Of a stretch of 24,000 nt of DNA, positions 1 to 24,000 are shown piece by piece. The position numbers and the translations under genes were made by a program. Each line of letters begins with the position of its first letter. Positions within the stretch are counted from its first letter, which is position 1. Origin of the DNA: Conexivisphaerales archaeon (GTDB lineage Archaea; Thermoproteota; Nitrososphaeria; Conexivisphaerales; DTJL01). The stretch is taken from contig DATKKG010000075.1 in the NCBI GenBank assembly GCA_035543015.1, positions 1 through 24,000 of the forward strand, in the 5' to 3' direction. Under the pieces are notes generated by a model that saw only the letters and a program-made list of their open reading frames with translations, searched no databases and was not told the DNA's origin.

Positions 1-1
1 C

Positions 2-145
2 TCTTCGATAAAGGAATACGAGTCTCAGGTCGGGCTGGCGACGGAGAAGGTCAAGGAGGCCCTCGCGGGGCTCGAGAAGCTCTCGCGCTGGCGCATGGTC
101 GAGGTCGCAAACCAGAGCAAGAGCAAGGCGGAATCGAACCCTTAG
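2..145 (+). CDS. 3' end of an unidentified protein, 5'-truncated by the window edge
   Basis: Open frame from the window edge (...SSIKEYESQVGLATEKVKEALAGLEKLSRWRMVEVANQSKSKAESNP*) with GC3-rich codons like neighbouring genes, ending at TAG 143-145. No family recognised. Confidence 0.35.
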   Translation, partial: SSIKEYESQVGLATEKVKEALAGLEKLSRWRMVEVANQSKSKAESNP

Positions 146-351
146 GTTAGGGGCTCCTCAGGCTTCGCGACCATCAACTTGCCAGGGCATCACGTTTCGC
201 GGACTACCACCTAGGCCATACGGGTCCGAAGTACCCGCGACCACCGGCGGTGAACCCCAAAGAGAACCCGAGGCACCGCAAAGAAAGACTCAGTGAGCCG
301 CCTTGAATGATGTAGACGAAGCGTAATGAATCCATGAATACCCTCAAGGCC

Positions 352-789
352 TCATCCCTCGACCATGAGGGTTCCGCGCATGTACTGGTGGACCGTGCAG
401 AAGATGTTGCAGTAGAAGGTGTAGTTGCCGGGGTTGGTGGCCGTGAAGGTCACGCTGTCGCTTTCCCCAGGTCCCACGATGAGTCCCTGAGGGAAATAGC
501 CGTCGATGGCGAACCCGTGCGCCTCAACCTTCCCGTCATTGATCACGTTGATGGTGACGTTGTCCCCCACATGGACGGCGATTACGGGCCACGGCAGGCC
601 GTGCTGCACCGAGCCGTTGAATCCGTTGGAATCGGCCATTATGGTGAAGTTCAGCATGTGCGGCTGGACCTCAGCCGGAGGCCGATTCAGATACAGGACC
701 GCCAGCGCGATGGCCAACGCAGCCACGAGCACCACCGCGACCAACACTCTTGACCTGCTGCTTGACAGCGCCAATCTACCCCCAGACAT
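352..789 (-). CDS. Membrane-anchored CuA-type cupredoxin domain protein (NosZ C-terminal / COX2-like)
   Basis: 145 aa with an N-terminal TM anchor (VLVAVVLVAALAIALAVLYL). The C-terminal half, EAHGFAI...PGNYTFYCNIFCTVHQYMRGTLMVEG, resembles the NosZ/COX2 CuA pattern (HGF...YYCxxFCxxxHxxMxGxMxVE). ATG start lies 6 nt after the ZIP stop, so an operon is likely. Confidence 0.75.
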   Translation of the reverse strand: MSGGRLALSSSRSRVLVAVVLVAALAIALAVLYLNRPPAEVQPHMLNFTIMADSNGFNGSVQHGLPWPVIAVHVGDNVTINVINDGKVEAHGFAIDGYFPQGLIVGPGESDSVTFTATNPGNYTFYCNIFCTVHQYMRGTLMVEG

Positions 790-795
790 GGAAAC

Positions 796-1530
796 CTATC
801 CCGTGTGCAGCAGCGCCGCGAAATAAATCATCAGGAACCCCACACAGAATGCCACGGCAAGCTTCGTCCTGTCCCCGGCACCCATGGCCTGTGGGGTGAG
901 CCTGAGGAGCATATAGATGTCGCCACCTGAAGCCGCAGCTAGGAGGTACGTGGACGGAATTATCGCGAAGTACCCGAACGGCGTGGCTACAGCCGCCATG
1001 ACCCCCACAATGCCGCTGAGCAGAACCGCGTCCTTCAGGCTGGGCTTCGAAGTGCCCGCCACGAGGAAGGCGGAAAGCATGAAGCCTTCGATGGCCTTGT
1101 GCGTGACGAAGGCGATGGTCTCCGCGCCCAGCAGGCTCCCTACACCCGTCATTGCGAGGCCGTCTCCTATGTCCATCGCTTCTCCGCCTGAATGGAGCCC
1201 CAAGGAGATCGCCGCAAGGATCGCAACCATGAATGAAAGCCCCCCCGGATTCAGGAACCCCTTGTCCAGATAGACCAGAGCGACGAACGCGACGATGAAG
1301 CACAGGACCAGGGCCGCCTGTGTCAACCCGCCCCCGAAGCCCTGGGCGACGTCCAGGTCCACCGCATCGCTCATGAGGTCGACGAACAGCCAAGTCAGGA
1401 TCCCGACGCCGATGGCCGCGACGATCCCCTTGCCGATCGAGCCGCCCAATAGGACGCCGATGAAGGAGCCGACGATTAAGGGCACGAACGTCGACGCAAA
1501 AACCAGGGCCATCGCTGTCAGGACGTCCAT
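796..1530 (-). CDS. ZIP family divalent-metal transporter (ZupT-like)
   Basis: 244 aa, polytopic and Gly/Ala-rich. Carries the paired ZIP signatures LGLHSGGEAM and FVTHKAIEGF (HxxxEG). Confidence 0.8.
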   Translation of the reverse strand: MDVLTAMALVFASTFVPLIVGSFIGVLLGGSIGKGIVAAIGVGILTWLFVDLMSDAVDLDVAQGFGGGLTQAALVLCFIVAFVALVYLDKGFLNPGGLSFMVAILAAISLGLHSGGEAMDIGDGLAMTGVGSLLGAETIAFVTHKAIEGFMLSAFLVAGTSKPSLKDAVLLSGIVGVMAAVATPFGYFAIIPSTYLLAAASGGDIYMLLRLTPQAMGAGDRTKLAVAFCVGFLMIYFAALLHTG

Positions 1531-1858
1531 TATCTCACCTGTTCTTCCTCGGAGTCTTAGAGTTTATAATGATTTCCGGGAATCCACCGAGGTCTCGCTG
1601 ATTCAGAGGCAACCCGAAGGATCGTACGTCATCACAGCACATGGCAGGCTGCAGCTCCGGCTGTCTTCAGCGCATCGACGAGGCCGCCCAAATCTTCGCC
1701 GAGGGAGAGCGTTACACTTGGGGGATGCGGGAGAGCGAGGGCGGCGAATTCATGATTCGCCCGGTGTTCATAGAGCAGGTGAAGAAGGTGTGGATCAACG
1801 AAGTCGTATTAGCACCGACCAGTCGTAAATGGGCGATCGAGCGTCCGCTCGGCGGGAC

Positions 1859-2077
1859 CTATACTTCGACCGTGTCCCTATCCTTCGGGTCCAGGGACTT
1901 TCTCAGCTGCCCTTTGACCCAGTCGGAGTTCTCATCGTTCCTCAACTCCTTTGTCGCTTCGTCCCTGGACAGCTTCTCGGTCCTCTTCTGCTCGGCCTCG
2001 TAGAGGGTGTGCATGTCCTTGTACGCCACCCTCTTACCCTTGGTGTCCTCTTCGACGACGGAAGACATTATTGTCAT
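1859..2077 (-). CDS. Small hydrophilic hypothetical protein (72 aa)
   Basis: Charged, non-repetitive sequence (…KRVAYKDMHTLYEAEQKRTEKLSRDEATKELRNDENSDW…) with an ATG start. No family recognised. Conflicts with the + ORF 1641-2003. Confidence 0.45.
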   Translation of the reverse strand: MTIMSSVVEEDTKGKRVAYKDMHTLYEAEQKRTEKLSRDEATKELRNDENSDWVKGQLRKSLDPKDRDTVEV

Positions 2078-2287
2078 GATCGTAGCCCCGGACCATTAAG
2101 GGTTCTCCTATCTACTAGATTGACAATCGGTCAAAAGGTGAAGACACGGTCTCAATGGCACCATTTCCACACACTCGGCTTTGGATAAGCCAACTTCATT
2201 CCTTTCGTCCTGGGTTCGCGCACCACCTAGTGGATCGAAGTCTGGCAGAAATACGGTGACACGATCGAGACGTCGAAAGCGGTCCTA

Positions 2288-2315
2288 GGGGTCCCGGCCT
2301 CGCACTCGGGACCCC
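2288..2315 (-). terminator. Perfect 9-bp GC hairpin about 25 nt downstream of the hsp20 stop
   Basis: ggggtcccg (2288-2296) and cgggacccc (2307-2315) form a 9-bp stem with a 10-nt loop, just 3' of the minus-strand Hsp20 gene. Confidence 0.35.
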
Positions 2316-2338
2316 GACCCGATGTACGGACGACCGCC

Positions 2339-2872
2339 CTACTTCACCGATAACTTGCGCCCCTTGACCTGGGTTGGCGTCTTCTTCGGGACCGTGACCT
2401 CAAGCACACCGTCTTTCACAGAAGCCTCGGCCTTTTCGCTCTCCACCGGCTCGGGGAACAGCATTGTCCTCGACATCTTCGAGTATCCTCTCTCCCTCCG
2501 GACGAACCCCTCCTTCTCTTGCTTGACCTCGGTCTTCGCCTCGCCTTCCACCGTGATCTCGCTATCCGTCACCGTGATGTCCAGCTTGTCCTTTGGGATG
2601 CCGGGGACCTCGATCACTAGCCTATACTCCTTCCCCGTATCGACCAGGTCCGCGTACGGGCGCCTCACTCCGGGAAGCCTCGCGAACCACTTGCTCTTAG
2701 GCTCGAGCCACAGGTCTCCGAACGGCGCATCTCTCTCGAAGCGCCTTGCGGCGTCGTCGAACACGCGAGCCATATAGTGCACGTACTCCTCGGGACTCCA
2801 GGGAGTCAAGCTCGTTCCGCTCTTCGTCTCCTCTTTCTCTTCAGGAACCTTCTTCCCTTCGCTATTCGTCAA
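2339..2872 (-). CDS. Small heat-shock protein, Hsp20/alpha-crystallin family
   Basis: 177 aa with an alpha-crystallin domain: VDTGKEYRLVIEVPGIPKDKLDITVTDSEITVEGE...FPEPVESEKAEASVKDGVLEVTVPKK. Confidence 0.9.
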   Translation of the reverse strand: MTNSEGKKVPEEKEETKSGTSLTPWSPEEYVHYMARVFDDAARRFERDAPFGDLWLEPKSKWFARLPGVRRPYADLVDTGKEYRLVIEVPGIPKDKLDITVTDSEITVEGEAKTEVKQEKEGFVRRERGYSKMSRTMLFPEPVESEKAEASVKDGVLEVTVPKKTPTQVKGRKLSVK

Positions 2873-3014
2873 CCTATCTTACACCTATCGTACGCAGGTT
2901 ATTCCTCACGGTATTTACTCAGCGCGTATTCTGTGCAACCTTTTGCAACCTCTCATGTCAGAGCCTTAGATGGGCCGGGTAGGACTCTGGTCTCAGTGAG
3001 TATGACGCTGTGGA

Positions 3015-3090
3015 TGGGCCGGGCAGGATTCGAACCTGCGATCTTCGCCGTGTCAGAGCGACGTCCAAGACCAGACTAGACGACCGGCCC
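3015..3090 (-). tRNA. tRNA-Val (anticodon GAC), no encoded CCA
   Basis: The reverse complement folds by hand into a 76-nt cloverleaf: GGGCCGG-TC-GTCT-AGTCTGGTCTT-GGAC-G-TCGCT-CTGACAC-GGCGA-AGATC-GCAGG-TTCGAAT-CCTGC-CCGGCCC-A. Seven-bp acceptor stem, T-loop TTCGAAT, anticodon loop CT-GAC-AC. Confidence 0.92.
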
Positions 3091-3119
3091 CTACTTCGTT
3101 TAGCTCCGCTTGAGATTCG

Positions 3120-3126
3120 ATTTAAA
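3120..3126. promoter_or_regulatory. Archaeal TATA box (ATTTAAA/TTTAAAT) between divergent tRNA-Val and hmgA
   Basis: The palindromic core TTTAAA lies about 30 nt upstream of the tRNA 5' end (3090) on the minus strand, preceded there by a purine-rich BRE-like cgaaaagg. It could also serve the + strand hmgA gene. Confidence 0.5.
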
Positions 3127-3189
3127 CCTTTTCGGGGGAGGGAAGGGAACTGACGAACGAATACCGTCTCTCTCACATGGTTTATCTAC

Positions 3190-4479
3190 ATGCAACTGAC
3201 GAAGGAACAACCGACTCTTCGAATGAGCACTCTTTCGGGCCTCTACAAGGTCGACATGGAAACGAGGATGAAACGCGTGAAGGAGTTCGCCAACCTCGCC
3301 GACGAAGAAGCGGCCTCCATCTACTCCATGGACTCCCTCAAGAGGGACGTGGCCGACAGGATGATAGAGAACGTCATCGGTGCCATCCAGCTCCCTCTGG
3401 GCGTGGCCACCAACTTCCTCATCAACGGGAAGGAGTACGCCGTCCCCATGGCCATAGAGGAGCCCAGCGTCGTGGCCGCCGCGTCCAACGCCGCCAAGAT
3501 GACCAGGGCGAAGGGGGGCTTCCACGCCGTCTCCACCAGGCCCCTCATGGTGGCCCAGATACAGTCGGTGGGCGTCCCCGACCCCTACGCCGCAGTGCAG
3601 AAGGTCATCGCCCACACAAAGGAGATCCTAGAGATAAGCAACGAGACCAACCCCACCCTCGTCAAGCTGGGAGGAGGCGCCGTTGATCTGGACGCCAGGG
3701 TCCTCGACACCAGCAGGGGGAAGATGGTGATAACGGAGATCACCGTCGACTGCAGGGACGCCATGGGGGCCAACACCGTCAACACCATGGCCGAGACCGT
3801 GGCCCCCCTCATCGACTCCCTCATCGGGGGGAGGGTGCGGCTCAGGATCCTCTCCAACCTCGCGACGAAGAGGCTGGTGCGCTCATGGGCGACCTTCGAC
3901 AAGGAGTCCTTGGGCGGCTCCGACGTCGTTGAGGGGATACTTGACGCCTATGCCTTCGCCGAGGCGGACCCCTACCGCGCCACCACCCACAACAAGGGAA
4001 TCATGAACGGCATATCGTCGGTGGCTCTCGCGACGGGCAACGACACCCGGGCCATAGAGTCCGGCGCCCACGCATACGCCGCCAGGAGCGGCCGCTACAC
4101 ATCCCTCACCAGGTACGAGAAGGACGCCGAGGGGAACATCGTGGGCTCCATAGAGCTCCCCATAGCCTCGGGCATCCTGGGAGGGGCCACCTCCACCCAC
4201 CCCGTCGCCAAGGCCTCCATCAAGATCCTGGGGGTGAAGTCCGCCCAGGAGCTGGCCTGCGTGATGGCTTCCGTGGGACTCGCCCAGAACCTGGCAGCCC
4301 TGAGGGCCTTGGCAACGGAGGGAATCAGCAAGGGTCACATGAAGCTGCATGCGAGGAACCTCGCCGTCATGGCCGGGGCGCCGCCCGAGCTGATATCCAG
4401 GGTGGTCGAGGAGATGGAGAAAGAGCCCCATGTCACCTACGACAAGGTCGTCGAGATAGTCAAGAGGCTGAAGGCCTAG
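3190..4479 (+). CDS. hmgA: Hydroxymethylglutaryl-CoA reductase, class II (mevalonate pathway)
   Basis: 429 aa. ENVIGAIQLPLGVATNFLINGKEYAVPMAIEEPSVVAAASNAAK, DAMGANTVNTM and HNKGIMNG match the class II (Pseudomonas mevalonii type) enzyme. The alternative ATG at 3223 (MSTLSGLY...) aligns better with class II N-termini. Confidence 0.93.
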   Translation: MQLTKEQPTLRMSTLSGLYKVDMETRMKRVKEFANLADEEAASIYSMDSLKRDVADRMIENVIGAIQLPLGVATNFLINGKEYAVPMAIEEPSVVAAASNAAKMTRAKGGFHAVSTRPLMVAQIQSVGVPDPYAAVQKVIAHTKEILEISNETNPTLVKLGGGAVDLDARVLDTSRGKMVITEITVDCRDAMGANTVNTMAETVAPLIDSLIGGRVRLRILSNLATKRLVRSWATFDKESLGGSDVVEGILDAYAFAEADPYRATTHNKGIMNGISSVALATGNDTRAIESGAHAYAARSGRYTSLTRYEKDAEGNIVGSIELPIASGILGGATSTHPVAKASIKILGVKSAQELACVMASVGLAQNLAALRALATEGISKGHMKLHARNLAVMAGAPPELISRVVEEMEKEPHVTYDKVVEIVKRLKA

Positions 4480-4505
4480 AATACACGGGCCCTATGTCAG
4501 TGGCG

Positions 4506-5564
4506 CTACCTGCCCTCTCCTGAGGCTAGGTCTTCGAGCACCTGGTAGCAGTGCATGGCGTCCTTGGACTCGAGCACGACTATGGCCGTAAGCGTCGCAG
4601 TGATGTATTCGACCAGGTTGATCCCATGTGCCGCCAGCTCCGCCGTTATGACCGCGGCCACCCCGGGGACCTTCATCGTGGCTTCCGACAACGAAATCAC
4701 GACCTCCGAGAGGTTGTCGATCACTCGCAGTATGCTCTTCTGCGGGATCAAGGAGGTTAGCTTCTCCTGATTCTTCGCGTCGAACACCACGCTCACCGTC
4801 TCCAGCGCGGACACCATGTGAAGGGTCTCGCCCCTCGCGTAGTCGACCTCGCCGTTGAACTTGGCAAGCCCGACGGAGACCTCCGGGGAATTGAGTATCA
4901 CGTAGTCGACTATCCTGTCTTTCAGCAGGAGCTTCTGGATGTACTTGCCCACGCCTTCAGGCATCGCCTTGTGCTCGGCGGCGTGGAACCTCTTCACGAC
5001 CTTCACCAAGGGCTCCTTCGTGCTCACCACGCGCTTCTGTCCCTTTGCCCAAGGAAGCACTACCCTGTAGACGTCGACCGGGAAGGCCACGTTCTTCATA
5101 TCGTGAGACTCTAGCTTGATCAGAGGGTAGCGAAGTTTGTTCCGGATCTGGTCGTAGACCTGCTGGGAGATGCACACTTCGCCGCCCGCGGCCATCGGCT
5201 CGATCCTGGAAGCGATGTTGACGGCGTCACCGAAGACGTCGCCGGCCTTATGGACCACGTCTCCCACATGGATGCCTATCCTGACTTTCACCTTCGTCCT
5301 GGCTCTCTGGTTGTAGTCATGGAGGACCTTCTGGATCTCGATTCCGCACCGGGTCGCTTCCAGCGCGCTCCTGAACTCGACCAGGAAAGCGTCACCCATC
5401 GTCTTGACCTCGGTACCTCCATGCCTGCGGAGCACCGGTCGAATCAGCTCCCTGTGCTTCTCAAGGAGCTTAAGGGCCAGTCGTTCGTTCTTCTGCGTTA
5501 ACGCAGAGTAGCCTACGATGTCCGTGAACATGATTGCCGCTAGCCTTCTTTCGGAGCCGGTCAA
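4506..5564 (-). CDS. Class III adenylate (nucleotidyl) cyclase catalytic domain fused to a C-terminal ACT-like domain
   Basis: The N-terminal 170 aa carry the CHD signatures MFTDIVGYS, VKTMGDAFLVEF, RIGIHVGDV and GDAVNIASRIE (both metal Asp, the Lys, and the Asn/Arg pair). The C-terminus, PGVAAVITAELAAHGINLVEYITATLTAIVVLESKDAMHCYQVLEDL, looks like an ACT fold. The only start keeping strand beta-1 is TTG at 5564; the first ATG is residue 12. Confidence 0.85.
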   Translation of the reverse strand: MTGSERRLAAIMFTDIVGYSALTQKNERLALKLLEKHRELIRPVLRRHGGTEVKTMGDAFLVEFRSALEATRCGIEIQKVLHDYNQRARTKVKVRIGIHVGDVVHKAGDVFGDAVNIASRIEPMAAGGEVCISQQVYDQIRNKLRYPLIKLESHDMKNVAFPVDVYRVVLPWAKGQKRVVSTKEPLVKVVKRFHAAEHKAMPEGVGKYIQKLLLKDRIVDYVILNSPEVSVGLAKFNGEVDYARGETLHMVSALETVSVVFDAKNQEKLTSLIPQKSILRVIDNLSEVVISLSEATMKVPGVAAVITAELAAHGINLVEYITATLTAIVVLESKDAMHCYQVLEDLASGEGR

Positions 5565-5714
5565 GTCTATGCCAACCTTCGATTCGAAACACTGAGGGTA
5601 AAAGGGTTTGGGAGGTAGTGTTCCAGGAAACCTGCGTTTCGCAAGACATAATAGCTTCCCGTCTCAAGGCCACAGGTAGAAGCTCCAATGGTAGGCAGCA
5701 ACACCTCCTTCGGA

Positions 5715-5867
5715 ATGGATGATGTGCTTCTATCCGTCGCCGTAGTCCTTCTCCTCTTCACGGCGCTGGTGGGCGGGAACTGGTGGTGGCCAGTCCTGAT
5801 CGTAGTCATCATCATACTTCTATTGGCGCTCTTCTTCAAGAGAAGGCCGAAGTCAGGAAAGGATTAG
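5715..5867 (+). CDS. Possible 50-aa two-TM micro-protein
   Basis: Hand-translated, below the ORF-track cutoff: MDDVLLSVAVVLLLFTALVGGNWWWPVLIVVIIILLLALFFKRRPKSGKD*. A TATA-like cataatag lies at about 5646. The competing minus ORF 5567-5839 looks non-coding. Confidence 0.3.
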   Translation: MDDVLLSVAVVLLLFTALVGGNWWWPVLIVVIIILLLALFFKRRPKSGKD

Positions 5868-5911
5868 GACGCGGCTCTTCTGCCGACTCGTTGGAACGGA
5901 CCCAGCAGGGC

Positions 5912-6370
5912 TCAGGTCTTCGTCGACCGCTCAAACAGCAGGGCCAGGGCAACGGCAAAGCCCAGGATCGCGTAGACTAGGTAGCCGGGGAACTCCGGAA
6001 CCGGCTGGAGGACGTCGACCTCGGCCACCATTTCAGGATGATAGAAGCAGTTATAGGTGAAGTTGCCTGCCTGGGCGAAGGCATACGAAAAGGACTTCCC
6101 GGGCTGAAGGTCGCCCGAGTTCCAGTAGACGGCCTGACCCCCGTCGGCCGTCGTCGTGTGGATCTGCGCACCCATATTGGTCCACACGACCGTGTCGCCC
6201 ACGTTCACCGTGAAGACTCGGGGAGAGAAGTAGTTGTCGCCCACTTGCACCGTCCAGGTCTGGGCAGCCCTCGCCGCGCCATCCCCCCTCAGACCCATCG
6301 TTGCGGAGTACATGATGAGGAGCAGCGACAGGATAAGGAGGCACCTCCTGAGCAATGAAGCGGAACGCAA
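5912..6370 (-). CDS. Secreted type-1 (blue) copper protein, amicyanin/plastocyanin-like, with PEF-CTERM-like anchor
   Basis: Signal-like N-terminus (LLILSLLLIMYSATMG). Cupredoxin body with His (AQIHTTT) and NCFYHPEM (C-x2-H-x2-M, amicyanin spacing). C-terminus is PVPEFPGYLVYAILGFAVALALLFERSTKT. Confidence 0.8.
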   Translation of the reverse strand: MRSASLLRRCLLILSLLLIMYSATMGLRGDGAARAAQTWTVQVGDNYFSPRVFTVNVGDTVVWTNMGAQIHTTTADGGQAVYWNSGDLQPGKSFSYAFAQAGNFTYNCFYHPEMVAEVDVLQPVPEFPGYLVYAILGFAVALALLFERSTKT

Positions 6371-6511
6371 GCCTGCTTTCGCTAGACGGACCGGGACTCT
6401 CGCGGATACTTAACCAATCCCCAAATACCGTCTACGACCCCAAGACCAGCGCCCTCCCTCCTAGTTTCGTGTGCGCAGTTCAAATACGGTGAAGGGATGG
6501 AGGACGCTCCG

Positions 6512-6802
6512 ATGCCATACTACCTTACCGTCGCCAACTGGACCGATCAGGGAATAAGGAACATCAAAGAGTCGCCCAAGAGGCTGGATGCCGCGAAGGC
6601 CCTGAGCGCCACCTTCGGGGGCAAGCTCGAGTGGTTCTATTACACCATGGGCAAGTACGACCTCGCCTTCGTGACCTCCTTCCCCAACGACGAAAGCGCC
6701 GCCAAGTTCCTCTTCTCCCTTGGGAAGCTGGGCAACCTGAAGACCGACACAATGAAAGCCATCCCAGAGGCCGAAGGCGTCAAACTCATCAACTCCCTCT
6801 AG
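6512..6802 (+). CDS. GYD domain protein
   Basis: MPYYLTVANWTDQGIRNIKESPKRLDAAKAL...YYTMGKYDLAFV...A is typical of the GYD family. The ATG at 6512 has GGAGGA 8 nt upstream; the longer ORF starts at 6497. Confidence 0.85.
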   Translation: MPYYLTVANWTDQGIRNIKESPKRLDAAKALSATFGGKLEWFYYTMGKYDLAFVTSFPNDESAAKFLFSLGKLGNLKTDTMKAIPEAEGVKLINSL

Positions 6803-6933
6803 AAGAGCTTCCCGTAGGCCGCGGCACCGTTTTGTTTCTCTGGAGCCATCAGTGGGGGCCAGGCTACTGTGCCGATGTCTCACTCTCCCAATACCACATA
6901 TGCGATGAGCGTAAGCAGGCCTTTCACCCTGAT

Positions 6934-6999
6934 CCGTATCATTATCGTATCACCCAGATTGCGGGCCGTATCGACATCGTACCACAGAACCTACTTACC
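6934..6999 (+). promoter_or_regulatory. Copy A of a 66-nt upstream module with four phased (C)GTATC boxes
   Basis: 52/66 ungapped identities with 8282-8347. GTATC/GTACC boxes fall at module offsets 3, 14, 35 and 46 (spacing 11/21/11 nt). Confidence 0.6.
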
Positions 7000-7034
7000 G
7001 CATCTATTCCATGGGCAACTCCGTGATCATGCAA

Positions 7035-7460
7035 ATGACACAGAATACGTCTTCCGGTATTCATAGCGTAGCCTGGATCCTCGCCCTCGTCGGCGGGATC
7101 CTGATGGTGCTGGGCGGTGCGTTGCTCCTGGGCGTCGGGGCCTTCGTCCTCCCGCATATGGACTTCACCGACGTCACGGTGCCGCAGAACTTCCCGGCTT
7201 CCGACATCCCGGCCCTCGCGTCCGGCTTCGTCGGCACGATGGGGGCCTTCGGGATTGTCTCGGGAGCCATAGTCCTAGTCTCGGCGATCATGCTCCTGAG
7301 GGGCACGAGCTCATGGAGGCTGTGGGGCGTCCTGATACTCGTCTTCTCGGTCCTCAGCTTCGTCGGGTCGGGCGGCTTCGTCCTCGGGGCGATCCTGGGG
7401 ATAATCGGCGGGATAATGGCCCTCGCATATAAGCCACCGATGCAGCAGGTCCAGATGTGA
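7035..7460 (+). CDS. Hypothetical polytopic membrane protein
   Basis: Gly/Leu-rich TM segments (WILALVGGILMVLGGALLLGVGAFVL, GAIVLVSAIMLL, GFVLGAILGIIGGIMALA). Start chosen at the ATG at 7035 (MTQNTSSG) because this codon block is conserved with the 8385 gene; the longest ORF starts at 7011. Confidence 0.65.
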   Translation: MTQNTSSGIHSVAWILALVGGILMVLGGALLLGVGAFVLPHMDFTDVTVPQNFPASDIPALASGFVGTMGAFGIVSGAIVLVSAIMLLRGTSSWRLWGVLILVFSVLSFVGSGGFVLGAILGIIGGIMALAYKPPMQQVQM

Positions 7461-7559
7461 GCTGGCTGCACCATACCGCGCAAGCTTGGCAAGTGGTGGC
7501 GACCGTGATCACAGAACACCCTGTTCTTTCATATTCAGAACGGCAGCGGATGGATCCCT

Positions 7560-8258
7560 TTGAGCGACCTTAGCCGTCTGGGATTCTGGTCCGCCGTCCT
7601 GACCTGCATCTTCGCGGCCGCCGCCCTTGCTCTGGGCGTCTTCACTCCTCCTCTTCCCTCCGGCTGCACCAACTGCACCGTGTACCCCTACACCGGGGCC
7701 GCATCGCTCTTTCCGGCAGTGTCCCCCTTCATGTATCCAGCCTCTCTAATGGTACTGACCTTCGCCGTCCTCATGGCATGCGTCTACGAAGGCGCCCCAG
7801 GGGACAGAAGGATATACGGCCTGGTCGCCCTGTGTTTCGCGCTCACCTGTGCGACTGTCATCGCAGCTGACTACTTCATCCAGCTCGCGGTCGTACAGCC
7901 CAGCATCCTGAAGGGCGAGACCGAGGGGCTCTCCCTCATCATCCTGTTCAATCCCCATGGAGTCGGCATCGCCCTTGAAGACCTGGGGTACCTGATGATG
8001 AGCCTCTCCTTCCTCTTCGCGGGAATGGTCTTCATGGGACGCAGCAGGCTCGAGCGTGCGATACGGGTGATCTTCACTGGCAGCTCCCTGCTGGCGATCG
8101 CCGCTCTAGTCATACTGTCGCTGCTCTACGGGGCGAACCTGGAGGACAAGTTCGAAGTGGCTGTCATCACGGTGACCTGGACGGCCCTCATCATCTCCGG
8201 CGCGCTGTTGGGCATGTTCTACAGAAGACTTGGCAGCTCAGTGGCCCCGACCTCCTAA
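7560..8258 (+). CDS. Hypothetical polytopic membrane protein
   Basis: 232 aa with about 6 hydrophobic segments and GC3-rich codons. Only a TTG start (7560) is available. No family recognised. Confidence 0.65.
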   Translation: MSDLSRLGFWSAVLTCIFAAAALALGVFTPPLPSGCTNCTVYPYTGAASLFPAVSPFMYPASLMVLTFAVLMACVYEGAPGDRRIYGLVALCFALTCATVIAADYFIQLAVVQPSILKGETEGLSLIILFNPHGVGIALEDLGYLMMSLSFLFAGMVFMGRSRLERAIRVIFTGSSLLAIAALVILSLLYGANLEDKFEVAVITVTWTALIISGALLGMFYRRLGSSVAPTS

Positions 8259-8281
8259 CATACATCTTCGTTTCATCACTG

Positions 8282-8347
8282 TCGTATCAATATCGTATCA
8301 CCCAACTCGCCACAGGTATCGACACCGTATCGCCGAACCTACTTACC
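8282..8347 (+). promoter_or_regulatory. Copy B of the 66-nt upstream module with four phased GTATC boxes
   Basis: tcGTATCaatatcGTATCacccaactcgccacagGTATCgacaccGTATCgccgaacctacttacc has all four boxes perfect. It lies 37 nt upstream of the ATG at 8385 (copy A lies 35 nt upstream of 7035). Confidence 0.6.
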
Positions 8348-8384
8348 CCCGCTGACCCTGTACCAGGTCCGTGGTCAGATAGAA

Positions 8385-8954
8385 ATGACACAACAGACGT
8401 CGACCGGCAGTCTTGGTGGGCTCCCGGGAGCCAGCTCCGAAACCTGGTTCTCCCGGCGAGTCATGCACTGGGTCGTGAAGGACAGGATGACCCCAGGAGA
8501 GCGCGTGGGGGAGGGAGTGGCCATCCTCCTGATGCTCGCAATGGCCGCCTTCTTCGTCTCGAACCAGGTTCAGCAGACGGGGTTCTTCACTTCGGCCTTC
8601 GGGCCCCTGGAGATGCTCCTCTTCTACGCGTGCGTTCCTATGGGCCTCGCCCTGAACGGCGCGAAGATGGTCTTAGGACGGAGGAACCTGGCAAGACCTC
8701 TTGAGACGGTGAACGCGGCTCTCATGATCGTCTCCAGCGCCTGGTTCTTCGCGGTCTTCCCCTTCGACTTCACTCACTTCTCCGCTCTGGTGCCCAACGT
8801 CCTGAAGTTCGCCGTCTCCTGGATCCCCAACTGGCTCGCTAGGGACCTCCTAGTCTTGGGCTTCGTCGCGGGGATCGGTAATCTCGTCTACAATCCCATA
8901 ATGTACTTCGCCGTCAGACGGGCAGAGAAGGTTGATGTAGCCCTCACGAGATAG
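8385..8954 (+). CDS. Hypothetical membrane protein
   Basis: 189 aa with 4-5 hydrophobic segments. The N-terminus MTQQTSTG is paralogous at nucleotide level to MTQNTSSG of the 7035 gene; the rest is unrelated by eye. Confidence 0.65.
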   Translation: MTQQTSTGSLGGLPGASSETWFSRRVMHWVVKDRMTPGERVGEGVAILLMLAMAAFFVSNQVQQTGFFTSAFGPLEMLLFYACVPMGLALNGAKMVLGRRNLARPLETVNAALMIVSSAWFFAVFPFDFTHFSALVPNVLKFAVSWIPNWLARDLLVLGFVAGIGNLVYNPIMYFAVRRAEKVDVALTR

Positions 8955-8980
8955 ATGTCACCAAGGGGCTCTGACGGACC

Positions 8981-9976
8981 ATGAAAGCCGCCGTGTACAC
9001 GAGATACGGCCCTCCGGATATCCTCAAGATCGCGGATGTCGAGAGGCCGGTTCCGAAGGACGACGAGGTGCTGGTGGAGGTCCACGCGGCCTCGCTGAAC
9101 GCCGGCGACTGGTACCTCATGAGAGGAAAGCCCTTCCTGGTCCGGATGGCGGGGGGAGGGCTGATGAAGCCCAGGAACCAGAGGTTGGGAGCCGATCTGG
9201 CCGGGCGGGTCGTAGCGATAGGGGCCGGCATAACCAAGTTCAAGCCAGGCGACGAGGTATTCGGGGATACAGGCATCGGAAGCGGCAGCATCGCGGAATA
9301 CGCTTGCGCACGCGAGAGCGATCTTGTGCTGAAGCCGGCCTCCATGGCCTTCGAAGAGGCAGCCGCAGTGCCGCTCGCGTCGGTCACGGCCCTGATAGGG
9401 CTTCGAGACGAAGGGAGGGTCCAGCCTGGGCAGAAGGTCCTCATCAACGGGGGTTCCGGCGGGGTGGGGACCTTCGCGGTGCAGATCGCCAAGGCGATGG
9501 GGGCGGAGGTCACCGCCACATGCAGCCCCGGGAAGGTGGACCTCTTGCGCTCCATAGGCGCAGATCGCGTCATCGACTACACGAAGGAGGACTGCACCAG
9601 GGAGGGGCCACTCTACGACGTGATCCTCGGCGTCAACGGATATCATCCGCTCTGGGCCTACGGCCGGGCGTTGAAGCAAGGGGGGATCTACATCATGGTC
9701 GGGGGCTCCATGGGTCAGATCCTCCAAGGGTTCCTGTTGAGCCGGCTGATTCCTCTAGGCGGAGGCAAGAGGATCGGGGTGGTCGGGGTGACGACGGAAA
9801 GACGAGCGCGCGCCTCCCAGGACCTGGCCTACGTGAAAGAGCTTATCGAAGCCGGCAAGGTGAAGCCCGTCATAGACCGACTTTTCCCCATCGACGAGAC
9901 CGCCGAAGCCCTCCGGTACGCAGAAGAAGGCCACGTCCGGGGTAAGGTCGTCATCACTGTCGCAAATCGCGCATAG
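8981..9976 (+). CDS. NAD(P)H-dependent MDR-family oxidoreductase (quinone oxidoreductase / zinc-independent ADH-like)
   Basis: 331 aa. MKAAVYTRYGPPDILKIADVERPVPKDDEVLVEVHAASLNAGDW, GDEVFG, the Rossmann motif GGSGGVGTFAVQIAKAMGAEV, and C-terminal GHVRGKVVI. Confidence 0.9.
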   Translation: MKAAVYTRYGPPDILKIADVERPVPKDDEVLVEVHAASLNAGDWYLMRGKPFLVRMAGGGLMKPRNQRLGADLAGRVVAIGAGITKFKPGDEVFGDTGIGSGSIAEYACARESDLVLKPASMAFEEAAAVPLASVTALIGLRDEGRVQPGQKVLINGGSGGVGTFAVQIAKAMGAEVTATCSPGKVDLLRSIGADRVIDYTKEDCTREGPLYDVILGVNGYHPLWAYGRALKQGGIYIMVGGSMGQILQGFLLSRLIPLGGGKRIGVVGVTTERRARASQDLAYVKELIEAGKVKPVIDRLFPIDETAEALRYAEEGHVRGKVVITVANRA

Positions 9977-10385
9977 GAGGATCTCCAAGCCTGGTCCGCG
10001 CCTCAGCCCCGGTGATCCGACACGCCGTCGGTAGGATGAAGCAAGGCGGCCGGCCTACCAACGGCGAAGCCTGAAATGGCTCCGTCTTCGGGGATGAAAA
10101 CCATCGCTTCCTTCTGAACGCTCCTGGCGGCGGGGGCGTACCTCTACAGGAAATCGAAGATGGAGGAGGCCGCAAGCAGGGCTTGGCTGTTGCTTCTGAC
10201 CCTGTGTATGGCGGCACTCCTCTTCTCGACGCTGACCCTCTAGAAGCGACCCCCATCTCATCCGATTCACTTGGAGCTCTAGTGAAACCGTTCACCACCG
10301 CGTTGACTTCTCAATCGATGCGATGCGAGACATGGACTCCGCGATGGCACAAGTCAACAGTTCTTACTCATGGAAGCAACGTTAG

Positions 10386-10835
10386 ATGACACCGAGCGTA
10401 AAATACGATTTCGAAGGGTCCCTGCTTGCTGGATTCCCCTTGGCTCCAACCGGAAGGACGAAGACGATAGAGAAGAGAGAAGACGAGGTTCCCGCCGGCA
10501 CAGGCCTGCGATGTTCCTTCTTCCTGAATTGCGCCTTCTACAGAGATGGTTCCCCCTACTGCTCCGATCAACCCTCCCAATGTCCGAAGTGGAGGGAGTT
10601 CATGAGGGCGCCGAAGGAGACCTCCGACTTTTCCGACAACCTCATGAACGTAACTCACCTCGCCAAGGCCGTCCACGTGATCACCCCCTATGGCAAGTTC
10701 GAACACAACCTACGCCTCTACGAATTCGAGGTCGTCGGAGACGAGCTGGTCGTCTACCCTCTGGACGGCTCCGGCGGCTCGTTCCACTACCGGGGCTCCT
10801 TCCTCTACTACGTGGAGGGAGAGTACAGAAGGTAG
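10386..10835 (+). CDS. Hypothetical protein with an N-terminal four-Cys cluster
   Basis: 149 aa containing RCSFFLNCAFYRDGSPYCSDQPSQCPKW (C-x6-C-x10-C-x6-C), followed by a beta-rich C-terminal half. It is the most protein-like of three overlapping ORFs. No family recognised. Confidence 0.45.
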   Translation: MTPSVKYDFEGSLLAGFPLAPTGRTKTIEKREDEVPAGTGLRCSFFLNCAFYRDGSPYCSDQPSQCPKWREFMRAPKETSDFSDNLMNVTHLAKAVHVITPYGKFEHNLRLYEFEVVGDELVVYPLDGSGGSFHYRGSFLYYVEGEYRR

Positions 10836-10894
10836 GACCGATTCTCCCGAATTCTCAGCAACGATATTAAACGTGAGCGTAGGGCTCCATCCGC

Positions 10895-11146
10895 ATGCCT
10901 AGGTACATCGACGTCCACAGAAACCTGAAGGGGACGACGTTCAAGGACGTGGCAGCCGCGCACCAGAAGGACCTCAGCGTCCAGAACAAATACGGAGTCA
11001 AGTTCCTGAAGTTCTGGGTGGACGAGAAGGAGGGGACCGTCTTCTGCCTGTCCGAGGCGCCCAACAGAGAGGCCCCTGCGAAGGCTCACGGCGAGGCCCA
11101 CGGCCTCCTCCCCCACGAGACCTACGAAGTCCTAGAGGGAAGTTAG
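10895..11146 (+). CDS. DUF4242 / SCO4226-like small ferredoxin-fold (nickel-binding family) protein
   Basis: MPRYIDVHRNLKGTTFKDVAAAHQKDLSVQNKYGVKFLKFWVDEKEGTVFCLSEAPNREA...HGEAHGL matches the remembered family pattern. TATA-like atattaaac lies about 28 nt upstream, so the mRNA is probably leaderless. Confidence 0.8.
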   Translation: MPRYIDVHRNLKGTTFKDVAAAHQKDLSVQNKYGVKFLKFWVDEKEGTVFCLSEAPNREAPAKAHGEAHGLLPHETYEVLEGS

Positions 11147-11148
11147 CA

Positions 11149-11622
11149 CTAGTCCGGACGTTCCAGTCCGGCGTTTATCCTCTTCGCCGAGTTATACGCG
11201 TCGTAGACGTTGTATATCCAGAAGAGCGGATAGAGGATTAGCCCGACGAAGAAGATGATGGTGAAAAGACAGACTATCCCCACTGCCACGAAAGTGATGC
11301 CCTTGCCTATCTGCCCGTTGTATATCTGACCCAGCCCTGTAAAGAGGAAGGAGAGGACAGCGGCTATTCCCGGATTCTTCTGCTCCGACGGCCAGGGAGC
11401 GGCCATGACCCTCTTGCCGCACCTGGGGCACATCTCCGCGTCCGTAGGAATCACGGCACCGCAGTGCTGGCAATACTTGCCCGTGCCGGCCTCGACGCTG
11501 ATCACCGGGGTACCGGAGACCCCTCCAGCGGGGGACGTCGTCGAAGAAACCGCCGTACCGCAGTTGGGGCAGAACTTCGCGTCCGCGGCCAGCTCCCTGC
11601 CGCAGGTCGTGCAGAAAGCCAT
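11149..11622 (-). CDS. Double zinc-ribbon plus TM2-domain membrane protein
   Basis: MAFCTTCGRELAADAKFCPNCG and YCQHCGAVIPTDAEMCPRCG are two CxxC...CxxC ribbons. They are followed by the TM2 signature AAVLSFLFTGLGQIYNGQIGKGITF. The ATG at 11622 avoids overlap with the upstream gene; the long ORF reaches 11724. Confidence 0.8.
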   Translation of the reverse strand: MAFCTTCGRELAADAKFCPNCGTAVSSTTSPAGGVSGTPVISVEAGTGKYCQHCGAVIPTDAEMCPRCGKRVMAAPWPSEQKNPGIAAVLSFLFTGLGQIYNGQIGKGITFVAVGIVCLFTIIFFVGLILYPLFWIYNVYDAYNSAKRINAGLERPD

Positions 11623-11675
11623 TGTCCATCCTTTCCGCGACGGTTCATATAAGGCTTGAAGGACAGGCCGGCTCG

Positions 11676-12026
11676 TCACGGGTGCAGGTGCCGCCACCTG
11701 CGGGCCGAGAGCAGGAAGATCCAACCCTTTGCGACCAAGGCGAGGACGGGCACGGCCCTCCTAGAATCAGCCACCCGGATCAAGGCTTCCCTCTCCGCTG
11801 TCGACAGCTTCTCGACGAACGTAACCGGCCTGCGCGTCGCCTTCACCTGCACCAACCAGTGCCGGCGTCCCTTCCTTGCCTCCATATCGTAGGGCCCGCG
11901 GCTCGCCGGGGATATCCTGACCTTCCATCCCTTCTTCCTCAGGCGCTCCGCCACTCGCCTCTCCATCTCTGAGCCGTATTCGAACTCGTTCAAGGAAGCT
12001 CCCTGCTGGGGACAGAAGTCAACCAA
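11676..12026 (-). CDS. Hjc-like PD-(D/E)xK nuclease-fold protein (Holliday-junction-resolvase family) with Q-V-K in place of E-x-K
   Basis: GSEMERRVAERLRKKGWKVRISPASRGPYDMEARKGRRHWLVQVKAT...AVPVLALVAKGWIFL parallels remembered Pyrococcus Hjc ([46 protein letters not shown]...GIPVLAVKF..GWRFI). The start is uncertain: TTG at 12026, TTG at 11993 or ATG at 11966. Confidence 0.6.
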   Translation of the reverse strand: MVDFCPQQGASLNEFEYGSEMERRVAERLRKKGWKVRISPASRGPYDMEARKGRRHWLVQVKATRRPVTFVEKLSTAEREALIRVADSRRAVPVLALVAKGWIFLLSARRWRHLHP

Positions 12027-12060
12027 GTCTCCGCCGACGACTCCCCATAAAAAGGGTGGG

Positions 12061-12870
12061 TCAGGCAGCCGGCGTCTTCTTGGGATGCCTGATGACCATC
12101 AAGAGCGTCCCCGCCGTGGCGAGGGCCACCACGATATCGGCGGCCAAAGTCACGTTGGAGACCCCGGCGGCCACCCCGTTCGCCCATTGGTTAGACACTA
12201 TGCCGAACAGAGCCCAGACTATCACCAGACCGTAACCGGGATCCCTTCTCGTTGCCAGCAGTATGAGCGTGATGGCCAGCGCTACGACGGTGACCAACTG
12301 AGCCCAAGTTGTTGCGGCGATGCCGAAGCCGTCCCAGCTAATCGAGACCAAGGCGGAGGAGACGTCAGCTATCGAGGCGATCGTTATCCAACCGAGGTAG
12401 ACGGAGAACGCAAGGTGAACGGCCAGCTTCTCGTTCCTGCTGGCGCCCGACCTCCCTATGTTCAGCCTCAGGTAGATGGCGATAAGCGACAGAAGGAGGG
12501 CGAATATCAGGACCACCGAAGCCGTGATGTATTCGTACTGCCAGAGGAACAGCCAGACGATGTTGAAAAGGGAGCTCAGCATGAAGAGGTAGCCCACCTT
12601 CCCGACAAAGGAGTCGCCCCTGTGGCCCGGCAGAAGCTGGAATACGATGAAAGCGCCCAAGAGCGCATAGATGACTCCCCATATGGCGAACGTGAAGCCT
12701 GCCGGAGTGATCAGCGTCGGAAAGGCGGCCGAGACGTCCGCCGTGTTCACGCCTCCGAGGAGCCTGGTGCTCCCGGCTATGGAGTTGATGACCAGCATGG
12801 CGACATACGCGATCACGTTTCCGACCTGCAGGAAGGAGATTCCTTGCTTCTCTGGCAACCCGGTCCCCAT
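12061..12870 (-). CDS. TspO/MBR-related (tryptophan-rich sensory protein-like) long-form membrane protein
   Basis: Polytopic. GGVNTADVSAAFPTLITPAGFTFAIWGVIYALLGAFIVFQ resembles the roughly 270-aa TspO-related family (…G..TG.VS..YP.LF.PAG.TFSIWGVIY.LL). ATG at 12870; the longest ORF starts with TTG at 12888. The CDS is solid but the family call is from memory. Confidence 0.6.
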   Translation of the reverse strand: MGTGLPEKQGISFLQVGNVIAYVAMLVINSIAGSTRLLGGVNTADVSAAFPTLITPAGFTFAIWGVIYALLGAFIVFQLLPGHRGDSFVGKVGYLFMLSSLFNIVWLFLWQYEYITASVVLIFALLLSLIAIYLRLNIGRSGASRNEKLAVHLAFSVYLGWITIASIADVSSALVSISWDGFGIAATTWAQLVTVVALAITLILLATRRDPGYGLVIVWALFGIVSNQWANGVAAGVSNVTLAADIVVALATAGTLLMVIRHPKKTPAA

Positions 12871-13008
12871 GTCTCGTGTACCTTTCAAGGGTATTTCTGG
12901 ATATCTGTTGCGGCTGGAGAATGCAACCTGTGCCCATGTCTCGCGACTTGCTGTGGCACCAGTCGGAGTTATATGTGGCAGGCAATTCAGAGGAGGCGGA
13001 TACCATAA

Positions 13009-13527
13009 TTGGTGGAGGCAATCAGCTACGAGGTCCTGAAGAAGCTTGGCCAGGTGGAGATAAGGAAGTATCCCCTGATTGTGGCGGCTAGGGTGGACGG
13101 CTACGGCGACGGCGGCTTCAACTTGCTGTTCAACTTCATCTCGGGGAGGAACAGCAAGGCGGAGAAGGTGGCGATGACGGCACCCGTGGTCTCAGAGAAG
13201 ATCGCGATGACGGCACCCGTGCTCTCGGAAGGAGGCTCCATTTCGTTCGTCATGCCAGAAGGCTACACAAAGGAGACCACGCCCCGACCCTTGGATGCGA
13301 GGGTCAAGATCGTCGATTATCCGCCCAGGTACCTGGCGACCCTCAGATTCTCCGGGAGGTGGACCAACAGGGCCTTCGAGTCCAGGTCCAGGGAGATGAT
13401 GAACGAACTTCAAAAGGCTGGCATTGAGCCCAAAGGAGTGCCATTCTCCATGAGGTACAACGCGCCCTTCACACCCTGGTTCATGCGCAGAAACGAAGTG
13501 GCCGTGGAAGTCAGTTATCCTGTGTGA
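13009..13527 (+). CDS. SOUL haem-binding family protein
   Basis: 172 aa. YEVLKKLGQVEIRKYP, the duplicated VAMTAPVVSEK/IAMTAPVLSE motif, and RYNAPFTPWFMRRNEV. Only TTG (13009) or GTG (13012) starts are available. Confidence 0.88.
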   Translation: MVEAISYEVLKKLGQVEIRKYPLIVAARVDGYGDGGFNLLFNFISGRNSKAEKVAMTAPVVSEKIAMTAPVLSEGGSISFVMPEGYTKETTPRPLDARVKIVDYPPRYLATLRFSGRWTNRAFESRSREMMNELQKAGIEPKGVPFSMRYNAPFTPWFMRRNEVAVEVSYPV

Positions 13528-13783
13528 AGACCGGCTGCACCGACAGCCAGGATATCTTCCTAATGCATGGGATGAGGGACTCACAACGAAGCATGATCAG
13601 GACCGCCGAGTCGTTGGCCAAGCTTCGGGTATCCGGTCTCCTACAGAACAAGATACAGACGCAACTTACAACGGCCTTGATTGTCAGGACATAGGGTTGC
13701 GGCTATCATTCCTCAAAAACTGACATCCTATGAGGAGGCCGTGACCCTCGCATTCAAGGGGAACCGTACAGTAGTCCGAACAA

Positions 13784-14470
13784 CTAAGCGCCCCTCTTGA
13801 GCCCGTTCACAAATCCCAAGCCATCTTTGAGGCTGAGGCTGCAGTAGTCCGCCAACCTCTCTCCAGACGCCTTCCCGGTAACCGCTTCTTTGACTCGCTT
13901 CGATTTGAGGAGGCGGCTCCCCACGATTATCACGGAGTCCCTGAAGAGGGTGTCGGCCCTCAACGCCCGAAGGGTCTTGATCAGACTCTCCTCGTTGTAC
14001 CCCATGGTCATGGTCAGGCAGACTATGTCAAAGCGCCGGCCCAGTCCCCTCAGGTACTCAAAGACTCGATTCAAAGAGGCGCCCCTCTCAATGAATTCAA
14101 CGTCCCACCCTTCGCTAGAGAGCAAAGCTGAAAACATCTTCAGCCCTACGTAATGGAACTCTCCTTCAACGCAGTTCAGAAGCACGGCAGACCCCTTTCT
14201 GACCCCCGCCTGCGCTCTGAGTCGCCGAGCGGCCTTCTCGATCATTTCCATGGTCGTCGCCGTCGCAAAGTGCTCGTCGGCGACGCTGATTTCCTTCTCA
14301 GCCCAGAGCTCCCCTATCCTGACCTGGGCCTCTCCGAGGGTCTCCATTATCGGGAGAAGCCTCTCTCCCTTGTCCAGCATGGACTCGACCACAGATCCCG
14401 CCCTTTTCCTGTCCCTATCCAGGACGGCTTTCAAATAGTCGTCCTTGTAGCTGACCGGTTCTCCTTTCAA
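13784..14470 (-). CDS. Stand-alone cobalamin (B12)-binding protein of CarH/AerR photoreceptor type, with no DNA-binding domain
   Basis: The N-terminal helical bundle has IGELWAEKEISVADEHFAT, an exact W-x9-EH. The Rossmann-type B12 domain has VEGEFHYVGLKM (E-x-H-x-x-G lower-ligand His), IVCLTMTM and IIVGS. 228 aa with a TTG start needed to keep helix 1. Confidence 0.85.
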   Translation of the reverse strand: MKGEPVSYKDDYLKAVLDRDRKRAGSVVESMLDKGERLLPIMETLGEAQVRIGELWAEKEISVADEHFATATTMEMIEKAARRLRAQAGVRKGSAVLLNCVEGEFHYVGLKMFSALLSSEGWDVEFIERGASLNRVFEYLRGLGRRFDIVCLTMTMGYNEESLIKTLRALRADTLFRDSVIIVGSRLLKSKRVKEAVTGKASGERLADYCSLSLKDGLGFVNGLKRGA

Positions 14471-14570
14471 CGTGACCCTTCTACGCGGAGAGGTGAATTA
14501 AGCGTTTTCAGATGGGCGGTCTGCGGATTCCCTCTCGCCCATAATCGTTAATAGCAGAAAGGGTCCCCGC

Positions 14571-15404
14571 ATGCCCGTCTTGAACGACGAAGAGCTCACC
14601 AAGACCCTGATGCGCTTCGGAATCACCCGCCAGGAGGCCGAGGTCTTCCTCCTCCTCTCCAAGGTCAAGAAGGGGGGAATCGAATGGATCGGAGGGAGGG
14701 AGGCGGCCTCCGTAGCGCACAAGAGCAGGGTGAGGACCTACCAGGTCCTCGAAAGGCTCGCGGAGCTGGGACTGGTCAGCACCGACTTCAGCAGGCCCAA
14801 GAAGTACTCGGCTGAGGCTCCCCAGGTCGCCGTCAGAAGGCTCATGGGCATCCACGAGGCCCGACTCACGGAGCTGAGCCACCTGGAAGGAGACGTCGTA
14901 GATGGGCTCTTCAAACTGGAGCCGCCTGACCTGGGTTCGCTCAAGGAAGAAGAAGAGGAGGGGAGGACCAACGTCGTCCTCCTTAGGGGGCTCCCCAACA
15001 TTCAGAACACGTTGAGAAAGGTCATGGAATGCGAGGAGCTGGCCATGACCATCAACGAGGAGTCCGCCGCGCATCTAATGAGCACCCTGGCATACCTGAC
15101 GGAGAAGCCGGGACGCCTGATCCTTCTGCTTTCGAAAGAGGTCTCGCGGAGACAGCTCTCCCGGGCCGGCCTGAGCCCCGGCGCTGAGGTGGCCCACTTC
15201 AGGGGAGAGCTCCCAACCATCGTGATGACCGAAAGGCATACCCTCTTCCTGCACTACTCTACCAAGGAATACAGACCACGGCCGCTGTCGCCGCCGACGC
15301 GCAAGTCCAAGGTCACCGACTGCATCCTCGTCGAGGGAGCCTCCTACGTGCACCGGATGAGGGAGGTCTTCGACGCCCTTTGGGATGCCTCCGTGCAGGA
15401 TTGA
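14571..15404 (+). CDS. TrmB family transcriptional regulator
   Basis: N-terminal winged HTH: LMRFGITRQEAEVFLLLSKV...ASVAHKSRVRTYQVLERLAELGLVSTDFSRPKKYSAEAPQVAV, then a coiled linker and a C-terminal effector-like domain. TATA-like gttaatag lies about 22 nt upstream. Confidence 0.85.
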   Translation: MPVLNDEELTKTLMRFGITRQEAEVFLLLSKVKKGGIEWIGGREAASVAHKSRVRTYQVLERLAELGLVSTDFSRPKKYSAEAPQVAVRRLMGIHEARLTELSHLEGDVVDGLFKLEPPDLGSLKEEEEEGRTNVVLLRGLPNIQNTLRKVMECEELAMTINEESAAHLMSTLAYLTEKPGRLILLLSKEVSRRQLSRAGLSPGAEVAHFRGELPTIVMTERHTLFLHYSTKEYRPRPLSPPTRKSKVTDCILVEGASYVHRMREVFDALWDASVQD

Positions 15405-15495
15405 AGTAGTTTCACATGTTGTAAGATATCATCCTAACTAACATCAGTCTTATAGCGTCTCCGAAGTTGGCTTCATTCAGTAAAAGGTGCCAGGA

Positions 15496-17196
15496 ATGAC
15501 ATCCCAGCAGCTGGAAACCGTGACGCAGGAGTCCACACGCATCGACGCAGCAAAGCTAGTCACCCTTCTTGTGCTCAGCCTCGCGCTGGCCATAGTGATA
15601 ATCGACGGGACCATAGTCAACATCGCCCTTCCCTCCATTCAGACCCAGTTCGCCGTTTCGGTCAACGATCTGGAGTGGATAAGCGCCATTTACGCCCTCG
15701 TCTTCGGCGGCTTCCTCCTCACTTGGGGACGCCTGGGCGACGAGTTCGGACGCCGCCGCATTTTCATGGCCGGGATCCTGACGTTCATCTCCGGCTCGAT
15801 GATAACGGGCTTCGCAAACGGCCTTCCTATGATTCTTCTCGGTAGGCTAGTCCAGGGCTTCGGCGCCGCGATGGCTTCACCTTCCACTCTCTCCATACTG
15901 ACGACCACCTTCTACGGCCGCTCCAGAGGGATAGCGTTCGGGATTTGGGGAGCCGTGGCTGGAGCAGCCGGCGCCCTCGGACCTCTGATCGGAGGCTACC
16001 TTACCACATATGCCACCTGGAGATGGGCCTTCCTGATCAACGTGCCAATTGGAATAGTTGCTCTGGCGGGCTCCTACTTCTTCATCAAGGAGTCGATGTC
16101 CAGGTCCGGGCGCTACGACCCCGACTACCGGGGGACGGCTCTAGTGTCATCCGCCCTGGCCCTTCTCATATTCGGACTCATCGAAGGACAGACCTACGGC
16201 TGGCTGGCTGCGAACCAGGTCTTCAAGATTGGCAGCTTCACCTGGCCCTTCACCTCTGTGGCCATAACGCCGGTCGCCATGGCCCTCGGGCTTGTCTTGG
16301 CAGCTGCCTTCGTGCTGAACGAGAGGTCCCGCCTAAGGGCCGACAGAGAGGTCCTCCTCGACCTCAGGCTCCTGGGCTACCGCGGCTTCCGTTTCGGCCT
16401 TCTGACCGTGGGCGTCGTAGCCATGGGTGAGTTCGGCATCTTCTTCATCCTCTCGCTGTATTTCCAGTTGGTAAGGGGGATGAGCGCCCTCTCCACAGGC
16501 TATGCCCTTCTTCCGTTTGCGGGCACCGCTTTCTTCGCAGCACCCCTCGCAGGCCTTCTGTCCTCGCGCATAGGTGCGAAGTGGATAGTCACCACAGGCA
16601 TGGCCCTGGAAGCCACATCTCTGATCTTGCTTTCGCAGCTCACCGGCGTCAATACCTCTCTGACGACGATTTATGCCATTCTGGCGCTCTACGGGGTCGG
16701 AGTTGGGCTGGCGATAGGCCAGCTCACTGGCCTCGTCGTCGGCAGCATACCTCCTCAGAACGCGGGAACGGCTTCGGGCGCCAACAGCACCATTAGACAG
16801 TTGGGCGCGGCCTTCGGCGTGGCCATCATCGGGGCCGTGCTGGTGGCCCAGGTCTCCTCGGTGGGCCAGGCTCAGCTCCAGGCAAGCACAGTGATACCCT
16901 CCTACCTGAAAACGGCGCTAGCTCCCGTACTAAGCCAAGGACTCATCGGAGGCTCTGCCCCATCGCTGCCGCCATCGATCATCAACTCTCCAATAGGCCT
17001 GGCCATTCAGGGGATTTTCAACTCAGCGATAACCGAAGGCGTGCGATACGCCGCCTTGGTTGCCGGGTTCTTCGTCTCCCTAGGGGCGATAAGTTCCCTG
17101 CTACTGCCCAACAACAGGGTCAAGGGAATCAAAGGAGCCAAGAGCTCCCGCAATCAATATACTGAGAGAACCTACAAGGGAGTCGAGGGTAATTGA
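15496..17196 (+). CDS. MFS transporter, DHA2 (EmrB/QacA, 14-TMS) drug:H+ antiporter family
   Basis: LALAIVIIDGTIVNIALPSIQTQF, WGRLGDEFGRRRIFMAG, LLGRLVQGFGAAM and WRWAFLINVPIG, with about 14 hydrophobic segments. The ATG at 15496 has AGGTG 6 nt upstream; the longest ORF starts with GTG at 15487. Confidence 0.92.
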   Translation: MTSQQLETVTQESTRIDAAKLVTLLVLSLALAIVIIDGTIVNIALPSIQTQFAVSVNDLEWISAIYALVFGGFLLTWGRLGDEFGRRRIFMAGILTFISGSMITGFANGLPMILLGRLVQGFGAAMASPSTLSILTTTFYGRSRGIAFGIWGAVAGAAGALGPLIGGYLTTYATWRWAFLINVPIGIVALAGSYFFIKESMSRSGRYDPDYRGTALVSSALALLIFGLIEGQTYGWLAANQVFKIGSFTWPFTSVAITPVAMALGLVLAAAFVLNERSRLRADREVLLDLRLLGYRGFRFGLLTVGVVAMGEFGIFFILSLYFQLVRGMSALSTGYALLPFAGTAFFAAPLAGLLSSRIGAKWIVTTGMALEATSLILLSQLTGVNTSLTTIYAILALYGVGVGLAIGQLTGLVVGSIPPQNAGTASGANSTIRQLGAAFGVAIIGAVLVAQVSSVGQAQLQASTVIPSYLKTALAPVLSQGLIGGSAPSLPPSIINSPIGLAIQGIFNSAITEGVRYAALVAGFFVSLGAISSLLLPNNRVKGIKGAKSSRNQYTERTYKGVEGN

Positions 17197-18017
17197 ACTC
17201 AGCTGAAAGACGTAAGCTGATTTCCAAGTCTCCGATTTCCTTCAGGTACCTCAAGCGCTTCAACACGGCCGCCGGGGCTCTGCATCTCGTCCAAGGGCTG
17301 ATCATGCTGGCCCTAGGCCTCTCTCTGACCTGGAGCCGGGACATCTACACCTACTACCTCAAGTTCTCCGTCATCAGCCTGTCGCCGCCCGTCTTCAAGA
17401 TCGCCCCCAACCCCCAAGTCCTGTTCACCATCAACAACTTGGGCGCCATACTCGCTTCGTTCCTGCTCATATCGGCCGCCGCACACCTCATAATCGCCTT
17501 CGTCAGGAACAAGCAGTACAACGAGAACCTTTCCAAGGGCATGAACCCCTACCGCTGGTACGAATACTCACTGTCCAGCTCAATAATGATCGTCCTGATC
17601 TGCCTATTCCTGGGCATCTGGGACCTCTGGTCGCTGGTTATGATCTTCACGCTCAACGCCATGATGATCATGTTCGGCTACCTCATGGAGAAGATGAACC
17701 AGACCACGGAGAAGACGGACTGGTCGGCCTTCCTCCTGGGCTGCGTCTCCGGAGGTGTTCCGTGGGTGGTGCTGCTGGCCAACTTCGTGGGCCTCATCGG
17801 GTCTACGAACCTCAGGCCCCCGGCGTTCGTCTACATGATAGTGGTCATCTACTTCGTTCTCTTCAACAGCTTCGCCGTCAACATGGTGCTTCAGTACAAA
17901 GGAGTCGGGAAGTGGAAGGACTACCTCTACGGTGAACGCGTCTACATCCTCCTCAGCCTCATCGCAAAGAGCCTGCTGGCGTGGATCGTTTTCGTAGGGA
18001 TCTTCGCGCCGTTCTAG
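17193..18017 (+). CDS. Heliorhodopsin
   Basis: 274 aa. FNTAAGALHLVQ, AAAHLII, YRWYEYSLSSSIMIVLI, LGCVSGGVPW and FNSFAVNMVLQYKGVGKWKDYLYGERVYILLSLIAKSLLAW parallel remembered heliorhodopsin 48C12 motifs. The Schiff-base Lys (SLIAKS), counterion Glu (WYEYS) and both His are retained. The TTG start at 17193-17195 follows an in-frame TAA directly and overlaps the MFS TGA stop (17194-17196). Confidence 0.93.
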   Translation: MNSAERRKLISKSPISFRYLKRFNTAAGALHLVQGLIMLALGLSLTWSRDIYTYYLKFSVISLSPPVFKIAPNPQVLFTINNLGAILASFLLISAAAHLIIAFVRNKQYNENLSKGMNPYRWYEYSLSSSIMIVLICLFLGIWDLWSLVMIFTLNAMMIMFGYLMEKMNQTTEKTDWSAFLLGCVSGGVPWVVLLANFVGLIGSTNLRPPAFVYMIVVIYFVLFNSFAVNMVLQYKGVGKWKDYLYGERVYILLSLIAKSLLAWIVFVGIFAPF

Positions 18018-18036
18018 GCAACCAAGTGAAGACGCC

Positions 18037-18073
18037 GCCTCCGGTTTTCTTTTTGAGAAGCTCAGCCGGAGGC
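18037..18073 (+). terminator. Hairpin plus oligo-T tract after the heliorhodopsin gene
   Basis: gcctccgg (18037-18044) pairs with ccggaggc (18066-18073). The T-rich run ttttcttttt (18045-18054) lies 20-35 nt after the stop, like an archaeal oligo-T terminator. Confidence 0.45.
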
Positions 18074-18221
18074 ACTCCAGAACTTGGAAGGCTTCTCCGG
18101 GACCTCTGCTGACCATGCTTCGCCCAGCCAACAAATGTGACTTGAACCTTGTAAGTTATGATTCTAAATATCTTCCGACTTAAGTAGGATGCGAGAAAGG
18201 TCATTCTTAGGGAAAAACACG

Positions 18222-18632
18222 ATGGCAAACATCGTTCAAACCGCAATACAGGCTGGCTCCTTCAAGACGCTCGTAGCGGCTGTGCAGGCTGCCGGTCTGG
18301 TCGACACTCTGAGCAGCAAAGGCCCGTTCACGGTCTTCGCACCCAACGACGACGCCTTTGCTAAGCTGCCGAAGGGCACGGTTGAGAGCCTCCTTAACGA
18401 CAAGGCCAAGCTCACTTCCGTACTCACCTACCACGTCGTAGCCGGCAAGGTCATGTCAAGCGACGTAAGGACAGGCCCGGTCAAGACAGTCCAGGGACAG
18501 AACGCCCAGATGAAGGTGTCCGGCATCTTCTCCAAGACCGTCATGATCGACAACGCCAAGGTCATCAAGCCCGACATAGTGACCGACAACGGCCTAATTC
18601 ACGTAATCGACTCGGTCATCCTGCCAGAGTAA
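18222..18632 (+). CDS. Fasciclin (FAS1) domain protein, single domain, no signal peptide
   Basis: [50 protein letters not shown]...[10 protein letters not shown]...[13 protein letters not shown] is a canonical FAS1 domain. The family N-terminus fits the ATG at 18222; the longest ORF starts at 18189. Confidence 0.88.
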
Positions 18633-18647
18633 GACTGCCAGAGCGCC

Positions 18648-18653
18648 TTTTTT
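18648..18653 (+). terminator. T6 tract 16 nt after the fasciclin stop
   Basis: gagcgccTTTTTTagc, an archaeal-style oligo-T termination signal. Confidence 0.35.
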
Positions 18654-18791
18654 AGCTCCAGCGGGCCCTCTTTCCTAGAGGTTTCTTGTTTCTACAACAC
18701 CGGTATTCTAGAATGTTCTATGCAGCGTCTCCATGAACTCAATCGGAAGAGCAATACAATAAAGGGGTCTCAGACACTCATATGCCGCACA

Positions 18792-19652
18792 ATGGAAGCC
18801 ACCATGACGTTGGAGGGCAGGGTCTGCATGGTCACTGGCGCCACCTCTGGCATAGGCAGAGCCACTGCCGAGGCCCTGTCGCGGATGGGAGCTGCCCTAG
18901 TCTTGGTTGGTCGCAGTCGGGAGAAGAGCGAGGAGACGATCATGTTCATCAAGGAATCGACCGGCAACTCGAAAGTCGAGTACCTTCTGGCTGACCTGTC
19001 TTCGCAGAAGGAGATCCGAAGCCTGGTGGAGAAGTTCAAGTCAAACCACAGTTCGCTTCACGTCCTGGTCAACAACGCCGGAGCCACCTTCTCGAAACGC
19101 CGTGAGACCGTCGACGGCTTCGAGATGACCTGGGCCACCAATTACCTCAGCTGCTTCCTCCTGACGAACCTCCTCTTGGACCTGCTCAAGTCCAGCGCAC
19201 CTTCTCGCATCGTCAACGTGTCTTCCGGCCTGCACAGGCGTGCGCGGCTCGACTTCAACGACCTACAGCTGAAGGCAGGCTACTCCAGGGATCGCGCCTA
19301 CGATCTTTCCAAGCTCGCCATGGTTCTCTTCACCTACGAGCTGGCCCGCCGCCTTGAAGGGAGCCGTGTGACGGCGAACGCGCTGGGCCCGGGCCTCGTG
19401 AGGACGAACCTTGGAAAGAACGAAGACCTTGCGACCAAGCTGGCCAAGAGCTTCGCCGACCTCTTCGCCGCCAGTGCTGAAGAGGGGGCAAGGACCAGCG
19501 TCTACCTAGCTTCATCCCCGGAGGTGGAGGGGGTCACGGGGATGTACTTCCTGAAGGGCAGAGAGGCGCGATCCTCCGACTTGTCATACAATTCCGAGTT
19601 CGCCAAACGACTGTGGGAGATCAGCGAAGCGCAGACAGGGCTGAAGCGGTAG
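18792..19652 (+). CDS. SDR oxidoreductase of the retinol-dehydrogenase-like (RDH11-14 / WWOX-like) subfamily
   Basis: VTGATSGIGRATA, NNAGA, DGFEMTWATNYLSCFLLTNLLLDLLKSSAPSRIVNVSSGLH and AYDLSKLAMVLFTYELARRL (YxxxK) closely follow the remembered RDH12-type pattern (DGFE...NHLGHFLLT.LLL..LK.SAPSRIVNVSS..H; AY..SKLAN.LFT.ELARRL). TATA-like caataaag lies about 28 nt upstream of the ATG at 18792; the longest ORF starts at 18720. Confidence 0.9.
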   Translation: MEATMTLEGRVCMVTGATSGIGRATAEALSRMGAALVLVGRSREKSEETIMFIKESTGNSKVEYLLADLSSQKEIRSLVEKFKSNHSSLHVLVNNAGATFSKRRETVDGFEMTWATNYLSCFLLTNLLLDLLKSSAPSRIVNVSSGLHRRARLDFNDLQLKAGYSRDRAYDLSKLAMVLFTYELARRLEGSRVTANALGPGLVRTNLGKNEDLATKLAKSFADLFAASAEEGARTSVYLASSPEVEGVTGMYFLKGREARSSDLSYNSEFAKRLWEISEAQTGLKR

Positions 19653-19674
19653 GCAGCCTGCCGGCCGCTGGCTC

Positions 19675-19800
19675 GGCGCCCACGTCGGCATAGCCCATGC
19701 TGAAGGAGCCCCACACACCGATCTCTCTCTTGAGACCGTAGGCGTCCTCCCCGAGCCCCGCCCTGAGTCGTGCGACTTCTTTCTTCCGAACAGCAAGCCA
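19675..19800 (-). pseudogene. Possible 5' remnant of a permease gene (APC-like N-terminus), without start codon, truncated
   Basis: Minus-strand frame reads ...WLAVRKKEVARLRAGLGEDAYGLKREIGVWGSFSMGYADVGA, then degenerates (EPAAGRLPTAS...) into the antisense of the SDR 3' end. The protein-like stretch has an in-frame TGA upstream and no ATG. The APC assignment is from memory only. Confidence 0.25.
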
Positions 19801-19905
19801 CCTGCATCTGTCCTGACGGTGGAGGTCGGCTGGCGAGCATCTTCATGACGTTGCTTGGCACGAAACGTGGCTTCGCAGGTGCCTGATCGCGAGAAAGGAT
19901 GAAGG

Positions 19906-19913
19906 CTTATAAT
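19906..19913 (+). promoter_or_regulatory. TATA box (cTTATAAt) for metK
   Basis: TTATAA at 19907-19912 ends 25 nt before the GTG start at 19937, consistent with a leaderless archaeal transcript. Confidence 0.4.
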
Positions 19914-19936
19914 CCCAATCTCCCTCGACTCGTGGC

Positions 19937-21097
19937 GTGTCAAACAGCTATCTCTTTACATCCGAGTCCGTGGCAGAGGGCCATCCGGACAAGGTAGCCG
20001 ACCAGATCTCCGACGCCATCCTTGACGCCATCCTAGCCCAGGACCCAAAGGCCAGGGTGGACTGCGAGACTCTGGTAATGGAGAGCATGGTGATCGTAAC
20101 GGGCCAAATCACCACCAAGGCGACGGTGAACTACAAGAAGGTCATCAGGGGCGTCCTGAGGGACCTCGGTTTGAACAACGCCCGGGACGGCCTCGACTGG
20201 GAGACCTGTGGGATCCTTGTCTCGATCGAAGAGCAGTCGCCCGACATCGCCATGGGCGTCAACAAGGCTCCCGAGGAGATGGGCGCCGGCGACCAGGGGA
20301 TCATGTTCGGGTACGCCTGCAACGAAACGCCGGAGCTCATGCCCCTTCCCATAATGCTCGCCCACAAGATCGTCAAACGGCTGGCGGAGGTTCGAAAGAA
20401 CGGCGAACTGCCCTACCTCAGGCCCGACGGGAAGTCCCAGGTCACAGTCGAGTACACGGAAGGCAAGCCCGTAAGAGTGGAGGCGGTGGTCGTGGCGGCC
20501 CAGCATGAAGAGCACGTCGACAGGGAGAAGATGAGGAAGGACATCATCGAGAAGGTGATCAAGGAGGTCGTCCCCGCGAACCTCATCGACGCCAAGACGA
20601 AGTATCTTATCAACGAGACCGGCAGGTTCGTCGTCGGCGGAACGCTGGCCGACTCAGGGATAACCGGCAGGAAGATCATAGTCGACACGTACGGCGGGAC
20701 CGGCTCACATGGCGGCGGCTGCTTCGGCGGGAAGGACCCCTCGAAGGTCGACCGTTCGGCGAGCTATATGGCCCGCTACATCGCCAAGAACATCGTCGCC
20801 GCGGGCCTGGCCGACAGAGTTCAGGTGCAGATAGCCTACGCCATCGGAGTGGCGGAGCCCATCTCGGTCTTCGTGACGACCTACGGCACAGGCAAGGTAC
20901 CCGACGCCAAGATCACTGAGCTTGTCAAGAAGAACTTCGACCTGCGCCCCGGCATGATCATCAAACGGCTGGACCTCCTCAGGCCCATCTACAGGAAGAC
21001 GGCCTGCTACGGGCACTTCGGGAGGACCGAGCCGGAGTTCACGTGGGAGAAGACGGACGTCGCCGGCGACCTGAGACGGCAGGCTGGGCTGAAGTAG
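19937..21097 (+). CDS. metK: S-adenosylmethionine synthetase, bacterial/eukaryotic MetK type
   Basis: 386 aa. [57 protein letters not shown] and [19 protein letters not shown], collinear with E. coli MetK. GTG start. Confidence 0.95.
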
Positions 21098-21159
21098 GGC
21101 GCATCGGTCACCCTAAGACGGGATCGTCCCACGAAGCCCTTTACCCCCGCGACCAGCAC

Positions 21160-22629
21160 TCATGAGGCTCCCTCCGGAAGAACCGGCACGTCCCGACTAT
21201 GGATCGTATACGTGAGGGCCGCCGCCAGGTTGACGCCATCGAACGGCTCCGCCGAGCTCCTCATGTACATGTCCGCCACCGGGGTCACCCGGTAGACTCC
21301 CGAGCTCGCGAGTCCCTCGACAAGCTCGTCCTTCTGCGGGCCCTTGGCCGCCAATCCCACCGTCTGCACCCTGTCGACCCCGCCGAAAGCCTTCCGAAAA
21401 CGGAGCCCCTCCACCTGCGCCAGGGCCTCGGCGGGCGTGTCGACGACCACCATCTCTAGGAACCGTTTCCTGTTGTAGAGGTTGAATGAGGGGAACGAGG
21501 AGACCGCATCGTCTAGCCCGCTCGACTTCTTAGAGAGGACGAGGGTCCACATGTTCCTTGGGTCGTCAGACGAGTAGACTTCGCTGCCTCCGAACCTGAG
21601 GATGCGTCGGACGCTCTGCAATGTGAAGATCGCACCCTCCCCCATCTTCATCTCGTAATCACTGCCGACCTTGGCCAGCTCTTCGCCCAGCGTCTCTGCG
21701 AATGCCTTAGCGGCCTCCCATCTCCCAATGAACGCTCCCTGCGTAGGCGAGCTGCAAAGCTGCTGGTCGTAGAGCACTATGTTCGTGGCAAGCTTCTGCG
21801 CGACCGTCCCGTCCGCCGAAGCCCCATCGACAACCACGAAGCCAGTCATCGGCCCGTTGACGAGATATCTCGGATGGAAGGGGTTCTCTAGGATAAGCTT
21901 GCCCACGGTCGTGCGTGCCGGCTCTCCACCCCAGAAGTTCACCAGGCCAAGGTCCCCCCTGCTCAGCAGTGCCCGGAGGGTAGGGCTATCATGGGTGAAG
22001 TAGCTGAGGGCGATAGCTTGAGACATCAGCCGGGCCGTGTCGGATGTTCCAGCCAACTCGCCTACAAGACTGAACACGTCGGCCACTGCCGAGTAGTTCG
22101 CCATTGAAGGGCGTAGAAGGGTGAAGTTGCCGGTTGCCAGAGACAGGACCGTCGGGATCAGGGGTGGAATTAGGGAGTTCCCAGAGCTTATGATGAACAC
22201 CGGCCCCACGGGCATGTACCTGCAGTACTCTCCAGGCGCGACTCGGCTGAACCGAACGAGCCCCTCCAGATTCGGGAACGAGGCGTCCAAGTTCCTCCTT
22301 ATGTTGGCCCCATTCAACACGAAGGGCACAAGGGAGAACTCCATCAGGCTCAGCTTTCTGCCGTAGCCCGCCGCCCGTGAGAGCGAGTCGATGGAGCCGT
22401 CGAGCTTCCCCGAGTCGAGGCGTTCCTTCCAGAGCCTCCCCACCCGGTCTATTACCTCCAACCTCTCTTCGACGGGCCTCTTCGAAAGCTCGAGCTGGAC
22501 CGACCTTCCTTCCGCCAAGAGCTCCCAGACGGAGGCTTCGCTCAGCTCGGATACCTCATGTCCGTCCAACTGCTTCTTCACGACCTCAGCGTGTCGTCCG
22601 AAGACCAGGGGATTAGTGCCCGAGGACAT
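21160..22629 (-). CDS. LuxC-like acyl-CoA (acyl-protein) reductase, ALDH superfamily
   Basis: About 489 aa from the ATG at 22629. TGNFTLLRPSMAN (ALDH-like GNxxxxKPS) and the catalytic-Cys context YDQQLCSSPTQGAFIG. Coupled to an upstream LuxE-like gene: its ATG shares one base with that gene's TGA (TGATG). Confidence 0.72.
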   Translation of the reverse strand: MSSGTNPLVFGRHAEVVKKQLDGHEVSELSEASVWELLAEGRSVQLELSKRPVEERLEVIDRVGRLWKERLDSGKLDGSIDSLSRAAGYGRKLSLMEFSLVPFVLNGANIRRNLDASFPNLEGLVRFSRVAPGEYCRYMPVGPVFIISSGNSLIPPLIPTVLSLATGNFTLLRPSMANYSAVADVFSLVGELAGTSDTARLMSQAIALSYFTHDSPTLRALLSRGDLGLVNFWGGEPARTTVGKLILENPFHPRYLVNGPMTGFVVVDGASADGTVAQKLATNIVLYDQQLCSSPTQGAFIGRWEAAKAFAETLGEELAKVGSDYEMKMGEGAIFTLQSVRRILRFGGSEVYSSDDPRNMWTLVLSKKSSGLDDAVSSFPSFNLYNRKRFLEMVVVDTPAEALAQVEGLRFRKAFGGVDRVQTVGLAAKGPQKDELVEGLASSGVYRVTPVADMYMRSSAEPFDGVNLAAALTYTIHSRDVPVLPEGAS

Positions 22630-23891
22630 CACTTCCCCCTCATCATCTCTTCCATGCTCCCGCCGCATGCCCTTTGTAGATCCCAGCCTTCGTCCGTGGT
22701 GAGCCGTCTGACGAACGAGAACTCCCTGCCGTAATAGCGCGAGGACCTCTTGGCGACCATGAGGTCCCCAGGATAGAAGACCTCGAGCCAGGACGTTGTA
22801 AACGGGTTGAAAATCCCGACGATCCCCTGTTTTCCTTCCTCCCTCACCGGTTTGAAGGTCTTGGGGTCGAGGAGGAAGACCTCTGAAAGCGGGTGAGGTA
22901 CCTTGTCCATGGCCCCATACCTGTCGATCAGCGCCGTCAGGGTCTCGGTCATTCCCAGCACGTCCATGAAGGGCGCCGGACTCCGTGCTTCATTCCGTCC
23001 CCCGGCGACAAAGTGCTTCGCCGAGAGCTCGACGATATCCGGGTAGGGAGGCAGGTCCGAGAACCCTTTCGTTCCGCCCCCTGTCACCACAAGCCCGCCC
23101 CTGCCCAGGCGCACGGGGGGCGCGCCGGAGGCCAGCCGGTACCCCAGTTTCTTGAATAGGCCCATTTCGTCGAACTGCTTGGCCATCAGGTAGACGCCGG
23201 CCGGGGCAGTGAAGAACAGCTTCGGCTCCTCCCCGCTCTTCAGGAACTTCAGGATCCTGTCCCTGTTGGGCTCCAGCTTCTGCCACGGAACTCCGTTTTC
23301 TGCCCCTTCCAGGAGGTCCATCCCGTAGATGAGCTCGATGTCCTTGCGCTCGAGCGCCAGCTGAACGAAGGCGACGAAGCTCAACCTGTAGCGGAGCTCA
23401 GGTGCAGCCATGAAGAGCGCAACGCCCTTCCCCTCCTCCAAGTGCCTCCCATAGACATATTCGAACAAGTCCGTGTTGGCCTTTATCATCACAGCCAGGT
23501 CCAGGGGGCTCCTGTAGACTTTGACCGGCTCCTTCCCCGAGGTCCCGCTGGACTTGAAGTATTCTCCTCCGGGCTCCACGTCATCTATCAGCAGAGGCTT
23601 CTGGCCTTCGCCCCTCAGGATGTCGGAGGGAACCGCTAGCTTCGCTAGGTCCCCCAGTTCAGCGTCGGAAGGAGCTATCGACAGCCTTTCGAAGAGTTCT
23701 GCGTAGTGCCGGCTGTGACGCGCGAAGAACTGGAGCGACTCCCGGAAGAGGCCCTTCCTGAGCTCCATCAGGTAATCTGGCGATCTCTCGAAGAGCGACG
23801 GGTCGTTCACCGTTTCCCAGACTTTGGAGACGTATGGGTCGCCCAACAACTTGCTCTTCTCCGCGGCTTGGAAGATCGCCTGGGCATCCAT
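22629..23891 (-). CDS. LuxE-like acyl-protein synthetase / adenylate-forming (ANL, PaaK/F390-synthetase-like) enzyme
   Basis: FKSSGTSGKEPVKVYRS (P-loop-like SSGTxGxP), VVTGGGTKG, and a C-terminal subdomain PGDLMV...FSFVRR. ATG at 23891; the longest ORF starts with GTG at 23900. Confidence 0.68.
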   Translation of the reverse strand: MDAQAIFQAAEKSKLLGDPYVSKVWETVNDPSLFERSPDYLMELRKGLFRESLQFFARHSRHYAELFERLSIAPSDAELGDLAKLAVPSDILRGEGQKPLLIDDVEPGGEYFKSSGTSGKEPVKVYRSPLDLAVMIKANTDLFEYVYGRHLEEGKGVALFMAAPELRYRLSFVAFVQLALERKDIELIYGMDLLEGAENGVPWQKLEPNRDRILKFLKSGEEPKLFFTAPAGVYLMAKQFDEMGLFKKLGYRLASGAPPVRLGRGGLVVTGGGTKGFSDLPPYPDIVELSAKHFVAGGRNEARSPAPFMDVLGMTETLTALIDRYGAMDKVPHPLSEVFLLDPKTFKPVREEGKQGIVGIFNPFTTSWLEVFYPGDLMVAKRSSRYYGREFSFVRRLTTDEGWDLQRACGGSMEEMMRGK

Positions 23892-24000
23892 GACCAACAC
23901 TTCACTATGAAAGAACCCCGTACATAAGACTTCATGACGAGAGGAGCCTACCGCGGCTTCGGGCCTGATGTGGAGGTTGGCAAAACGAGAAAAGGGCGAC

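Follow-up and report, generated by a model that had tools for sequence, protein, structure and literature searches.

The module of about 125 nt that precedes two unrelated membrane protein genes in the window (the whole 24,000-nucleotide stretch of a Conexivisphaerales archaeon that was analysed) is the conserved promoter of DUF6114-family genes across non-marine (soil/peat) Nitrososphaerota. The first of the two, gene A, belongs to this family itself, while the second, gene B, is a chimera, in which the DUF6114 promoter and about ten DUF6114 codons sit on an unrelated gene. It appears likely that the whole promoter/operator was acquired together with the grafted N-terminus, that its boxes are bound by a DUF7343 protein, and that B has been recruited to the corresponding regulon.

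The preliminary description had reported that 6934–6999 and 8282–8347 (copies A and B of the module; all features given here lie on the + strand) align without gaps at 52 of 66 positions, and that a second block at the start codon is identical at 18 of 23 positions counted from the ATG (7035 versus 8385); both counts were reproduced exactly. It had furthermore assigned four GTATC boxes to each copy, and their offsets of 3, 14, 35, and 46 hold for both copies, but the fourth box of copy A (6979–6983) reads GTACC and is the sole exception to the motif. The boxes form pairs of direct repeats (GTATC / GT(A/T)TC) that are 11 bp apart inside the pair, and this 11-bp direct repeat is the strongest internal symmetry of the module, next to a weak dyad (GTT-N6-AAC). 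The arrangement GTATC-N5-7-GTATC occurs three times in the window, with 0.07 occurrences expected and none of 100 shuffles reaching three. Within the window, the 22-mer CGTATCANNATCGTATCACCCA and the 13-mer GAACCTACTTACC are found only at the two module sites, the latter being identical in A, B, and a third copy, C. Overall, the copies are 71–80 % identical. Copies A and B have diverged heavily at positions that are variable in the family (the inter-pair spacer and the first 20 nt after the TATA element), while the four boxes, the 13-mer, and the initiator block were all kept; past the ATG, their similarity fades beyond about nt 30 of the coding sequence.

A search for the motif beyond the window, as had been proposed, led to Nitrososphaerota-type contigs, mostly with DUF6114 and regulator matches. 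Specifically, a pattern scan of representative genomes (other than the source genome of the window) gave 20 matches, 16 of them on Nitrososphaerota-type archaeal contigs and four bacterial chance matches; among the archaeal ones, a DUF6114 match was present in 14 and a regulator match likewise in 14 (tblastn). The DUF6114 proteins encoded behind the module are 43–74 % identical, and the core of the module is invariant, with a fixed distance to the ATG. The same motif also precedes MDR oxidoreductase genes (loci L014, L029, L045, and L046) and the gene of a DUF4386 membrane protein (L094). The earlier notion of a promoter/operator cassette common to two unrelated membrane genes thus finds support, with the cassette being the native DUF6114 promoter. 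Taken together, a functional link between DUF6114, DUF7343, MDR quinone-oxidoreductase-like, and DUF4386 proteins is suggested; a literature search for DUF6114 and DUF7343 found no papers mentioning either.

In about 100 promoters of Nitrososphaerota (Conexivisphaerales and Nitrososphaerales), the consensus reads GTATC-N4-TCGTTTCA-N3-AAC-N2-A-N-TT(TAC). The distance between this element and the ATG is bimodal, amounting either to 25–26 nt (leaderless, CCATGG) or to 38–45 nt (short leader); the leaderless class encompasses about 30 relatives, in which the ATG lies 25–26 nt past the TT of (C/G)NA(T/C)TTAC. This bimodality fixes the geometry of the TATA element and the transcription start and points to GAACCTACTTACC as the BRE/TATA region, with the centre of the putative TATA element about 27–28 nt upstream of the start, in accord with the 26–27 nt or so before the transcription start that are expected of an archaeal promoter. 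TATA-like boxes are present at comparable distances for other genes of the window. In copy A, the BRE/TATA-like element GAACCTACTTACC (6987–6999) is followed by the initiator-like CCGTGA (7021–7026), which aligns with the CCATGG of leaderless relatives, where the ATG within this motif starts translation, and transcription is predicted to start near G7023, with a 5' UTR of about 12 nt. The BRE/TATA-like element of copy B (GAACCTACTTACC, 8335–8347) was assigned in the same manner from the ATG distance in relatives; the presumed initiator CCGTGG lies at 8369–8374, where GTCCGTGGTCAGATAGAAATG is identical in the paralogous copy C, and transcription would start near G8371, with a 5' UTR of about 14 nt. 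Of the promoter, operator, and leader cassette described earlier, the promoter/operator part stands, but the leader is predicted to comprise only about 12–14 nt, and the second conserved block consists of the initiator region and the first codons.

With these predicted starts, both box pairs would fall ahead of the transcribed region, the proximal one at about −55 to −40 and the distal one at about −87 to −72. In copy A, the proximal pair (boxes 3 and 4, the latter degenerate; GTATCGACATCGTACC, 6968–6983, about −55 to −40) coincides in the alignment with the invariant core that precedes about 100 DUF6114 genes, and the distal pair (boxes 1 and 2; GTATCATTATCGTATC, 6936–6951, about −87 to −72, 27.4 bits) is 32 nt away from the proximal one, which falls in the commonest spacing class. 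In copy B, the distal pair (GTATCAATATCGTATC, 8284–8299) scores 28.3 bits against the box matrix, and 36.2 bits were obtained with the full-promoter matrix at the proximal pair (GTATCGACACCGTATC, 8316–8331). Both matrices were built from promoters of other organisms, and the scores of copy B are at least as high as those of copy A. The position of the proximal pair is fixed in more than 100 promoters, and the distal pair is found only 31–34 nt (27 promoters) or 43–44 nt (20 promoters) upstream of it; these two spacing classes differ by exactly one helical turn of DNA, which corroborates the helical phasing proposed at the outset. Four boxes are not obligatory, since 59 of 106 unique promoters are without a recognisable distal pair. 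All boxes sit upstream of the BRE, and the operator is not palindromic.

Gene A (7035–7460) encodes a four-helix membrane protein of the DUF6114/DUF4064 family (141 aa, Pfam matches) with 201 homologues, many of which begin with MTQ(N/E/K)T; its own N-terminus reads MTQNTSSG. Gene callers predicted 149 aa from a start at 7011 for A and 163 aa from M27 for B. However, comparison with homologues favours 141 aa (or 143 aa, from the alternative ATG at 7029) and 189 aa, respectively, and thus backs the sizes given in the preliminary description. In addition, the predicted transcription start of A falls downstream of the annotated ATG at 7011. Two annotation corrections result, namely a shift of the start of A from 7011 to 7029 or 7035, and of B from M27 to 8385.

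Gene B (8385–8954) encodes the chimeric 189-aa membrane protein, as delineated by homologue searches and alignment. Its first ten or so codons (MTQQTSTGSL, 8385–8414) are a grafted segment of DUF6114 origin, as the DNA similarity to DUF6114 5' ends stops at about nt 30. From about TWFSRRV on, the protein belongs to an unnamed family of 184 representative clusters, for which a weak DUF7139 match is the only Pfam hint, in line with the earlier view that the A and B proteins are unrelated. Residues 1–8 of B are reached by no alignment among the B-family representatives listed (the furthest starts at residue 9), and the MTQxTSxG start occurs in none of the 12 B homologues read. The closest relative (L106) starts with MSAKPDSTWFSRRV and has its own TATA box, CCTTATAAGAGG; the boxes are absent both there and from the B homologues in L107 and L108. 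The direction of transfer, from DUF6114 to B, can be deduced from the MTQxTxSG start being normal for DUF6114 proteins, while relatives of B start otherwise and possess their own TATA box. The cassette had been termed transplanted: it is indeed shared with B, and in this direction, but rather than from a mobile cassette, the arrangement more likely arose when a deletion or recombination fused B to a DUF6114 paralogue. Gene B is probably under the control of the same putative regulator as the DUF6114 genes. Neither the 189-aa B protein nor the LuxC-like protein gave a match in exact look-ups.

Only 26 nt after the stop codon of B, a gene of the MDR superfamily follows (8981–9976; PIG3-like, NAD(P)H quinone oxidoreductase type, by family matches), which is probably co-transcribed with B from copy B and would hence be part of the regulon. 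Relatives of this gene (53–54 % identical) adjoin the DUF6114 operon in L072 and L033, and the motif-driven MDR genes of the four loci named above are divergent to it. Gene M (7560–8258), located between the two modules, encodes a membrane protein of 232 aa, for which neither Pfam nor NCBIfam gave a match and which has no relatives in 100 related loci. Direct reading of the sequence before it shows that gene M has a TATA-like element of its own, TTTCATATTC, about 27 nt ahead of the gene start, and no evidence supporting its membership in the regulon was found. Genes M and B were also considered as conserved members of the DUF6114 cluster, which was rejected because the 100 related loci contain no relatives of them.

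Three copies of the module were identified in the source genome. Copy C, about 16 kb upstream of A and outside the window, precedes a DUF6114 paralogue and the DUF7343 regulator gene, located at L002 10486–10998, while copy A precedes a second DUF6114 paralogue (gene A). Copy C stands before the regulator's own operon and yet has a decayed distal pair, which speaks against the proposed mode of regulation. In a matrix scan of the window and L002, which covered about 37 kb of the 211-kb contig (the ENA contig used differs by about 0.5 % from the window), only these three promoters rose above shuffle level.

For the multi-site regulator, postulated in the preliminary description but not recognised there, a putative candidate can now be named: the membrane-anchored winged-helix DUF7343 protein. 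Its gene is located downstream of the DUF6114 gene(s), on the same strand, in 62 of the 65 loci with room for it, and no other predicted DNA-binding protein shows a recurrent link to the motif. DUF7343 proteins are 67–81 % identical and thereby more conserved than the preceding DUF6114 genes. The recognition helix LSRLKTHR is invariant in the aligned DUF7343 sequences and hence shows no covariation with the A/T variation of the boxes. The candidate regulator matches DUF7343 in Pfam (E = 5e-11), and its AlphaFold model unites transmembrane helices (2–29 and 54–87) and a winged helix (103–161, pLDDT 85–88) in one polypeptide, with a predicted cytoplasmic domain of about residues 88–170. With the C-terminal domain, Foldseek retrieved ScoC, MftR, HpaR, AF1382, TrmBL2, and RosR (probability 1.0, best E-value 4e-4); a sequence search of the candidate against solved structures gave no match. 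The case for DUF7343 as the binder is weakened by the direct-repeat nature of the boxes, since winged-helix proteins of the MarR/ArsR type usually bind palindromes as dimers. Moreover, the regulator and DUF6114 genes share a transcript, so that operon membership alone could account for the co-occurrence of motif and DUF7343.

The proposed promoter would thus be composed of two box pairs separated by three helical turns, a weak BRE/TATA element (GAAC-CTACTTAC), an initiator CCRTGG after another 25 nt or so, a short leader (about 12–14 nt), and the first ten or so codons of a DUF6114-family membrane protein. The boxes would serve as sites for the membrane-anchored winged-helix DUF7343 protein encoded just downstream in the operon, several subunits of which may line up on one face of the DNA directly upstream of the BRE. 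Given the position of the boxes and the weak TATA box, activation through TBP/TFB recruitment is more likely than repression. Gene B would presumably stem from an old fusion, through which an unrelated membrane-protein gene exchanged its own promoter and N-terminus for those of a DUF6114 gene, and this event would have recruited B and probably also the quinone-oxidoreductase-like gene into the regulon. A more tentative extension is that boxes and DUF7343 constitute a new membrane-tethered one-component system, widespread among Nitrososphaerota of soil and peat, with DUF6114-controlled feedback, which senses the membrane or quinone/redox state and grows by capture of promoter and N-terminal codons. 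In such a system, an N-terminal two-helix hairpin would anchor the winged helix, with no sensor domain of its own, and phased direct repeats would be bound near the BRE. The DUF6114 proteins may then control the DUF7343 protein within the membrane and hence exert feedback on their own regulator.

An alternative that we regard as unlikely is that some other, unlinked regulator (for example, the TrmB-like protein encoded at 14571–15404 or a global Lrp-type protein) binds the boxes, with DUF7343 being a mere product of the regulon. The TrmB-family gene is only 6 kb away from the module, the TATCAC found in boxes 2 and 4 corresponds to one half of the TGM motif of Thermococcales (TATCAC-N5-GTGATA), and plain co-transcription likewise predicts the co-occurrence of DUF7343 and the motif. 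However, the inverted partner GTGATA is absent and the symmetry is that of an 11-bp direct repeat, so that a TrmB/TGM operator, present as a half-site only and not as the palindrome, was rejected. No TrmB gene is found among the Pfam-annotated operon neighbours in L002–L005 either, whereas the DUF7343 protein recurs with the motif as its only predicted DNA binder and exceeds the DUF6114 genes in conservation. We deem it highly improbable that the module before B is no more than a passive leftover from segmental duplication, with boxes that no longer matter. The identity of 71–80 % between copies would agree with such a relic, the activity of copy B is a prediction, and the chimera is found in this lineage only; yet A and B differ at the family-variable positions and have kept the boxes, GAACCTACTTACC, and the initiator block, and copy B matches or surpasses copy A in matrix scores. 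In addition, the module is the only promoter-like element before B, whereas the relatives of B possess TATA boxes of their own.

A transcribed cis-regulatory RNA leader, be it a riboswitch or a protein-binding 5' UTR, has an exceedingly slim chance. As a conserved element 5' of genes and with no Rfam match (tRNA was the only match in the window), the module could conceivably represent a new RNA class, but structure prediction and covariance analysis, as suggested earlier, revealed no RNA structure: relative to shuffled sequences, sense-strand folds had z-scores of +0.49 to +0.82, the antisense strand brought no improvement, and for 17 diverse copies RNAalifold yielded neither covariation nor any consensus pair (0). 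This candidate was rejected owing to the lack of an Rfam match, a stable fold, and a consensus structure. Furthermore, the start codon 25–26 nt past the TATA-like element in about 30 relatives suits leaderless transcription from a start downstream of the boxes, and the distal pair shifts by exactly one DNA helical turn between spacing classes. The repetition itself is the sole point in favour of a MITE or dispersed-repeat fragment, the probability of which is practically nil. At more than 100 loci, each copy precedes a gene start by a fixed distance, the positions being orthologous, terminal inverted repeats are not evident when the module sequence is read by eye, and the scanned 37 kb hold three copies, with no more above shuffle level. 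In the scans of the window and L002, copies occur only at gene starts; a dispersed repeat with no link to gene starts, which had been considered at the outset, was rejected on these grounds. Nor does the other objection raised there, on the position of transcription starts relative to the boxes, weigh against the promoter/operator, as the boxes are upstream of the predicted start.

To our knowledge, few pairs of transcription factor and operator have been described for Nitrososphaerota, and ArnR/ArnR1 are the only characterised membrane-bound archaeal regulators. If confirmed, DUF7343 would represent a second type of membrane-bound archaeal regulator with an architecture unlike that of ArnR. 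Gene B documents the capture of a promoter and N-terminus in an archaeon, and would be a clean case of regulon growth. For uncultured, non-ammonia-oxidising soil/peat lineages, a defined motif, a promoter geometry, and a specific candidate protein are now proposed.

ArnR/ArnR1 of Sulfolobus acidocaldarius is a membrane-bound one-component activator that acts on two ArnR boxes in the flaB (arlB) promoter, which lie upstream of BRE/TATA between −43 and −84 and are both needed for binding (PMC6396743). It is composed of an N-terminal HTH, a HAMP-like and a sensor domain, and two C-terminal transmembrane helices; its boxes are inverted repeats (TCGAC-N5-GTCGA), and its targets are archaellum and pili (PMC6396743). 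The box positions predicted in the present case (about −40 to −87) almost coincide with those of the ArnR boxes. In contrast, the order of domains is reversed in the model of the candidate regulator, which has its two transmembrane helices at the N-terminus and the winged helix at the C-terminus, and has neither a HAMP nor a sensor domain. Its presumed boxes, GT(A/T)TC at 11-bp spacing, are direct instead of inverted repeats, and its targets would be small membrane proteins and an oxidoreductase. ToxR, TcpP, and CadC are bacterial winged-helix regulators tethered to the membrane; they bind direct repeats that are arranged in tandem before the core promoter, and their activity is often modulated by a second membrane protein that is co-encoded or acts as a partner (ToxS, LysP). 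By analogy, DUF6114 proteins may plausibly serve as ToxS/LysP-like partners of the candidate regulator. These bacterial proteins have an N-terminal winged helix of the OmpR type, one transmembrane helix, and a periplasmic sensor, and contact sigma-70 RNA polymerase, whereas the system proposed here is archaeal, has the reversed topology with an external loop of about 25 residues, and would work with TBP/TFB, so that the likeness is one of analogy only.

With regard to MarR/ArsR/TrmB-type regulators, the C-terminal domain of the candidate shares their fold according to Foldseek, but it has no MarR dimerisation helices, is membrane anchored, and is paired with an operator that is not palindromic. 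Instead of the palindrome overlapping the core promoter that is typical of MarR/ArsR-like repressors, direct repeats are located upstream of the BRE. Ptr2 of Methanocaldococcus, a soluble Lrp-family protein with palindromic sites, recruits TBP to promoters with a weak TATA box, where it occupies paired activator sites that directly adjoin the BRE on its upstream side. The paired sites next to the BRE of a weak TATA element are alike in both cases, while the promoters described here combine them with direct repeats and a membrane-anchored candidate regulator.

The module in front of the membrane-protein genes A and B, comprising phased GTATC boxes, a promoter and the first codons, is a real and strongly conserved archaeal promoter-operator. 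Its two copies in the window (6934-6999 and 8282-8347) align ungapped with 52 of 66 positions identical, as claimed in the preliminary description, and the offsets of 3, 14, 35 and 46 reported there for the boxes hold for both copies, except that box 4 of copy A reads GTACC. The equally reported block around the start codon was recovered as well (18/23 nt identical, counting from the ATGs at 7035 and 8385). Within the 24 kb, GTATC-N5-7-GTATC occurs three times as compared to 0.07 expected occurrences, while a 22-mer around the distal boxes 1-2 and the 13-mer GAACCTACTTACC are both confined to copies A and B. The similarity of the copies has a sharp edge at box 1, and in both coding sequences it tails off after about 30 nt. 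The motif (C/G)TTTCA, located 14-15 nt 5' of box 1 in both copies (6921-6926 and 8270-8275), may represent a fifth box; an additional GTTTCA 5' of the distal pair is also found in loci L057-L061.

Conservation extends far beyond this contig. In nearly all of 80 metagenomic loci collected for their DUF6114 relatives (43-74 % identity), the element GTATC-N4-TCGTTTCA-N3-AAC-N2-A-N-TT(TAC) lies 64-74 nt before the ATG, and the collected loci gave 114 element matches at ≤3 mismatches. A degenerate pattern equivalent to 18 bases was furthermore scanned against 185,579 species-representative genomes and returned 20 matches, 16 of them in archaeal MAGs labeled as Conexivisphaerales, Nitrososphaerales, "Thaumarchaeota", some Bathyarchaeia, and one "bacterium" whose locus nonetheless has the archaeal operon. 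By tblastn, the DUF6114 gene and the candidate regulator gene described below were each found at 14 of these 16 loci. The four bacterial matches lack this context and were taken as chance. In many loci (including L008/L012-L014, L016, L019, L022, L094, and L101), the regulator gene is preceded by two DUF6114 paralogues in tandem, each with its own module copy: one has a short leader (N-terminus MTQNT...) and the other is leaderless (MA.N...), the first paralogue usually having its distal pair at 43-44 nt.

Two classes of distance between element end and start codon can be distinguished, namely 25-26 nt, with the ATG embedded in a conserved CCATGG, and 38-45 nt, with a short leader that is purine-rich or contains GGAGGT. 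Established knowledge of promoters of leaderless archaeal mRNAs sets the TATA-to-start distance to be expected. If (C/G)NA(T/C)TTAC is the TATA box, its center lies about 27-28 nt upstream, in agreement with the leaderless 25-26 nt class, and GAAC would represent the BRE region. The window counterparts of CCATGG are CCGTGA (7021-7026) and CCGTGG (8369-8374), from which transcription is predicted to start near 7023 and 8371, giving leaders of 12-14 nt. On this geometry, all boxes would lie 5' of the BRE, the proximal boxes 3-4 occupying roughly -55 to -40 and the distal ones roughly -87 to -72. The second conserved block does span the start codon, and given the predicted geometry is better reread as initiator, short leader, and first codons.

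Internally, the module is dominated by direct-repeat symmetry with a period of 11 bp. Among 106 unique promoters, 47 possess the distal pair, at 31-34 nt or 43-44 nt from the proximal pair and never in between, that is, in two spacing classes one helical turn apart. The alternative that the module acts as an RNA element was rejected, as the modules fold no more stably than shuffled sequence, 17 diverse copies yielded no consensus base pair, and Rfam gave no match; the direct-repeat phasing instead points to DNA.

Gene A (7035-7460) encodes a DUF6114/DUF4064-type membrane protein by family match, gene M (7560-8258) had no match in family searches, and gene B (8385-8954) is a member of a family without a name. 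A third module copy, C, lies on the same contig beyond the window, about 15.6 kb upstream of A, in front of the DUF6114 paralogue P0013, which shares 67 % identity with A. It retains boxes 3-4 with the identical GAACCTACTTACC and the leader of B (GTCCGTGGTCAGATAGAAATG), the distal pair having decayed. Modules A, B, C and the module of L006, the nearest foreign orthologue, share 71-80 % pairwise identity; copy B is thus old and no recent copy of A or C. Drift in A, B and C affects positions without family-wide conservation, with boxes, TATA, and initiator being kept.

MTQ(N/E/K)T.SG is the usual N-terminus of DUF6114 proteins in many organisms, whereas relatives of B begin otherwise, for example, with MSETKATKNWF or MSTAQSGSWFERRV, and share homology with B only from the WF motif onward. 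No alignment reached residues 1-8 of B among the best 150 of 184 B-family representative clusters. The closest relative of B (L106, 58 % identical) has its own CCTTATAAGAGG TATA box and begins 30 nt behind it with MSAKPDSTWFSRRV; the boxes are absent upstream of it and of two more distant relatives. With these differing N-termini, own TATA box and missing boxes, B is, on sequence comparison, a chimera of a DUF6114 promoter, leader, and about ten codons joined to the body of another protein. Nine codons in between (8415-8441, GGLPGASSE) match neither parent and are followed by the B-family homology (TWFSRRV). The public 5' gene calls for A and B also look wrong: the 149-aa call of A starts at ATG 7011, upstream of the predicted transcription start, and is thus probably incorrect, and the 163-aa call of B (from M27, 8463) is too short as judged from homologues that align upstream of M27.

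A PIG3-like MDR quinone-oxidoreductase-type gene (8981-9976, family matches) begins 26 nt past the stop of B. Since this gap contains no TATA-like sequence, copy B probably drives both genes as one operon. Relatives of the oxidoreductase (53-54 % identical) adjoin the DUF6114 operon in L072 and L033, and the leaderless form of the motif drives MDR-family oxidoreductase genes divergent from the DUF6114 operon in L014, L029, L045, and L046, as well as a DUF4386 membrane protein in L094.

Just 3' of the DUF6114 gene(s) and on the same strand, a gene for a 170-aa protein is present in 62 of the 65 loci with enough sequence. This candidate regulator is absent from the window, its gene on this contig being located behind module C. 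It is 67-81 % identical across loci whose DUF6114 proteins share only 43-60 %, and its more than 670 homologues bear, at the fullest, the name "uncharacterized membrane protein". Pfam places DUF7343 at residues 103-161, and the AlphaFold2 model has a pair of transmembrane helices at the N-terminus, a short loop on the outside, and, at the C-terminus, a winged helix (pLDDT 85-88) that resembles MarR/ArsR/TrmB-type DNA binders according to Foldseek; a sequence search against solved structures gave no match. The recognition helix LSRLKTHR does not vary among the aligned sequences. From the linkage we infer that the DUF7343 protein binds the boxes.

Several further features of this contig (G+C about 59 %; about 99.5 % identical over the window to the 211-kb metagenomic contig k141_269963 of ENA ERZ27256600) deserve mention. 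NCBI attributes one protein encoded on that metagenomic contig to a Conexivisphaerales archaeon. Three small cupredoxin genes (window 352-789 (-) and 5912-6370 (-); L002 9311-9775 (+)) include one directly 5' of copy C and another that lies, with a GYD-domain gene, just 5' of copy A; no such association was seen in other lineages. The last 4 nt of an MFS transporter gene (15487-17196) are shared with a heliorhodopsin gene (17193-18017 (+), Pfam E = 2e-95), which suggests an operon, and a TrmB-like regulator gene (14571-15404 (+)) lies directly upstream. Also encoded are a bacterial-type three-domain S-adenosylmethionine synthetase (MetK; 19937-21097 (+)) on this archaeal (Conexivisphaerales) contig and a protein (4506-5564 (-)) in which a class III adenylate/guanylate cyclase catalytic domain is joined to a long C-terminal part that gave a weak ACT-like match. 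On the minus strand, the mechanically listed ORFs of a zinc-ribbon/TM2-domain membrane protein (11149-11724) and an Hjc-like nuclease (11676-12026) share about 50 nt; the public calls are shorter and free of overlap.

The analysis shows conservation across taxa, geometry, phasing, the chimeric origin of B, and linkage to the winged-helix gene. The original reading as a promoter, operator, and leader cassette is supported and extended. The DUF7343 protein may assemble as an oligomer on one DNA face at the boxes and autoregulate the operon that encodes it, with activation more probable than repression because the boxes lie upstream of the BRE and the TATA box is weak, which parallels ArnR and Ptr2. 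Through copies A and B, extra genes would come under its control. With small membrane proteins, a membrane-tethered regulator, and an enzyme resembling quinone reductases, the gene set hints at a response to membrane or redox-quinone stress.

A transcription-factor regulon is ordinary in kind; this motif, the regulator family, and the promoter-capture event are undescribed, and a literature search retrieved no paper mentioning DUF6114 or DUF7343. The proposed system resembles bacterial ToxR/CadC-type proteins, which are winged-helix regulators in the membrane with direct repeats as binding sites. Closest in its working is ArnR/ArnR1 of Sulfolobus, a membrane-bound regulator whose two boxes lie between -43 and -84 (PMC6396743). 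The DUF7343 system nevertheless falls outside the ArnR and ToxR/CadC families, the order of the domains, the symmetry of the boxes, and the transcription machinery all being different.

Follow-up and report, generated by a model that had tools for sequence, protein, structure and literature searches.

The window analysed here is a 24-kb stretch of DNA from a soil-type Conexivisphaerales archaeon (Nitrososphaerota). All eight open reading frames that a preliminary description had placed between 12061 and 19652 were found at their coordinates (Table 1); they occupy both strands and form at least six transcription units. Profile searches bore out the assignments made there as SOUL, TrmB, heliorhodopsin (HeR) and fasciclin (FAS1) proteins, and likewise the B12 photoreceptor-type domain of g3 (Pfam B12-binding_2, 1.3e-11; B12-binding, 9e-8) and the MFS transporter (MFS_1, 1.4e-49; DHA2/EmrB model TIGR00711, 239.5 bits against a cutoff of 230.2).

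Table 1. Genes, promoter elements and operator sites of the locus (window coordinates)
Feature	Position	Strand	Basis or remark
g1, multi-helix membrane protein, distant TspO/MBR-related family	12061..12888	-	homologs match PF03073
g2, SOUL/HEBP-family protein, putative haem or tetrapyrrole binder	13009..13527	+	PF04832, 2e-38
Isolated operator half-site TTGTAAG(TT)	13665..13671	-	256-bp convergent SOUL-B12 spacer
g3, stand-alone CarH-type cobalamin-binding protein, putative AdoCbl light sensor	13784..14470	-	PF02607 and PF02310
g3/g4 divergent promoter region	14471..14570		conserved with L082 and L096
g4, TrmB-family, TrmBL2-like winged-helix protein, putative DNA-binding partner of g3	14571..15404	+	PF01978, 1.3e-6
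Full palindromic operator TTGTAAGATATCATCCTAACTAACAT	15419..15444		5 nt upstream of TATA-like TTATAG (15450-15455), MFS-HeR operon
g5, 14-TM DHA2/EmrB-type MFS transporter	15487..17196	+	TIGR00711
g6, heliorhodopsin	17193..18017	+	PF18761, 2.4e-95; NF038020, 2.6e-105
Hairpin with T-rich loop TTTTCTTTTT after HeR	18037..18073	+	-21.4 kcal/mol, z = -2.0
Operator upstream of FAS1 TTGTAAGTTATGATTCTAAATATCTT	18149..18174		5 nt upstream of TATA-like TTAAGTAG (18180-18187)
g7, single-domain cytoplasmic fasciclin (FAS1)	18222..18632	+	PF02469, 7e-41
g8, classical SDR, PRK06197-like group	18720..19652	+	adh_short, 6.3e-34

The HeR matches TaHeR (6IS6) at 1.3e-62; in the alignment K259 falls on the lysine of LSLVAKS and E124 on the glutamate of RWFEYS, and 25 homologs all keep H31, H98, E124 and K259. 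The stop codon of the MFS gene overlaps the HeR start by 4 nt (17193-17196), so MFS and HeR make up one operon, and the hairpin downstream of HeR, a putative terminator, is likely to be the end of their transcript. Translation of FAS1 most likely starts at the ATG at 18222, the opening of the reading frame at 18189 being less apt. The SOUL protein matches HEBP2 structures at 4e-6. As for g8, described as an RDH-like SDR, membership in the SDR family is clear but the RDH-like part has no specific support: it scores 218 bits against PRK06197, for which the cutoff is 268. Its score against LPOR is 85 bits, far below cutoff.

The TspO-related call for g1 is less direct. The protein itself fails PF03073 and has no Pfam match even at E<=10, its family profile did not find TspO among solved structures, and a Foldseek search of the PDB with its AF2 model (pLDDT 86, nine helices) returned nothing below E=1. 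PF03073 is nevertheless matched by 11 of 30 homologs (54-86% identical to g1), among them proteins 55-60% identical, and in the five that were inspected the match spans nearly the full profile and exceeds the 24-bit cutoff. The TspO relationship is therefore real but transitive. Compared with TspO/MBR, g1 has approximately 100 extra C-terminal residues. A Conexivisphaerales hypothetical protein is 100% identical to it, and the NCBI annotation carries a 265-aa version.

The B12 protein g3 combines a four-helix bundle with a Rossmann fold and has no DNA-binding domain. Its B12-binding Pfam score is barely over the cutoff (32.4 versus 32.1 bits), and its sub-clade departs from the classical B12 motif, with TxT for SxT, GS for GG and slightly longer spacings. 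The motifs that define CarH homologues, W-x9-EH and ExHxxG (PMC8156234, PMC9304148), are present as W56-x9-E66-H67 and E104-x-H106-x-x-G109 and do not vary among the homologs or in MerR-fused CarH-like proteins. The best PDB folds for the AF2 model (pLDDT 90.8) are the B12 photoreceptor modules 8JBS/8JBT and photocobilins (TM ~0.8), with CarH at 0.66-0.70. Such proteins are rare: a set of 5.8 billion contains 12 homologs that reach 40% identity or more, and remoter matches are nearly all MerR-fused proteins of the CarH/LitR type. The g4 family is very small too, counting 13 representatives out of 1.84 billion (E<=1e-10), all of them too short for a fusion protein, and its profile matches the TrmBL2 structures 5BOX/5BPD over positions 40-226 (1e-8).

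The pairing of TrmBL2-like and g3-type genes appears obligate, as they are adjacent in six of six contexts. They are divergent in the window, L082 and L096, where the B12 proteins are ~70% identical and a TATA-like AATCGTTWATAGC ~25 nt before the TrmB ATG is conserved, and codirectional in the more distant L087, L090 and L093 (B12 40% identical). Every distant pair is adjoined by a g7 ortholog, 60-63% identical, which lies divergent upstream of it, with an MMPL transporter in between in two of the three contexts. Genes for UvdE, DUF1722 and PNPOx-like proteins also lie near the pair, as do SOUL (L096 and L090) and, in the window, HeR. We found no published description of a regulator module made of TrmB and a stand-alone B12 protein.

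Several intergenic regions had been proposed for a search for a shared operator motif, and one was found in two of them, 15405-15495 and 18074-18221, but not in the g3/g4 promoter (14471-14570), where TTGTAAG is absent. It is a 26-bp palindrome, TTGTAAGTT-N8-AACTTACAA. The exact pattern TTGTAA-N13-CTNACA has its sole window match at 15419 (0.07 expected); it recurs in intergenic regions of L087-89 and L090-92 and has no match in the other loci searched (1.28 Mb). A position weight matrix trained solely on five sites from four lineages outside the window ranks 15419 first in the window, at 23.4 bits (maximum of 300 null simulations, 18.6), and 18149 second, at 17.9 bits (null 99th percentile, 15.5). 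The 18149 site combines a perfect distal half with a degenerate FAS1-proximal one. FAS1 orthologs in L084/85, L087, L090 and L093 are preceded by the operator, ~5 nt, CTTAAGTAG and ~30 nt before the ATG, and the spacing from operator to TATA-like box is equal at these and at both window promoters; the FAS1 promoters are orthologous, so some of their similarity could be inherited and not selected. All three copies of TTGTAAG in the window fall in intergenic DNA of the locus. The half-site in the SOUL-B12 spacer, which in the relative L096 is filled by three genes, scores weakly as a full operator (5.9 bits). No operator was found upstream of SOUL, the TspO-like gene or the SDR gene, and the three may lie outside the palindrome regulon, as may g3 and g4.

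We then turn to the company that HeR keeps. SOUL is its commonest neighbour, present in 29 of 80 archaeal HeR loci and within 700 bp of HeR in 25, always upstream (18 divergent, 7 codirectional); this closeness is seen in 10/16 Methanobacteriaceae-type and 15/64 other loci, and uniform placement within +/-10 kb would give it with P = 2e-25. Unbiased clustering of all ORFs within 6 kb of HeR in 84 loci also put SOUL at the top (30/84), followed by Pyridox_ox_2 (17), MFS (8), UvdE (7), DUF1722 (7), AhpC/TSA (5) and FAS1 (5), while control proteins from the window flanks matched 0-1 HeR loci. FAS1, TspO-like, SDR and MFS genes join HeR in varying combinations: FAS1 adjoins it in L084/85, L059, L064, L065, L067 and L072, the TspO-like gene recurs with SOUL and HeR in L015, L064, L022 and L100-105, and an SDR 46-52% identical to g8 directly follows HeR in L067 and shares its locus in L064. 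A search from a TspO-like homolog recovered TspO-like, DUF6512, PNPOx-like, UvdE and SOUL genes alongside HeR; PNPOx-like and UvdE genes, which join HeR elsewhere, are absent from the present locus. Such subsets, along with genes for UV and ROS repair, are seen beside HeR in Bathyarchaeia, Methanobacteriaceae and other archaea. HeR neighbourhoods with SOUL, MFS/ABC transporters and cobalamin-binding proteins have been described (Chazan et al., 2021; bioRxiv 10.1101/2021.02.16.431466). The TrmB-B12 pair, on the other hand, was found in 0 of 80 HeR loci of other phyla, and its direct link with HeR is therefore seen only in the window. L084/85 shows an indirect link, as HeR is there immediately preceded by a FAS1 gene that carries the operator.

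The eight genes as a block are not kept in the nearest relatives, where they are scattered. Relatives with an HeR 77-86% identical or a TspO-like gene 79% identical have different neighbours: the 77% HeR is placed after kdpABC, and the 79% TspO-like gene is without SOUL. L106, the relative with the 86% HeR, keeps the MFS-HeR junction with a truncated and frameshifted MFS gene, and its 3.5-kb contig has no TrmB, FAS1 or operator. The proposal that the co-localisation exceeds chance stands for the sub-modules SOUL-HeR, TrmB-B12-FAS1 and TspO-like with SOUL and HeR, but not for the whole block. What this Conexivisphaerales genome contains is two separately recurring modules joined together, not a single conserved unit.

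The preliminary description read the locus as a coordinated light response in a presumably non-phototrophic archaeon. Apart from the missing conservation as one unit, this is the best-supported reading: gene subsets recur beside HeR across archaeal phyla with UV and ROS genes, g3 has the CarH photoreceptor signature, and two intergenic regions share an operator. In the form we propose, a mosaic light and photo-oxidative-stress locus in which a two-protein B12 photoreceptor switches the HeR operon and FAS1, we put its chances at about even, the light dependence being argued from family signatures and neighbours. Module A would comprise the effectors around HeR (SOUL, TspO-like membrane protein, MFS, FAS1, SDR), and module B the regulator, with g4 as the DNA-binding protein and g3 as the AdoCbl-binding protein. 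Photolysis of AdoCbl bound to g3 would serve to sense light and would alter a presumed physical association with g4, much as AerR acts on CrtJ, a precedent for a B12 photoreceptor made of two proteins (PMC5362033, PMC6199135), or as the B12 domain of CarH acts on its own fused MerR domain. The palindrome would be bound by g4. Lying 5 nt upstream of the TATA-like box, it covers the BRE position, and as it stands ahead of both the MFS-HeR operon and FAS1, transcription of both would switch with light, most likely through derepression. SOUL and the TspO-like protein may handle tetrapyrrole photosensitisers, the MFS transporter may serve in export, and HeR may sense light at the membrane.

A different view of the mosaic would be that eight independent transcription units gathered in a flexible segment with no common regulation, the chromophore theme reflecting no more than the known loose tendency of HeR to sit among stress genes. 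This would fit the altered or absent block in relatives and the use of both strands in six or more units. It would also fit the drop in GC to 0.54-0.56 across HeR and FAS1, the 60-73% identity of HeR between archaeal phyla, suggestive of horizontal spread, and the partial synteny of L086 with the left flank of the window (cyclase 60%, TspO-like 77-79% identical), in which glyoxalase and DinB genes replace the locus at its expected position. We nonetheless regard it as unlikely, because an operator is common to two units and to distant TrmB-B12-FAS1 loci, the TrmB-B12 pairing is obligate, the SOUL-HeR adjacency is strongly non-random, and the flank control genes do not recur.

Two further explanations were weighed, the first being cobalamin or tetrapyrrole homeostasis in place of light. 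That the B12 protein informs the TrmB-like regulator of corrinoid availability, for control of a transporter (MFS/MMPL) and the carriers FAS1 and SOUL in the trafficking of tetrapyrroles or corrinoids, would agree with the HMM and fold evidence that g3 is a B12-binding protein, with the naming of its homologs as corrinoid proteins by JGI, with a transporter beside the pair in three of the four lineages with enough contig, and with the tetrapyrrole-binder families of SOUL and the TspO-related protein; moreover, CarA is a CarH-like protein that works independently of B12 and light (PMC8156234). However, the Wx9EH cap, which separates AdoCbl photoreceptors from MetH/corrinoid proteins and CarA (PMC8156234), is intact and invariant, and both the closest relatives of g3 and the structures that fit it best are photoreceptor modules. 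Structures of corrinoid proteins mostly superpose less well (MttC and 4JGI, TM ~0.45), though MtmC and MetH reach 0.73-0.76, and corrinoid-protein NCBIfam models score far under their cutoffs. With no methyltransferase or cobalamin-biosynthesis genes nearby, and with UvdE, DUF1722, PNPOx-like genes and here HeR beside the pair, we find this explanation quite improbable. The locus might instead supply the chromophore of HeR, with FAS1 carrying carotenoid or retinoid, the SDR interconverting retinol and retinal, and MFS moving pigment, which would make up for blh, generally missing from HeR genomes, where another retinal route has been postulated (bioRxiv 10.1101/2021.02.16.431466). FAS1 lies directly beside HeR in L084/85, L065 and L072, an SDR directly after it in L067, Bathyarchaeota are reported to have RDH-like genes (PMC7110647), and AstaP demonstrates that a FAS1 domain can bind carotenoid (PMC10147662). 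Yet g7 is far closer to Fdp (1W7D, 1.6e-35) and CupS (2e-31) than to AstaP (2.8e-11), which leaves the earlier suggestion of a carotenoid binder weak, and carotenoid binding is described as an algal neofunctionalisation that a cyanobacterial homolog failed to show (PMC10147662). FAS1 orthologs also accompany TrmB-B12 where HeR is absent within 8 kb, the SDR falls under its closest subfamily cutoff and recurs close to HeR in just two of 80 loci, and the window has no carotenoid cleavage enzyme, all of which makes a supply function very improbable.

Returning to light control by the two-protein regulator, the pattern of HeR neighbourhoods is largely known already, and the regulator module is the useful new part: the pair, together with an operator before the HeR operon, offers a testable route by which light would control the locus.

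All eight open reading frames named in the preliminary description (g1 to g8, see the table) were found in the window, and for seven of them its domain assignments were upheld by Pfam and NCBIfam, the exception being the TspO call for g1, which has no HMM match of its own. The 4-nt overlap of g5 and g6 places the MFS and heliorhodopsin (HeR) genes in one operon, and a T-rich hairpin after HeR, together with separate promoters, indicates at least two regulated units. A single operon of all eight genes is ruled out by the hairpin, the mixed strands and the separate promoters. A Conexivisphaerales (Nitrososphaerota) MAG has annotated proteins identical to g1 and g3. The flanks of the window hold genes unrelated to the island (Hjc, a zinc-ribbon/TM2 protein, MetK, LuxC, HMG-CoA reductase and HSP20). 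The S-adenosylmethionine synthetase MetK is of the bacterial type, with three S-AdoMet_synt domains (1e-40 to 1e-67); a distinct archaeal-type enzyme is usual in archaea. A 423-aa ORF without a Pfam match overlaps the 5' end of the gene for the LuxC-like acyl-CoA reductase (502 aa), and this region may belong to a fatty aldehyde or alcohol pathway. Homologs of the adenylate/guanylate cyclase, 51-60% identical, lie 0.8 kb from the TspO-like gene and about 6.5 kb from HeR in the nearest relatives (loci L086 and L083, respectively); this could be a remnant of synteny, or cyclase signalling could be linked to the light locus.

Features of the window and their positions
Feature	Position	Strand	Assignment
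Cyclase gene	4506-5564	-	Adenylate/guanylate cyclase, PF00211 1e-21
g1	12061-12888	-	TspO-like
g2	13009-13527	+	SOUL (PF04832) 2e-38
SOUL-B12 spacer	13528-13783		Convergent, 256 bp
TTGTAAG copy	13665	-	Island intergenic DNA
g3	13784-14470	-	B12-binding_2 1.3e-11 and B12-binding 9e-8
g4	14571-15404	+	TrmB HTH 1.3e-6
TTGTAAG copy	15419		Island intergenic DNA
TTGTAA-N13-CTNACA	15419-15443		Exact match between g4 and g5
Palindrome, first PWM rank	15419-15444		23.4 bits
TATA-like element	15450		TTATAG
g5	15487-17196	+	MFS; DHA2/EmrB model above cutoff
Sub-threshold PWM match	17152-17177		10.5 bits
g6	17193-18017	+	Heliorhodopsin 2.4e-95 (PF18761), 2.6e-105 (NF038020)
TTGTAAG copy	18149		Island intergenic DNA
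Palindrome, second PWM rank	18149-18174		17.9 bits
TATA-like element	18180		TTAAGTAG
g7	18189-18632	+	Fasciclin (FAS1) 7e-41; likely start ATG 18222
Different palindrome	18690-18713		TTCTACAACACCGGTATTCTAGAA, near-perfect
g8	18720-19652	+	Classical SDR
metK	19937-21097	+	Bacterial-type S-adenosylmethionine synthetase
luxC-like region	21160-23900	-	Acyl-CoA reductase and overlapping ORF

The B12-binding protein g3 shares with the CarH/LitR photoreceptors of Myxococcus, Thermus and Bacillus the same two-subdomain B12 module and both defining motifs. Its 228 residues begin with a four-helix bundle and end with a Rossmann domain (PF02607, 45 bits; PF02310, 32.4 bits against a cutoff of 32.1), and its AF2 model (pLDDT 90.8) matches the photocobilins (TM 0.80), the B12-binding domain of the Chloracidobacterium MerR photoreceptor (8JBS/8JBT, TM 0.79) and CarH (TM 0.66-0.70). 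By sequence, too, the photocobilins SasPcob and AbDPcob (8J2W/8J2X/8J2Y, 1.6e-12) are the nearest solved structures, followed by CarH. Photocobilins are B12 plus biliverdin photoreceptors, and the stand-alone ones are proposed to act by protein-protein interactions (PMC10979010); g3, however, lacks their C-terminal globin-like biliverdin-binding domain, and its alignment with the 339-aa SasPcob is confined to residues 8-150 of the latter. The Wx9EH motif, which caps the upper axial Ado group, and the ExHxxG motif are the published definition of CarH homologues (PMC8156234; PMC9304148). Across the 17 aligned sequences, from the archaeal g3 family and its MerR-fused relatives, the former (W56-x9-E66-H67) never varies, nor does the latter in either group (E104-x-H106-x-x-G109, including the lower-axial His). 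Measured against the reference lower-axial motif D/ExHx2G/P-x41-SxT/V-x22-27-GG, the sub-clade of g3 differs from CarH in that TxT (153-155) replaces SxT at x43 and GS (184-185) replaces GG at about x28; the 40%-identity clade of homologs retains SxT and GG. Beside the Trp, g3 has Ala where TtCarH has His132.

The g3 family is rare, with 12 homologs at least 40% identical among 5.8 billion proteins, and a metagenome scan found two loci, one of them from the same organism (L081, L082). More distant matches are nearly all MerR-fused proteins of the CarH/LitR type, whereas domain search and alignment found no N-terminal MerR DNA-binding domain in g3 or its close homologs. Unlike in CarH/LitR, a separate TrmB-family protein appears to supply DNA binding, and the present host is an archaeon. 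A JGI label of methyltransferase corrinoid protein was rejected for g3, as the scores fall far below cutoff, Wx9EH is intact and there are no methyltransferase neighbours.

That separate protein would be g4, whose N-terminal winged helix-turn-helix scores 28.5 bits against a PF01978 cutoff of 25.6; all 11 g4 family members searched match this model as well (best E-value 7.7e-12). A profile of the family aligns with the TrmBL2 structure 5BOX over 187 positions, most of its length (1e-8), and g4 shares with TrmBL2 the N-terminal winged helix and a similar size (277 vs 264 aa). No C-terminal sugar-binding domain like that of the sugar-sensing TrmB or TrmBL1 was found in g4, its Pfam matches being to the HTH only and its TrmBL1 NCBIfam score 16.6 bits against a cutoff of 650. 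TrmBL2 likewise has no sugar-binding domain and is a chromatin-like global binder, and it is not known to have a cofactor partner. What sets g4 apart from TrmB and TrmBL2 is a very small family (13 representatives at E<=1e-10 among 1.84 billion proteins) and a B12-binding gene adjacent to it in each of the six contexts examined. All 13 are too short for a TrmB-B12 fusion, which would have served as 'Rosetta stone' evidence.

The contexts of the TrmB-B12 pair fall into two arrangements. In the window and in loci L082 and L096 the two genes are divergent (B12 protein ~70% and TrmB ~84% identical), and in the more distant L087, L090 and L093 TrmB is followed codirectionally by B12 (40% and 40-47% identical, respectively). 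Each of these three distant contexts also has, upstream of the pair and divergent from it, a FAS1 gene orthologous to g7 (60-63% identical); in two of them an MMPL transporter separates FAS1 from the pair. Additional PNPOx-like, UvdE, DUF1722 and SOUL genes are found near the pair in L090, and in L096 SOUL lies four genes away. A PNPOx_N gene directly follows the B12 gene in L090-92. The same loci carry an integrated element with a phage-type integrase and a D5 N-terminal/primase gene (11820-16711 of those loci), ~0.5 kb downstream of the TrmB / B12 / PNPOx-like / TruD / UvdE cluster. In the searchable literature we found no description of a TrmBL2-like protein paired with a stand-alone CarH-type B12 protein, and nothing on the small archaeal range of the pair, its association with FAS1 and a transporter, or its operator.

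Comparison of intergenic regions yielded a candidate operator, a 26-bp palindrome with the consensus TTGTAAGTT-N8-AACTTACAA. The pattern TTGTAA-N13-CTNACA has one exact match in the window, where 0.07 would be expected with one mismatch allowed; L087-89 have an exact match as well, in the FAS1/MMPL promoter, as do L090-92, downstream of TrmB, and there are none in the other loci (1.28 Mb). A relaxed pattern (one mismatch, 12-14 nt spacing) was discarded as unspecific, with 53 matches in 1.28 Mb of mostly AT-rich loci. All three copies of the heptamer TTGTAAG in the 24-kb window lie in island intergenic DNA. We also built a position weight matrix (PWM) from the 26-mers of five sites, all from outside the window, and its two best matches in the window are the sites between g4 and g5 and before g7; in 300 Markov-1 simulated windows the best score had a 99th percentile of 15.5 and a maximum of 18.6. 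TrmB-family proteins bind palindromes near BRE/TATA, and at both sites 5 nt separate the palindrome from a TATA-like element. In CarH/LitR systems, by contrast, tandem 11-bp direct repeats lie over a sigma-70 promoter. This arrangement recurs before the FAS1 orthologs of L084/85, L087, L090 and L093 (palindrome, ~5 nt, CTTAAGTAG, ~30 nt and ATG), and from it the start of g7 is likely to be the ATG at 18222. In L084/85 the operator-bearing FAS1 gene is directly upstream of an 81% identical HeR, tying HeR to the operator in a second lineage.

The shared operator sought in the intergenic regions of the island was thus found between g4 and g5 and before FAS1, but not elsewhere: scans of the window with TTGTAAG and the PWM found none before SOUL, the TspO-like gene or the SDR gene, and the divergent g3/g4 promoter, where only TATA-like boxes are conserved, has no autoregulatory operator. 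These genes may be tied to HeR functionally, and not via this regulator. The unusually long spacer between SOUL and the B12 gene holds one TTGTAAGTT half-site; L096 has three genes at this position (NmrA-like, DUF6789 and a 120-aa ORF), and the spacer may be a deletion scar. A sub-threshold PWM match (null 95th percentile 13.6) lies within the 3' end of the MFS gene, 16 nt before the HeR start codon. A different palindrome immediately precedes the annotated start of the SDR gene. The annotated N-terminus of the SDR, with 24-27 residues ahead of the Rossmann motif region, may be too long, in which case the palindrome would be part of the promoter.

The HeR assignment of g6 is clear (319 bits against a cutoff of 26.7 for PF18761; 351 against 100 for NF038020). 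In the alignment with TaHeR, K259 falls on the lysine of LSLVAKS and E124 on the RWFEYS glutamate that is mutated in 7CLJ. Both are invariant in 25 homologs, and from TaHeR we take them to be the Schiff-base lysine (TM7) and the counter-ion glutamate (TM3). We searched 80 HeR loci of species-representative genomes, among the matches listed, with all window proteins. Their HeRs are 60-73% identical to that of the window and represent Bathyarchaeia, Methanobacteriaceae, Asgard archaea and a few further groups, among them Thermoplasmata and Hadarchaeota, with one contig (L041) binned as Patescibacteria. This identity is unusually high for such distant hosts and suggests horizontal spread or, for L041, a mis-binned contig. 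SOUL is present in 29 of these 80 listed loci and lies at most 700 bp from HeR in 25, always on its upstream side (18 divergent, 7 codirectional). These proximal cases comprise 10 of the 16 Methanobacteriaceae-type loci and 15 of the 64 others among the matches listed, and against uniform placement within +/-10 kb the proximity has P = 2e-25, with phylogeny ignored. Ten control proteins from the window flanks were matched in 0-1 of the 80 listed loci. The strong adjacency across two phyla makes SOUL a candidate direct partner of HeR.

Unbiased clustering of all ORFs at most 6 kb from HeR in 84 loci, among the matches listed, gave as neighbours SOUL (30 loci), Pyridox_ox_2 (17), Abhydrolase_5 and ABC (10 each), MFS (8), UvdE, DUF1722/2-thiouracil desulfurase and DUF6512 (7 each), and AhpC/TSA and FAS1 (5 each). 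The Pyridox_ox_2/PNPOx-like gene (~159 aa), the second commonest neighbour in these listed loci, has a median distance of 119 bp and is wedged between SOUL and HeR in L008, L009, L013 and L029; the window has none. A Bathyarchaeia subclade (L059, L064, L065, L067, L072) has the order FAS1-SOUL-HeR, with an SDR gene following in L067. TspO-like genes accompany SOUL and HeR in L015, L064 and L022, and one of three contexts reached from a TspO-like homolog reads TspO-like / DUF6512 / PNPOx-like / UvdE / SOUL / HeR. As far as the accessible text of the two surveys goes, this analysis reproduces the published pattern and adds to it: in Chazan et al. (2021, preprint) the genes that recur beside HeR include those for SOUL, AhpC/TSA, PNPOx, photolyase, MFS/ABC transporters and cobalamin-binding proteins, and a link of HeR to oxidative stress is proposed; Bulzu et al. 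(2021) come to a similar view. Most of what the chromophore island around HeR shows is thus already known. In the same accessible text, cobalamin-binding neighbours are treated only as a category, and the TrmB-B12 pair, the operator and the FAS1 linkage are not described.

The eight genes are not conserved as a block, as close relatives of HeR and g1 have different neighbours. A 77% identical HeR of another Nitrososphaerota MAG follows kdpABC and has no island genes within 10 kb, and the 81% identical HeR has only FAS1, directly upstream of it; these relatives, 77-86% identical, were reached by exact-protein look-ups outside the 80 listed loci. The 86% identical HeR (L106) keeps the 4-nt overlap with MFS. 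The MFS gene of L106 (767-1955 of that locus) is 5'-truncated (residues 174-567 remain), frameshifted near residue 360 and preceded by an ADH-like N-terminal fragment; it may be a pseudogene, or the assembly may be at fault. The 3.5-kb contig carries no TrmB or FAS1 gene. The neighbours of a 79% identical g1 relative are glyoxalase, DinB and cyclase genes, without SOUL.

Among the remaining genes, g2 is a clear member of the SOUL/HEBP family (132.6 bits against 27, profile positions 2-172 of 173) with putative ligand binding, and g5 is a putative DHA2/EmrB MFS efflux protein (TIGR00711, 239.5 bits against 230.2). The label RDH-like for g8 found no specific support: PRK06197 gives 218 bits, under the cutoff of 268, so that only generic SDR membership is upheld, and the best solved relative is the mycobacterial SDR 3RD5. 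The TspO-related label of g1 is tenable via transitive homology only, because homologs match PF03073 and g1 does not. In a set of 30 homologs with 54-86% identity to g1, 11 match this profile (lowest E-value 5.9e-9); in the five inspected (27-36 bits against 24) the first ~170 residues span nearly the whole TspO_MBR profile, and JGI and NCBI give many homologs the name benzodiazepine receptor or tryptophan-rich sensory protein. P0122 and P0124, which are closest to g1, fall below the cutoff, g1 itself has no Pfam match even at E<=10, and no TspO was retrieved from solved structures with a 30-member family profile. The AlphaFold model of g1 (pLDDT 86) has nine helices, about four more than TspO/MBR, and no Foldseek match in the PDB; similarity to solved TspO structures is undetectable. 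We thus regard g1 as probably a member of a divergent family in which a TspO-like N-terminal region is combined with ~100 extra residues.

Tentatively, and with rather less than even confidence, we read these data as the first archaeal B12 photoreceptor system, in which a stand-alone CarH-type AdoCbl sensor and a dedicated TrmBL2-like partner, acting at a palindrome beside BRE/TATA, subject the HeR operon and a conserved cytoplasmic fasciclin to transcriptional control by light. On the model of CarH and AerR-CrtJ, g3 with bound AdoCbl would be the light sensor and g4 the protein at the palindrome; illumination would alter their interaction and with it the occupancy of a site overlapping the BRE position, and this would switch the MFS-HeR operon and FAS1. 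We infer the steps of this mechanism that go beyond sequence, synteny and motif statistics. In AerR-CrtJ (PpaA-PpsR) of purple bacteria, a stand-alone B12 photoreceptor acts via a separate, nearby-encoded DNA-binding factor (PMC5362033; PMC6199135). The proposed g3-g4 system would likewise consist of two proteins, a likeness of arrangement; the partner, however, is a PAS-HTH protein (PpsR/CrtJ) there and of the TrmB family here, AerR binds the photolysed form (OH-Cbl), and its targets are photosystem genes. B12-based photoregulation is of a known type, as is the HeR-centred neighbourhood; the TrmB-B12 pair and its operator appear to be new within the searchable literature. The computational evidence is coherent and specific and comes from few lineages.

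An alternative is that the island is a mosaic of genes without common regulation, as its poor conservation would suggest, but the operator and the obligate TrmB-B12 pairing do not fit such an assembly. It is also plausible that g3 and g4 sense B12 availability, which is conceivable for any B12-binding regulator; the intact Wx9EH cap, the photoreceptor-type nearest relatives of g3 and the UV-repair genes among the neighbours all disfavour this. An attractive third reading sees in FAS1 (as carrier), SDR and MFS a cassette for retinal supply, since HeR genomes lack blh according to the accessible text of Chazan et al. However, g7, proposed in the preliminary description as a possible carotenoid binder, matches AstaP (2.8e-11) far more weakly than Fdp (1.6e-35) and CupS (2.3e-31), a cyanobacterial AstaP homolog does not bind carotenoid, and FAS1 accompanies TrmB-B12 in loci without HeR nearby.

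For HeR, the links to oxidative stress drawn from gene context have so far been loose; a defined regulator, operator and small regulon around an archaeal HeR would offer a concrete experimental handle on its function. A compact, light-switchable TrmB/B12 pair with a 26-bp operator could also serve as an optogenetic part in archaeal hosts. B12 photoreceptors have so far been characterised in bacteria (CarH/LitR, AerR, photocobilins). If the proposed light-controlled g3-g4 system is real, B12 photobiology would extend to archaea and to a new family of DNA-binding partners, HeR expression would be gated by a second, cytoplasmic photoreceptor, and an archaeal light response so far unrecognised would have FAS1 and a lipid or drug-type transporter as its core output.

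Follow-up and report, generated by a model that had tools for sequence, protein, structure and literature searches.

A possible two-protein B12 light switch formed by a stand-alone cobalamin-binding protein and a TrmB-family regulator in Nitrososphaerota

Two divergently transcribed archaeal genes, one for a stand-alone B12-binding protein and the other for a TrmB-family regulator, are rather likely to constitute a split, CarH-like light switch. Judged from sequence, the pair probably switches on a small number of membrane and pigment-handling genes in response to light, here including a heliorhodopsin (HeR). Both genes lie in a 24,000-nt stretch of DNA (the window), which belongs to a 211-kb contig. 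The host is an archaeon, named 'Conexivisphaerales archaeon' at NCBI, and the initial annotation, made from the sequence alone, had likewise placed it in the archaea. The same annotation correctly described the layout of the locus: the B12 gene (13784–14470, minus strand) and the TrmB-like gene (14571–15404, plus strand; 277 aa) are separated by a divergent spacer of exactly 100 nt (14471–14570), and the TrmB-like gene precedes the operon of a DHA2/EmrB-type MFS transporter (15487–17196, plus strand) and the heliorhodopsin (17193–18017, plus strand).

The B12 protein is 228 aa in length from its TTG start. This is the longest open reading frame possible, and hence no N-terminal DNA-binding domain is concealed upstream. 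Pfam recognises a B12-binding_2 domain (PF02607, residues 10–77, 45 bits) and a B12-binding domain (PF02310, residues 96–184), the latter at 32.4 bits and thus barely over its cut-off of 32.1, with no other domain; both profiles that had been proposed as a check are therefore found, and the previously claimed absence of a MerR domain is upheld by Pfam and by a maximal reading frame devoid of any HTH. The predicted structure (pLDDT 88.5) similarly consists only of a four-helix cap and a Rossmann domain, and lacks a globin-like domain.

Two motifs reported earlier are indeed present, namely W-x9-EH (ELW56AEKEISVADE66H67F) and the lower-ligand histidine motif E-x-H-x-x-G (VEGE104FH106YVG), and neither varies among 11 family members with identities down to 38%. 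At what we regard as the classical GG motif of B12-binding domains, the sublineage of the window has VGS where other members have VGG. The published signature of light-responsive B12 photoreceptors comprises four elements (PMC11796333). G53-x-x-W56, E66-H67 and G103-x-x-H106 are invariant in the family and agree with that signature, and W56, E66, H67 and H106 align with W61, E71, H72 and H108 of SasPcob, which are crystallographic AdoCbl contacts (PMC10979010). The remaining element, GxxxP, is missing in the sublineage of the window, where F-I-E-R-G-A-S is found instead, while more distant members retain L-G-x-x-x-P; in the CtMerR dimer, the proline of this element contacts the adenosyl group bound by the other monomer (PMC11796333). 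The loss of GxxxP, the VGS substitution and the marginal PF02310 match would all speak against a light switch.

Among solved structures, the B12 protein is closest to the photocobilins 8j2w, 8j2x and 8j2y (profile E 6e-23), followed by CtMerR (8jbs, 4e-18), and both photocobilins and CtMerR are experimentally light-responsive. Methyl-transfer corrinoid proteins rank lower (4jgi, 1e-12; MttC, 3e-8; MtaC, 7e-6). Superposition of the predicted model gives the same order, with TM scores of 0.74–0.79 on 8jbs, 8jbt and 8j2w, as against 0.45 on 4jgi and 7xcn and 0.68 on MtmC (3ezx). In an exhaustive search, the nearest sampled relatives outside the family all had signalling architectures; within it, two members are B12-HisKA-HATPase fusions, and a histidine-kinase-fused version occurs in Nitrosocosmicus. 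Together, sequence comparison and the model place the protein with the light-responsive B12 domains (photocobilins, CtMerR and CarH), and not with methyl-transfer corrinoid proteins such as MtaC or MtbC, a grouping that had been named earlier as one that would refute the photoreceptor reading. The original label of CarH/AerR-type can be kept only in its first half: profile and fold both support the CarH-like class, whereas the likeness to AerR is marginal (E about 0.01–0.03).

The TrmB-family HTH identity first assigned to the neighbouring gene is confirmed by a PF01978 match (residues 13–82; 28.5 bits, cut-off 25.6) and by a TrmB-type predicted fold. The model displays the full TrmBL2/TrmB architecture, with a wHTH (residues 6–81), a long coiled-coil helix (84–114), a disordered acidic linker and a PLD-like C-terminal domain (134–276), and in fold comparison it matches TrmBL2 (E 2e-12; TrmBL2, 5bqt) and TrmB (3qph, 3e-8); the NCBIfam match to TrmBL1 is sub-threshold and covers the HTH part only. 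Two features of the TrmB family are absent here, namely the sugar-metabolism targets and the sugar-binding subdomain, since the modelled polypeptide stops after the PLD-like domain. Effector sensing appears to be outsourced to the separately encoded B12 protein.

The B12 gene adjoins the TrmB-like gene in 32 of the 33 distinct TrmB-like sequences of the family, and the contig carrying the 33rd stops within the TrmB gene. The pairing is essentially obligate, and synteny, which had been put forward as a check, is strongly conserved. The pair is found in four arrangements, among them 4-nt overlaps, 3–8-nt gaps, reversed order and divergent orientation, and persists through four rearrangements across about 40% identity. 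All paired loci fall in Nitrososphaerota, including the soil ammonia oxidiser Nitrososphaera. A search of the 150 best representatives (10 architectures scanned) for a TrmB-B12 fusion, as Rosetta-stone evidence, revealed only histidine-kinase fusions, which counts against the proposed partnership. In Nitrososphaera and Nitrosocosmicus, B12 members adjoin ABM and photoglobin-like genes, and genes for UvdE and a pyrimidine-dimer glycosylase lie near the module in two further loci (L003 and L010). The window holds no homologue of the ABM or photoglobin-like genes, of DUF6789, or of a 114–120-aa regulon protein found elsewhere.

An element new relative to the initial annotation is the palindrome TGTAA-N14-TTACA, which family promoters carry 5–6 nt upstream of TATA-like boxes. 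It is present at the promoters of essentially every TrmB-containing locus whose sequence includes the promoter region, and bacterial B12 loci lack it except for one stray match. The window contains two candidate operators: TGTAAGATATCATCCTAACTAACA (15420–15443; one mismatch, 0.07 expected per window; 26.5 bits), which precedes the TATA-like TTATAG (15450–15455) of MFS-HeR by 6 nt, and TGTAAGTTATGATTCTAAATATCT (18150–18173; 22.4 bits), separated by 6 nt from the TATA-like TTAAGT (18180–18185) that follows it before the Fasciclin gene. The shuffle maximum was 18.9 bits. Furthermore, an independent 25-bit site, outside the training set, precedes the Fasciclin and HeR genes of L060/L061. Like TrmB-family operators, the element is palindromic, yet its sequence differs from the TGM motif.

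Of the two regions formerly suggested for DNA-binding assays, 15405–15495 thus holds a candidate operator, whereas the palindrome scan found none in the divergent region 14471–14570. An inverted repeat within the latter (ATGGGCG-N17-CGCCCAT, 7 bp, 14512–14542) was considered as an operator and rejected, because the closest relatives (L033, L057 and L058) conserve only two TATA-containing blocks. One block contains the TATA-like box of the B12 gene (TTAATT, 14496–14501, minus strand), 26 nt upstream of its TTG start and with no operator close by. A second TATA-like box (TTAATA, 14548–14553, plus strand; TTTATA in relatives) lies 18 nt before the TrmB ATG, and suggests that the TrmB-like gene of the window has a leaderless, operator-free promoter. 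In most lineages, conversely, the operon stands under its own operator and is autoregulated. Scans for sigma-70 promoters and intrinsic terminators, both unsuited to archaeal DNA, gave nothing above shuffle expectation.

Comparison of the operator-linked loci suggests that the conserved core of the regulon is a Fasciclin gene together with an MMPL or MFS transporter, and that HeR is a lineage-specific addition. In the window, the MFS gene is the first of its operator-linked operon and its stop codon overlaps the HeR gene by 4 nt, for which reason the two are read as co-transcribed; HeR itself scores 351 bits on NCBIfam (cut-off 100). No target of the module is better conserved than the single-domain Fasciclin (FAS1) protein (18189–18632, plus strand), which has no evident signal peptide. 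Downstream of it lies a short-chain dehydrogenase (18720–19652, plus strand), a possible regulon member, whose place is occupied by NmrA-like oxidoreductases in other lineages. A gene for a SOUL haem-binding-family protein (13009–13527, plus strand) converges on the B12 gene; the family turns up repeatedly close to the module and in one locus (L034) is directly under the operator. The SOUL gene is adjoined by that of a 275-aa membrane protein with no Pfam or PDB match.

The initial annotation had proposed that the pair controls a retinal photoreceptor operon. The candidate operator before MFS-HeR agrees with this proposal, but HeR does not emerge as a conserved target. It is tied to the operator in two arrangements, and of the three closest HeR relatives compared, L060/L061 has the operator with HeR; in L062, MFS-HeR is present, the operator was not detected and the MFS gene looks truncated; and L059, the closest relative on a large contig, has neither operator nor module nearby.

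In the mechanism that we favour, the B12 protein would act as the sensor, with AdoCbl bound through His106 as the lower ligand and its adenosyl group held by W56, E66 and H67 under the four-helix cap, and the TrmB-like protein, devoid of an effector-binding subdomain of its own, would be the DNA-binding output. A dimer of the latter would recognise TGTAA-N14-TTACA 5–6 nt upstream of the target TATA boxes, although the palindrome could instead be bound by another factor. In the dark, the oligomeric, AdoCbl-loaded sensor would contact the TrmB-like protein and keep it in one of its activity states; illumination with green, blue or UV light would then cleave the Co-C bond, alter the conformation or oligomeric state of the sensor, and flip the state of the regulator. 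The targets would comprise a Fasciclin-domain protein located in the cytoplasm, a transporter of the MMPL or MFS type, SOUL and oxidoreductases, and here also the MFS-HeR operon, a set that may be read as a response to light or photo-oxidative stress.

As to the sign of control, activation of the targets by light is favoured, with the dark-state sensor as an anti-activator, because the operator lies upstream of the TATA box beside 6 nt that are G+C-rich and resemble a weak BRE. The regulatory sign of TrmBL1 depends on where it binds: upstream of BRE/TATA it activates, and downstream it represses (PMC4706686). The AerR-style antirepression suggested at the outset is disfavoured both by this geometry and by the marginal similarity to AerR.

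An operator abutting the BRE is compatible also with repression, however, and dark-state co-repression is unlikely, though the most probable of the alternatives. Here, as in a true split CarH, the AdoCbl-bound sensor oligomer would bridge TrmB dimers on the palindrome and block BRE/TFB at the two divergent promoters, which would be derepressed by light. In family loci, the operator lies midway between a pair of TATA boxes that face outward, 5–6 nt from either, and the CarH/LitR operator of Thermus is similarly placed between divergent promoters. The prevalent autoregulation of the operon points the same way, as do the dark states of CarH, CtMerR and photocobilins, which are head-to-tail dimers or tetramers formed via the E-H motif (PMC10979010, PMC11796333). 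Against co-repression stand the activating effect of TrmB-family sites upstream of BRE/TATA and the weak-BRE-like spacers, which are typical of activator-dependent promoters. The two readings differ in sign alone, and the sensor-in-trans architecture is common to both.

A more improbable alternative is that the pair reports cobalamin status and not light. The B12 protein would then bind any available corrinoid and so adjust the TrmB-controlled expression of transporters that might, for instance, carry corrinoids or tetrapyrroles into or out of the cell. To our knowledge, B12 riboswitches are generally missing in archaea, and an Rfam scan of the window matched only a tRNA (3015–3090); the region contains neither a cobalamin riboswitch nor any further RNA element. 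The conserved targets are moreover transporters (MMPL, MFS) and the tetrapyrrole-binding SOUL, the GxxxP adenosyl contact is lost in the sublineage of the window, and Nitrososphaerota are noted cobalamin producers (PMC6908642). Yet the W-x9-EH adenosyl pocket is invariant, and the protein loaded with AdoCbl would be inherently photolabile; its nearest characterised relatives are all photoreceptors, and the neighbourhoods hold heliorhodopsin, UV-repair and photoglobin-like genes, whereas cobalamin biosynthesis or salvage genes were found in none of the loci inspected. Finally, it is scarcely credible that the B12 protein serves as a methyl-carrying corrinoid protein or as a chaperone for cobalamin, outside regulation, and that its adjacency to TrmB is mechanistically meaningless, despite the automatic JGI name 'methanogenic corrinoid protein MtbC1' of several members and NCBIfam matches to pyl_corrinoid, MtbC and MtaC (17–27 bits, far below cut-offs of 215–450), given the lower rank of corrinoid proteins by sequence, profile and fold, the lack of a methyltransferase partner gene in more than 40 loci inspected, the histidine-kinase fusions, and an adjacency that outlasts four rearrangements.

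The light switch that we favour shares with CarH/LitR (TtCarH 5c8a/5c8d, CtMerR 8jbs) the two-domain module with GxxW, EH and GxxH, a fold match of TM 0.57–0.79, and the logic of a B12 module governing DNA-binding activity with an operator between divergent promoters. It differs in that a separate TrmB-family protein, and not a fused MerR domain, would bind DNA, in its archaeal host with TBP/TFB promoters, and in the loss of GxxxP in the sublineage of the window. In addition, alanine (A57) and not histidine follows the tryptophan, and a TtCarH-type bis-His light state is therefore not expected. In the AerR-CrtJ and PpaA-PpsR systems of purple bacteria, a stand-alone B12 protein likewise acts in trans on a transcription factor encoded nearby, although the partner is CrtJ/PpsR rather than a TrmB-like protein, and the match to AerR (7te2) is marginal (E 0.03 for the single sequence, 0.0095 for the profile). 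AerR binds photolysed cobalamin via an upper-face histidine, whereas the family described here retains the W-x9-EH AdoCbl pocket. Photocobilins and photoglobin-B12 bundles (SasPcob 8j2w, AbDPcob 8j2y; PMC10979010, PMC8717448), the closest solved relatives (TM 0.79), are likewise associated with one- and two-component signalling. Unlike the protein of the window, however, photocobilins carry a globin-like bilin-binding domain fused to the CBD, and TrmB does not occur in the text of the photoglobin survey.

In bacteria, light sensing through B12 is well established in two forms, with the B12 module joined to a MerR domain in CarH and with the separate AerR protein acting on CrtJ/PpsR, while the literature searched holds no characterised archaeal example and no paper joining TrmB with a B12-binding domain. 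It is a serious possibility, though slightly less likely than not, that the module represents the first B12 photoreceptor system in archaea: a CarH divided between two polypeptides, whose separate AdoCbl sensor would control a TrmB-family activator via a 24-bp operator. Such a system would be confined to Nitrososphaerota and would place HeR, along with the pigment-handling Fasciclin and SOUL proteins, under a chemically unrelated second photoreceptor. The parts list is complete, with sensor, output regulator, operator with promoter geometry, and regulon, and the module is conserved throughout a phylum to which ammonia oxidisers of global importance belong. The light sensitivity of these organisms is a long-standing ecological observation, and the module, if real, would give molecular access to light responses and photoinhibition in Nitrososphaerota. 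It would also link HeR expression to a specific regulatory site, a possible route to the function of heliorhodopsins, and a sensor that acts in trans at a eukaryote-like TBP/TFB promoter might be of use as an optogenetic component.

Two start codons in the operator-linked genes may be misplaced. The true start of the MFS gene is likely the ATG at 15496, which follows GGTG, and that of the Fasciclin gene is probably the ATG at 18222; in L002, the Fasciclin gene is annotated as 136 aa.

The gene for the B12 protein occupies 13784-14470 on the reverse strand, reads as a 228-aa open reading frame with a TTG start, and is separated from the divergent gene for the 277-aa TrmB-like regulator (14571-15404, +) by exactly 100 nt (14471-14570), as the initial annotation had described. 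Its domain calls were likewise borne out by profile HMMs: Pfam assigns B12-binding_2 and B12-binding to the B12 protein, with neither a MerR nor any further domain, and a TrmB winged helix-turn-helix (wHTH) to the regulator. As an in-frame stop precedes the TTG with no other start codon in between, a hidden N-terminal domain is impossible. On the forward strand there follow an MFS transporter (15487-17196; Pfam MFS_1, NCBIfam DHA2/EmrB-type efflux permease), a heliorhodopsin that overlaps it by 4 nt (17193-18017, overlap 17193-17196; 319 bits with Pfam Heliorhodopsin, 351 bits with NCBIfam HeR), a Fasciclin gene (18189-18632; Pfam Fasciclin) and a short-chain dehydrogenase (18720-19652; Pfam adh_short). 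A SOUL haem-binding-family gene (13009-13527, +; Pfam SOUL) lies on the opposite side of the module. The G+C content of the window is even throughout, and its sole Rfam match is a tRNA gene (3015-3090, -; 60.8 bits). An identical B12 protein is found on a 211-kb contig that NCBI names 'Conexivisphaerales archaeon', and the archaeal assignment is therefore correct.

The pairing of the two genes was assessed by scanning metagenomes with the TrmB-like family, and genomes with the B12 family, as anchor; all loci (L numbers) were annotated by family HMMs. After de-duplication, the B12 gene adjoins 32 of 33 distinct TrmB-like genes, which span 37-86% identity but come in many cases from related peat and soil metagenomes and so are not 33 independent lineages; the 33rd contig ends inside the TrmB gene. 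The synteny on which the initial annotation had made its proposal depend is thus conserved, and in several arrangements: TrmB followed by B12 (gaps of -4 to 49 nt), B12 followed by TrmB with a 4-nt overlap (L031), B12, HTH_45, receiver and TrmB in Nitrososphaera (L012, L013, L037), and the divergent layout of the window and its closest relatives (L033, L057, L058). The TrmB-like family is small (16 matches), its identity tiers of 81/72/47/38-44% parallel those of the B12 family (75/70/45/40%), and B12 relatives at about 40% identity have the TrmB-like gene adjoining on the same strand. Every host that could be identified belongs to the Nitrososphaerota (Conexivisphaerales, Nitrososphaera, Nitrososphaerales and one unclassified member), and bacterial B12 proteins picked up with these patterns have much lower scores and lie beside no TrmB gene. 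That the genes have stayed adjacent through so much rearrangement and divergence argues strongly for a functional partnership, which is probably also physical. In L013 (6772-7563), the small HTH_45 winged-helix protein and the stand-alone receiver domain lie downstream of an operator copy, and their insertion suggests cross-talk with a two-component pathway in Nitrososphaera.

In the predicted structure of the TrmB-like protein (pLDDT 83), the wHTH (residues 6-81) is followed by a helix of 30 residues (84-114), and a disordered acidic linker then leads to an alpha/beta C-terminal domain (134-276). Whole-chain Foldseek searches return TrmBL2 (E 2e-12) and TrmB (3qph, 3e-8); for the C-terminal domain the matches are PLD-like folds and the first subdomain within TrmB's sugar-binding domain. 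The second, sugar-binding subdomain is missing; the protein thus looks like a TrmB scaffold devoid of an effector pocket of its own, which fits a sensor supplied in trans.

When the divergent promoter regions of all loci were laid out, a palindrome, TGTAA-N14-TTACA (extended form TGTAAGTT-N8-AACTTACA), was seen midway between TATA-like boxes that face outward at a distance of 5-6 nt on either side, as exemplified by L039 (gATAAAAGgcggtTGTAAGTTACCTATGGAAATTACAacccgcTTTAATc). A systematic scan places this candidate operator at Fasciclin/MMPL-TrmB-B12 divergent promoters, upstream of Fasciclin where this gene follows B12 (L031, L034, L038, L053), between TrmB and B12 (L003-L005, L030), before the HTH_45-receiver-TrmB genes of Nitrososphaera, before SOUL in L034, and before a conserved gene for a 119/120-aa protein (L057, L058); loci that have no TrmB-like gene contain, one stray match excepted, no operator. 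This strict co-occurrence and the usually autoregulatory layout point to the TrmB-like protein as the palindrome-binding factor.

Within the window, the palindrome occurs once at one mismatch or fewer, at 15420-15443, with 0.07 matches expected. A weight matrix built from 23 sites, none of them from the window, scores this site, which precedes the MFS-heliorhodopsin genes, at 26.5 bits, and a second candidate before Fasciclin (18150-18173) at 22.4 bits; in 200 shuffled windows the maximum was 18.9 bits and the 95th percentile 12.2. Exactly 6 nt after each operator lies a TATA-like box, TTATAG (15450-15455) and TTAAGT (18180-18185), respectively. Since the latter ends only 3 nt before the annotated ATG of Fasciclin at 18189, translation probably starts at ATG 18222, the start called in L002. 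The initial annotation had proposed two target regions for the regulator, of which 15405-15495 does contain a candidate operator, whereas the divergent region 14471-14570 contains no such site. The conserved blocks of the latter amount to a pair of TATA-like boxes whose distance to the start codons (18-26 nt) is consistent with leaderless transcripts; the regulators of this sublineage are therefore apparently expressed independently of the operator. Elsewhere, in the majority of lineages, the MMPL-TrmB-B12 operon too has the operator at its promoter and would be controlled by it. A 7-bp perfect inverted repeat between the regulator promoters (ATGGGCG-N17-CGCCCAT, 14512-14542) is probably fortuitous, its left arm being removed by an indel in the closest relatives.

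Together, the two proteins would constitute a split CarH, with the B12 sensor and the DNA-binding output on separate chains. The sensor, loaded with AdoCbl and oligomeric in the dark through its conserved E-H interface, would modulate the TrmB-like dimer, and light-induced cleavage of the Co-C bond would undo this effect. That the TrmB-like protein binds the operator, that the two proteins are in contact, that AdoCbl is the cofactor, that light is the signal and in which direction the targets are regulated are all inferred from computational evidence. For the direction, the only in-family precedent is TrmBL1, which acts as an activator where its site precedes BRE/TATA and as a repressor where it follows them (PMC4706686). 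The operator always lies upstream of the TATA-like box, as in TrmBL1 activation, and the 6-nt spacers at the BRE position are G+C-rich; light-dependent activation of the targets is therefore favoured. Dark-state co-repression, as in CarH, is a serious alternative, given that the palindrome directly adjoins the BRE position and has a promoter on either side.

Stand-alone B12 sensors that act on a separate regulator are already known from AerR-CrtJ. Surveys also catalogue B12 and photoglobin modules beside one- and two-component signalling genes, archaea included (PMC8717448). No paper combining TrmB with B12 binding was found in the literature searched, TrmB is not mentioned in the photoglobin (PMC8717448) and SignatureFinder (PMC11796333) papers, and the papers retrieved on archaeal B12 photoreceptors describe, by their titles and abstracts, no characterised archaeal example. 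What is new here is the output family, the domain of life for this logic, the defined operator and the link to heliorhodopsin.

The main rival to a light-dependent switch is that the B12 protein senses cobalamin status. By sequence, its closest PDB chains are the photocobilins SasPcob and AbDPcob (8j2w/8j2x/8j2y; E 1.6e-12 with the single sequence, 6e-23 with the family profile), followed by the light-responsive CtMerR domain (8jbs) and only then by the methyl-transfer corrinoid proteins 4jgi, 1y80, MttC and MtaC; TtCarH reaches about 1e-3 and AerR only 0.01-0.03. The AlphaFold model (pLDDT 88.5, pTM 0.86) superposes best on SasPcob (TM 0.79) and CtMerR (0.74-0.79), compared with 0.57-0.69 for TtCarH, 0.45 for 4jgi and 7xcn, and 0.68 for MtmC (3ezx). 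In the photocobilin crystal structure, AdoCbl is contacted by Trp61, Glu71-His72 and His108 (PMC10979010), which align with W56, E66-H67 and H106 of the B12 protein. The W-x9-EH motif and lower-ligand histidine singled out by the initial annotation correspond to these AdoCbl-contact positions, and they are unchanged throughout the 11 family members, the most distant of which has 38% identity, and in histidine-kinase-fused, photocobilin-like, MerR-fused and XRE-fused relatives. Of the four validated signature elements of light-responsive domains (GxxW, EH, GxxH and GxxxP; PMC11796333), the first three are present. GxxxP is absent from the window's sublineage, which has I-E-R-G-A-S instead, and L-G-x-x-x-P is retained by more distant family members. 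As the proline of GxxxP in CtMerR packs against the adenosyl group of the neighbouring monomer (PMC11796333), this loss is a real caveat, and together with the VGS variant of the same sublineage it could mean that this particular protein handles its cofactor differently. The residue after the tryptophan (His132 in TtCarH) is alanine, at a position that varies among light-responsive domains (PMC11796333).

A role as methyl carrier is effectively excluded, since photocobilins and CtMerR outrank the corrinoid proteins by sequence and by fold, in agreement with the photoreceptor-type, not MtaC/MtbC-like, grouping first proposed. In an exhaustive profile search of 1.84 billion representatives, only about 13 clusters exceed 190 bits, the next scores dropping to about 130 bits. 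Two of these clusters (P0076, 512 aa; P0079, 453 aa) are B12-HisKA-HATPase_c fusions; there the B12 module takes the input position of a sensor kinase, which is direct evidence for a sensory clade. One fusion, from Candidatus Nitrosocosmicus sp. FF01 (L015:9956-11509), keeps W-x9-EH and VEGEFHYVG and may act as a B12-dependent sensor histidine kinase in this genus of ammonia-oxidising soil archaea; its 20-kb locus has no TrmB-like gene. The sampled outgroups join the cobalamin-binding domain (CBD) to an N-terminal globin-like domain or occur as CBD-HK-REC, CBD-XRE-HTH and PAS/GAF/GGDEF/EAL-CBD, with no methyl-transfer context among them. The automatic JGI label 'MtbC1' for family members is a COG-level name and was discounted. 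At several loci (L013:5030-6600, Nitrososphaera; L012; L037; L015:11755-12596; L011:7335-8609), genes for an ABM-family monooxygenase (~100 aa) and for a 120-152-aa protein flank the B12 gene; the latter protein is homologous across these loci, matches no Pfam family and weakly resembles phycobilisome/globin proteins (PF00502, E 0.005). With enzyme, photoglobin and B12 sensor as separate genes, this set looks like a 'split photocobilin' with a haem-degrading enzyme.

The conserved targets of the module are Fasciclin and a transporter, which is MMPL in most lineages and MFS in the window; frequent further targets are NmrA-like or SDR oxidoreductases, DUF6789, SOUL and a 114-120-aa protein. The last (MPHVVLKGSC...; L007:3924-4268, L057:1596-1955, L058:2398-2760) has no Pfam match, follows Fasciclin or has its own operator copy, and is a conserved, uncharacterised regulon member that is absent from the window. 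From ATG 18222, the Fasciclin gene encodes a 136-aa FAS1 domain without a signal peptide, an unusual feature in a family whose known members are mainly extracellular adhesion domains. Among solved single-domain structures it is closest to Rhodobacter Fdp and to CupS, a subunit of cyanobacterial NDH-1; the AstaP proteins, carotenoid binders induced under photo-oxidative stress, are further removed (E 3e-11), so a pigment-carrier role is only hypothetical. The SOUL gene has as its divergent partner a 275-aa multi-pass membrane protein (12061-12888, -), TspO-like by eye, although no comparison confirmed this and Pfam and the PDB gave no match; the pair recurs near the module in L030.

Among the loci annotated by family HMMs, heliorhodopsin and the module occur together only in the window's own contig. 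In L060/L061, which were left out of matrix building, a 25.3-bit operator of the same TATA-operator-TATA layout immediately precedes Fasciclin and then a heliorhodopsin 81% identical to that of the window (L060:702-2086). In L062 (86% identical), heliorhodopsin follows MFS with overlapping stop and start codons (1952-1955) and no detectable operator, and in L059 (77% identical) it lies beside a kdp operon. Heliorhodopsin is thus a genuine but lineage-specific regulon member, and its coupling to MFS (by a 4-nt overlap in the window and L062) or to Fasciclin (L060/L061) might hint at what this clade acts on. Organisms with heliorhodopsin as their only rhodopsin are thought to depend on imported or converted retinoids, and their heliorhodopsin genes tend to neighbour oxidative-stress and signalling genes (bioRxiv 10.1101/2021.02.01.429150); the context in the window is compatible with this picture. 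Two lineages have a UV-repair gene at most a few genes away from the module (the UvdE endonuclease, L003:10506-11309; the pyrimidine-dimer DNA glycosylase Pyr_excise, L010:2210-2551), which fits, anecdotally, a light-related neighbourhood. Finally, a class III nucleotidyl cyclase gene (Guanylate_cyc, PF00211) lies within ~8-12 kb of the heliorhodopsin gene in two different Nitrososphaerota contigs (L001:18907-19965, on the window's contig at about 4506-5564 of the window; L059:83-1531).

What the first reader, a model, noticed from the sequence alone, without database searches (positions are those of the whole stretch)
15496..18017. Heliorhodopsin translationally coupled to a DHA2 MFS transporter (TTGA stop/start overlap)
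- **Overlap:** The MFS gene ends ...GGT AAT TGA (17194-17196). The heliorhodopsin frame opens right after its own in-frame TAA (17190-17192) with TTG at 17193-17195, so stop and start overlap.
- **Why TTG is the start:** A purine-rich GAGGG lies 4-8 nt upstream. The next in-frame ATG would delete TM1.
- **Intact photoreceptor:** All residues I remember as essential in heliorhodopsins are kept: the Schiff-base Lys in SLIAKS, the counterion Glu in RWYEYS, and both His.
- **Why it matters:** Heliorhodopsins do not pump ions and their physiological outputs are largely unknown. The reported partners I recall are soluble enzymes (glutamine synthetase, photolyase). A fixed-stoichiometry operon with a 14-TMS drug:H+ antiporter suggests a light-gated or light-regulated transporter complex, which to my knowledge is undescribed.
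Basis: partly seen in the sequence, partly recalled or inferred. Interest (0 to 1): 0.86.

Follow-up and report, generated by a model that had tools for sequence, protein, structure and literature searches.

The report
Heliorhodopsin gene overlapping an efflux-pump gene
An intact light-sensor gene (heliorhodopsin) overlaps the end of a drug-efflux transporter gene by four bases in an uncultured archaeon, but this pairing occurs only in a few very close relatives, so it is a weak lead, not evidence, for a light-controlled transporter.

Summary
A DHA2-type MFS gene (15496-17196) ends in a TGA that sits inside the TTGA of a complete heliorhodopsin gene (17193-18017). The TTG start, the Schiff-base Lys259, the counterion Glu124 and His31/His98 are all confirmed.

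- **Narrow distribution.** About 148 non-redundant loci of the same archaeal heliorhodopsin clade have enough upstream sequence to judge. Only three very close relatives (window, L088, L089) carry MFS-HeR with the overlap.
- **Loss in a fourth relative.** In L082 the MFS is truncated and frameshifted, while the heliorhodopsin stays intact.
- **No enrichment.** MFS genes are not enriched next to this clade's heliorhodopsins (3 of 146 immediate neighbours). The recurrent neighbours are SOUL, Pyridox_ox_2 and fasciclin genes.
- **By-product overlap.** The TTG-AAC start is ancestral and also occurs in unlinked relatives, so the TTGA overlap follows from where the MFS frame happens to stop.
- **Prior literature.** A heliorhodopsin that binds and light-activates a multidrug ABC exporter was published in 2024. 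MFS neighbours were noted as non-specific in 2021.
- **Host.** It looks like Conexivisphaerales (Nitrososphaeria), not Thermoplasmatota.

Most likely this is a young, lineage-restricted operon of a regulator-controlled pump plus heliorhodopsin. Direct light regulation of the pump remains possible but is untested.

The parts
14571..15404 (+). TrmB-family HTH regulator gene, immediately upstream of the MFS and conserved with it (89% aa identity in L088; C-terminus seen in L089)
   Evidence: Pfam TrmB E=1.3e-6; synteny
15418..15457 (+). Conserved non-coding block upstream of the MFS. It includes the TATA-like CTTATAG at 15449-15455. It is the probable promoter and operator of the MFS-HeR unit.
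   Evidence: The block is nearly identical in window, L088 and L089, although dS between these loci is 0.65-1.4. Its function is inferred.
15496..17196 (+). DHA2 (EmrB/QacA-type) MFS transporter gene, 566 aa, 14 hydrophobic segments, stop TGA at 17194-17196
   Evidence: MFS_1 E=1e-49; TIGR00711 239.5 bits > 230.2; best PDB matches QacA, EfpA, EmrB; hydropathy; omega about 0.08
17156..17162 (+). AT-rich AATATAC inside the MFS 3' end, 31-37 nt before the HeR start. It is a possible internal TATA box for a separate HeR transcript.
   Evidence: L088, L089 and L082 have TTATAA, TTATAT and TTATTT at the same position, and only 1-2 such hexamers occur per 2.5 kb in each. Across 153 loci the region upstream of HeR shows an AT-rich peak at -36..-25. 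This is suggestive only.
17185..17189 (+). GAGGG Shine-Dalgarno-like site 4-8 nt before the TTG
   Evidence: Present in the window; not conserved in L088, L089 or L082
17193..17196 (+). TTGA stop/start overlap (HeR start TTG 17193-17195; MFS stop TGA 17194-17196)
   Evidence: The junction ATTGAA is identical in L088, L089 and L082. The TTGAAC start is also found in the unlinked relatives L083, L095 and L081.
17193..18017 (+). Heliorhodopsin gene, 274 aa: H31 (17283-85), H98 (17484-86), counterion E124 (17562-64), Schiff-base K259 (17967-69)
   Evidence: PF18761 E=2e-95; NF038020 E=3e-105; TaHeR 6IS6 E=1e-62 over residues 13-273; residues verified
18045..18054 (+). Oligo-T tract TTTTCTTTTT 28 nt after the HeR stop. 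It is the probable archaeal transcription terminator that closes the unit.
   Evidence: Sequence. L089 has CTTTCTTTTG at a similar distance. The terminator function is inferred from general knowledge of archaeal oligo-T termination.

Best explanation
This is a young operon restricted to one lineage of an uncultured Nitrososphaeria (Conexivisphaerales-like) archaeon. Its layout is a TrmB-type regulator gene, then a conserved promoter block, then a DHA2 MFS efflux pump gene, then a heliorhodopsin gene, then an oligo-T terminator.

The heliorhodopsin belongs to a widespread and highly conserved archaeal clade. In nearly all other genomes it is a stand-alone gene with its own AT-rich promoter region, and its recurrent neighbours are SOUL, Pyridox_ox_2 and fasciclin genes.

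In this lineage a regulator-plus-pump cassette came to lie directly upstream. The MFS reading frame simply runs until the first in-frame stop, and that stop is the TGA embedded in the heliorhodopsin's ancestral TTG-AAC start. The TTGA overlap is therefore a by-product of the juxtaposition, not an adaptation.

The two genes are most likely co-transcribed from the MFS promoter, and the heliorhodopsin may be translated by termination-reinitiation. Both steps are inferred. Pump and photoreceptor would then be co-expressed as part of a light and oxidative-stress gene neighbourhood. Nothing in the comparative data indicates an obligate or co-adapted complex: the heliorhodopsin works without the pump in all other lineages and in one close relative that lost it.
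For: **The genes.** Gene identities and the overlap are confirmed.

**Shallow conservation.** The same architecture and junction occur in L088 and L089, and both genes have omega about 0.08.

**One transcription unit.** A conserved block lies upstream of the MFS, and a T-tract follows the HeR.

**No wider conservation.**
- Among 80 species-representative genomes, the window MFS finds homologues within 7 kb in only 2, both on the opposite strand.
- Among 80 metagenome loci, only the L082 duplicate carries it.
- None of 148 loci outside the clade has an overlapping co-directional upstream ORF.
- Immediate neighbours are SOUL in 14 of 72, Pyridox_ox_2 in 13 of 146 and MFS_1 in 3 of 146. With a background of about 1% of genes, P is about 0.17 (using counts).

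**The start is ancestral.** The TTGAAC start is shared by unlinked relatives.

**Natural loss.** In L082 the MFS lacks residues 1-162. It is fused to the first 14 codons of an alcohol dehydrogenase gene homologous to window 8981 and carries a 2-bp deletion. Its HeR is intact, with omega about 0.07-0.10.

**No co-adaptation signal.** No notable HeR substitutions are specific to the MFS-linked clade.

**The MFS family on its own.** The nearest other MFS homologues sit beside ordinary neighbours, one of them an HxlR regulator, and have no HeR.
Against: - The pair has stayed together, overlap included, over dS of about 1, with strong purifying selection on both genes. That is what a functional operon would look like.
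- A heliorhodopsin is experimentally known to bind and up-regulate a multidrug exporter of another superfamily (PMC11109279), so a direct link is plausible.
- The charged ICL3 residues implicated there have counterparts here (K236, K240, K242, D243), though they are conserved in the whole clade.
- The L082 contig is a single short metagenome assembly, so a chimera cannot be excluded.
- No expression data were available.
Confidence: 0.55

Rival explanations
1. Direct light regulation of the pump. The heliorhodopsin binds the DHA2 MFS antiporter in the membrane and changes its activity on illumination, as OcHeR does with the ABC exporter OmrDE. The overlap ensures joint synthesis.
For: - Precedent for HeR acting on a multidrug exporter (PMC11109279).
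- Overlap and synteny are kept in three diverged genomes, with omega about 0.08 for both genes.
- A single promoter block and terminator flank the pair.
- The HeR is fully intact.
Against: - The association is limited to one shallow clade out of about 148 loci.
- There is no MFS enrichment.
- The published survey found MFS neighbours no more frequent than next to proton pumps: odds ratio 0.78, P=0.11 in Actinobacteria group A.
- The MFS was lost and the HeR retained in L082.
- No clade-specific HeR surface changes were found.
- The SD-like site is not conserved.
Confidence: 0.2
2. Incidental adjacency with separate transcription. The heliorhodopsin keeps its own promoter (a TATA box about 35 nt upstream, now inside the MFS 3' end) and is expressed independently. 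The overlap has no regulatory meaning and the two proteins are functionally unrelated.
For: - TATA-like hexamers are very rare in these GC-rich genes, yet one sits at -36 in L088, L089 and L082, and a weaker AATATAC sits there in the window. The encoded amino acids at that spot vary: YK, YM, YL, YT.
- Stand-alone relatives have TATA-like elements at -45..-33, and the clade shows an AT peak at -36..-25.
- In L082 the HeR persists after deletion of the MFS promoter region.
Against: - The window's own element is weak.
- Homology between the MFS 3' end and the upstream regions of unlinked HeR genes is not significant (p mostly > 0.05).
- The Tyr codon TAT is conserved at the protein level, which explains part of the motif.
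- The MFS promoter block is far better conserved than this element.
Confidence: 0.25

Closest known systems
OcHeR-OmrDE of Ornithinimicrobium cerasi (heliorhodopsin that binds and light-up-regulates a heterodimeric multidrug ABC exporter; Cho et al. 2024, PMC11109279)
   Same: A heliorhodopsin is encoded in the same predicted operon as a multidrug-type exporter. The cytoplasmic-loop charged residues are conserved.
   Different: - The partner here is a single-chain proton-coupled MFS (DHA2) without nucleotide-binding domains.
- The host is an archaeon, not an actinobacterium.
- MFS is not among that paper's ten recurrent neighbour groups.
- No binding or activity data exist for this pair.
   Same: A heliorhodopsin acts as a regulatory partner of a protein encoded next to it.
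   Different: Those partners are soluble enzymes, and the glutamine synthetase association recurs in many Actinobacteria. Gln-synt_C is significantly enriched next to HeR in the published table. The MFS association here is confined to one shallow clade.
TaHeR, Thermoplasmatales archaeon SG8-52-1 heliorhodopsin (PDB 6IS6, 7U55; mutant 7CLJ)
   Same: It is the best solved-structure match (E=1e-62 over residues 13-273). The Schiff-base Lys, counterion Glu and both His align.
   Different: The relationship is clearly more distant than to the Bathyarchaeia, Methanobacteriaceae and Asgard clade members (65-73% identity). No identity value was computed for TaHeR. The extracellular loop is longer here.
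DHA2 family MFS exporters (QacA 7Y58, EfpA, EmrB; TIGR00711)
   Same: The protein scores above the family cut-off, has 14 hydrophobic segments, and aligns over residues 20-455.
   Different: Its substrate is unknown. It has a long loop (about residues 455-520) before the last helix. No EmrA-like partner gene is nearby.
Local regulator plus efflux pump gene pairs (for example the HxlR-MFS pair in L175)
   Same: A small HTH regulator gene lies immediately upstream of the pump, with a conserved intergenic block.
   Different: The regulator here is TrmB-type and co-directional. A photoreceptor gene is appended to the pump.

Membership tests
Heliorhodopsin (PF18761 / NF038020) | Significant match to the family profile over its full length | tested here: met
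   PF18761 E=2.4e-95, profile positions 1-241 of 242; NF038020 351 bits against a cut-off of 100
Heliorhodopsin (PF18761 / NF038020) | Retinal Schiff-base lysine in TM7 and glutamate counterion in TM3 | tested here: met
   K259 and E124. E124 aligns with the residue changed to Asp in 7CLJ. Both are invariant in alignment A1.
Heliorhodopsin (PF18761 / NF038020) | Conserved histidines in TM1 and TM2 | tested here: met
   H31 and H98 are invariant in 18 sequences and were verified in the DNA
Heliorhodopsin (PF18761 / NF038020) | Seven transmembrane helices with inverted topology (cytoplasmic N-terminus) | tested here: inconclusive
   A crude hydropathy scan finds 6 clear segments. The alignment covers all of the 7-TM TaHeR chain. 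Topology cannot be tested with these tools.
Heliorhodopsin (PF18761 / NF038020) | Binds retinal and shows a slow photocycle without ion pumping | not testable with these tools
   Needs expression and spectroscopy
DHA2 drug:H+ antiporter family of the MFS (TIGR00711) | Score above the curated family cut-off | tested here: met
   239.5 bits against 230.2
DHA2 drug:H+ antiporter family of the MFS (TIGR00711) | Fourteen transmembrane segments | tested here: met
   14 hydrophobic segments with mean hydropathy of at least 1.37, plus two weak amphipathic stretches in the 455-520 loop. This is hydropathy only.
DHA2 drug:H+ antiporter family of the MFS (TIGR00711) | Proton-coupled export of drugs or other substrates | not testable with these tools
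   Needs transport assays
Heliorhodopsin-partner regulatory operon (as in HeR-GS, HeR-ABC exporter) | HeR and the partner gene lie in one transcription unit | tested here: inconclusive
   Pointing to one unit: the 4-nt overlap, the conserved promoter block upstream of the MFS, and the T-tract after the HeR. Against: a possible internal TATA-like element. There are no RNA data.
Heliorhodopsin-partner regulatory operon (as in HeR-GS, HeR-ABC exporter) | The association recurs across HeR lineages beyond shared recent ancestry | tested here: not met
   Only the window, L088 and L089 carry it, plus the L082 remnant, among about 148 loci. MFS_1 is 3 of 146 immediate neighbours.
Heliorhodopsin-partner regulatory operon (as in HeR-GS, HeR-ABC exporter) | Physical binding and light-dependent change of partner activity | not testable with these tools
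   Needs co-purification or ITC, and light/dark assays
Translationally coupled overlapping gene pair | Stop of the upstream gene overlaps the start of the downstream gene | tested here: met
   TTGA at 17193-17196, conserved in L088, L089 and L082
Translationally coupled overlapping gene pair | Conserved ribosome-binding site upstream of the downstream start | tested here: not met
   GAGGG occurs only in the window. The relatives have GAAGC, GAAGA and GAGTC.

The most novel reading that the evidence does not exclude
The heliorhodopsin binds the DHA2 MFS antiporter encoded just upstream and gates or tunes its proton-coupled export in the light. This would be the first rhodopsin-regulated secondary transporter, and it would extend the heliorhodopsin-ABC exporter precedent to a second transporter superfamily and to archaea.

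A wider version is also possible. The whole locus could be a light-response island, in which a stand-alone CarH-type B12 photoreceptor domain (13784-14470) works with the TrmB regulator to switch the MFS-HeR operon.
Probability: 0.17. Interest if true: 0.7.

Novelty: new variant of a known kind. Interest (0 to 1): 0.33.

Why it matters
The physiological outputs of heliorhodopsins are known for only a few cases. A heliorhodopsin that controls a proton-coupled MFS pump would add a new partner class and a compact two-gene optogenetic module.

The present evidence shows that this pairing is a recent, narrow event in a clade whose heliorhodopsins otherwise stand alone. It is one testable candidate among many heterogeneous heliorhodopsin neighbourhoods, not a general clue to heliorhodopsin function.

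The more general signal in this clade is the repeated adjacency to SOUL, Pyridox_ox_2 and fasciclin genes.

Tried and rejected
- **Homology of the MFS 3' end to HeR upstream regions.** I tested whether the last 60 nt of the MFS gene are homologous to the non-coding region upstream of HeR in unlinked relatives, which would prove read-through over an old promoter. MAFFT lined up the TATA-like elements. Local-alignment scores against shuffles were not significant: p was 0.04-0.82 and mostly above 0.1. The claim is dropped.
- **HeR residues specific to the MFS-linked clade.** I looked for these as a sign of an interface. After excluding positions shared with unlinked near relatives, only four mild differences remain: R18, N81, M168 and L195.
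- **Relaxed selection on the L082 MFS remnant.** Omega rises only from about 0.10 to 0.13-0.15. That fits a recent event but proves nothing.
- **Look-up of the 100%-identical HeR (P0001).** It gave no contig.
- **Synteny through a long contig of a relative.** I used HMG-CoA reductase P0243 to reach locus L174, which did not reach a HeR.
- **First hydropathy pass.** It found 12 segments, not 14, at a strict threshold. A finer scan gave 14.
- **Programmed frameshift fusion of the two ORFs.** I considered and rejected this. The HeR N-terminus is conserved as a free start in all relatives.
Full report
**What is in the sequence.**
- The window holds two co-directional ORFs, at 15487/15496..17196 and 17193..18017.
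- The junction reads ...GGT AAT TGA in the first frame and TTG AAC TCA in the second, so the stop and start share TTGA at 17193-17196.
- The first product matches MFS_1 (E=1e-49). It passes the curated DHA2 model TIGR00711 (239.5 bits against 230.2). Its best solved relatives are QacA, EfpA and EmrB, and it has 14 strongly hydrophobic segments.
- The second product matches Pfam Heliorhodopsin (E=2e-95) and NCBIfam HeR. It aligns over residues 13-273 with the solved archaeal heliorhodopsin TaHeR (6IS6, E=1e-62).
- The Schiff-base lysine (K259), the counterion (E124, aligned with the residue mutated in 7CLJ), H31 and H98 are present.
- The TTG start is correct. Homologues are 274 aa long and share the N-terminus MNSxERR..SPISF. 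The next ATG is codon 38, inside TM1.

**Corrections to details.**
- The GAGGG 4-8 nt upstream exists only in the window. The three relatives with the same junction have GAAGC, GAAGA and GAGTC.
- On the one marker tested the host is not Thermoplasmatota. The HMG-CoA reductase at 3190-4479 is 87% identical to proteins labelled Conexivisphaerales, followed by other Nitrososphaeria.
- The heliorhodopsin itself belongs to a very conserved clade (65-73% identity) spread over Bathyarchaeia, Methanobacteriaceae, Asgard and other archaea.

**How far the pairing is conserved.**
- *Close relatives.* Two independent metagenome contigs share the arrangement and the identical ATTGAA junction.
  - L088 has a B12-binding gene, SOUL, TrmB, MFS and HeR. 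Its MFS is 92% and its HeR 87% identical to the window.
  - L089 has TrmB, MFS, HeR and fasciclin. Its MFS is 84% and its HeR 88% identical.
  - Both genes evolve under strong purifying selection (omega about 0.08) across dS 0.65-1.4.
- *Beyond them the pairing disappears.*
  - The HeR at 81% identity follows a fasciclin gene (L083 and L084).
  - The HeR at 77% follows kdpABC (L081).
  - The HeR at 76% has SOUL or Pyridox_ox_2 neighbours.
  - In 80 species-representative genomes carrying this HeR clade, the window MFS finds homologues within 7 kb in only two, both on the opposite strand.
  - In 80 metagenome loci, the only hit is a duplicate of L082.
- *Junction geometry.* Of 148 non-redundant loci, seven have a co-directional ORF of at least 100 aa ending within 60 nt of the HeR start. 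Only the three of the MFS clade (L088, L089, L082) overlap it.
- *Immediate neighbours by Pfam.*
  - SOUL is upstream in 14 of 72 loci.
  - Pyridox_ox_2 appears in 13 of 146 immediate neighbours.
  - MFS_1 appears in 3 of 146. One of these is an unrelated 12-helix MFS 80 nt upstream in L016.
  - With MFS_1 at about 1% of genes (counts in the published Dataset S3), three or more hits are expected by chance with P about 0.17.
- *The MFS side.* Its next homologues (58-59% identity) have no HeR nearby. One sits beside an HxlR regulator, which is the usual regulator-pump arrangement.

**A natural loss.**
- Contig L082 (identical to L094) carries an intact HeR, 86% identical to the window and 91% to L088 and L089.
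- The MFS upstream of it lacks residues 1-162. It is joined to the first 14 codons of an alcohol dehydrogenase gene homologous to window 8981, and it has a 2-bp deletion that shifts the frame.
- The remnant has no premature stops apart from the frameshift, and its omega is only slightly raised, so the event is recent.
- If the contig is not chimeric, the HeR is kept under selection after loss of the pump and of the pump's promoter.

**Origin of the overlap.**
- The TTG-AAC start is shared by the whole subclade, including L083, L095 and L081, which have no MFS. In the wider clade 33 of 148 loci use TTG.
- The TGA inside TTGAAC is simply the first stop that the MFS frame meets.
- The MFS C-terminal tail before it is poorly conserved.
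- The overlap is thus most simply a by-product of the juxtaposition.

**Transcription (all inferred).**
- A 40-nt block with a TATA-like CTTATAG (15418-15457) is nearly identical in window, L088 and L089 despite dS of about 1.
- A T-tract follows the HeR in the window and in L089.
- Both features favour a single MFS-HeR transcript.
- Against this, a TATA-like hexamer lies 36 nt before the HeR start in L088, L089 and L082, with a weaker AATATAC in the window. Such hexamers occur only once or twice per 2.5 kb in these genes, and the encoded residues vary at that spot.
- Stand-alone HeR genes also show an AT-rich peak at -36..-25.
- A formal test of homology between the MFS 3' end and those upstream regions failed, so an internal promoter is possible but unproven.

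**Comparison with what is known.**
- Heliorhodopsins have been shown to bind and regulate proteins encoded beside them. One is glutamine synthetase (PMC9529153). Another, directly relevant here, is the multidrug ABC exporter OmrDE, whose transport is up-regulated by light through OcHeR (PMC11109279).
- That study's ten recurrent neighbour groups include ABC transporters and SDR oxidoreductases but not MFS.
- An earlier neighbourhood survey listed ABC and MFS transporters among common HeR neighbours. It found them equally common next to proton-pumping rhodopsins (10.1101/2021.02.16.431466). For Actinobacteria group A, 93 of 876 HeR loci have MFS_1 within ten genes, at a median distance of five genes, with odds ratio 0.78 and P=0.11.
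- The idea of a light-regulated transporter is therefore not new. What would be new is an MFS partner.
- The charged cytoplasmic-loop residues implicated in OcHeR binding have counterparts here, but they are conserved throughout the clade regardless of neighbours.
- No HeR substitutions distinguish the MFS-linked clade in a meaningful way.

**Verdict.**
- The most likely account (about 0.55) is a young, lineage-restricted operon that couples expression of a regulator-controlled efflux pump and a general-purpose heliorhodopsin, with no obligate complex.
- Independent transcription with purely incidental adjacency is about 0.25.
- Direct light regulation of the pump is about 0.2.
- This is a reasonable experimental candidate, because both genes are intact, small and adjacent. 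The comparative evidence does not single it out, so interest is modest.

Noticed in passing
window 13784-14470 (-): A 228-aa stand-alone B12-binding protein (PF02607 + PF02310) carries the Wx9EH motif (residue 56) and ExHxxG (residue 104). From memory these are the signature of CarH-type light-sensing cobalamin domains. It has a weak match to CarH (E=1.5e-7) and no DNA-binding domain. It lies divergent to the TrmB regulator of the MFS-HeR unit and is also present in L088 (87% identity). It may be a second photoreceptor in the locus.
   Followed up: partly
window 13009-13527 (+); L001-L080 upstream neighbours: A SOUL haem-binding protein gene is the commonest immediate upstream neighbour of this archaeal HeR clade (14 of 72 loci). 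One lies 3.7 kb upstream of the HeR in the window, and one in L088. Pyridox_ox_2 genes are the next most common (13 of 146 immediate neighbours). Catalase, tocopherol cyclase, MsrA and UvdE also appear. This pattern is much stronger than any MFS link.
   Followed up: partly
window 18189-18632 (+); L089, L083/L084, L109, L150, L156, L063: A small fasciclin-domain protein gene sits next to the HeR in several diverged loci, on either side and on either strand. Identity to the window protein is 60-88%. No paper holding both 'heliorhodopsin' and 'fasciclin' appeared in a literature search listing 15 of 21 hits.
   Followed up: partly
window 18720-19652 (+); L063 7906-8790: An SDR oxidoreductase lies two genes downstream of the HeR. 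A 46%-identical SDR lies directly (78 nt) downstream of the HeR in L063. 'SDR family oxidoreductase' is one of the ten recurrent HeR operon partners in PMC11109279.
   Followed up: no
L081 3589-8816 (GCA_050011055.1): In the relative with 77% HeR identity, the HeR follows kdpA-kdpB-kdpC (a K+-transporting P-type ATPase) on the same strand with a 154-nt gap. This is a different transporter upstream of the same HeR subclade. P-type ATPases are also the upstream neighbour in 2 of 72 other loci.
   Followed up: no
L082 (= L094) 600-1955: This locus has an apparent 6.9-kb deletion relative to the window. The first 14 codons of the zinc alcohol dehydrogenase (window 8981) are joined to MFS codon ~163, and there is a 2-bp deletion further on. 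The HeR downstream is intact.
   Followed up: yes
window 15418-15457: A 40-nt non-coding block (GTTGTAAGATATCATCCTAACTAACATCAGTCTTATAGCG) between TrmB and the MFS is almost identical in window, L088 and L089, although synonymous sites are near saturation. It is probably the promoter plus regulator binding site.
   Followed up: partly
window 19937-21097 (+): The S-adenosylmethionine synthetase is of the bacterial/eukaryotic three-domain MetK type (PF00438, PF02772, PF02773) and has a GTG start, in what otherwise looks like an archaeal genome.
   Followed up: no
window 4506-5564 (-); L081 83-1531 (-): An adenylate/guanylate cyclase catalytic-domain protein is encoded in the window, and another within 8 kb of the HeR in L081. 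This may be coincidence.
   Followed up: no
L088 1-1050 versus window 12959-14516: The order of the SOUL and B12-binding genes is swapped between L088 (B12-binding, then SOUL, then TrmB) and the window (SOUL, then B12-binding, then TrmB). This shows local rearrangement just upstream of the conserved TrmB-MFS-HeR block.
   Followed up: no

Follow-up and report, generated by a model that had tools for sequence, protein, structure and literature searches.

Gene context suggests that the heliorhodopsin (HeR) locus studied here is a light-sensor neighbourhood in which some of the neighbours are functionally tied to HeR, rather than a three-gene retinoid module, a reading to which we assign a probability of roughly 0.5. 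The locus lies on a contig of a Conexivisphaerales archaeon, of which a stretch of 24,000 nucleotides (the window) was analysed. Our ORF check places HeR, a leaderless single-domain FAS1 (fasciclin) protein and an SDR consecutively on the plus strand, as an earlier note on this DNA had described, with the proposal that the two accessory genes provide HeR with retinal. Judged from its genomic context, the small cytosolic fasciclin may be a partner of the heliorhodopsin sensor, and the SDR appears to be a bystander specific to this lineage and not a component of retinal supply.

The HeR gene (17193..18017, + strand) encodes a protein of 274 aa that matches Pfam PF18761 (E=2.4e-95) and the NCBIfam HeR equivalog (351 bits, cutoff 100). 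An alignment of 14 homologues reveals that the Schiff-base lysine K259 and E124 are invariant, and the N-terminal 20 residues are also conserved in homologues. The start codon of HeR (TTG, 17193-17195) overlaps the stop codon (TGA, 17194-17196) of an upstream DHA2-family MFS efflux transporter gene (15487..17196, + strand; NCBIfam TIGR00711 efflux_EmrB, 239.5 bits, cutoff 230.2) by 4 nt, and the same overlap is present in the related loci L171 and L168. The two genes form an MFS(DHA2)-HeR pair, in which HeR occupies the distal position and the stop codon of one gene overlaps the start codon of the other. A TrmB-family transcription regulator (14571..15404, + strand; Pfam TrmB E=1.3e-6) is located upstream of this pair, and the order TrmB, MFS, HeR, FAS1 is retained in L171.

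This arrangement resembles the known HeR-partner pairs, formed with glutamine synthetase, photolyase or the OmrDE ABC exporter, in which HeR is encoded beside or co-transcribed with a protein that it modulates by direct binding. Binding and regulation of an ABC exporter by HeR has been demonstrated experimentally (PMC11109279). In the window the HeR gene shares 4 nt with that of an efflux transporter, and in relatives a DrrA-type ABC exporter gene follows HeR, a likeness seen here at the level of the genes; unlike in the HeR-OmrDE pair, however, the transporter of the window is of the DHA2 MFS and not of the ABC type. It is possible that HeR modulates its co-transcribed exporter in the way OcHeR modulates OmrDE.

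FAS1 (18222..18632, + strand) is a cytosolic protein of 136 aa with a single domain (Pfam Fasciclin E=7e-41). An alternative start at 18189 was rejected, the ATG at 18222 being backed by the family alignment. All homologues in this alignment begin with M-[AKT]-[ND]-IV-[EDQ]-TA directly at the domain and therefore have no signal peptide, so that the length, single domain and missing leader given for this protein in the earlier note hold. The AF2 model has the FAS1 fold with a pLDDT of 84.5. The sequence identity of FAS1 is 47-52% with CupS and Fdp compared with 30% with AstaP, the astaxanthin-binding FAS1 protein of green algae (PDB 8c18, 22iy). The match to cytosolic CupS (Thermosynechococcus Tll0220; PDB 2mxa, 6tjv_Q) has a phmmer E-value of 2e-31 with 47-48% identity in the structural alignment, while that to AstaP has E=3e-11. 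CupS, the cytosolic FAS1 subunit of NDH-1MS, is like the protein of the window a cytoplasmic single FAS1 domain of ~135-150 aa without signal peptide. By analogy, FAS1 might assist the HeR light response as an accessory protein in the cytosol, most likely by docking on HeR or its associated transporter, as CupS docks on the membrane protein complex NDH-1MS. The genomic partners of the two proteins differ, however, being HeR and transporters here instead of NDH-1 or CupA, and docking would have to be read across from CupS. Alternatively, FAS1 might handle a hydrophobic ligand of the HeR system.

AstaP had been cited as a precedent for chromophore binding by a FAS1 fold. It shares the fold with FAS1 of the window (TM ~0.8) and is linked to light and photo-oxidative stress, but it is secreted, glycosylated and carries disordered tails. 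Moreover, its carotenoid binding is reported to be a lineage-specific neofunctionalisation in green algae, and a cyanobacterial single-FAS1 protein was negative when tested for carotenoid binding (PMC10147662). Together with the closer identity to CupS and Fdp, this makes AstaP a weak precedent.

The leaderless single-domain FAS1 proteins form a highly conserved family that is repeatedly encoded directly beside archaeal HeR. They flank HeR in at least 8 gene arrangements distributed over at least 5 clades of the HeR tree and two archaeal phyla; clades with this adjacency include Conexivisphaerales-like archaea, Bathyarchaeia and Methanobacterium, with FAS1 upstream of HeR in some clades and downstream in others. 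FAS1 precedes HeR in L169 and L170, heads the order FAS1, HeR, ABC, GvpA in L175-178, and in L181 opens a FAS1, HeR, ABC, ABC2, SOUL series next to Pyridox_ox_2, with further adjacencies in L171 and L094. Genes for SOUL/HEBP, DrrA-type ABC exporters and PNPOx-like proteins are frequent in these HeR-FAS1 loci. FAS1 is leaderless in every HeR-adjacent case, and among its metagenome relatives (a sample apparently mostly bacterial) most have signal peptides and none of those with a signal peptide has HeR nearby. In a HeR-centred sample of 80 species-representative archaeal genome loci (12 kb each, 6 kb on either side), 5 loci have FAS1 in this interval, four of them within 900 bp of HeR (P ~0.002 under random positions, by our own calculation). 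From these figures we estimate that leaderless FAS1 is enriched next to HeR.

The same figures bear on whether MFS, FAS1 and SDR are all unrelated in function to HeR, their order being simply inherited within one lineage. Such a chance juxtaposition would agree with L004 and L005 (HeR 80% and 77% identical), the nearest relatives at the genome level, where none of these neighbours recurs apart from a cyclase-like gene in L004, with the loss of FAS1 from L168 (HeR 86% identical), and with close FAS1 homologues located away from HeR (L172, L179). However, the number of arrangements, clades and phyla, the tight spacing, the confinement of the association to the leaderless class and the conserved 4-nt MFS-HeR overlap argue against it, and we consider it distinctly unlikely.

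Among the conserved HeR neighbours found, SOUL/HEBP stands out as the strongest. The SOUL/HEBP-family protein of the window (13009..13527, + strand; 172 aa, no signal peptide; Pfam SOUL E=2e-38) shows weak PDB matches to human HEBP2, and its gene is located 3.7 kb upstream of HeR. Of 76 archaeal genome loci, 25 have a homologue immediately upstream of HeR (within 900 bp). Counted over all 80 loci, the neighbours are SOUL (32), Pyridox_ox_2 (18), AhpC/TSA (9) and ABC_tran (8). The archaeal proteins share the Pfam SOUL domain, a length of ~170 aa and solubility with the SOUL/HEBP haem-binding family, but differ in being encoded divergently from HeR. Both leaderless FAS1 and SOUL fall outside the ten published classes of HeR neighbours (PMC11109279). 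A search of the accessible literature returned no discussion of the SOUL-HeR neighbourhood; a 'heme-binding protein' beside helR of Methanobacterium subterraneum appears in a supplementary table of PMC11109279 and is not discussed there.

These recurrent neighbours raise the possibility of a light-triggered defence that protects from phototoxic tetrapyrroles as well as reactive oxygen species, in which HeR would sense light and up-regulate an exporter (MFS here, DrrA-type ABC elsewhere). Hydrophobic photosensitisers, for example porphyrins and corrinoid precursors, would be bound or passed on by SOUL and FAS1. They would be degraded, or their products detoxified, by PNPOx-like enzymes and peroxiredoxin, and SDR would reduce reactive aldehydes. 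The gene series of L181 is in line with this, as are the enrichment of redox and oxidative-stress genes near HeRs (PMC8612252), the regulation of a multidrug ABC exporter by HeR (PMC11109279) and the induction of AstaP itself by photo-oxidative stress. The window also contains, 3-4 kb upstream together with SOUL, a photocobilin-like stand-alone B12-binding protein (13784..14470, - strand; 228 aa; Pfam B12-binding_2 and B12-binding). This possibly photoreceptor-like protein has the photocobilins 8j2w/8j2x/8j2y as its best PDB relatives (E=1.6e-12), and its top NCBIfam match, CarH, is far under the cutoff. Its membership in the module is uncertain because no homologues were seen near other HeRs in the archaeal genome loci. 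Against a phototoxicity defence, archaeal SOUL and FAS1 have no known ligand, haem binding by SOUL/HEBP2 is weak at best, the SDR link is not conserved, and each association is partial, so that genes common in stress responses could suggest more of a theme than there is. We regard this explanation as unlikely.

SDR (18792..19652, + strand; 286 aa; Pfam adh_short E=6e-34) is a soluble classical SDR of the RDH11-14/PRK06197/LPOR-related group, and its ATG start at 18792 is backed by the L086 orthologue. Its resemblance to RDH11-14, as claimed earlier, was borne out: both motif strings that had been quoted occur in the translation, and SDR is 42% identical to human RDH12 over 281 aa with one gap. 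Its best NCBIfam model is PRK06197, with a score of 218 bits that is under the cutoff of 268. The best PDB match is mycobacterial 3rd5, followed by LPOR. RDH11-14 and PRK06197-type SDRs belong, together with LPOR, to the CDD cd05327 group, whose prokaryotic members are not known to have retinoid activity. SDR shares with RDH11-14/PRK06197 the TGxxxGIG, NNAG and S...YxxxK motifs and an Arg, aligned with that of RDH12, which marks NADP(H) preference; unlike animal RDH11-14, it has no N-terminal membrane anchor. The subfamily is very large and widespread among prokaryotes. Several homologues (56-58% identity) carry the JGI name 'retinol dehydrogenase 12'. The next-closest homologues (55-63%) are mostly unnamed; named homologues outside its own lineage are mainly from Chloroflexota, Rubrobacteraceae and other bacteria and stand in a non-retinoid context where examined, one at 59% identity in a MarR-SDR-ABC context.

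In the retinoid module proposed earlier, FAS1 would be a cytosolic retinoid or carotenoid carrier and SDR would interconvert scavenged retinol and retinal, loading HeR in a host without blh and crt. A related idea had already been floated by Pan et al. 2020 (PMC7110647), who raised the possibility that SDRs annotated as RDH enable HeR-bearing Bathyarchaeota to exploit retinoids from outside. As the earlier note had reported, the window holds no Blh, Brp or crt family match: the scan covered 26 ORFs (24 of the 36 with at least 150 aa, the others mostly overlapping scanned genes in other frames), and neither these nor the genes called in the surrounding 21 kb gave such a match. Retinal synthesis is often reported as missing from HeR hosts, and a fenestration of HeR has been proposed to capture exogenous retinal (PMC9385722). 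The similarity of SDR to RDH12, the hydrophobic tunnel reported to be preserved in many FAS1 proteins (PMC10147662), the order HeR, FAS1, SDR shared with L086, the recurrent HeR-FAS1 adjacency and the listing of SDRs, as a class, among frequent HeR operon partners, including cases in Rhodococcus with overlaps of 4 nt (PMC11109279 Suppl. Data 6), are also compatible with such a module. The link of the accessory genes to HeR, however, survives only for FAS1: SDR was found within 6 kb of HeR in 0 of the 80 archaeal genome loci. Only close relatives (L086) retain the HeR, FAS1, SDR trio, and in L085 a distance of 2.9 kb separates FAS1 from SDR, so a FAS1-SDR link within the lineage is possible. 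In a related lineage, no HeR is present on the contigs L084 and L085, which carry a 74%-identical SDR, and no SDR on L169 and L170, which carry an 81%-identical HeR; all four contigs derive from one pair of JGI samples and not necessarily from one genome.

The cofactor site also speaks against retinoid supply. In RDH11-14 an NADP(H)-type site goes with retinal reduction in vivo, and the site of SDR would favour retinal reduction, the opposite of supply. The missing membrane anchor, the low identity of FAS1 to AstaP with its algal neofunctionalisation, and current models in which the chromophore reaches HeR via the membrane or the cell exterior and not via the cytosol (10.1101/2025.11.27.691015) weigh in the same direction, and a retinoid module appears very unlikely to us. 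For a neighbourhood built around HeR as light sensor, SDR would belong to a ubiquitous subfamily and act as an NADPH-type carbonyl/aldehyde reductase. Its link to FAS1 and HeR would be confined to this lineage, and it is probably either a passenger or an enzyme of general stress responses.

Sequence features of the spacers suggest that HeR, FAS1 and SDR are separate transcription units and not one operon. The predicted separate promoters disagree with a retinoid module, and the predicted own promoters of FAS1 and SDR would fit a chance juxtaposition. In both the HeR-FAS1 gap (204 bp) and the FAS1-SDR gap (159 bp), a T-tract precedes a conserved TATA-like box, and terminator and promoter roles are predicted for these elements. 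Just 3' of the HeR stop, an inverted repeat (GCCGCCTCCGG ... CCGGAGGC) around the T-tract TTTTCTTTTT (18034..18073, + strand) is a candidate archaeal terminator, and a T-rich tract occupies the matching place after HeR in L171. The box TGTAAGTTATGATTCTAAATATCTTCC[G/A]ACTTAAGTAGG located 5' of FAS1 (18150..18190, + strand), a candidate BRE/TATA promoter, is identical in the window, L171 and L086 except for the single G/A position, while the remaining spacer has diverged. A T-run (CGCCTTTTTTAGC; 18648..18653, + strand) 3' of the FAS1 stop, conserved in L086, is a further candidate terminator. The box GCAAnnCAATAAAGGGG located 5' of SDR (18751..18770, + strand) is a candidate TATA promoter that would give a near-leaderless mRNA; the window and L086 have this box in common, although their spacers have otherwise diverged.

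The three-gene order proposed in the earlier note is present in the window at 17193-19652, where genes for the heliorhodopsin (HeR, 17193-18017), the FAS1 protein (18222-18632) and the short-chain dehydrogenase/reductase (SDR, 18792-19652) follow one another on the + strand of what is part of a 211-kb ENA contig. The DNA is archaeal, and NCBI gives the name 'Conexivisphaerales archaeon' (lineage Nitrososphaerota) to proteins 100% identical to its SDR and its FAS1. HeR is recognised by Pfam and NCBIfam models, and FAS1 and SDR by Pfam. Upstream on the same strand lie genes for a TrmB regulator (14571-15404, Pfam) and a DHA2-family MFS efflux transporter (15487-17196, Pfam and NCBIfam), and downstream one for MetK (19937-21097, +, Pfam and NCBIfam). 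The lack of crt and blh genes also holds, as neither the window nor the flanks for which there are gene calls gave a match to families of carotenoid or retinal biosynthesis.

The window HeR is a bona fide heliorhodopsin. It exceeds both curated cutoffs (319 bits against Pfam PF18761, cutoff 26.7; 351 bits against the NCBIfam equivalog NF038020, cutoff 100), and the Schiff-base lysine K259 in the last helix (..SLIAKSLLAW..) and the counter-ion glutamate E124, which we take to be the equivalents of K241 and E107 of 48C12, are both invariant in 14 homologues. The first 20 residues (17193-17252), forming the cytoplasmic N-terminus MNSAERRKLISKSPISF.., are outside the Pfam HeR model. This stretch is strongly conserved in this particular archaeal HeR clade, with M1, R6, I10, S13, P14 and L20 invariant, and is a candidate protein-interaction tail.

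The TGA stop codon of the MFS gene and the TTG start codon of HeR overlap by 4 nt (ATTGA), and two of the compared loci, L171 and L168, share both this overlap and the order TrmB>MFS>HeR. The overlap points to a light sensor and an exporter that are translationally coupled, which is reminiscent of the published regulation of an ABC exporter by HeR (PMC11109279). Downstream of HeR the genes are spaced further apart. The HeR-FAS1 spacer of 204 bp has an inverted repeat around TTTTCTTTTT at its 5' end and a 41-nt box with TTCTAAATAT at its 3' end; the box is identical save one G/A in the window, in L171 and in L086, a contig of the window's own lineage, and the remainder of the spacer has diverged among the three. 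In the FAS1-SDR spacer of 159 bp there is a T6 run, and a CAATAAAGGGG box, also conserved, stands about 30 nt 5' of the SDR ATG. Because both spacers carry T-tracts and conserved TATA-like boxes, we infer three transcription units, namely MFS-HeR, FAS1 and SDR.

To examine conservation of the trio, we took 80 loci from species-representative archaeal genomes, each surrounding a HeR homologue (64-80% identity), and scanned all their ORFs with the window proteins. At a phmmer threshold of E up to 1e-5, all 80 loci were without an SDR of any kind in the 6 kb on either side of HeR. The full trio was seen only in the window's own lineage, that is in the window and in L086, where the last 21 HeR codons stand at the contig start and are followed by FAS1 (91% identity) and SDR (73%); apparently one 2.1-kb contig also carries both FAS1 and SDR homologues. 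L168, whose HeR is 86% identical, is without FAS1, and the genome relatives L004 and L005 (HeR 80% and 77% identical) have none of the neighbours of the window HeR, except that L004 has a cyclase-like gene. In a related lineage, a 74%-identical SDR (contigs L084/L085) and an 81%-identical HeR (contigs L169/L170) are found on separate contigs, possibly of different genomes, the SDR contigs having no HeR and the HeR contigs no SDR; in L085 a FAS1 paralogue is located 2.9 kb from the SDR. SDR homologues at 55-63% identity are mostly from unnamed organisms, the named ones being mainly Chloroflexota, Rubrobacteraceae and soil bacteria; inspection of one such distant homologue showed a MarR>SDR>ABC context. 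Of the proposed synteny, the FAS1-HeR part recurs and the SDR-HeR part does not, and we consider the HeR-SDR link to be lineage-specific and mechanistically unconvincing. SDRs are very abundant in actinobacteria, so that some adjacency to HeR is expected there by chance. In the list of ten frequent operon partners of HeR given by Cho et al. 2024, one is 'SDR family oxidoreductase' (PMC11109279), and the published HeR-linked SDRs are from Rhodococcus, where 4-nt overlaps occur, from Nocardioides, from a Chloroflexi strain (MO-CFX2) and from Thermococcus sp. 2319x1 (PMC11109279).

The translation of the SDR contains both motif strings quoted earlier for the RDH11-14 subfamily as well as the classical motifs TGATSGIG, NNAG, VSSGLH and YDLSK. 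Alignment with human RDH12 gives 42% identity over 281 residues with one gap, and the R of VLVGRSREK, at the NADP(H)-determining position after beta-2, aligns with the R of RDH12 ACRD; we treat this comparison as a lead and not a test. The membrane anchor of RDH11-14 is absent, since the protein begins 10 residues before the Gly motif and the alignment starts at RDH12 residue 35. The best NCBIfam model, PRK06197, scores 218 bits, below its cutoff of 268, and among solved structures the closest relatives are LPOR and a mycobacterial SDR (3rd5) that is itself uncharacterised. RDH11-14 enzymes prefer NADPH and act as retinal reductases in cells; an enzyme of that type would use retinal up and not provide it. 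Pan et al. 2020 had reported genes annotated as RDH in Bathyarchaeota that carry HeR, and had speculated about exogenous retinoids (PMC7110647).

FAS1, in contrast to the SDR, is a recurrent neighbour of HeR. It follows HeR in the window and in L171 (MFS>HeR>FAS1) and in L094 (HeR>FAS1), and precedes it in the 81%-identical lineage (FAS1>HeR, L169/L170). Several arrangements include a gene of the SOUL/HEBP family, as in L034 and L041 (<SOUL FAS1> HeR>), L024 (FAS1> <SOUL HeR>) and the Methanobacterium locus L076 (<SOUL HeR> FAS1>). Longer strings are FAS1>HeR>ABC>GvpA in L175-178 and FAS1>HeR>ABC>ABC2>SOUL> <PNPOx in L181, and in L095 and L053 the distance between FAS1 and HeR is 3.8-5 kb. In a neighbour-joining tree the FAS1-linked HeRs are spread over five or more separate clades, among HeRs without FAS1. 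Four of the five FAS1 matches in 12-kb loci are within 900 bp of HeR (P ~0.002 under random placement). All HeR-adjacent FAS1 proteins are leaderless. Among the matches listed, the metagenomic FAS1 contrast set (53-67% identity) is apparently mostly bacterial and signal-peptide-bearing, and none of these signal-peptide relatives, which make up most of the set, has HeR nearby, as against 2 of the roughly 8 strictly leaderless ones listed; close FAS1 homologues with no HeR link also exist (L172, L179). The HeR-FAS1 pairing is a genuine recurrent association that is apparently new to the literature, and in the searchable literature we found no discussion of HeR together with SOUL, a haem-binding protein or fasciclin.

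Some of these loci have further features of their own. In L175-L178 (4001-8417), from a widespread bathyarchaeial population of peat/bog, gas-vesicle genes (GvpA, AAA ATPase) come directly after FAS1>HeR>ABC_tran, a gene order that hints at light-related buoyancy control. In the bathyarchaeial locus L181 (4001-8417), nearly all recurrent neighbours share one strand, in the order FAS1>HeR>ABC_tran>ABC2_membrane>SOUL; a convergent Pyridox_ox_2 gene comes after SOUL and a GAF-PAS histidine kinase gene before FAS1. In the lineage with the 81%-identical HeR, a gene divergent from the FAS1>HeR pair (L169 1-639; L170 608-1621, -) encodes a membrane-anchored protein of two FAS1 domains with an N-terminal TM helix and a Ser/Thr-rich linker.

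The description of the window FAS1 as a bare single domain of 136 aa without signal peptide is correct, as the ends of the protein are those of the domain (Pfam PF02469, E=7e-41, 123/123 model positions) and the whole family is leaderless. Its AF2 model is confident (pLDDT 84.5) and superposes on solved FAS1 domains with TM 0.85-0.92; all FAS1 domains superpose, and the fold search is without power to separate functions. Among solved single-domain proteins, those closest in sequence are Rhodobacter Fdp (E=1.6e-35) and the cyanobacterial CupS (6tjv_Q, E=2.3e-31; phmmer), whereas the green-algal astaxanthin-binding AstaP, which had been offered as precedent for a carotenoid carrier, is more distant (E=3e-11). 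Identities in structural alignments agree with this order (Fdp 52%, CupS 47-48%, AstaP 30%). The secretory signal peptide and flanking disordered tails of AstaP are missing from the window protein; the residues at the AstaP tunnel exit are at positions 111 and 138, with Gln56/Leu57 of AstaPo1, and our comparison with AstaP is one of overall identity and E only. According to Kornilov et al., binding of carotenoid arose by neofunctionalisation in the AstaPs of Scenedesmaceae (PMC10147662), and SynAstaP, a cyanobacterial protein and the sole prokaryotic single-FAS1 protein tested, bound no carotenoid under identical conditions (PMC10147662). The same authors noted that the hydrophobic tunnel is kept in many FAS1 proteins (PMC10147662), and on balance the evidence speaks neither for nor against a ligand-carrier role of the window FAS1. 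CupS, a cytosolic subunit which docks on the cyanobacterial NDH-1MS complex, is likewise a leaderless single domain of similar length (CupS-type about 135-150 aa). However, ndh and cup genes are absent from the window and related loci, where FAS1 has HeR, transporters and SOUL as neighbours. The closer precedent, that of CupS, is for a docking or adaptor role.

When the ORFs of the 80 archaeal loci are all clustered in an unbiased way, SOUL/HEBP emerges as the most conserved neighbour gene of archaeal HeRs (32/80 loci), followed by Pyridox_ox_2 (18/80), AhpC/TSA (9/80), DrrA-like ABC_tran (8/80), DUF1722 with 2-thiouracil desulfurase (7/80), a membrane protein with no family assigned (6/80, plus the window) and FAS1 (5/80). 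Of the 76 loci with sufficient flanking sequence, 25 have SOUL no more than 900 bp upstream of HeR, divergently in 22 and co-directionally in 3; Bathyarchaeia/Thermoproteota account for 18 of these (out of 55 loci) and Methanobacteriaceae for 7 (out of 14). SOUL-HeR loci are found among L007-L083, plus L181, and the window has a SOUL gene at 13009-13527 (+, Pfam). A 'heme-binding protein' beside helR of Methanobacterium subterraneum appears without comment in a published supplementary table (PMC11109279). The recurrent neighbours fit two published themes, namely the closeness of HeRs to oxidative-stress genes (PMC8612252) and the regulation of an exporter by HeR (PMC11109279).

The retinoid supply module that had been proposed thus gains partial support only: the recurrent HeR-FAS1 association stands and the lineage-specific SDR falls away. 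Judging from gene content and order, we favour, with a probability of about 0.5, a light-response neighbourhood in which HeR would sense light and be co-transcribed with the efflux transporter, FAS1 would be a cytosolic accessory protein accompanying HeR, SOUL would lie nearby and the SDR would be a passenger. For FAS1 and SOUL, docking on HeR, carriage of a chromophore and handling of a transported ligand are all conceivable. A more specific proposal is that leaderless FAS1 and SOUL/HEBP are dedicated cytosolic partners of HeR, acting either as signal-transducing or effector-docking subunits or as chaperones for loading of retinal or an antenna carotenoid. In the chaperone variant, FAS1 or SOUL would load the chromophore into HeR in organisms unable to make retinal. 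We regard these two variants, even taken jointly, as rather unlikely. If true, HeR would gain accessory proteins that are soluble and conserved for the first time, and the FAS1 fold would have, outside green algae, a second role in ligand handling or regulation; the HeRs with an assigned partner are so far few (glutamine synthetase, photolyase, ABC exporter). The RDH-like SDR is dropped as an attractive but unsupported candidate, and the new candidates are leaderless FAS1 and SOUL/HEBP, which recur beside HeR in Bathyarchaeia, Methanobacteriaceae and Conexivisphaerales-like archaea. Both can be cheaply expressed and tested for binding of HeR or chromophore, and Methanobacterium species with the SOUL-HeR(-FAS1) arrangement are cultivable. 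Binding of HeR or chromophore by either protein would give a general handle on archaeal HeR signalling or chromophore loading.

Between SOUL and TrmB-MFS-HeR, a stand-alone B12-binding protein is encoded at 13784-14470 (-, Pfam). Its best solved relatives are the photocobilins 8j2w/x/y, which are B12 and bilin photoreceptors (E=1.6e-12), and its best NCBIfam match, CarH, is far below cutoff. It could be a second light sensor of the locus; no homologues were seen near other HeRs. Adjoining SOUL, a gene at 12061-12888 (-) encodes a multi-pass membrane protein of about 265 aa, homologues of which are located within a few kb of HeR in L032, L033, L041, L061, L073 and L083. It has no Pfam, NCBIfam or PDB match, and a TspO-like identity was rejected as Pfam and PDB gave none at E up to 10. 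On the other side, 3 kb 3' of HeR, the 21160-23900 region (-) encodes a LuxC-like acyl-CoA reductase (21160-22668, -) and an overlapping 420-aa ORF (22629-23900, -) with marginal similarity to acyl-protein synthetase. A LuxC/LuxE-like pair is also found 3 kb from HeR on the Chloroflexota plasmid CP069395.1 (L183/L185). We rejected the pair as HeR partner, as the plasmid proteins are only 25% and ~21% identical to those of the window and none of the 80 archaeal loci has the pair; its presence near HeR in both places is probably a coincidence. Further upstream, genes for HMG-CoA reductase (3190-4479, +) and an adenylate/guanylate cyclase-domain protein (4506-5564, -) are present, and a homologue of the cyclase (52% identity) is located 1.8 kb from HeR in L004.
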